A stretch of 62,695 bases of DNA from contig NIVC01004054.1 of assembly GCA_002269645.1 (NCBI GenBank), forward strand, positions 1 through 62,695, given 5' to 3'. Under the pieces are notes generated by a model that searched no databases, had not been told where the DNA came from, and saw only the letters and a list, made by a program, of their open reading frames with translations. The position numbers and the translations under genes are program-made. Shown one piece after another: positions 1 through 62,695 of the stretch. How positions within the stretch are numbered: the first letter of the stretch is position 1; each line of letters begins with the position of its first letter. The DNA is from Macrostomum lignano. Lineage: Eukaryota.

Positions 1-98
1 ACCCCGAACCCCGACCCGACCCGGAACACCTACCCCGAACCCGACCCGGTACCAAAACCCGACCCGAAACCCGACCCGACCCCGAACCCCGAACACCC
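1..98. repeat. ACCCG(A/AA) short-motif array, possibly a DNA-transposon subterminal repeat
   Basis: Repeated acccgaacc/acccgaccc, truncated by the window edge. Confidence 0.6.
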
Positions 99-549
99 AC
101 CTGTCTGGGAGGGTTTGACTAATGCATGGGAAAACAGGGGAGCCCTGCGCTATTGGGGACCGAATATGAATCGATATTTACGCCTCTCAGCTGCGACGCG
201 AGCCCGGCTGCGCCGGTAAAAATTCGATACTTGCCCTGACGTAAATGCTGAATACACAGCTGTAGGTGCAGCTGAACTTGCTGCAGTTCAGCTTTTGGCT
301 TTGCTCTGTTAATCATCAGCACTGATCGTGGCCACCGCTGCCCAGGTTTTATGGCGCTGCAGAATTCCGTGTGGCTAAATATGGCTGAATTGGTCACAGA
401 GTGCCTGGGGCCTTATGCAAGCTGCTCTTGGGTTGACCTCGGCTGACCCCGTGTGTGTGTGTGAACTTTCTAAATTAGGTCGTACTTTATAACTTTGCAT
501 ACCTGCGTGAATTCCTTTCATGTAGCTGAGAGCTCGCACAAAAATGAAT

Positions 550-1090
550 ATCACCGATCTTGTGTGATTTGGCGCCATCACCGATCTTGTCTGATTTGGC
601 GCCATCACCGATCTTGTCTGTTTGGCGCCATCACCGATCTTGTCTGATTTGGCGCCATCACCGATCTTGTCTGATTTGGCGCCATCACCGATCTTGTCTG
701 ATTTGGCGCCATCACCGATCTTGTCTGATTTGGCGCCATCACCGATCTTGTCTGATTTGGCGCCATCACCGATCTTGTCTGATTTGGCGCCATCACCGAT
801 CTTGTCTGATTTGGCGCCATCACCGATCTTGTCTGATTTGGCGCCATCACCGATCTTGTCTGATTTGGCGCCATCACCGATCTTGTCTGATTTGGCGCCA
901 TCACCGATCTTGTCTGATTTGGCGCCATCACCGATCTTGTCTGATTTGGCGCCATCACCGATCTTGTCTGATTTGGCGCCATCACCGATCTTGTCTGATT
1001 TGGCGCCATCACCGATCTTGTCTGATTTGGCGCCATCACCGATCTTGTCTGATTTGGCGCCATCACCGATCTTGTCTGTTTTGGCGCCGA
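550..1090. repeat. 27-nt minisatellite, ~20 near-identical copies
   Basis: Unit tcaccgatcttgtctgatttggcgcca. Confidence 0.97.
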
Positions 1091-1555
1091 TATTAGCCAT
1101 CACAACTATGGCTGGCTAAGCGCATAGCGCATCAATCGATTCGCATAGAAGCATCACAAATGCCTTCACCTCAGTTCAGTTTGACTCCATGACTTCAGTT
1201 CACACAAATTCCGCATTGTTTGCTGCTGCAACAGGCAGACGTATCTTACTTTTGAAAAAGCAGCAAGACCAAAAAGTCAAGCGCCAAGCTCAATTAAAAG
1301 CTACAGACGTCCTTTTTAAGCGTAGATTTCTTCTTTAATGAAAATTGCTACTTCTCCCGCTGCTTCTCCTGCTGCTTCGAGTTCATTTCCTGCAGATTGA
1401 AAGAGAAGTTTGACTTGCCTCCCCCAGCGCATGCAAGTAGCGAATTTGGCTTGCCTCGGCTTTGGGGCTTCTGTGCAGTTCTGGGCTGCAATTGGGAGGC
1501 CCGCGATTCACTGAAATGTCTGAATTTGGGCTGGGGGTAAGATAGGTGAGATGAT

Positions 1556-1766
<211 letters not shown>

Positions 1767-2459
1767 TGCAGGTGGCTCCCCAAAATCCGGGGGTCAGTCC
1801 TGCTGTCCCTCATCGAATGCGGCACAGAGACATTGGGCGCGGGTATCGAATAGAGTTCATAAAGGATGAGGCGCAGAGGCTGCAGTCACCAGCAGGCCAA
1901 ATGGCAGGAGCGCAGCAGTAGCATGGCCCTCACCGCTCCAGGCGGATGCTGGGTGCAGTGATGAAGCGGGCAGGCGGCTGCAGGCAGCAGCAGCAGCGTT
2001 GGAGGCTTTACAGCCGGCCCCTCATCCCCCCCTCGCCTTTCTCCCCTTTCCCCTCTGCCTTCCCATTCGGAATTCGCAGTTTGGATTCCGGCAGGGCATC
2101 GGCAGCGGTGTGCGGCAGTTTGTGGGTGTGCAGGGCGCTTCGCCCGCAATCGCTGGGCCGCCCCCACCCCAGCCGACCTTGCATCCAAATTGGGCAGCGG
2201 CAGGCCCGCATCGCATCCGTGTTGCTGCCGGTTTGCGGGGAACTTACAGTTTCCTGTGTGTGCCAGCGCGTCGGACTCGGCCGAGCCTCCTTCAGCATCG
2301 ACAGCGGCCGGGAGGACCTGCGGGCAGTTGAGCTAATTGAGTGGGCGGGAGAATTCGCTCACCTGGCCTGACTGAACAATGCATGTTGAAATCGGCTCCA
2401 ACAGGTAAGCGTGAGGCAGTTGGCTTGCTCAAGTGAAATTTCAGCATAGCAGATTTGCC

Positions 2460-16693
<14,234 letters not shown>

Positions 16694-16726
16694 GTCCATC
16701 TTTGTTCTCGCCAGAACAAAGACTCC

Positions 16727-16732
16727 AATAAA
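16727..16732 (+). promoter_or_regulatory. Probable poly(A) signal of the collagen gene
   Basis: AATAAA 34 nt after the TAA stop. Confidence 0.5.
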
Positions 16733-17605
16733 TTCTGCAGAATGCCGGATGCTGAGTCAGCTTAGCGAAAATTTCTCATTCAAACTATCGACTTTTAAAA
16801 CTCTCGAAACGAACATTTTCAGCCTCGACAATTGTGCTTTTCTCTGTGCGTTTTTGCTTCAACTGTGTGTCCGACTGCTATGCTATAATTTCATTATATT
16901 TTAAAACAGAATTGTAGAAAGTTAAAACAGAACTGCTTGCCTTTAGTCCAAATCTTAAATTCTACTTTGCTGATGTTCAATATTTAGGAAAAATTTATTG
17001 ACTTGTTTAACTCCCAACAAAGCGCTCTTGTTTTCAAATATCCTCTGTTCTATTGGCGAAAACTCAATTTAACTTTTATTCAACAATTCTGTGCCGTGAA
17101 GCACCGCGGAACTGAATTCAACAACTACCAATGAAATGTGCGGCTAATTTTACTCGTTCTTTGCTAATATTTCTACTGTAAGTAGAGAAAATGGAAACTA
17201 TTATACAGAACTAAAGTGCGAACAAGTGGACAGAGCTTTATCTGAGGCTTTTCGTGCGATGCACACCCATGAAGGCCAACCGCCAACCCCCAAGGCACAG
17301 AAAGAGTGTACATGCCTGTACGGCCTGTCCATAAGTGTGTGCCTGTGTACAGCTGTAGAGAAATGAGCGAACTATTTAATTAGCTTGTAGTAGACGACGC
17401 AGACGAGACTAAATTATCAGGAGCCAGACACGTAGGGCCGTGCCGGGCCCAAATCAGTGTAGCGCGTGTATTTAAGGCATTATTTTTGGGGTTTGAGTGC
17501 AATTAGATAAGACGGGGGTGGAGTGCGCGACTGAGGAAAGAGGCGAGAACGGAGAGCCAATCAGAAGGCAGCGAGGGAGAGAGAGATAAGAATAACAAGA
17601 TTGAA

Positions 17606-17607
<2 letters not shown>

Positions 17608-17657
<50 letters not shown>
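17608..17657. repeat. (GA)n tract downstream of a CCAAT motif
   Basis: gagccaatcag at ~17554 followed by GA repeats. Confidence 0.9.
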
Positions 17658-17660
<3 letters not shown>

Positions 17661-18299
17661 AAAGTTAACAGACGAGTGAAGGTGAGCCCTCCTGCTCAGT
17701 AGTAGTAAGTAGGAGGAACGCTGCAGTTCCCAGAGATCCTGAGTATAGGATAAGCTTATGGGAATCGCGGCTTCCCATAAGCAGATTAACAAATCCGGCT
17801 GTTATAAACTCAGCCTTGCTGCTGGGGAATCTTCTTTCTTGGGCTGTGAGATCATTATTGAGCATTGATCCCCCAGCTCGAATCGATGGGCTGCTGCAGC
17901 CGACATGGAGGCTGAAGTGCTCCATCTGCTCTCCCCTTCAATTCCAGCCACACCCGGAGCCTCGAATGCCCCCCGCTCAAAGGTGCACAATTAATTTTAC
18001 TGCTCAACTGACGAGCAGCAGCTGATCAGGCCCCAATTAGGGTGCAGGGGGATCTGGCCCAGACTCCCGACATAGTTGGCTTCGAAACTTTCTTAGTCCC
18101 GTTCGTCGCTCTTATTCGCAGTGGGAATTACGGAACTGCATTAACTAGCTTGCCCGCCTTTATCTGGGTGAGTCCTCTGCCTTTCAGGAGCTTGTATCTC
18201 TCTTGTCTCTCGATCAGCCTTTCTTCTCACTTGCTGTATGATATTAATCGGCTATTGACTCTCATCTCAATCTCTTCTCACCCCCATCTTCAATATCTC

Positions 18300-19240
18300 T
18301 CCGACTCCCTGTCCTTCTTACCCCTCCCTCTCACCCCTGTCTACTTCTCACCCAGCTGTCTCTCACTCGCCCCTGTCTCACTCTCACCTCTGTCTCCCTC
18401 TCACCCCTGTCTCCCTCTCACCACTGTTTCCCTCTCACTGTCTCCCTCTCACTGTCTCCCTCTCACCCTGTCTCCCTCTCACCCTTGTTTCCCTCTCACC
18501 TCTGTCTCTCTCTCACCCTGTCTCCCTCTTACCCCTGTCTCCCTCTCACCCCTGTCTCCCTCTCACCACTGTTTCCCTCTCACTGTCTCCCTCTCACCCT
18601 GTCTCCCTCTCACCCTGTCTCCCTCTCACACCTGTCTCCCTCTCACACCTGTTTCCCTCTCACCCCTGTCTCCCTCTCACCCTGTCTCCCTCTCACCCTG
18701 TCTACTCACCTAACTGTCTCCCACTCACCACTGTCTCCCTCTCACCCTGTCTCCCTCTCACCCCTGCTTCCCTCTCACCCCTGTCTCCCTCTCACCCTGT
18801 CTCCCTCTCACCCTGTCTACTCACCTAACTGTCTCCCTCTCACCACTGTCTCCCTCTCACCCTGTCTCCCTCTCACCCTGTCTACTCACCTAACTGTCTC
18901 CCTCTCACCACTGTCTCCCTCTCACCCTGTCTCCCTCTCACCCTGTCTACTCACCTAACTGTCTCCCTCTCACCACTGTCTCCCTCTCACCCTGTCTCCC
19001 TCTCACCCTGTCTACTCACCTAACTGTCTCCCTCTCACCCTGTCTCCCTCTCACTTCTGTCTCCCTCTCACCACAGTCTCCCTCTCACCCCTGTTTCCCT
19101 CTCACCACTGTTTCCCTCTCACCACTGTCTCCCTCTCACCACAGTCTCCCTCTCACCCCTGTTTCCCTCTCACCCCGTCTCCCTCTCACCCCTGTCTCCC
19201 TCTCACCCCTGTCTCCCCCTCACCCCTGTCTCCCTCTCTC
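18300..19240. repeat. ~17-nt pyrimidine-rich satellite (ccctctcacccctgtct)
   Basis: Direct inspection. Confidence 0.95.
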
Positions 19241-19689
19241 CCAACCCCACTTCACTGTACCCCTATTTTTTCCCTAATGCCCCACCCTGCGGTCATTCGC
19301 TCTTCGAACTGCGGTCTTCGCTCAGTGCTACAAATCTCGCTCTCTAGAAGCCTGCCGACCTTCCAGCTTCTTCTCTTCATCGTAGCAACTACGCCTTCGC
19401 GTGCCCACAAGTTGGCTTGGCAGGAAAAATAGCGCAATTTTAGCTACATCAGTGCAGCCAACCCACAGCCGTGTGGACAGGGGAAGTTTTCTAATGCCCT
19501 GCTGGCGTCTCTTGCCGCCTGTCCCGGGTGACTGAGAAGGTCAATGGAAAACAGAACTGCAAACTGTTTGATGAGCTGACAGCAGCTTTTGCAGCATGGG
19601 TGGGGAAAGTGCAGCCTAATAACCTTAGTTAAATTCAATTGTTAAACTCGAGTAACTTCGGTCACGAACCTCCGGTAACTTCTGCTACT

Positions 19690-20060
19690 AACCTCAAGTA
19701 GCTTTAGTTACTGACCTCAAGTAGATTTAGTTACTGACCTCAAGTAGCTTTAGTTACTGACCTCAAGTAGATTTAGTTACTGACCTCAAGTAGCTTTAGT
19801 TACTGACCTCAAGTGGATTTAATTACTGACCTCAAGTAGATTTAGTCACTGACCTCAAGTAGATTTAGTTACTGACTTCAATTAGCTTTAGTTACTGACC
19901 TCAAGTAGATTTAGTTACTGACCTTAAGTAGATTTAGTTACTGACTTCAATTAGCTTTAGTTACTGACCTCAAGTAGATTTAGTTACTGACCTTAAGTAG
20001 ATTTAGTTACTGACTTCAATTAGCTTTAGTTACTGACCTCAAGTAACTTTAGTTACTAAC
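19690..20060. repeat. 23-nt minisatellite
   Basis: Unit ctcaagtagctttagttactgac. Confidence 0.94.
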
Positions 20061-20699
20061 TTTGTGGAACTTCGGCTTTTAAACTACAGTAACTGCAGTT
20101 ACTGACTCCAGCTCTTTCAGTTCAAAACACCAGACGCGATTTTCACGCTTGTCTGCCCCGGTGTACTTTTAGGTTTTTTCATGCTCTTTGTTTATTTTTC
20201 CCAACACCCAGCCACTCACTGACGATTGCGCAAAGCATGACAGCTGTGCTCGGCTTGTCGTCGGGCTGCGGGCTGCCTTGAGCTGACAAGCAGGCATATT
20301 AGACTAGTTAATCCTCCAAGGCTTTGCCAGACCCACCGAAGCAAGCGAAGACGGCGAGCCATTTCTTTGGATCTTATCGTTAGCAGAGAAAATTGACAAA
20401 TCCTTTATCTGACGCAGTACGTGAAAAGCAATCGAGCATTTCTTTTTACTGTAAGCACTCGTAATAAAACACGCGGGGATTATCACACACGGACCTCAAA
20501 AATCGAAAAATTAGAAATGCGAGCATCCAAGAGATCAGATATATTTGTGGTTTGGCGTAATTAACGTTTGCTAATTAGAGCAGCAAAATAGTGCTTGATT
20601 TCTCTGTAAAAAATTTAGAAGCCGCTAGCGCAGAACAATATTTCATTTACCACACCGATAGATCCACCTCAGTTTCCTCTTTAATAACACAAACAATAT

Positions 20700-21905
20700 T
20701 TTCTGTCCTCCGAAAACACCCACCTCACTCCCATCTTTAAAAACACCCACCCCATTCTCTGTCCTCCAAAAACACCCACCTCACTCCCATCTTTAAAAAC
20801 ACCCACCCCATTCTCTGTCCTCCAAAAACACCCACCTCACTCCTATCTTTATAAACACCCACTCCATTCTCTATCCTCCAAAAACACCCACCTCACTCCC
20901 ACCTTTTAAAACACCCACCCCATTCTCTGTCCTCCAAAAACACCCACCTCACTCCCATCTTTAAAAACACCCACTCCATTCTCTGTCCTCCAAAAACACC
21001 CACCTCACTCCCATCTTTAAAAACACCCACCCCATTCTCTGTCCTCCAAAAACACCCACCTCACTCCCATCTTTAAAAACACCCACCCAATTCTCTGTCC
21101 TCCAAAAACACCCACCTCACTCCTATCTTTATAAACACCCACTCCATTCTCTATCCTCCAAAAACACCCACCTCACTCCCACCTTTTAAAACACCCACCC
21201 CATTCTCTGTCCTCCAAAAACACCCACCTCACTCCCATCTTTAAAAACACCCACTCCATTCTCTATCCTCCAAAAACACCCACCTCACTCCCACCTTTTA
21301 AAACACCCACCCCATTCTCTGTCCTCCCAAAACACCCACCTCACTCCCATCTTTAAAAACACCCACCTCATTCTCTGTCCTCCAAAAACACCCACTTTAC
21401 TCCCATCTTTAAAAACGACTGCCCCATTCTCTGTCCTCCAAAAACACCCACCTCACTCCCATCTTTAAAAACACCCACCCCATTCTCTGTCCTCCAAAAA
21501 CACCCACCTCACTCCCATCTTTAAAAACATCCACCCCATTCTCTATCCTCCAAAAACACTCACCTCACTTCCATCTTTAAAAACGCCAGCCCATTCTCTG
21601 TCCTCCAAAAACACCCACCTCACTCCCAACTTTAAACACCCACCCCATTCCTGTCCTCCAAAAACACTCACCTCACTGCCATCTTTAAAAACGCCAGCCC
21701 TATTCTCTGTCCTCCAAAAACACCCACCTCACTCCCAACTTTAAACACCCACCCCATTCTCTGTCCTCCAAAAACACCCACCTCACTTCCATCGTTAAAA
21801 ACACCCACCCCATTCTCTGTCCTCTAAAGACACCCAACTCACTTCTATCTTTAAAAACACCGAAAAACACTGAAAACACCCATTCTCTGTCCTCCAAAAC
21901 ACCCA
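20700..21905. repeat. ~56-nt dimeric satellite, ~21 copies
   Basis: Unit aaaaacacccacctcactcccatctttaaaaacacccaccccattctctgtcctcc, built from two related halves. Confidence 0.95.
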
Positions 21906-22829
21906 CCTCACTCTCATGACACTGCCGCATTCCCTCTGAAGTCGCCCGCATCAATCTACTCGAGACTGTCCATCAATTAAGAAGCCCTCATATCAGGGCA
22001 GGATTATTCCTGGCCTCTTCACGCCCATCAAATCGTTGATGCGGCCCTCCGGCTCCCGAGGCTCACCGGCCCAGCCGAGGCGGAACTGGAAGTGACACTG
22101 ACAATTATTGGATAATGAGGGCGAAGGCTGGGGTGAGGACAGGGTGGGCTCCGAAAATTCCAGTGTATACACGCATTTAAAAGCAAGCAACTATCTCCGG
22201 GCGAGAGAAGATGCCGGTAGTGATGAGCCGTGATGCGCAGTTCAGTGACGCACAAGGGGCCCTGTTTTCTTTTTTCTTGCTCAGCGCAACGGGCTTAAAT
22301 CTATGAGTTAATCCACTCCAACCTTTCTTTGATGACCCCATTTCATTTTGTCCCAATATTTTTATTACCTTATATGCTTTACTTGATCGTATAAATTTTG
22401 CAGTTTCGAAAGCTTCTTTCTCAGCTGCGGCTCCGGAGTCTAATCTCAGCTAATCTCTTGTGAGCCTAAATTAGCCCCCCCTTGACAACAAGCAGCCCCC
22501 GCCAATCGCAATCAGTTTTCCAAAGGACCTGAAAACGCAATCGGAAACCAAAGAAAGGTGTGAGAGCATCTAACCTCCTCTTGTTCTCGTTTTCCTAAAA
22601 ATAGTGCCAACTCTTTGATAAAGCTGTTTGATGAAGCAGCTTTGATAAAGCAGGCTACTGATATTCCAAAGTCACAAAGTGGCGCATCTAACTCAAAAAG
22701 TGGCGCATCTTACTCACAAAGTGGCGCATTCGACCCACAAAGTGGCACATTTGACTCAGTCACCTCTGGCGTCAGGAGCGCACATGATTGTGCCTAGCTG
22801 TTATCCCCAAAACTCACCGTCGTATCCGC

Positions 22830-24945
22830 AACTTAACTTACTTGACCCTGAGAGGGTTATGGTGGCAGCCCGGATGTCTCTACGCGAGAGGCGCAAGAGG
22901 AGCTTCCGGAGCTGGTGAGAGGGCTGAGGGACAGCGCCTCTGGATTGCCTGCAGGTAGTGCAGTTCGCCCAAGTCAAGCGGTGCTGGGTCCTGATCCAAG
23001 CTTTGATTGCGCAAGTCGATGACACAGCCGGGGATAGGGACAATGGGTTCAGGCCCGAGAGAGGAGCCGGAGGCGCCAACTTTTGCAAGGGCGTCAGCCA
23101 ACTCATTCCCTCGGATTCCCACATGCCCCGGAATGCACTTAAGGGTGATTTTGTTGGTGGAGCCCAACATGTTGAGGAGTTTGGTACAGTCGAGGACTGT
23201 AGCAGAATTGGTGCTGCAGCCACTGATGGCGTGCAAGGCAACTTGGCTGTCCGAATGGAAAATGATGTTCTTACCGGTAACGCCAGTGGCGAGAAGCTCT
23301 GCGGTGCAGGAGCTGATAGAGAGAACTTCATTTTGGAAGACACTGGAGTTGATCCTAGTGCACTGAGCGTGGGTTGCGATGACCCTCCCGTTCAGGAAGA
23401 TTCCAACACCAAAACCGGTGTTGGCTGACTGCATAGAACCGTCGGTGTAGCAATGAAGCTCATCAGGGTTCCAGTGGTCATTGATGGTATCGCGCGAGTC
23501 GATAGCTACGGAGTAGCGTTGTCTCAGGTTGAGCGTTGAGGCAATGCCTTCGGTGAAGACGCGATTGGCCTGAAACTCGTTGAGAATGTTGAGGCACAGG
23601 TCGCTATGCGGGACGAGGTTCCGCTTAGCAGGTGCCCTCATGTAAAGGAATTTGACACCGGCATCAAGTAAACGCCGCGTCGTCCTAGCCGCCTCACCCC
23701 CCTGACGAAGAGGTCGAGAGGCGGTAGATTAAGGAAGGCCCCCATGCCGGCAAAGGGCGTGGACCTGGTGGCGTTGCAGATAAGCCTACACGCTCTACCT
23801 TGGATCGCGTTGAGCAGATCTGCATGGCTTTTGAACTGCGTAGCGCTAACCCAGACAACAGAGGCGTATGTAATGGCAGGTCTAACTACGGAAGTGTAGA
23901 TCCACCAAAGCCACTTAGGCGATAGACCCCAAGAAGTGCCAAGTGCTCGTCGGAGCTGGGCCAGGATGGCTGAGGCACGCTTGGCTTTTGCTTTCACGTG
24001 GAAGGACCAGTTGAGCCGGTGGTCTAGCATGACCCCGAGACATCTGGTCTGGTGCGCGAAGGCAATATCTCTGCCATAGAGCTGCAGAGGTCGAATGTTC
24101 CAGCGTATTCTGCTGGTGAACATAATGGCAACAGTTTTTGGGCTCAGAGGGTTCCAGACCGTTGTCATTGGCCCAGGATTCTGCTTTGCGGATAAAACTC
24201 TGCATCAGATCCTTGTGCATGCTGGGAGACGGCCTTGCGACAATGGCCGTGACGTCGTCAGCAAACCCGACTTTGAAGACGGGATCAGGTCGGGAGTCAC
24301 TCAGAAGAGCGTCCATGACCAGGTTCCAGAGCGTCGGGGTGAGGACTCCACCTTGGGGTCCACCCTTACAGACTCTGGGGGAGGCAGTTTGCCCTAGGAG
24401 TTGGGCAGTGACCGTACAGTTAGAGATCATGTACATGATCCACCGTATGAGGGTAGCATGAGCTTTGTGATTTTGAAGGGCCCTCTGAAACGCTTCAAAG
24501 ATAACGTTGTCGAAGGCGCCAACAATGTCAAGAAAGAGAGCCAGGGCGTAACCGTCACCCAGTACCGCCCGTTCAATCTTCTCGACAATCGCATGCAGGG
24601 CGCTGTCAGTCGACCTCCCGGTACGGAAGGCGTGCTGATTATTGCTGAGGGGCATCGCTGTCAGCTCGCAGGAGAGCAGCCGCCAGAGAATAAGCCTCTC
24701 AGTGAGCTCAAGCATTGCTGATGTTAAGCTAATTTGCCCAAAGGCCTTGACGCTCTGGTAGTCACCATTCCCAGGTTTGGGAATGAAGACTATCCGAGCT
24801 TCGGCCCAGCACTTGGGAACGTATCCCAGCTGGATAGAAGCCCGCATGAGATTGCGGGTAAGTCTCAGGAACGTGGGTATCTTGGCTGCTTCACGAAGAA
24901 GAACAGGGTAGATACCATCAGGTCCAGGAGATTTGAAAGGCTTGC
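22830..24945 (-). mobile_element. Truncated, frameshifted non-LTR retrotransposon (RT + RNase H; LOA/Lian/R1-like)
   Basis: PFKSPGPDGIYP, QHAFR.GRST, FLDIVGAFD, PQGGVL.P.LWNLVMD and FADD in ORF 23915-25060. The RT C-terminus continues in ORF 23638-24168. RNase H motifs YTDGS, SDSQVAL and PGHVGIRGNELADALAK are in ORF 22880-23641. No endonuclease (5' truncated) and no zinc knuckle (3' truncated). Confidence 0.93.
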
Positions 24946-25165
24946 GGTCGTATCCACAAGCTCGACAGTCCTTTGCCCCCCTCCCCAGTTTGTGTCTTCC
25001 CAGATCTTCCAGTTGCTCGTCTCGAACGCCCCCCCCCAATGAGCGGTGCGGGCCAATCAAATCTCGGGGCGCCTGACCGTGTCGCCCAACTCTGGGAGTT
25101 TAAATGCGCCCGCAGTGGCACAGATCCCAGATCCCATCGACACGATTCTCCGTCAGTCAGCCCCC

Positions 25166-34763
<9,598 letters not shown>

Positions 34764-35730
34764 ATGGTAGAAACTCGCCTATCTGATTGAGCCCCTGCAC
34801 CTGTTGAATGTCTGACTCTGGTTTGAAGAGCATATCAACTAGTCAGTGTCAATTTATTTTAGTTTTCTCTGTTGTCAGAAAGTTGTCAAAGTTGATTTTT
34901 GATCTTACTGCTTTTGTAACTTAGCCTGCATTGCACTCCATTGAAATTAGATGCTTCATACTAGAGTTACAGTACTAGTGTTACATCAAAGTGTTACAAC
35001 CCACAAAATTATTGTCAAGAATACAGTAACATTACTATTATTTCATGCATCTGCCCAAGACGACCCTGCAGTTTGTCAGGTAACGATCTGTCAATATCTG
35101 CTTTCTCATGCAGACACTGAACTCAACTGACTGTGATTGTCTCAATTGGCGAATTTCTCTGTCCTGGAGCTCACTGAAGCTTTGCAAACTCAATAAATTC
35201 TGCAGCTCGGCACGACAGTAATTCCTATATTACTTCCTCGTTGTGACGAATATCGAGTTTTGTGACTTAAGTCAGTCAGAATCTGAAATATGGAATATGC
35301 AATTAGAACTCTGGCACGTTGGCTAGATAGGATTTTGTAGGCTAATTAACAACTAGACATTCTGTATCAGCATCCTTAAGCTTTAGGCAACATATTTGAC
35401 ACGGTCTATATAGCAGCTTTGGCCTTTATTATCCAGATATATTAACGTGACAGAACAACAAGCACTCAGCAGCTTGCAGATACACGTCACAATAATTGTT
35501 TCTCGAACCTCCCGAGTCTATACTCTCTTCATTAGACAAAACAGGTCACATATTTGTTGTTAGCTCCATCAGCTTCTATTCTCATTTTCTTGACTCTACT
35601 CAGCACTTGAACACTTCATCGCCATCTGACAGGAGTAGTTCCATCAGCTCAAACAGTCTTCTTGGCCAACTGGACAACTATCAGGAGGGTTCAGGCTATG
35701 CCTAAGATTAAATACGATAGATACCGGTAA

Positions 35731-36420
35731 TACAAGGCGTGACCAAAAAGAAGCGAGGACTGTTTTGTACTCGTAAATTCCAAAAAATTGCTTTGACCAA
35801 AATGAATCGATTATGCTCTTGAAGCATAGCTTCTCAGCTTTCATACGAAGCAGCCGTATGCGCAGTCTGGTGCGTCTGCTATTTCTGCAGTGACTTCGAT
35901 TTCAAAGTCAATGTCCGCAATGCATGGTAGGGAGCGAGTTACGAACGTATGGATATTTGATAATTTATCCAGGTGAGGCCCATATAAGTGGCCCAAATGA
36001 TTCCGGGATGGACGTGAGAATGTCGATAAAAAGTCTGGACAACCCTCAACGTCAAGAACTGGCTTCCTGGCATGTGCCCAGGAGGTGAAGTTTTGTTTTT
36101 GGGACAAATTAACAATTCTATTTTATTGTTTTGGGAATGGCCGAACATCCTCGTTGAGGATCTTAGCATGAGGAAGGTGTGCGCCAAGATGGTGCTAAGG
36201 TTGCTTACTGACCATCAGAAACAGTTGCGATTAGACATTGCCCAGGACATCATCATCTAGCTATAAGATGAGATGAGGCACTCTGCAGAGTTGGTCCATG
36301 CACCTTATTCTACCAGGTATGACATCGTGCATTTTTTGGCTGCTACCCGAGGTAAAACAGTGAAACACCTCGAAGGAACAACATTTGAAGACTTGACAAG
36401 CCCTCCCCAAAGGAACAAGA
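35731..36420 (+). mobile_element. Internally deleted mariner (Tc1/mariner) remnant
   Basis: ILVEDLSMRKVCAKMVLRLLTDHQKQLRLD matches the mariner WVP-region. ELVHAPYS...LEGTTFED is a degenerate HPPYSPDL..G.RF region. A TA-initiated TIR-like start (tacaaggcgtgaccaaaaag) is at 35731; the right TIR is not confirmed. Confidence 0.7.
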
Positions 36421-37150
36421 TTCTGTAGTTGACTGATTTCTTATTTTTTAGTTATAAAAATTGTCGAGACGTTTTATGGAAGGAAAAATTATTTTATGGC
36501 TACCAGAATTTCACTTTCTCTAATATCCATGGACTAAAATTGTGAGTATGATCTATGAGATACTCTATTAGCCCTTTAGATTTAGTCGCAATAATTAAAA
36601 ACTAATTAAAGAAAGCAAGAAGCACTGAATGGAGTCGCTCGCATTAGCAGAGACTATTGGACGGCATTGGGCTTGTGCTTGGAATATGCCGACTTAGTGC
36701 ACAGTTCACTGCCTTGGAACTCCTGAACAGACTGCGGTCCCGGCGTCGTGTTAAATATCGCTTGATGGTCTTTCTCTAATTGGCACTTTAAGCTTATGTA
36801 GTACGAGATGCGACGTACGCTTGGGTCGACATGATACAGTCCACTCTGACTTGTATTTGAAAAATAGTCTATGGTCATAGACTGACTACCTCCACCCGAG
36901 CTGTTCTACCGAGACTGCGTGTTATTGCCTTTCTAGACCATAGACTACTAGCCTATAGGGAAGTCAATGCATTCATTTGCAGTCGGGATGTAGTGGTATA
37001 ACATGCGAGCGCCTGTTAAAGGAGGAGCCGGCCCAAGTTTCTGAGCATCCCTACTTCAGAACAATATACCATTGTATATATACTTTTAGCACTTGCATTT
37101 CACAGTCAAGATTGCTTTAAAAATGTATGCACACTTCATATTAGTTAATA

Positions 37151-38408
37151 TGTAGTGCATGCGCCCTTGTCAGTTGGCAGGGCGCGTTGCACTTTGGGGC
37201 TGGTTGGGGGGTTGGCGGGCGTGGCAGGGTTTGGCCGCCGGCCGGGCTTTGCGCGTGCCCCTCCCCAGCCGTGCCCCTGCCCCGTGCTCAGGGCTGGTTG
37301 GCTGCGGCCGGGCCAGCTTTGGCGCGGGTGCAGCCCCTCCCCCTTAGGCGGGGTTTTGATTGGCTGGGCCGGCGTGGTTTGTTTTGGTGAGCTTAGCCGG
37401 TGGGGCCGTCTGCCCCAGGGTTTGGGTGCTATTTATGGTGCGACTCTGGCTCTTGCCCACCTCCTGCGTGCTTTTTGTGTTTTGGTGTGCTCCGAGAGTG
37501 CAAGCGCGAGACCTGATAAAAGAAACAGCAACATTAGCTACTTCGATAAAAGAAACAGCAACATTAGCTACTTCGATAAAAGAAACAGCAACATTAGCTA
37601 CTTCGATAAAAGAAACAGCAACATTAGCTACTTCGATAAAAGAAACAGCAACATTAGCTACTTCGATAAAAGAAACAGCAACATTAGCTACTTCGATAAA
37701 AGAAACAGCAACATTAGCTACTTCGATAAAAGAAACAGCAACATTAGCTACTTCGATAAAAGAAACAGCAACATTAGCTACTTCGATAAAAGAAACAGCA
37801 ACATTAGCTACTTCGATAAAAGAAACAGCAACATTAGCTACTTCGATAAAAGAAACAGCAACATTAGCTACTTCGATAAAAGAAACAGCAACATTAGCTA
37901 CTTCGATAAAAGAAACAGCAACATTAGCTACTTCGATAAAAGAAACACAATAGCCTAATCGAGAAGAGTCTTGGAGAATTAAGAAGAAGTCGGAAACTGC
38001 GCTTGAGACCTGCGAATAATAAACGGTGAACAGTCATCTGGCCACTGGTAAGCCGCCTGCTGTTTGAGTCCTTTCTTTTCGGGAAGCTTGCTAGGCCGAA
38101 TTCTTGCCAGAGCGTCATAACGCCGGGAGACCATATAGCTTCTGTAGTACGGTACCGTTTACCATATATATTGCGTACGCCCTACGGTATAGAGAATAGA
38201 AGCACTCGAGAGTGTCACCACACCTCGAGCCGCAGCGTGAACTCTGAGTGTCACAACACCAGAGGGATCGAATTATTATCGCAGAGCGTCGCCACGCCTG
38301 CTCGTCGTATTCATAAAAGTACAGACAGAGCGTCACAACGCCTGTTATATCACATATAATATATATTGTACTCGGGACTGGGCACCCAAGCCGACCCGGG
38401 TCACAACA
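37151..38408 (+). mobile_element. Solo LTR (Gypsy-like), 1258 bp
   Basis: Begins TGTAG and ends CAACA, flanked on both sides by AATA (37147-37150 and 38409-38412) = 4-bp TSD. Internal order: GC box/ATTGG (~37347-37364), TATTTAT (~37429), AATAAA (~38017). Confidence 0.72.
37516..37947. repeat. Perfect 30-nt tandem array (14 copies) inside the solo LTR
   Basis: Unit gataaaagaaacagcaacattagctacttc; no variant seen. Confidence 0.98.
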
Positions 38409-39391
38409 AATACAAGCTAACTAAATAAACTGTTAGGATTTATTGTGATTGACTGTCAATCCCTCCTCCTTCAGTTCGTTGCGTGCTACGCGCGTGCAGG
38501 TGGCACTTGTGACTGTTGCTGAGTTTACTTAGATCTTGAAGCAGCTATGCTGCCAGAGAACTGTTTTAAAAATAGAACCTACACGCTTCACTACATATCC
38601 ATAGCCACCCTTCTCTCTCTCTCAAAAAGTTTTTTCTTGAATGCAATTGCGCGTTTAATTATAGCTCATAAATTGAATTGGCTCCAGTGTACACCACACT
38701 ATACACGGTAGCAAAGTGGGGTAATGTACACATCGCATCTGATATAGCTACGAGTAATGGATATTTTAGACGTTAGTTCCATGTTGGCCGATCCTGTGCC
38801 TTTATCTCACATTGCTATCGAATCTGCACTGATTAGCAATAGGCCTAATTGGCATTGGCACTGTGACCAGTTTTTATCTGCATATCCAAATGAATTGGCG
38901 CAATCAGGCCGCTGCCCTGATTGAACTGTGCCTCCTCCTAGGTAAGTTATAATTGGCCTGTAAATTGGCTTCGAGTTATCGCTTATTGTCAGGTAGCCGG
39001 CACTGGCATGAAAGCGGCGCGGCGGCGGCATCAAACGAACGCCCCGCGATGGCGAGTTCCAAACACACCGGGGGGGGGGGGTTCTACCCCTCCTTCCTTT
39101 GATCTGTGGGACGCCATAAACTCACGGATGCAAAAGAGGCTGCGTGGAAATCACACGCGATGCGGGCCCGTATAGGAAAGAACAGAAACACCGGCTGAAC
39201 AGATAAGACCTAGAGGTGGTAAACTACTCGTAATTACGTACAGTGCGAATGCGAAGGTAAAAGAATCGCAGATGTTATCGATGCGTTTGTATTGTAAGGC
39301 ACAATCTAATTTTGTTTTTTGTTCTTCTGTCCTCTTCGAAAAATCTAAGAGATCATTGAGCAAATTTTCGAGGCTTTACTAAAAATGCATG

Positions 39392-39572
39392 AGTATTTGG
39401 TAGGGCTACGGACTACCGGGTGAGTATTGGGTAGGGCTACGGACTACCGGGTGAGTATTGGGTAAAGTGGCAGACTACTGGGTGAGTATTGGGTAGGGCG
39501 GCAGACTACCGGGTGAGTATTGGGTAGGGCAGCAGACTACCGGGTGAGTATTGGGTAGGGCGGCAGACTACT
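39392..39572. repeat. 31-nt minisatellite
   Basis: Unit gggtgagtattgggtagggcggcagactacc. Confidence 0.9.
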
Positions 39573-39929
39573 GAAAGAGCAAAGTTAGCCAAAATACTGA
39601 CAGTAATGGAGCCCGCTCTGAGCTAGGCAGACTGCCCTTGTCATACAATATCTGAAAGATAATTATGCAGTACCGGGCCTTACTATAGCAAATCGCCCCA
39701 GACTCCATCATCCCTCGAGGCTAGTCGGGAATCCATTTTACAGTAAGGCTGGCATTACAGCTGAAGTGAATAACGAAATCACACGAAACTGTCACCATGG
39801 ACGAGTAGAAAGTCAATCGGAACACACAAAACCGGTTTTGAATTATAACAGATTTTAGAGACACTGGAAACAGAGAGTGGAGAACTCTGCAGAGCAAAGT
39901 CACTGCAGCTTCAAATGGTACTACTCATT

Positions 39930-40270
39930 GTACTCAACAGAAAATTCCGCCCTAGAAATGTCCAATCCAGAATTCAGCGCACCCTACCTACCTGTCACAG
40001 TTTAGATTAGCAAACCATAAACTGTGATGTGAAACAGTGAGGACTACAAGACATAAAGATCCCTTACGAGAACAGGGCCTGTCCAAAGTGCCATGTGGGG
40101 TAGAAAGTGAAGTTCACTTCCTGTTCAAGTGCAGCTGGAACTTTTATAGTGCTCCCCGCGATAAATTTGAACTTAAAACCTCACTGCAGAGGATAAAAAG
40201 TTTACCTAATGACTCAAGAAGATGGATAAACAATGAAAGTTCTAGCAAAACTCTTCAAATACATGACGCT
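39930..40270 (+). mobile_element. 3' terminal fragment of a LINE (Cys/His knuckle)
   Basis: Across frames: FRLANHKL.CET.R, ENRACPKC, VESEVHFLFKC..YS..RDKF. Confidence 0.55.
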
Positions 40271-40493
40271 AGCTAGGATGCAGAAAAAAGCTTGAATAAT
40301 CTGCTAGCGCACGAGATTTTATCTCGAGTCACTTCGAGAAATATTCTTCATTCCCTAACTTTCTGAATTTATTTTTTTACTGTATTAATCAGTTTGCGTT
40401 TGCTTCTGATAAATATTAACATAAAATATAAAAATCAGCACCTTCGGAGTTCGAATTTATTAGCAATAAAACCTATCATAATCGAATTCGCAG

Positions 40494-43400
40494 GAGCTGC
40501 AGTCAACCAGTCATCCGGCAACTCGCGGAGCCTGAACGAACTCAAAGTGAGGTCATGGGCCTGTCTCGTGGCGACCGGTGCAGCCGCAGCAGCCACAGCG
40601 CCTGTCAAAAGGGCCTGGAGTATCGCGGCATTGACTGCACCTGTCACAGGTGTCCGCAAGCCGGCGAGAGGCCCAGCCATCCGGTCCAGAGAGTCAGGCT
40701 GCGCTGCATCAGCCTCTTGAGTCTGTGCGAGCCACCCGAGGTCACAACTGCGAGTGTGTTTGACTTCGGAATGGAAATCGGTCAGGAGAGGAGTGGGTCA
40801 GAAGAGAGTGGGTCAGGAGAGAGTGGGTCAGGAGAGGAGTGGGTCAGGAGAGAGTGGGTCAGGAGAGAGTGGGTCAGGAGAGGAGTGGATCAGGAGAGGA
40901 GTGGATCAGGATCGAGGAGTGGGTCAGAAGAGAGTGGGTCAGGAGAGAGTGGGTCAGGAGAGAGTGGGTCAGGAGAGAGTGGGTCAGGAGAGGAGTGGGT
41001 CAGGAGAGGAGTGGATCAGGATCGAGGAGTGGGTCAGAAGAGAGTGGGTCAGGAGAGAGTGGGTCAGGAGAGAGTGGGTCAGGAGAGGAGTGGGTCAGGA
41101 GAGAGTGGGTCAGGAGAGAGTGGGTCAGGAGAGAGTGGGTCAGGAAAGAGTGGGTCAGGAGAGGAGTGGGTCAGGAGAGAGTGGGTCAGGAGAGGAGTGG
41201 GTCAGGAGAGAGTGGGTCAGGAGAGAGTGGGTCAGGAGAGGAGTGGGTCAGGAGAGGAGTGGGTCAGGAGAGAGTGGGTCAGGAGAGGAGTGGGTCAGGA
41301 GAGGAGGGGGTCAGGAGAGGAGTGGATCAGGATCGAGGAGTGGGTCAGAAGAGAGTGGGTCAGAAGAGAGTGGGTCAGGAGAGAGTGGGTCAGGAGAGAG
41401 TGGGTCAGGAGAGAGTGGGTCAGGAGAGGAGTGGGTCAGGAGAGGAGTGGGTCAGAAGAGAGTGGGTCAGGAGAGGAGTGGGTCAGGAGAGGAGGGGGTC
41501 AGGAGAGGAGTGGATCAGGATCGAGGAGTGGGTCAGAAGAGAGTGGGTCAGGAGAGAGTGGGTCAGAAGAAAGTGGGTCAGGAGAGAGTGGGTCAGGAGA
41601 GGAGTGGGTCAGGAGAGAGTGGGTCAGGAGAGAGTGGGTCAGGAGAGGAGTGGGTCAGGAGAGAGTGGGTCAGGAGAGAGTGGGTCAGGAGAGAGTGGGT
41701 CAGGAGAGAGTGGGTCAGGAGAGAGTGGGTCAGGAAAGAGTGGGTCAGGAGAGGAGTGGGTCAGGAGAGAGTGGGTCAGGAGAGAGTGGGTCAGGAGAGG
41801 AGTGGGTCAGGAGAGAGTGGGTCAGGAAAGAGTGGGTCAGGAGAGAGTGGGTCAGGAGAGGAGTGGGTCAGGAGAGAGTGGGTCAGGAAAGAGTGGGTCA
41901 GGAGAGGAGTGGGTCAGGAGAGAGTGGGTCAGGAGAGAGTGGGTCAGGAGAGGAGTGGGTCAGGAAAGAGTGGGTCAGGAGAGGAGTGGGTCAGGAGAGA
42001 GTGGGTCAGGAGAGAGTGGGTCAGGAGAGGAGTGGGTCAGGAGAGAGTGGGTCAGGAGAGGAGTGGGTCAGGAGAGAGTGGGTCAGGAAAGAGTGGGTCA
42101 GGAGAGGAGTGGGTCAGGAGAGAGTGGGTCAGGAGAGGAGTGGGTTAGGAGAGAGTGGGTCAGGAGAGGAGTGGGTCAGGAGAGGAATGGGTCAGGAGAG
42201 AGTGGGTCAGGAGAGGAGTGGGTCAGGAGAGAGTGGGTCAGGAGAGGAGTGGGTCAGTGCTTTAATAAAAAGAGTAATTTAGCTGCATCATGAGGTCTAT
42301 CTCAATAATAAAATCTGAGCAAGGCAGAAAGTGTTCGAAATTTACTTACTAAGTAGTGGAAAGGTGGAACGAACGCTGCTCAAACCGAGACAGACACGGG
42401 GACCCACATTTCTTACAGGTGCTCTATACACAACTTACAGGGTAAAGGTGCTGCAGCGAAGGCTGTTATTTTGTCTCAGTAGTGCTATTGATTGAGCTGA
42501 AAGTGTTGAAAGCACAATTAAAGATGAGTTCAATAAGAGGGCTCTGTCCGCTAAACGCTGATTGAAAAACAGGTTAATATGTGGGGAGGCGAAACTTCCA
42601 GCTAAAACGTATAAGCGACTGCATCGCAATTAATGACTTTGATTACAGGTAAACAGCAGTCACGAGAGAATTTCCAAGAAAATATTTCTTTAGCAATTCG
42701 GGTCTTTGTTTGTTGCTTTTGACTGACTTGTGAAAATTTGAGACAACGTCAGGGCTCCCTTTTATTATTATCGATTTGAGCTGCCCTGTAAGCACCTGCT
42801 CCAGTAGAAGGGACCGCGGAATTGTTTTCGAAGAAGTTTTAGACTGTCTTGACACTCCGTATGTGAATGTTTCCTTGTAATTAATAGTTCACTGCAAACT
42901 TTTATCGACTGCACGCTGATCTGTGCCATAGCGACCACTTAATCTGAGTCAGTTATCAGCTGATCTAAGCCAAAGACACGGGTCTGGGCCATAGACATTA
43001 GCTTACCTAAGCCAAAGGGTCTGGGCCATAGGCACTATAGCTTATCTAAGCCAAAGACACGGGTCTGGACCATTTTTTTTAGAGGCAGGGGGTTTGTGTG
43101 CACCCTGGCGCACTTTAAGCGACATAGGCACACAACCGGCGAGAGGCATTACTGCCCATTCCGCCGACTCCCCTGAGCAGGCATACAAGCGCGCGGATAC
43201 GTACGCAGGCACACACTCACACAGGAGTGTACAGCGGCCCTAACTTTATTTTATCGTTAGGCATTTACACTTCACTGCGCCTTGGGCGGTTGGCTCTCAA
43301 GGCCGTTAATTGCACGAGCAGAGCCAAGCCGAGATTCCAATTCAGCCCCAAATTAATGTGACTGCACTTGGAATCGAGCCTGGGCCGCTGGTACACCAGA

Positions 43401-46400
43401 GCCTGCGCTAGACCGCTGGGCTACGGCCCCCCAAAAGGTCTGGACCATAGAGATTAGCTTATCTAAGCCAACGGGTCTGGGCCATAGACATTATAGCTTA
43501 TCTAAGCCAAAGACATGGGTCTGGGCCATAGACACTATAACTTATCTGGGCCATAGACACTATAGCTTATCTGGGCCATAGACACAAAGAGACGGTATGT
43601 TCTGCACCATAAACAACAGCTGATTTGGGTGATTGATAAATTTCGTAGAAAGTCGCACTTTTGAAGCAAGTTCACATATTTTGATAATCTACAGTAGCAC
43701 TCATTTTTCTGAAGTTTGCAAGGAGCTTAGAGTGAGCGCCAAGCGTGTGGTGCATAAATACCGGTACATAGTCATGAATACATAGTAAAACGACGGAGAC
43801 GGACGGGAGTGCAATCTAATTGTAACTGAGGTGAGAAGTGAGAGCTCAAGAACTTTCCGAGTTAACCAAACCGTCTGCCCCAGTCGGTTGGAAATCAAGC
43901 TGACAAGCTCTAAGAGGTACTCGACACGGAGACGACTGGGTCGAGAGAGCACTTTGAGCTAATATGACTCATGAAGTAGTCATTAACAATGAGAGCATAT
44001 GCCGCATGCCAAATGCGGTCGTGGGTTCCCCAGCGCGAAGGAATCTGCGGGTATTTTTAGCCCAATTACTAGCAATCTTCGCCCCCCGATGGGGGGCATC
44101 TAGATAGAATCTCTGGCACTCTACAAGTATCAAAAAGACGGCCAAATAAAGCCTTCACATAGACAATAGAAAAACTGCTCAAATGAAGTGCAATGCAAAA
44201 AAATATCCCAGGACAGCAAGCAACCCCCCAGATAGCAAGCACCCCCAGATAGCAAGCATCCACCTAATAGCAAGCACCCTTAGATAGCAAGCATCCCCAG
44301 ATAGCAAGCACCCTTGGATAGCAAGGCAAGCATCTCCAGATAGCAAGCACCCCCAGATAGCAGGCACCCCAGATAGCAAGCATCCACCTAATAGCAAGCA
44401 CCCCAAGATAGCAAGCATCCACCTAATAGCAAGCACCCTTAGATAGCAAGCACCCCCAGATAGCAAGCACCCCCAGATAGCAAGCACGTCAAGTAGCAAG
44501 CATCTCTAGATAGCAAGCACCCCCAGATAGCAGGCACCCCAGATAGCAAGCATCCACCTAATAGCAAGCACCCCAAGATAGCAAGCATCCACCTAATAGC
44601 AAGCACCCTTAGATAGCAAGCACCCCCAGATAGCAAGCACCCCCAGATAGCAAGCATCTCCAGAGTAGCAAGCATCTCTAGATAGCAAGCACCCCCAGAT
44701 AGCAGGCACCCCAGATAGCAAGCATCCACCTAATAGCAAGCACCCCAAGATAGCAAGCATCCACCTAATAGCAAGCACCCTTAGATAGCAAGCACCCCCA
44801 GATAGCAAGCACCCCCAGATAGCAAGCATCTCCAGATAGCAAGCACCCCCAGATAGCAAGCATCCACCTAATAGCAAGCACCCCCAGATAGCAAGCATCC
44901 ACCTAATAGCAAGCACCCCCAGATAGCAAGCATCCACCTAATAGCAAGCACCCCCAGATAGCAAGCACCCCCAGATAGCAAGCACCCCCAGATAGCAAGC
45001 ATCTCTAGATAGCAAGCACCCCCAGATAGCAGGCACCCCAGATAGCAAGCATCCACCTAATAGCAAGCACCCCCAGATAGCAAGCATCTCCAGATAGCAA
45101 GCACCCCCAGATAGCAGGCACCCCAGATAGCAAGCATCCACCTAATAGCAAGCACACCCAGATAGCAAGCACCCCCAGATAGCAAGAACCCCCAGATAGC
45201 AGGCACCCCAGATAGCAAGCATCCACCTAATAGCAAGCACCCCCAGATAGCAAGCACCCCCAGATAGCAAGCACCCCCAGATAGCAAGCACCCCCAGATA
45301 GCACGCATCTCCAGATAGCAAGCACTCCAAGATAGCAGGCACCCCAGATAGCAAGCATCCACCTAATAGCAAGCACCCCCAGATAGCTAGAACCCCAAGA
45401 TAGCAAGCATCCCCCCAGATAGCAAGCACCCCCAGATAGCACGCATCTCCAGATAGCAAGCACTCCAAGATAGTAGGCACCCCATTTATGTTTGACATGG
45501 TAGCTGTTTTGTGTCTGACATGGTGGCTCTTTAATGTTTGAGCTGGTGGCTCTTTTATGTTTGACATGGTGGCACTTTAATGTCTGAAATGGAGTCATGT
45601 ATACGCTTGACATGGTGACTCGTAGATGTTTGACAAAGTGGCTCTTTTATGTTCGACATGTGGCTCTTTAATGTTTGACATGGTGGCTCTTTAATGTTTG
45701 ACATGGTGGCTCTTTAATGTTTGACATGGTGGCTCTTTAATGTTTGACATGGTGGGTCTTTAATTTATGACATGGTGGCTCTTTTATGTTTGACATGATG
45801 GCTCTTTAATGTTCAACATGGTGGCTGTTTAATGTTTGTTATGTAGTCATATGTATATGTTTTACATGGTGGCTCTTTTATGTGTGACATGGAGTCACGT
45901 ATATATTTGACATGGAGTCACATATGTTTGACATGGTGGCTCTTTAGTGTTCGATATGGTGGCTCTTTAATGTTTGACATGGTGGCTCTTTTATGTTTGA
46001 CATAGTGGCTCTTTAATGTCTGACATGGTGGCTCTTTAATGTTTGACATGGTGGCTCTTTTATGTTTGACATGATGGCTCTTTAATGTTCGACATGGTGG
46101 GCTGTTTAATGTTTGTTATGTAGTCATATGTATATGTTTTACATGGTGGCCCTTTTATGTGTGACATGGAGGCCCTTATATATTCGACATGGAGTCACAT
46201 ATGTTTGACATGGTGGCTCTTTAGTGTTCGATATGGTGGCTCTTTAATATTTGACATGGTGGCTCTTTAATGTTTGACATGGTGGCTCTTTAATGTTTGA
46301 CATGGTGGCTCTTTTATGTTCGACATGTTGGCTCTTTAGTGTTTGACATGGCTCTTTAATGTTTGACATGGTGGCTCTTTTATGCTTGACATGGTGGCTC

Positions 46401-49400
46401 TTTAATGTTCGACATGGTGGCTCTTTAATGTTTGACATGGTGGCTCTTTTATGCTTGACATGGTGGCTCTTTAATGTTCGACATGGTGGCTCTTTAATGT
46501 TTGACATGGTGGCTCTTTTATGCTTGACATGGTGGCTCTTTTATGTTCGACATGGTGGCTCTTTTTTGTTCTACATGGTAACTCTTTTATGTTTGATACG
46601 GTGGCTTTTTAATATCTGACATTGTGGCTCTTCTATGTTTGACATTGTGGCTCTTTTATGTTCGACATGGTGGCTCTTTAATGTTTGACATGGTGGCTCT
46701 TTAATGTACGACATAAAGGTTCGTTTATTTTCGACATGGTGGCTCTTTTAGGTTTGACATGGTAGCTCTTTTATGTTCGACATGGTGGCTCTTTTAGGTT
46801 TGACATGGTGGCTCTTTTAGGTTTGACATGGTAGCTCTTTTATGTTCGACATGGTGGCTCTTAAATGTTTCACATGATGGCTCTTAAATGTCTTACATGG
46901 TGGCTCTTTTATGTTTGACAATGTGGCTCTTTAATGTTTTACATGGCGGCTCTTTTATGTTCGAAATGGTGGCTCTTTAATGTTCGACATGGTGGCTCTT
47001 TAATGTTTGACATGCTAGCTCTTTAATGTTCGACATAGTGGCTCTTTTATGTTTGGCATGGTGGCTCTTTAATGTTCTTCATGGTGGCTCTTTTACGTTT
47101 GACATGGTGGCACTTTAATGTTCGACGTGGTGGCTCTTTAATGTTCGAAATGGTGACTCTTTAATGTTTCACATGGTGGCTCTTTAATGTTTGACATAGA
47201 GTCACGTATTTGTTTTACATGGTGCCCATGTAATGTTTGACATGGTGCCTCTTTTATGTTTGACATTGTGCTTTTTTATGTTTAGCAGTTTCGTGTTTTC
47301 AAGGTGTTTTATAAAAAAATTATTTTGCACTACTAAGATTCGAACCCAGGTCGCTACGTTGGCAGTCCAGTCTGTTCGTATCTAGGCTATCTCTTTTCAA
47401 TTGGAGTACATGAATTGTGGCCCTTATAATTAAATTCTTACAGCAAGTCAATTGGGGTAAAAAGTTATGACATAATCAATTTCTCAGTCAGCCAGTATCA
47501 GTCTCAGTTCAAGTTAGCAATATTGGTTACGCAATTTTAATCAAGTCGTGTGTGCATTTCTTCGGCACTGTTTTCAACTTGTTGTGATGCAATCTTTATG
47601 ACAATCAGAATTCAGCCAGTCAGTTTTTTTCTCTAGCATTCTTACAATGAATTTTAGGTCGAAAGAGCTGCTTGACCTTTGCAAAAAAGCATGTTTTTCG
47701 AATATTTAATCCCTTTATCATTGAGCAATTTTTTAGCCAAGATGCATGTACCGTCCCAGGAAAATTTCTGATCGAATGGTGCAAGTTTGAAGAAAATCGG
47801 TTGAGCCATTTTTTCTGAAATCTATCGCATACCTACCCACATACAGACAACTCATTTTTAGTATATAGGATGCTCCTGCCGTTCAGATATCTGGTCTAAA
47901 TGTCTGAGCAGTGTCTGAGCACTAATCCTTGTGGAGTTCAATAGAGCAGAACAAGAAATACGAGTCCGGAGTCTGCAAACCGCCGGGGTCTGAGTCGTCT
48001 GAAAGATATTCGCTATTACCAGATACAGCATATAATGCCACATGCAGCTAAAGTCCTACCTGAATCAAGCGTGTGGATGTCGGTAACAGTTTACGGTCAT
48101 TAGCGTTGACCAAGAATTGCACTGTATGGAAATGTGTATGAGATAATTGGTTTTCACTTCTGCAAAGGATTTATCAGGTCAGCTAAAGCCCTTTAAACAC
48201 GTATCTTCAGGTGAGCTAGCCCTACAGGTAACACCACTACCTAACACCAAATTTAGTATGCAGGTAAGATAAGACAGAAAAGTCAGGTACCGTGAACCAC
48301 ATCCGGGACGATAAGGTCACAAATCATCGATTATCAGATGGAATGAAACCACCAAATAATCAGATTGGATTTCATCAGATGTGCTAACCTGCGATGAACT
48401 CAATACTCAAATTTGCAGGCCCCCTCAACCAGCTGTCCTGCCAGAGGGCCTACCTGGGTAGCGAGGCAGCCTGCGGCACGGCTGCGGTCCGAGGCTGCCC
48501 GGCCGACAGCTACCTGACCCGGGGTTGCTCCTGTGAGATGTGCCCGAGCCGAACGACTTTCAGCAGCGGCTTCGAACTGGACTGCCTGCAGCTGCTGGGC
48601 TTCTGCCAAGGTGCCCAACTTCTTGCGGGCGGCGAGACTGGGACAAATCCTGACCAGGCGACGACTACCCTCAGCGAACCAAGTGTGATTGTTAGGACAC
48701 TATCGACAGCTGTTTCCGGTTTGTCAGTTATGGATGAGCTTCTTAGTGCCTAATGCCTCCCGGTTCCCTCCCGGTTCCCTCCCGGTTCCCTCCCGGTTCC
48801 CTCCCGGTTCCCTCCCGGTTCCCTCCCGGTTCCCTCCCGGTTCCCTCCCGGTTCCCTCCCGGTTCCCTCCCGGTTCCCTCCCGGTTCCCTCCCGGTTCCC
48901 TCCCGGTTCCCTCCCGGTTCCCTCCCGGTTCCCTCCCGGTTCCCTCCCGGTTCCCTCCCGGTTCCCTCCCGGTTCCCTCCCGGTTCCCTCCCGGTTCCCT
49001 CCCGGTTCCCTCCCGGTTCCCTCCCGGTTCCCTCCCGGTTCCCTCCCGGTTCCCTCCCGGTTCCCTCCCGGTTCCCTCCCGGTTCCCTCCCGGTTCCCTC
49101 CCGGTTCCCTCCCGGTTCCCTCCCGGTTCCCTCCCGGTTCCCTCCCGGTTCCCTCCCGGTTCCCTCCCGGTTCCCTCCCGGTTCCCTCCCGGTTCCCTCC
49201 CGGTTCCCTCCCGGTTCCCTCCCGGTTCCCTCCCGGTTCCCTCCCGGTTCCCTCCCGGTTCCCTCCCGGTTCCCTCCCGGTTCCCTCCCGGTTCCCTCCC
49301 GGTTCCCTCCCGGTTCCCTCCCGGTTCCCTCCCGGTTCCCTCCCGGTTCCCTCCAGGTTCCCTCCAGGTTCCCTCCCGGTTCCCTCCCGGTTCCCTCCCG

Positions 49401-52400
49401 GTTCCCTCCCGGTTCCCTCCCGGTTCCCTCCCGGTTCCCTCCCGGTTCCCTCCCGGTTCCCTCCCGGTTCCCTCCCGGTTCCCTCCCGGTTCCCTCCCGG
49501 TTCCCTCCCGGTTCCCTCCCGGTTCCCTCCAGGTTCCCTCCAGGTTCCCTCCCGGTTCCCTCCAGGTTCCCTCCAGGTTCCCTCCAGGTTCCCTCCAGGT
49601 TCCCTCCCGGTTCCCTCCCGGTTCCCTCCCGGTTCCCTCACGGTTCCCTCCCGGTTCCCTCCCGGTTCCCTCCCGGTTCCCTCCAGGTTCCCTCCCGGTT
49701 CCCTCACGGTTCCCTCACGGTTCCCTCACGGTTCCCTCCCGGTTCCCTCCCGGTTCCCTCCCGGTTCCCTCCCGGTTCCCTCCCGGTTCCCTCCCGGTTC
49801 CCTCCCGGTTCCCTCCCGGTTCCCTCCCGGTTCCCTCCCGGTTCCCTCCCGGTTCCCTCCCGGTTCCCTCCCGGTTCCCTCCCGGTTCCCTCCCGGTTCC
49901 CTCCCGGTTCCCTCCCGGTTCCCTCCCGGTTCCCTCCCGGTTCCCTCCCGGTTCCCTCCCGGTTCCCTCCCGGTTCCCTCCCGGTTCCCTCCCGGTTCCC
50001 TCCCGGTTCCCTCCCGGTTCCCTCCCGGTTCCCTCCCGGTTCCCTCCCGGTTCCCTCCCGGTTCCCTCCCGGTTCCCTCCCGGTTCCCTCCAGGTTCCCT
50101 CCCGGTTCCCTCCCGGTTCCCTCCCGGTTCCCTCCCGATTCCCTCCCGATTCCCTCCCGGTTCCCTCCCGGTTCCCTCCCGGTTCCCTCCAGGTTCCCTC
50201 CCGGTTCCCTCCAGGTTCCCTCCAGGTTCCCTCCAGGTTCCCTCCAGGTTCCCTCCAGGTTCCCTCCCGGTTCCCTCCCGGTTCCCTCACGGTTCCCTCA
50301 CGGTTCCCTCCCGGTTCCCTCCCGGTTCCCTCCCGGTTCCCTCCCGGTTCACTCCCGGTTCCCTCACGGTTCCCTCACGGTTCCCTCCCGGTTCCCTCCC
50401 GGTTCCCTCCCGGTTCCCTCCCGGTTCCCTCCCGGTTCACTCCCGGTTCCCTCCCGGTTCCCTCCCGGTTCCCTCCAGGTTCCCTCCCGGTTCCCTCCCG
50501 GTTCCCTCCCGATTCCCTCCCGGTTCCCTCCCGGTTCCCTCCCGGTTCCCTCCAGGTTCCCTCCCGGTTAACTCCAGGTTCCCTCCAGGTTCCCTCCAGG
50601 TTCCCTCCAGGTTCCCTCCCGGTTCCCTCCCGGTTCCCTCCCGGTTCCCTCCCGGTTCCCTCACGGTTCCCTCCCGGTTCCCTCCCGGTTCCCTCCCGGT
50701 TCCCTCCCGGTTCACTCCCGGTTTCCTCCCGGTTCCCTCCCGGTTCCCTCCCGGTTCCCTCCAGGTTCCCTCCAGGTTCCCTCCAGGTTCCCTCCCGGTT
50801 CCCTCCCGGTTCCCTCACGGTTCCCTCACGGTTCCCTCCCGGTTCCCTCCCGGTTCCCTCCCGGTTCCCTCCCGGTTCCCTCCCGGTTCCCTCCCGGTTC
50901 CCTCCCGGTTCCCTCCCGGTTCCCTCCCGGTTCCCTCCCGGTTCCCTCCCGGTTCCCTCCAGGTTCCCTCCGGTTCCCTCCCGGTTCCCTCCCGGTTCCC
51001 TCCCGATTCCCTCCCGATTCCCTCCCGATTCCCTCCCGGTTCCCTCCCGGTTCCCTCCCGGTTCCCTCCCGGTTCCCTCCAGGTTCCCTCCCGGTTCCCT
51101 CCCGGTTCCCTCCCGGTTCCCTCCCGGTTCCCTCCCGGTTCCCTCCCGGTTCCCTCCCGGTTCCCTCCCGGTTCCCTCCCGGTTCCCTCCAGGTTCCCTC
51201 CCGGTTCCCTCCCGGTTCCCTCCCGGTTCCCTCCCGATTCCCTCCCGATTCCCTCCCGGTTCCCTCCCGGTTCCCTCCCGGTTCCCTCCAGGTTCCCTCC
51301 CGGTTCCCTCCAGGTTCCCTCCAGGTTCCCTCCAGGTTCCCTCCAGGTTCCCTCCAGGTTCCCTCCCGGTTCCCTCCCGGTTCCCTCACGGTTCCCTCAC
51401 GGTTCCCTCCCGGTTCCCTCCCGGTTCCCTCCCGGTTCACTCCCGGTTCACTCCCGGTTCCCTCCCGGTTCCCTCCCGGTTCCCTCCCGGTTCCCTCCCG
51501 GTTCCCTCCAGGTTCCCTCCCGGTTCCCTCCCGATTCCCTCCCGGTTCCCTCCCGGTTCCCTCCCGGTTCCCTCCCGGTTCCCTCCCGATTCCCTCCCGG
51601 TTCCCTCCCGGTTCCCTCCAGGTTCCCTCCCGGTTCCCTCCCGGTTCCCTCCCGGTTCCCTCCAGGTTCCCTCCAGGTTCCCTCCAGGTTCCCTCCCGGT
51701 TCCCTCCCGATTCCCTCCCGATTCCCTCCCGGTTCCCTCCCGGTTCCCTCCCGGTTCCCTCCAGGTTCCCTCCCGGTTCCCTCCAGGTTCCCTCCAGGTT
51801 CCCTCCAGGTTCCCTCCAGGTTCCCTCCCGGTTCCCTCCCGGTTCCCTCCCGGTTCCCTCCCGGTTCCCTCACGGTTCCCTCCCGGTTCCCTCCCGGTTC
51901 CCTCCCGGTTCACTCCCGGTTTCCTCCCGGTTCCCTCCCGGTTCCCTCCCGGTTCCCTCCAGGTTCCCTCCCGGTTCCCTCCCGGTTCCCTCCCGGTTCC
52001 CTCCCGGTTCCCTCCCGATTCCCTCCCGGTTCCCTCCCGGTTCCCTCCCGGTTCCCTCCCGATTCCCTCCCGGTTCCCTCCCGGTTCCCTCCCGGTTCCC
52101 TCCCGGTTCCCTCCCGGTTCCCTCCAGGTTCCCTCCCGGTTCCCTCCAGGTTCCCTCCCGGTTCCCTCCCGATTCCCTCCCGGTTCCCTCCCGGTTCCCT
52201 CCAGGTTCCCTCCCGGTTCCCTCCAGGTTCCCTCCAGGTTCCCTCCCGGTTCCCTCCAGGTTCCCTCCCGGTTCCCTCCCGGTTCCCTCACGGTTCCCTC
52301 CCGGTTCCCTCCCGGTTCCCTCCCGGTTCCCTCCCGGTTCACTCCCGGTTTCCTCCCGGTTCCCTCCCGGTTCCCTCCCGGTTCCCTCCAGGTTCCCTCC

Positions 52401-53675
52401 CGGTTCCCTCCCGGTTCCCTCCAGGTTCCCTCCCGGTTCCCTCCCGATTCCCTCCCGGTTCAATTGGGAATTCGGTTTATGCCGTTGGGAACTGTAATTA
52501 GTGGACAATATTAATCATTGAAAGTGATTACAGAATCTAAATTTCATGGCGTCACAATGTCTGGATCTCTTTGCCATGACACAGGTGTTTTTTCACCCGT
52601 CAATCAGGCCATTGTTTGGAACTATCGACTTCAATTCAAAATCGGAAGCAAAAATCAGAAAGACAGTAAAATTTCGATCGCTGAAAACATTTTTTCTGAA
52701 AAACTTGAATTGCAATTCTGCACTCAAGAACCGACGTGCGGCACCTGGGTTACTGAGGACGATGAAACAAACAATGATTTCTTTAATTTCCTGATCATTA
52801 GGGAAAGCAGACAAGGGAATTTCAAATTCAGGTGGCAATCTCCAATATTGCTAGCTGACAATGTCCTGCCCTTAATGAGATGACCGCTAATAATGAGAGT
52901 GCGTGCTCACATAGGAAATCACAACAATAGCTAGCAGGCAACTTCATTTTGAAAAATTAGTTTCGCGTTGCGTGGTGACCTACAAATCGACTAGTACATG
53001 TTTTTACATGCGTATTTTTATAATTTCGCAAGCCCAAAAAATGCCCTGTTTCCTTTTTTCCTATCATGATAAACACCAGCGCTGTTGGGTGTTGGCTATA
53101 AAATCTGTGCTAGTGGGGTGTTGGCTATAGAATCTGTGCTAGTGGGGTGTTGGCTATAAAATCTGTGCAAGTGGGGTGTTGGCTATAAAATCTGTGCTAG
53201 TGGGGTGTTGGCTATAAAATCTGTGCTAGTGGGGTGTTGGCAATAAAATCTGTGCTAGTGGGGTGTTGGTTATAAAATCTGTGCTAGTGGGGTGTTGGCT
53301 ATAAAATCTGTGCTAGTGGGGTGTTGGCTATAAAATCTGTGCTAGTGGGGTGTTGGCAATAAAATCTGTGCTAGTGGGGTGTTGGCAATAAAACCTGTGC
53401 TAGTGGGATGTTGGCAATAAAACCTGTGCTAGTGGGGCTATAAAATCCGATTTAGAGGTTGGCTGTAATTTTTTTCATTTAAGCCAATTCAATTTAAACT
53501 CGCAGGCAACACTTGGCGTGTGCTGCTCATCATCCTCTGCGTTCTGCTCATCGCCACTCCCATTGTCGCAGTGTTTGCTGTTCAGAGGCTTCAGCAGCAG
53601 CGCTACGCCTCAGCCTCGCTTAACGATGCGGCGGCCAGAGTGCCTCTGGATGACAAGAGTGGAGCCAGCATCTGA
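40494..53675 (+). CDS. Predicted single-pass membrane protein with two 8-Cys modules, Ser/Thr stalk, TM helix and short tail (5' exon not found)
   Basis: Exon A 40494-40780 (cag|...ATC G|gtcagg), exon B 48419-48718 (gcag|GC...TCC G|gtttgt), exon C 53506-53675 (cgcag|GC AAC ACT TGG...TGA). Both junctions are phase 1 and in frame. A and B share Cys spacing. C encodes [21 protein letters not shown] followed by QRLQQQRY. Confidence 0.7.
40780..42257. repeat. 15-nt purine-rich satellite starting at the exon A donor
   Basis: Unit gggtcaggagagagt, with a recurring ggatcaggatcgaggagt higher-order marker. Confidence 0.97.
42960..43580. repeat. ~40-nt repeat interrupted by a SINE-A insertion
   Basis: gggtctgggccatagacattagcttatctaagccaaagacac units on both sides of the SINE. 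Confidence 0.85.
43074..43436 (-). mobile_element. tRNA-derived SINE family A, copy with TSD
   Basis: Minus-strand head GGGGCCGTAGCCCAGCGGTCTAG...GGCTCGATTCC (A and B boxes), A7 tail, and a 12-bp TSD GGTCTGGACCAT (43062-43073 and 43437-43448). Confidence 0.8.
44212..47280. repeat. Two abutting satellites: ~17-nt gatagcaagcaccccca (44212-45478) and ~23-nt tttgacatggtggctctttaatg (45485-47280)
   Basis: Direct inspection. Confidence 0.95.
47325..47392 (-). mobile_element. Degenerate tRNA(Gly-like)/SINE head
   Basis: Intact T-arm ctgggttcgaatcttag and a CTGCCAA loop; the other stems are imperfect, so it is not a functional tRNA. Confidence 0.5.
47690..47870 (+). mobile_element. Possible non-autonomous Helitron/Helentron (Lep1/DINE-like) 3' end
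   Basis: caagtttgaagaaaatcggttgagcc...acatacagacaactc..tttagtatatagga resembles the 3' signature of these elements. Recognised from memory of the pattern only. Confidence 0.35.
48757..52460. repeat. 11-nt satellite (ccggttccctc)n, 3.7 kb
   Basis: ~335 units; accounts for all the 1250-aa [11 protein letters not shown]-type ORFs. Confidence 0.99.
53085..53440. repeat. 29-nt minisatellite before exon C
   Basis: Unit gtggggtgttggctataaaatctgtgcta. Confidence 0.94.
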
Positions 53676-53824
53676 TTGTCGAGGCAAAGCGAGCTCCATC
53701 AACTCTACGGCAAAAGATGTATTTTTTCTTATCAATTTGCACAGACTGCATGTATGGTTTTGTACTGAAGCATGTGCTGAAATGAGAATAAAACACAACA
53801 GATGCTACTGTAATGCCACATAAT

Positions 53825-54122
53825 ATTAATAATAATATAATTTTTGATTACGCTTGCTCTAATGGGCAGTTGTGCAACCGACAGCTCAGCCGCAGCTATT
53901 GCGCGGCGCATCTGAAGGCTGCGTACGGCTGTTTAGTCAAAAGACTTGGGGGGTCGCCACACATATCCTCAATTACCTCAGCTAATCCTGGTACCCATTT
54001 TACAGCTGGGTGAACTGAACAGTTGTGTCTTGCTCAGGGGCACAAATTGTTTCGAGTGGGTCGAGAATCGAACCCCGACCGTTCAGTCGTGATTCCGACG
54101 CTCTGACCACTCGGCTACAAGC
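53825..54122 (-). mobile_element. tRNA-derived SINE family B, second copy
   Basis: Reverse complement aligns along its length to 14257-14555 (gtagccgagtggtcagagcg...ggttcgattc...cacccagctgtaaaatgggtacc...cagatgcgccgc..aatagctgcgg), with an AT-rich tail. Confidence 0.78.
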
Positions 54123-54364
54123 AGTATACAAGGCGTAGCTGAAGGGCAGGCAAGGTGGCCGTAGAACCCTAACCTAAAATTTATGTTTATGTGAAACAGC
54201 TTATATAGCTAGTATCTGCTTTTCAAAAATTTCGATTGCGAAAATGCTACTATCAGTAGCAAGTAGTGAAATTTTGTTCGCGTGAGCAGAATAATTAATT
54301 AATAATTGAAACAGGATTATCGAATAGTTAGAGCTAGATAAATTTAAATTTTAACTATTTTACC

Positions 54365-54770
54365 AAGCTGTCTCATTGTGTAACAGCTCATCCATCTCAT
54401 CTCCCCAACTGTCTCATTGTGTAACAGCTCATCCATCTCATCTCCCCAGTATCAGCTCATCTATCTCATCTCCCCAGTATCAGCTCTTCTATCTCATCTC
54501 CCCAGTATCAGCTCATCTATCTCATCTCCCCAGTATCAGCTCATCCATCTCATCTCCCCAGTATCAGCTCATCCATCTCATCTCCCCAGTATCAGTTCAT
54601 CTATCTCATCTCCCCAGTATCAGCTCATCCATCTCATCTCCCCAGCTGTCTCATTGTGTATCAGCTCATCCATCTCATCTCCCCAGTATCAGTTCATCTA
54701 TCTCATCTCCCCAGTATCAGCTCATCCATCTCATCTCCCCAGCTGTCTCATTGTGTATCAGCTCATCAAT
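54365..54770. repeat. 28-nt minisatellite
   Basis: Unit cagtatcagctcatccatctcatctccc. Confidence 0.92.
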
Positions 54771-56246
54771 CTTATCTCCCTAACTGTCTCAATTTATCCT
54801 GACAGCTCATCTATCCTGACAGAAAGAACAGATTCTGTCAGACTCCCTTGGAGAATCAAACATCCGGGTAAGCGGGCCTCATCCGTGAACAGGACCAGCA
54901 ACTTTCTTGCAGAAGCTGGGAGAGAAGTTCTGGCAGCAGCTGGCAGAAATTAGAGGGCAGAGTTACTCTACAACAGTAGTTATGCGAACGTAATCGCAAG
55001 AATCCAGATATACAAACAGGCGAGAGTCAGTCAAAGCTACAGGCCGAAAAATCGATTTAAAAAAGAAAGGATAGAAAAACTGCGTCTCTCAAGGAGTGTA
55101 CGAAAATTATAGAAACTGACTCTCAGTCGGATTTTCAGCCTTGCCATCTGAGTGGCATAACTGAACTGAGCTGAAGATAATTGACGCGTGCCAACAAGGA
55201 ACAACAAGGGCGTTGAGAAGAAATAATAAATAACAGATGTGATTCTTGGCCTGCAGAGGGTGCGCGTCTGCCTTCACGGGGGTAATAACCGTAAACTATT
55301 GCGACACCGCGAGCAGAGCACAAATTGGAGGTTTAAAAGCTAGCCATCCCGCGACAACCCCCAACGCAGACGCCACCCTGCCACCCCTAACACACTTTGT
55401 ACGCTCTGCCCACAAAGCACACCTATGAGTGAAGGTAGCTGCAATGCTGACCAGTAGCCGTTGAGTTGCAGTGTTAATTCCGCTGAATAGCAATTTCGAA
55501 GGGACAAATTTGAGTATTGATCTCGATCAATTCCACCAACTAGCGATATTAACAAAGTCAACACAGGCAGACGTGACGTGCATCATAGTGACGGCAGTGA
55601 CGCCTGCAGCCTGATGCTTCTGTGCGCTGGAGGAAATAACGAAGCTGCATGTCTGGAGCGATGATGCCAGTGCAAATAGTTTAGAAAAAGCTTGCAAAAC
55701 GAGCGATTGTTAATAGGATCGATGTTATCTGGTCACGACAAGCAGTCACGCTGATGCGACCGGCCCAGTGCGAGCCGCCGGTATGGCAGGACAACCCGGC
55801 ACTCGGCAAGCGACCCAGTGGGACAACTAAGTGGGGCGTACAGTGGGCGGTGTGCACACTTGCGACTGCCTGTTGAGAGCAGTCGGTAAATATTTTTATT
55901 TTCAATTTACAATGAATTATGATCTGATTTTTGATGAAAAGCGTGATTCTGTACTCGTAATACTTTATTTAGCCTTAATAAGAACCATTCTTCCATCCCA
56001 ATCGAGGCCGCCCGGTGATCGTCCGGCAATTTAACTTTGGCATGTTTTATGTTCAAGCAGCTTAATTTAATAGCTCTGCTTGTTCAGCTTAGCGGGAGAA
56101 CCATTTTTATCCCAATATTAGGTTAGGTTGGAGTAGAGCTGAAAGCCCCGGAGACCAACTTTTTGTGTTGGCAGTCGAAAGAAGATTAGAAACATCAAAT
56201 TGACAATAAATATGAAATATTTGCGCTTCTGTCATGAATGTGTTAT

Positions 56247-57027
56247 TGTGACTTGAGTGCACTATTCTACGCCGGGCCAGTCTGGCGGCCTCTCCCCCTC
56301 CTCAGATATTTTCTGACTCACCACCTTCACTTCTCTCTCTGCCTAGGCCTTGTCTGTTTATTCACCCCCATTCTTTGCGTGCGACCCCACCCCATTCTTT
56401 TGTAAGCCTAGCTGCCCCGCCCTGTAGTTTGTGATTGGCTGCCAGTCCCAGTCTGCCGTGCTGCGCTCTCGGCGATTAGCTGGCACTTCTCATTTTGGTC
56501 CATGTCGTTTTCTAAACTCCTGTTGCCGCCTTCATCCCGCGCCCTCGACCCAGTTTGCTGCCTATAAATTCAGACCCCGTGAGACCCCATTTCCGTCGTT
56601 CTCGTCGCTCCCGGTGATTGTTGCCAGTGTTGGTTGCTATTACACTAAATTGTCCTTAATTGTCTAATTGTTCTAAATAAATAGAAATACAAATAGAGAT
56701 ACAAGAAGACCCACCGCTCTGTCGGCGTTGTTTCCGGGTTGAACGACCGAAATCGCGGCTGGTAAGCCTTCCACCTTGCAAGTCATTTGGGGTCTGCATC
56801 TGTACTAGGCACCTTAGAGGGATTAAGTGCGTCGTACGCCGGTCCCACCCAAGCAGCTTTGCGTCGTACGCGAGACTGTAGGCTATCGTGCGTCGCACGC
56901 TCGTGCAGCCTGGTCCCGACGGACACCGCGTCGTACGCGTGTCAGTGGAGGACCGCAGCCAGGGTTAGTACGCGAACCCGGGTCTGGAAAGGGGCACGAA
57001 GGGACCGAGCCCGTGAGCCCCATCACA
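56247..57027 (+). mobile_element. Second LTR-like cassette (boundaries uncertain)
   Basis: TGTGA...TCACA termini, with CCCGCCC, ATTGG, CTATAAAT and AATAAA in LTR order. No matching TSD found. Confidence 0.45.
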
Positions 57028-58329
57028 AAACTTCTATAAGCTTTGTCTTGCTTTGCCATCTATTTTGAATTGCTGCTCAACCTGCTGGCTTAAAATGCCC
57101 CTTAGAAGTAGAGTTACGGACTCCTCACTGGGTGAAACTAATGTCTGCAATGCTCGACCTCATGCTGTTGGCCAGAAACCCATGATCGATCTGAAAAATG
57201 CTGCAGCAACTGTTACAGCTTTGAGTTGGTGTCCACTAGAATAACAGAATAATTTTTATACCTGGATGGCGCTGTGCAGCTGGGATATTTCTAAGCAGAG
57301 CAAAACTAGTTACTGATTTTTTAGATATTTTGTTTTGGCAACGCTGTTTTAACCTGGAATTTAAACCCGCAGAATTTGGAACCCTGTATCTATTTTGCTT
57401 CTTAGATTTAAAGAAATCGAACAAAAACTTATTTAAATAGTGATGATAGAAGTTAGTAAAAATTAGGATTACCATTTCGATTCCTTTGGTTTATTTCAGC
57501 AGGATTGTATTGCCTCTACTTTTCTCTACTTCTCTTTCATCTGTCCTCTCTCCATCCATCTATTAACTATTCCTCACACTCCCTTCCATCTGTCTACTCT
57601 CCCTCTCTCCCTTTGTTCATTCTGTCCTCCCTCCCTCCCTTCTATCTGTCTACTTTCACTCTGTTATCCCTGTCTTCCTCTTCTGCTGTACCCTCTCTCC
57701 ATCATCCTCTCTTGCCTCTGCCCTGCCTCCCTTCCATCTGTCCTCTGCTGCTCTCTCTCTCTGCCTTGTCTACCGCTTTTTCTTTGACTTTTTTGACTTT
57801 GAAACTTGAAAATTTACAGGTAATGTTAGGAAATAGTTAAAGGTGTTAGTGTAAAATTTGAATAGGATTGGTTGAAGGTTTGAAGACTTGAATTTAGGAA
57901 GTTTTAAGGTAACCTTAAGTCTTTTCCATAGTGAATTTAGTGTGGGTGTAAATTTTAATGAAGTTTGTAATGTTTGTAAGTTTCTAACTCACAGTGTAAT
58001 GTGAAACTATACATTTGCTAAAAATATCAACCCTTTCGTTTCAGAGGACACCCAAATCAGATTGATATAAGCAGATAGAATCGTTCATCATTGTAAATGC
58101 AAGACAGGACAAGCATGCAAAACAGCGTGGGGCGTCGTTGTTGAAAGGCTAAACTTTGTACTTAAAACGTAAAAAATATAGTAACTGTAACATTCACATG
58201 GGTATTAATGGTATAATAAGTATATTTAGGAACGAGTTATTAAATTAAATTAAAGAGCTGGAGAGACTTCGTTTGAGAAGGCGACCAACCTGCGAAGCAG
58301 AGGAGGTCTTGGGTCGCGTGGCCTGGTCT

Positions 58330-59520
58330 GCCATCAGCGCTTACTTGGGCGAAAGCGGCGCATTCTGCTAAATCTGGCAGGCGACTCTAAGGACGAGCGC
58401 AGCAATGAGCTGCATGAGTTTTTCGACGCCAATGTTAACGCACCGCCACTTCTCTGCCAGACGATCTGACGCTGCCGCCGGAGATGCCGTTGCTGGAAGA
58501 GGAGAGCTTCAGCGTTGCACCAGTCAACACAGCCGACGCTGTGTGGCTCCACCAACAGTCACCGGGCGGGAAAAAGCTGTGACCGGACAAGTTGCATTGA
58601 GGCATTGCTCATACAACCCTGGCCATTGAGAAGGCACCTAAAGAGTGGACCACGGCACACATTTTCGCTATTCCAAAGAAGCCAGGCACCACAGGGCTAG
58701 AGAAGCACTGAGGCATCTGCCTTCAGTCTTTCGCTGCGAAGCTGTTTAATCGGCTGCTGCTATCGCGGTTGCTGCAGGTGCTGGATCCGTACCTACGTCT
58801 TGAGCAGGTCAGCTTCCGGCTCCATCGCGGCACTGTGACGCAGATCCTAGCTCTTCGTCGAGTCATCGAGGAGACGCGGATATGCCAGACGATCCTGATT
58901 GTTATCTTCATAGATTTCAAAAAGGTATTCGACTCGCTCGTCAGGTCCATACTCCCAGAGGTGCTCCGTGCGAACACAGTGTCAGAGTAGCTTGTCTACG
59001 CCATCACGGCAATGTGTACCGTGATACAAAAGCTGTTGTTTCAACACCGGAAGGTCTATCTGACTGCTCCAGAGAGACTCGCGCCGCTGCGGATTGCTCT
59101 TCATACCAACGACGACGGCTTTCTGCTACTGCACGGCTTTCTGCTTCGGTCAGCGACAACCGGAGAGGCGGCTCAGCGTGTTGGCTTCGCCGATGATCTC
59201 GCCCTGCGGTCATTAACTGTTGAAGTCGCCCAGCGACAACTGGATAAGCTGGTTGCGTCGAGTGTCGGCCTGTTGGTCAACATGCAAAAGACCATCGTGC
59301 TCTGCTGGCCGGACGACATTGTGTCTGCAATTTTGTGCAGATGGACAGGCGACAGAGCTTCTGTGTTGTCAGCAGTTCATCTATCACCTTGGCGGTCTGG
59401 CTTCCGACATCCGCGAGAATCTGCAGCGTCGCTGCAGGCTTGCCAATAGCCTACCTAACTACCAGTGGATGGCCCTGCTCCAGGTGGTGGTCGAGACTAT
59501 CTTGTTATACATCACTGAGA
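58330..59520 (+). mobile_element. Degenerate RTE-like non-LTR retrotransposon RT remnant
   Basis: AKLFNRLLL.RL...LDPYLR.EQ..FR..RGTVTQILALRRVIEE..FIDFKKVFDS and GFADDLAL..GLLVNMQKT, broken by stops and frameshifts. Confidence 0.78.
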
Positions 59521-60493
59521 CCTGACGCAGAGCGCTTCATCTGCGCTGAGTCGCACTGCCCAGCCGGTGCGGGGAAGTCCTGCTGCTGAAGCAGCAGGTG
59601 CACCCTCCCTACCGGCGGGAACAGGCGCGCACTTGGCTTTTCGTTCACAGCCTGCTGGTGCTGGCTGACGCCGGCGTCTCGGATTTGGTCGGCGGCGTGG
59701 CCTGCATTCGCGACCTGGCCCAGAAGCGCGCCCTGTGACGCTGCCTTCTAAAGACTCTAACAGCGTATTTTGTTGTTCGTCGTTGGCAAAGTCAAATCGG
59801 CAGGAGGAAACTGCAAGGCTTAGGCTCAAGCCAGGCGGACACGAGCTGAGAAGACACAGACAGCGCATGGCGGAGAAACTTTTCTCCAACACACCCTACC
59901 CAATCGTAGAAAACAATTGACAGGTAAGCAGCAAAGTTAGAGGCAAAAGAGTCATCGAAGCGTGAAGCTTAAGCCCACGCAGGGTTGCGACTCATAGCTA
60001 CTAGACGCATCGGGGGGTGGGGGGGGGGTAAACAGTCGTCGGGACTTTTGCCGTCCCACGCTACAAGTGAAAGCTCAAGCGCCTTTGAAAAAGAAAAAAA
60101 GAAGAATTCTAGCAGTTCTCGGATTGTCTTTTATATTTCTTTGTCTGCGCAGAAACTTTTTGAATAAAATTTTTACCACCCACGTCCTACTGCCACCAAT
60201 GTAAGCGTCTATTGGTGCAGAGACAAACTGCCAACTCAACTGCCTGCTGCAACCCAGGACGGTACGTAAAACGAACAGCTCAGAGATGCTAAACGGCCTA
60301 AATAGGCAAAGCCTTCGCAAATACACAACACGAGTCAGAGCGCTGAGCTCAACTTGATAAAAAATCACATAATTCAGTGTAAAAATGCAATATTCAGGTG
60401 AGCACAATCCTGAAACATTGTCTCATGTCATTTTTCACGCAATTATCGCAAAGCCAGCTCCCTCAGCTAAGCCAATCATTCCTAACTTTCCAG

Positions 60494-61505
60494 CCGCGCT
60501 CTACTCGCCGTCCTCCTCGTCTGGCTGGCTCCTCGGCCGACCCGCTGCGACTGCCAGCGAGGTTGGCGCCGTCTGCAGACGAAGAGCTGTCTGAGCGACT
60601 CGCTGGCGCTGTGGACGAGACCCTCCGGCTCCGTCCTCGACTGCGTGCTCGAAGGAGCGCTCGAGCGCCTTCTGGTGGCCCAGTTTCGACTCGGACACTC
60701 GCCAGTGCTCGCTCTTCCAATACACCGCAGTGTGGCCACCTCATCGATGGACTCGCTGCTGCAGAGAGCTCGAAGTCCCGCCGCTGTGCCGCATTCGCCA
60801 ATGACAGAGCCGCCAAGTTCCTCACCTTGAGCAGGAAGCTCATGCTGGATGTGGGCTCGAAGCTGAGGCCGCTGGGTGATGAGCGACGATGCGGACGCCA
60901 GCAGGAGCAACTTGGTGTGCGGCCAGACGCAGCAGTGGATGTCGGAGAATGTGGAGTGGAGCAGCGAGGGAGCCAAGCTCGACGGAGTGTCGTCCAAGAT
61001 GTGGCTGGAGAACGTGGAGCTCGCGAGCGTGCAGCAGAGACTCACGTGGCTGGTCAGGCTCAGCGGACTGTCCGGAAGGAGGCAACGCTGCTCGAATCCT
61101 ACAACTGCGACTCCACGGCTTTGAACGCAGCTTTTGGGACGGCTGGACAGGCGGATGGGGCCTGTACTTCTTCAGGGTATCTTCATCTTACTTTGAGTAC
61201 TTCACACCATCTGTAACGAACTCGTTTGACGCGAATGGATTCGTTGAGGTCGGCATCAGTTCGGCGTCTCCGTCAAGCCGCGACTTCTTCTCCAACTTCG
61301 CGTTCGTGCCGCAGTCTGTTGTGAGCGCTGGTCCTCAGCGTAACGCAGCCGTGTCAACATGCCGCTGCATCCGCTTGGATTTAGACCTGCCGACTCGCGA
61401 ATGTTGAACGGCACAGTGCAGTCGGTGGCCATCATGAACGACACGATGACGGAGGCTGGATCCGCAGCTTCTTCGGCCTGGTACGCTGACCTGCCAGCCG
61501 CTCGT
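60494..61505 (+). pseudogene. Unidentified coding-like region with several apparent frameshifts
   Basis: Acceptor ctttccag at 60494. GC3-biased stretches switch frame repeatedly (e.g. ..KLMLDVGSKLRPL/VMSDDADASRSNLVC..RLSGLSG/KEATLLESYNC). No family recognised; strand is not certain. Confidence 0.35.
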
Positions 61506-62695
61506 TAATGCAAACTTACCAACTAAACAATTCAATGCACCGATGTTTTCTAAAAAAACGACGTCCTTTTAGCACTGAAGAGTTTCCTTCTGTTGTGCCC
61601 GGCTGCATCTATCTACACCGATGAGCAATCTTTGTCTTTTGGTCAGTTGGGCCGGGATTGCGCTCTAACCACTCCTGCCGCGTTTGCATATCCCACCCCT
61701 AATCGTCTGGATTGGGGTTGGGTTTATTGTATCATTTTGGAGGGGTTTTTAGGGGGGGGTCCACCAATGAAGCCAAATTGCTGCACGCTTAAAACTTCTA
61801 TGGCCAAACCACACTGAGAAATCACTTCAGCAAAAATCTAAGCGAGCCAGAATCTCAACTCAGTCAATAGGCCTGCGAACAAAAGATAGCAAGCACGTAG
61901 GACACCTGTTGAAGAATGGATCATTTTGGTCCATTTGGTCCATTCGTCTATTCGGTCCATTTGGTCAATTTCGGGTCCAGAAGGATCAATTCGGTCAAGT
62001 AGCGGCGTTACTTTTCCAAATCCTGTCTCCAAAGCACAGAACGGTTTCAGGAGCCACCTGACTTGAACGTTGGCGGTGGTGGCTTTGAATTAAAAATTGG
62101 CCCTTCCGAACGTTGATCCTCGATGATAGTGATTCCACAGACACGAAGGTAGATAGCGGAATAGACCAGCTCAAGCGGTAATCAATGAAGCAGGCGATAA
62201 AATCCGCATCAATCTTGCGTAAGCGTAGAAGATGCGCAAACCTGGATGTTGAAAATCGGCTGTCGCCGGATCGCAGGAGTAGCTGTTGTTAGGAGAACCT
62301 GCTAAACTTACGAAGTACCAATTTTCTCGGACTAGAACAGACCGGCGTATTGCCCAATTGCATAATATCCATTTCATTGATCTCAGCGGAGGAGCTTCAA
62401 CTTCATCGGCGTCCAATTGAATGAGATCCTCAAGCGTGCATTGCATTGCGGACTCTCGCTCAACTCTTTCGCCCAACTGGGAACTCGAAGCTCCAAACGT
62501 CACCTTGCGACGGTGCAATAGTCGATACGAGTGCCGGTTGTTGAATCCAAAATTTAAGCCATTTGCCTTTGGTTGCAGTCGGCGTTGAGCTATAGCTAAG
62601 CTATGAACCTTCTGCTACATATTTGACTTACAACTTCATGTTTACACTTTCTATTTTGGACGCATAGACACTACCATAGATAGATAAGACAAGTA

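Follow-up and report, generated by a model that had tools for sequence, protein, structure and literature searches.

Small members of the TNFR superfamily that lack a death domain include Drosophila Wengen and the vertebrate Fn14/BCMA-type receptors. Like the intact Macrostomum lignano protein described here, they are single-pass proteins of type I or III, with one or two Cys-rich modules and a short tail. The canonical platyhelminth TNFR is SmTNFR-like (NGFR-like) and carries four cysteine-rich domains (CRDs) and a death domain (Bertevello et al. 2020, PMC7519573). For M. lignano, that study reports a single canonical TNFR, which has four CRDs and in which the death domain is conserved; the species also encodes TNF ligands (PMC7519573). 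Six 'Eiger' homologues and 16 Wengen-like receptors were listed for this species in a preprint (bioRxiv 10.1101/2024.07.27.603686).

The stretch of M. lignano DNA analysed here (the window) spans 62,695 nt, positions 1 to 62,695 of the forward strand of contig NIVC01004054.1. An earlier note on it had described three short exons, at 40494-40780, 48419-48718 and 53506-53675, as a hidden gene of a new, lineage-specific family of receptor-like proteins with a duplicated, unrecognised 8-Cys module. These are exons 2 to 4 of an M. lignano gene that has four exons and encodes a small cysteine-rich protein of the cell surface. Its intact twin, BOX15_Mlig018243g1 (PAA82741.1 / A0A1I8HF80; 262 aa), is located on NIVC01000455.1. 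The intact gene is already deposited in GenBank and UniProt and is therefore neither new nor hidden; in UniProt/UniRef A0A1I8HF80 was automatically named 'TNFR-Cys domain-containing protein'. We interpreted the window copy to be a young pseudogene or null copy, probably (at about 70%) a recently disabled duplicate of this gene.

In blastn comparison the window block was colinear with the NIVC01000455.1 locus in exons, intron positions, flanks and satellites, at 94-99% DNA identity. The four-exon model yielded PAA82741.1 exactly on NIVC01000455.1. The same exon boundaries on the window gave 782 nt with a frameshift and a stop codon. The two copies have the same four exons, of which exon 1 is identical and exons 2-4 share 93% protein identity. 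The window copy differs by a loss of 7 bp in exon 2, which shifts the frame and removes Cys37, by 10 nonsynonymous and 6 synonymous changes, and by a GTGTGT instead of a GTGAGT donor. The annotation of the paralogue is transcript-derived (RNA-seq, StringTie/TACO/TBONE/TransDecoder; PMC5730564). In the M. lignano genome, 180 Mb is present in duplicated blocks at least 95% identical (PMC5730564), and the window copy appears to sit in such a block, as is typical of this genome.

In an exhaustive phmmer search, which covered 1.84 billion representatives, the only matches were same-locus copies from M. lignano and a spurious one, P0004, to the SGNTW/TM region. Word-indexed homologue searches with the protein and with a module profile gave only M. 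lignano entries of the same locus. By these searches the gene appears to be a lineage-restricted orphan, with no relatives outside M. lignano. The proposed restriction to this lineage was upheld by phmmer, but the 'family' is one deposited locus in two to three near-identical duplicated genome blocks. No paper on Mlig018243 turned up in a full-text search of the literature.

As the earlier note had implied, the signal-peptide exon was missing from the three exons. It was located by tblastn at 38890-38941 (plus strand, as are all coding features and sites below). This exon 1 contains the ATG and the signal peptide MNWRNQAAALIELCLLLG, and ends in phase 1 at a GTAAGT donor. All 18 of its amino acids were identical to those of PAA82741.1, and all 52 nt to positions 10001-10052 of the NIVC01000455.1 locus.

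Each of the other three exons is preceded by an AG acceptor. The first two, as delimited at 40780 and 48718, are directly followed by GT, and the third closes at a TGA stop codon. When joined, they read in phase, as had been claimed, and give a single open frame of 251 aa, which contains an RGD, a Ser/Thr-rich stalk, a TM helix and a tail. The RGD is a three-residue motif and was treated as a chance tripeptide.

Exon 2 (40494-40753), aligned to 12237-12503 of the NIVC01000455.1 locus, encodes module A, with seven Cys in the window copy vs. eight in the intact paralogue. It is 260 nt long in the window vs. 267 nt in the intact copy, in which it is phase 1-1. Its end had been placed at 40780, where an alternative in-phase donor (ATCG|GTCAGG) is present at 40780/40781. 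The transcript-derived model of the paralogue puts the donor 27 nt upstream, and the 27 nt at 40754-40780 (VFDFGMEIG) are intronic in that model. PAA82741.1 reads EVTTAS|PLNQL, without these residues. By this model they are probably intronic also in the window, with the exon 2 donor at 40753/40754 (GCGA|GT); the site reads GCGA|GTGTGT in the window vs. GCGA|GTGAGT in the NIVC01000455.1 locus.

Exon 3 (48419-48718; 300 nt, phase 1-1) encodes module B, with eight Cys, and a Thr/Ser-rich stalk, and showed 94% amino acid identity to residues 106-207 of PAA82741.1. Exon 4 (53506-53675) encodes the TM helix, a cytoplasmic tail of 30 aa and the stop codon. The hydropathy of PAA82741.1 peaked at about 203-236, in the region of the TM helix. 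An AATAAA at 53787-53792, about 110 nt 3' of the stop, is a candidate poly(A) signal by its sequence.

In the intact paralogue a hydrophobic N-terminal leader is followed by an ectodomain with 16 Cys; the protein has one NQS sequon and a single TM helix (residues 210-232, approximately). This is a type I topology, with a signal peptide, extracellular modules and a single TM. The single-pass receptor-like architecture proposed earlier thus applies to the intact paralogue, but not to the window copy, in which leader and modules are split by the frameshift. In the predicted protein, exon 1 would supply the signal peptide, exon 2 module A, exon 3 module B and an O-glycosylation-type stalk, and exon 4 the TM helix and the 30-aa tail. 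The intact version would be a small type I cell-surface glycoprotein with an ectodomain of two disulfide-rich modules and, should these be TNFR-like, may serve as a surface receptor of the ligand-binding or decoy type.

The spacing of module B, C-x10-C-x7-C-x9-C-x-C-x2-CP-x12-C-x2-LL-x2-C, was as described before. Module A in the intact paralogue is C-x11-C-x7-C-x10-C-x-C-x2-C-x17-C-x6-C. The C-x26-C start previously given for module A is invalid, since its first 18 residues and its 'first Cys' lie in a frame that is unreachable from the signal-peptide exon; the true start is C-x11-C. The signal-peptide exon (phase 1) sets the other frame, and the 7-bp deletion is the sole link between the two. 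The modules were similar beyond their cysteines (BLASTP E=6e-4), and the observed score was reached by one of 2000 shuffles of the full sequence and by 22 of 2000 in which the Cys were kept in place, which bears out a duplicated 8-Cys module. Modules A and B probably stem from a symmetric phase 1-1 exon that was duplicated in tandem.

With small TNFRs the modules share the layout of Cys3-Cys8, which fits a relaxed C-x4-5-Y-x4-C-x-C-x2-C-x13-17-C-x6-C. On the other hand, no significant sequence or profile similarity was found, two additional Cys and a long C4-C5 loop set each module apart, the former on its N-terminal side, and no TRAF-type motif was evident. The intact protein resembles the canonical platyhelminth TNFR in being a flatworm type I membrane protein with a TNFR-type label. 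It differs in its two atypical modules, its 30-aa tail and its lack of a death domain. These differences indicated that it is a different gene from the canonical TNFR.

Pfam searches, in which the HMMER filters discard most matches above E of about 0.1, yielded no family at E<=10 when queried with the joined window protein, PAA82741.1 or either module; TNFR_c6 (PF00020) was not matched, and no Death domain was found. An Imm58 Pfam match on the TM helix was regarded as chance. Sequence and profile searches of the PDB returned no TNFR, the best match being OCM5 (E=0.43) on a CxxCP stretch. The UniRef name of A0A1I8HF80 implies a match to the PROSITE profile PS50050 (TNFR_NGFR_2). The pattern PS00652 (C-x(4,6)-[FYH]-x(5,10)-C-x(0,2)-C-x(2,3)-C-x(7,11)-C-x(4,6)-[DNEQSKP]-x(2)-C), had no match in PAA82741.1 vs. 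four in the TNFR1 control. Both modules break it at x4, where 5-10 is needed, and at x13/x17, where 7-11 is needed. A relaxed A1-B2 Cys pattern matched both.

For a TNFR CRD HMM, 14 CRDs were used, and the sequences they came from were checked against PDB entries. Left-out TNFR CRDs scored 16-24 bits, and unrelated Cys-rich sequences scored below 0. Module A scored -0.4 bits, a value equalled by 407-519 of 1000 shuffles. Module B scored 5.2 bits, equalled by 18-22 of 1000 shuffles (p about 0.02), with only the CPADSY...CSCEMCP half aligned. Comparison of the modules with the TNFR CRD alignment by hhalign gave a probability of 0.9%. The AlphaFold2 models were unusable, both that of PAA82741.1 (mean pLDDT 50, the ectodomain mostly below 50) and that of module B from a four-row module alignment (pLDDT 39).

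The TNFR tests at the level of sequence were all negative or marginal. The modules may be at most very divergent TNFR-like cysteine-rich domains, in a protein without a death domain. The earlier description of the module as 'unrecognised' was correct for Pfam, but not for the automatic TNFR-Cys label. A tenable alternative, which we hold tentatively and which is in line with the earlier note, is that the 8-Cys module has a new fold, specific to Macrostomum and without relation to TNFR cysteine-rich domains, and that the UniProt label reflects a borderline profile match to CxCxxC. The negative Pfam, PDB and hhalign results, the shuffle-like score of module A and the half-alignment of module B would be explained, as would the overlong x13 and x17 loops, the two extra N-terminal Cys that canonical CRDs lack, and the restriction of homologues to M. 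lignano. The PROSITE profile match implied by the name is against it, as are the fit of Cys3-Cys8 to the A1-B2 layout with its conserved aromatic (CPADSY, CQKGLEY), and the ability of invertebrate TNFRs to escape PF00020 (bioRxiv 10.1101/2024.07.27.603686). We consider it doubtful that the unit C-x10/11-C-x7-C-x9/10-C-x-C-x2-CP-x12/16-C-x2-LL-x2-C is, instead of a TNFR CRD, a new extracellular fold restricted to Macrostomum. With a new fold, the product of the intact paralogue would be a surface receptor specific to this lineage, which might for example pair in a non-canonical way with the expanded TNF ligands of M. lignano, or function in adhesion or in reproductive recognition. If homology were confirmed, it would be a very divergent, death-domain-less TNFR-like protein, of modest interest for flatworm TNF signalling.

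The reading of the window copy as a young pseudogene or null copy came from the deletion in exon 2. Pairwise DNA alignment with the NIVC01000455.1 locus placed the missing 7 bp (CTCTGCC) at 40546/40547. With these bases module A loses the codon of its first Cys (PAA82741.1 reads LKLCRE here), and the frame shifts by one base. Translation from the gene's own ATG ends at a premature TGA (40718-40720), with a product of 92 aa. Because of the frameshift, the proposed receptor cannot be translated from the ATG of the window copy. The long frame-1 ORF is a by-product of the deletion. The intact form is ancestral, as its LNELKLC in module A has a counterpart, LNQLSC, in module B.

Alignment to the NIVC01000455.1 locus showed no compensating indel in exon 2 of the window, and frame 1 contained no ATG from the upstream stop codon to Met 40555. 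The deletion creates a GTGAGG, but reading of the sequence showed that beyond 5 nt it has no acceptor that ends on a codon boundary of frame 1, and rescue by a micro-intron is therefore impossible. The window copy has a disabling lesion relative to an intact paralogue and retains all introns. Apart from the deletion and the donor change, its ORF, other cysteines, splice sites and stop codon are intact, which suggested that the inactivation is recent or unproven. Divergence from the paralogue was about 2% in the exons and 0.5-1.2% in unique intron sequence; the pN/pS of 0.55 comes from only 16 substitutions and is uninformative.

In the proposed course of inactivation, the 7-bp loss would uncouple the signal peptide from the Cys modules. 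The stop after 92 aa precedes two exon junctions, and the mRNA would be a target of nonsense-mediated decay. The exon 2 donor, changed from GTGAGT to GTGTGT, is weakened too.

The same deletion frame was present in two further M. lignano UniProt models, A0A1I8IY03 (P0002) and P0003. The GPCR part of A0A1I8IY03 differs from both the window and the NIVC01000455.1 locus. This suggested that the deletion is not a one-off assembly error. The window and the UniProt models could come from the same assembly, in which case this evidence is less independent.

It is unlikely that the window copy is functional, be it that the 7-bp gap is a segregating allele or an error of the assembly, or that translation starts at the internal Met 40555 and the TM helix serves as a reverse signal anchor. 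Frame 1 is open for about 220 codons from this Met (MGLSRGDRC...) to the normal stop, 15 of the 16 ectodomain Cys are kept and the other splice sites are all intact. The M. lignano assemblies are long-read-built and repeat-rich (PMC5730564), but a 7-bp gap is atypical of long-read homopolymer errors, and it recurs in A0A1I8IY03 and P0003, which differ elsewhere. Loss of the first Cys of module A would also leave an unpaired cysteine. An N-terminal domain of about 165 aa that is rich in disulfides is also unlikely to be translocated without a signal peptide.

In the A0A1I8IY03 model, the last coding exon (34623-34765) of an upstream rhodopsin-type GPCR, which ends in a TAG stop at 34763-34765, is spliced at GT|GTAGAT (34761/34762) to exon 2 at 40494. 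That the deletion copy is expressed as such a fusion in frame 1, as a GPCR with the Cys modules appended, is very improbable. In favour of it, the last 86 aa of A0A1I8IY03 are 100% identical to window 40495-40752, the GT at 34762-34763 overlaps the GPCR stop codon, the frame is open only in deletion copies and M. lignano makes polycistronic precursor transcripts (PMC5730564). Against it, the GTAGAT donor is weak, a splice just before a stop is a habit of ORF-extending gene predictors, the model is a fragment with neither start nor stop, its topology would put the disulfide modules in the cytosol, and the fusion skips the separate ATG exon with which the downstream gene begins in the transcript-derived annotation.

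With the window copy read as a disabled duplicate, this flatworm gene is a case in which the loss of a few bases from one of the duplicates produced a misleading long ORF. It misled the earlier note and, apparently, the automatic model fused to the neighbouring GPCR (A0A1I8IY03). This has little importance beyond annotation; the intact paralogue remains an uncharacterised orphan.

The exons are buried among satellites, as previously observed, and TRF arrays fill both introns between them. Intron 2 contains satellites with units of 15 bp (40780-42257), 17 bp (44215-45483) and 23 bp (45488-47283). Intron 3 contains 337 copies of the 11-bp unit CCTCCCGGTTC (48756-52461) and a satellite with a 29-bp unit (53087-53437). 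Window positions 44068-47870 were missing from the paralogous locus in blastn. The gene spans 14.8 kb in the window vs. 8.25 kb in the paralogue, the intronic satellites of the window being much longer. In the plain ORF list, exon 2 was buried in a 575-aa ORF extending into the 15-bp satellite, and the ORF track did hide this exon in this way.

The window DNA was eukaryotic and rich in repeats. As the earlier note had described, three short exons (exons 2 to 4 in the present numbering) spliced in phase: an AG acceptor preceded each of them, GT followed the first two, and the third closed with a stop codon. The joined frame of 251 aa contained the Cys patterns as quoted, together with the Thr/Ser-rich stalk, the hydrophobic helix and the quoted tail. 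The introns consisted mostly of satellites, which Tandem Repeats Finder resolved into arrays with units of 15 bp (40780-42257), 17 bp (44215-45483), 23 bp (45488-47283), 11 bp (48756-52461, 337 copies) and 29 bp (53087-53437). Exon 2 was indeed hidden in the ORF list, swallowed by a 575-aa ORF that extended into satellite. The earlier account described the DNA largely correctly, and both the exons and the duplication of the Cys module are real.

Among 5.8 billion proteins searched, the only match was P0001 (PAA82741.1, UniProt A0A1I8HF80; BOX15_Mlig018243g1), of 262 aa and 93% identity, which carries the UniRef name 'TNFR-Cys domain-containing protein'. Over about 28 kb, its locus on NIVC01000455.1, designated L001, and the window were colinear and 94-99% identical; they differed chiefly in how many satellite copies they carry and in a few insertions. 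Genes in that GenBank assembly were annotated from an RNA-seq transcript assembly (StringTie/TACO/TBONE/TransDecoder), and the M. lignano genome contains 180 Mb of duplicated blocks that are at least 95% identical (PMC5730564). The window therefore holds a further copy of an annotated, transcript-supported gene. The proposal of a hidden, new gene did not hold, as its twin was already deposited and automatically labelled, and the proposed new family amounted to one locus within duplicated blocks.

The P0001 gene has four exons, whose translation on L001 matched P0001 exactly. Exon 1 (38890-38941 in the window), missed earlier, encodes the signal peptide MNWRNQAAALIELCLLLG; it is identical in the paralogue and ends in phase 1, at a GTAAGT donor. 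In the intact copy, exons 2 and 3 (267 and 300 nt) are symmetric, phase 1-1, with one Cys module each, and exon 4 encodes the TM helix and the tail. The exon 2 donor of P0001 (GCGA/GTGAGT) corresponded to window 40753/40754, 27 nt 5' of the donor chosen previously at 40780/40781. The latter is likewise in phase, yet the nine residues that it would add (VFDFGMEIG) are missing from the transcript-derived P0001. The window donor at 40753/40754 reads GTGTGT, weaker than the GTGAGT of L001.

P0001 thus combines a leader and an NQS sequon with two 8-Cys modules, a Thr/Ser/Pro stalk, a single TM helix and a tail of 30 aa, in which Pfam recognized no domain. It may sit at the cell surface as a type I glycoprotein and bind a ligand via its disulfide-rich modules. 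Any signalling would proceed by adaptors binding the short tail; otherwise P0001 would act as a decoy or an adhesion molecule.

Alignment of exon 2 between the window and L001 showed that the window copy lacked 7 bp (CTCTGCC) between 40546 and 40547. The corresponding part of the intact protein is LNELKLCREVMGL. Through the deletion, module A lost the codon of its first cysteine (Cys37), and the frame shifted. With the exon boundaries of the paralogue, the window CDS was 782 nt long and met a stop codon at 40718-40720, after 92 residues. The window copy of the gene is therefore broken.

The deletion also accounted for part of the earlier protein. Its N-terminal 18 residues came from another frame, which is open from the acceptor only through the deletion; in the intact copy, this frame meets a TGA after 20 codons. 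The 'C-x26-C' start of module A was therefore an artefact, and the real start is C-x11-C. Of the protein as first read, the exons and the module duplication stood, and this out-of-frame part did not.

The intact module A reads C-x11-C-x7-C-x10-C-x-C-x2-C-x17-C-x6-C, and module B reads C-x10-C-x7-C-x9-C-x-C-x2-C-x13-C-x6-C; the spacings quoted before were right for B and wrong for the start of A. The corrected A was far closer to B than the C-x26-C form was, with an LNxL..C lead-in common to both. This parallel showed that the intact form is ancestral. BLASTP of A against B gave E=6e-4, a score reached by 1 of 2000 full shuffles and by 22 of 2000 shuffles with the cysteines fixed, in support of the duplication.

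Tests of the loose resemblance to TNF receptors noted earlier came out negative or marginal. The UniRef name implies a PROSITE profile match, the sole positive pointer to TNFR. A relaxed A1-B2 pattern including the conserved aromatic residue fitted both modules. On the other hand, Pfam TNFR_c6 gave no match, and sequence and profile searches of the PDB found no TNFR. The strict PS00652 pattern, which hit its TNFR1 control, did not match either.

An HMM was built from 14 TNFR cysteine-rich domains (CRDs), with source sequences verified against PDB entries. TNFR CRDs left out of the model reached 16-24 bits, and unrelated Cys-rich proteins stayed below 0. The score of module A, -0.4 bits, resembled those of its own shuffles; that of module B was 5.2 bits (p ~0.02), and only its CPADSY...CSCEMCP part aligned. 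The modules aligned to TNFR CRDs by hhalign with 0.9% probability, and AlphaFold2 models were unusable (pLDDT 50 and 39). Outside M. lignano, neither phmmer (1.84 billion representatives) nor a module profile search detected relatives. With four CRDs plus a death domain, the canonical flatworm TNFR, reported to be single-copy in M. lignano (PMC7519573), is clearly different from P0001 with its two modules; for this species, a preprint counted 16 Wengen-like receptors alongside 6 TNF ligands (bioRxiv 10.1101/2024.07.27.603686).

TNFR membership is thus unproven. Either the modules are TNFR-like CRDs that have diverged very far, with two additional N-terminal cysteines and long loops, or they form a lineage-specific module. 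A new fold that is not TNFR-like can be proposed tentatively; this is a separate question, which does not compete with the other readings, and it is where the residual interest lies.

We interpreted the window copy as a young pseudogene or null copy, with a probability of about 0.7. Its own start codon could not bring the modules into the secretory pathway. Its mRNA would carry a premature stop 5' of two junctions, so nonsense-mediated decay would be expected. The exons diverged from L001 by ~2%, and unique intron sequence by 0.5-1.2%. In the coding exons, 10 differences were nonsynonymous and 6 synonymous (pN/pS ~0.55); these values are compatible with relaxed constraint, with counts too small to decide.

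It is unlikely that the window copy is functional, whether because the gap is an assembly error or an allele or because translation begins at an internal start. The alignment with L001 contained no compensating indel in exon 2, and the window copy had no in-frame ATG 5' of Met 40555. An exhaustive phmmer search found two further M. lignano UniProt models. In P0002 (A0A1I8IY03, 690 aa), the last 86 residues matched the deletion frame of window 40495-40752 with 100% identity. The rest of the model, a GPCR, differed from the window and L001 alike at the same positions, and P0002 therefore derives from a further copy. P0003 (A0A1I8HD72, 95 aa) also begins in the deletion frame; against window 40495-40755 and 45697-45714 it showed three frame changes before running into the 23-bp satellite. 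This model reflects a copy in more advanced decay or else a region assembled with many errors. As the deletion recurs in non-identical sequences, a one-off assembly error appears unlikely; the sequences sharing it may come from a common assembly. A micro-intron restoring the frame was considered by eye and was not feasible. The automatic name of P0003, 'Protein phosphatase 1 regulatory subunit 35', is odd.

Directly 5' of the Cys-module gene, and sharing its strand, lies a rhodopsin-family GPCR gene (27948-34765, + strand; 7tm_1 E=2.7e-28 on P0002), with exons at about 27948-28931, 30633-30731, 32884-33183 and 34623-34765. In P0002, the last GPCR exon is joined with exon 2 of the Cys-module gene at a GT overlapping the GPCR stop codon (GT/GTAGAT, 34761/34762). 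A real fusion is very improbable, since this donor is weak, the ATG exon of the downstream gene is skipped and the disulfide modules would sit in the cytosol; the fusion is therefore regarded as a gene-merging artefact enabled by the deletion. The equivalent stretch of L001 has no listed gene.

Strand asymmetry was extreme at window 18001-22000 (GC skew -0.48 to -0.61). At 48001-52000, where the skew was -0.35 to -0.49, the block is the CCTCCCGGTTC satellite.

The two loci also differed in several blocks. A 1.26-kb stretch just 5' of exon 1 (37150-38409), not present in L001, contained 14.4 tandem copies of a 30-bp unit (37515-37947). These copies were 100% identical, pointing to expansion or insertion in the very recent past. 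Window 44068-47870, which holds the intron 2 satellites with 17-bp and 23-bp units, was missing in L001, and a 5.3-kb insertion 3' of the gene in L001 (18927-24220) was missing in the window (site 54342/54343). A ~370-bp element lay in intron 2 of the window (43066-43432, - strand) and, in the opposite orientation, 5' of exon 1 in L001 (8947-9313, + strand). Probably a small repeat of the mobile or dispersed kind, it was related to the 39-44-bp repeats at window 42980-43585.
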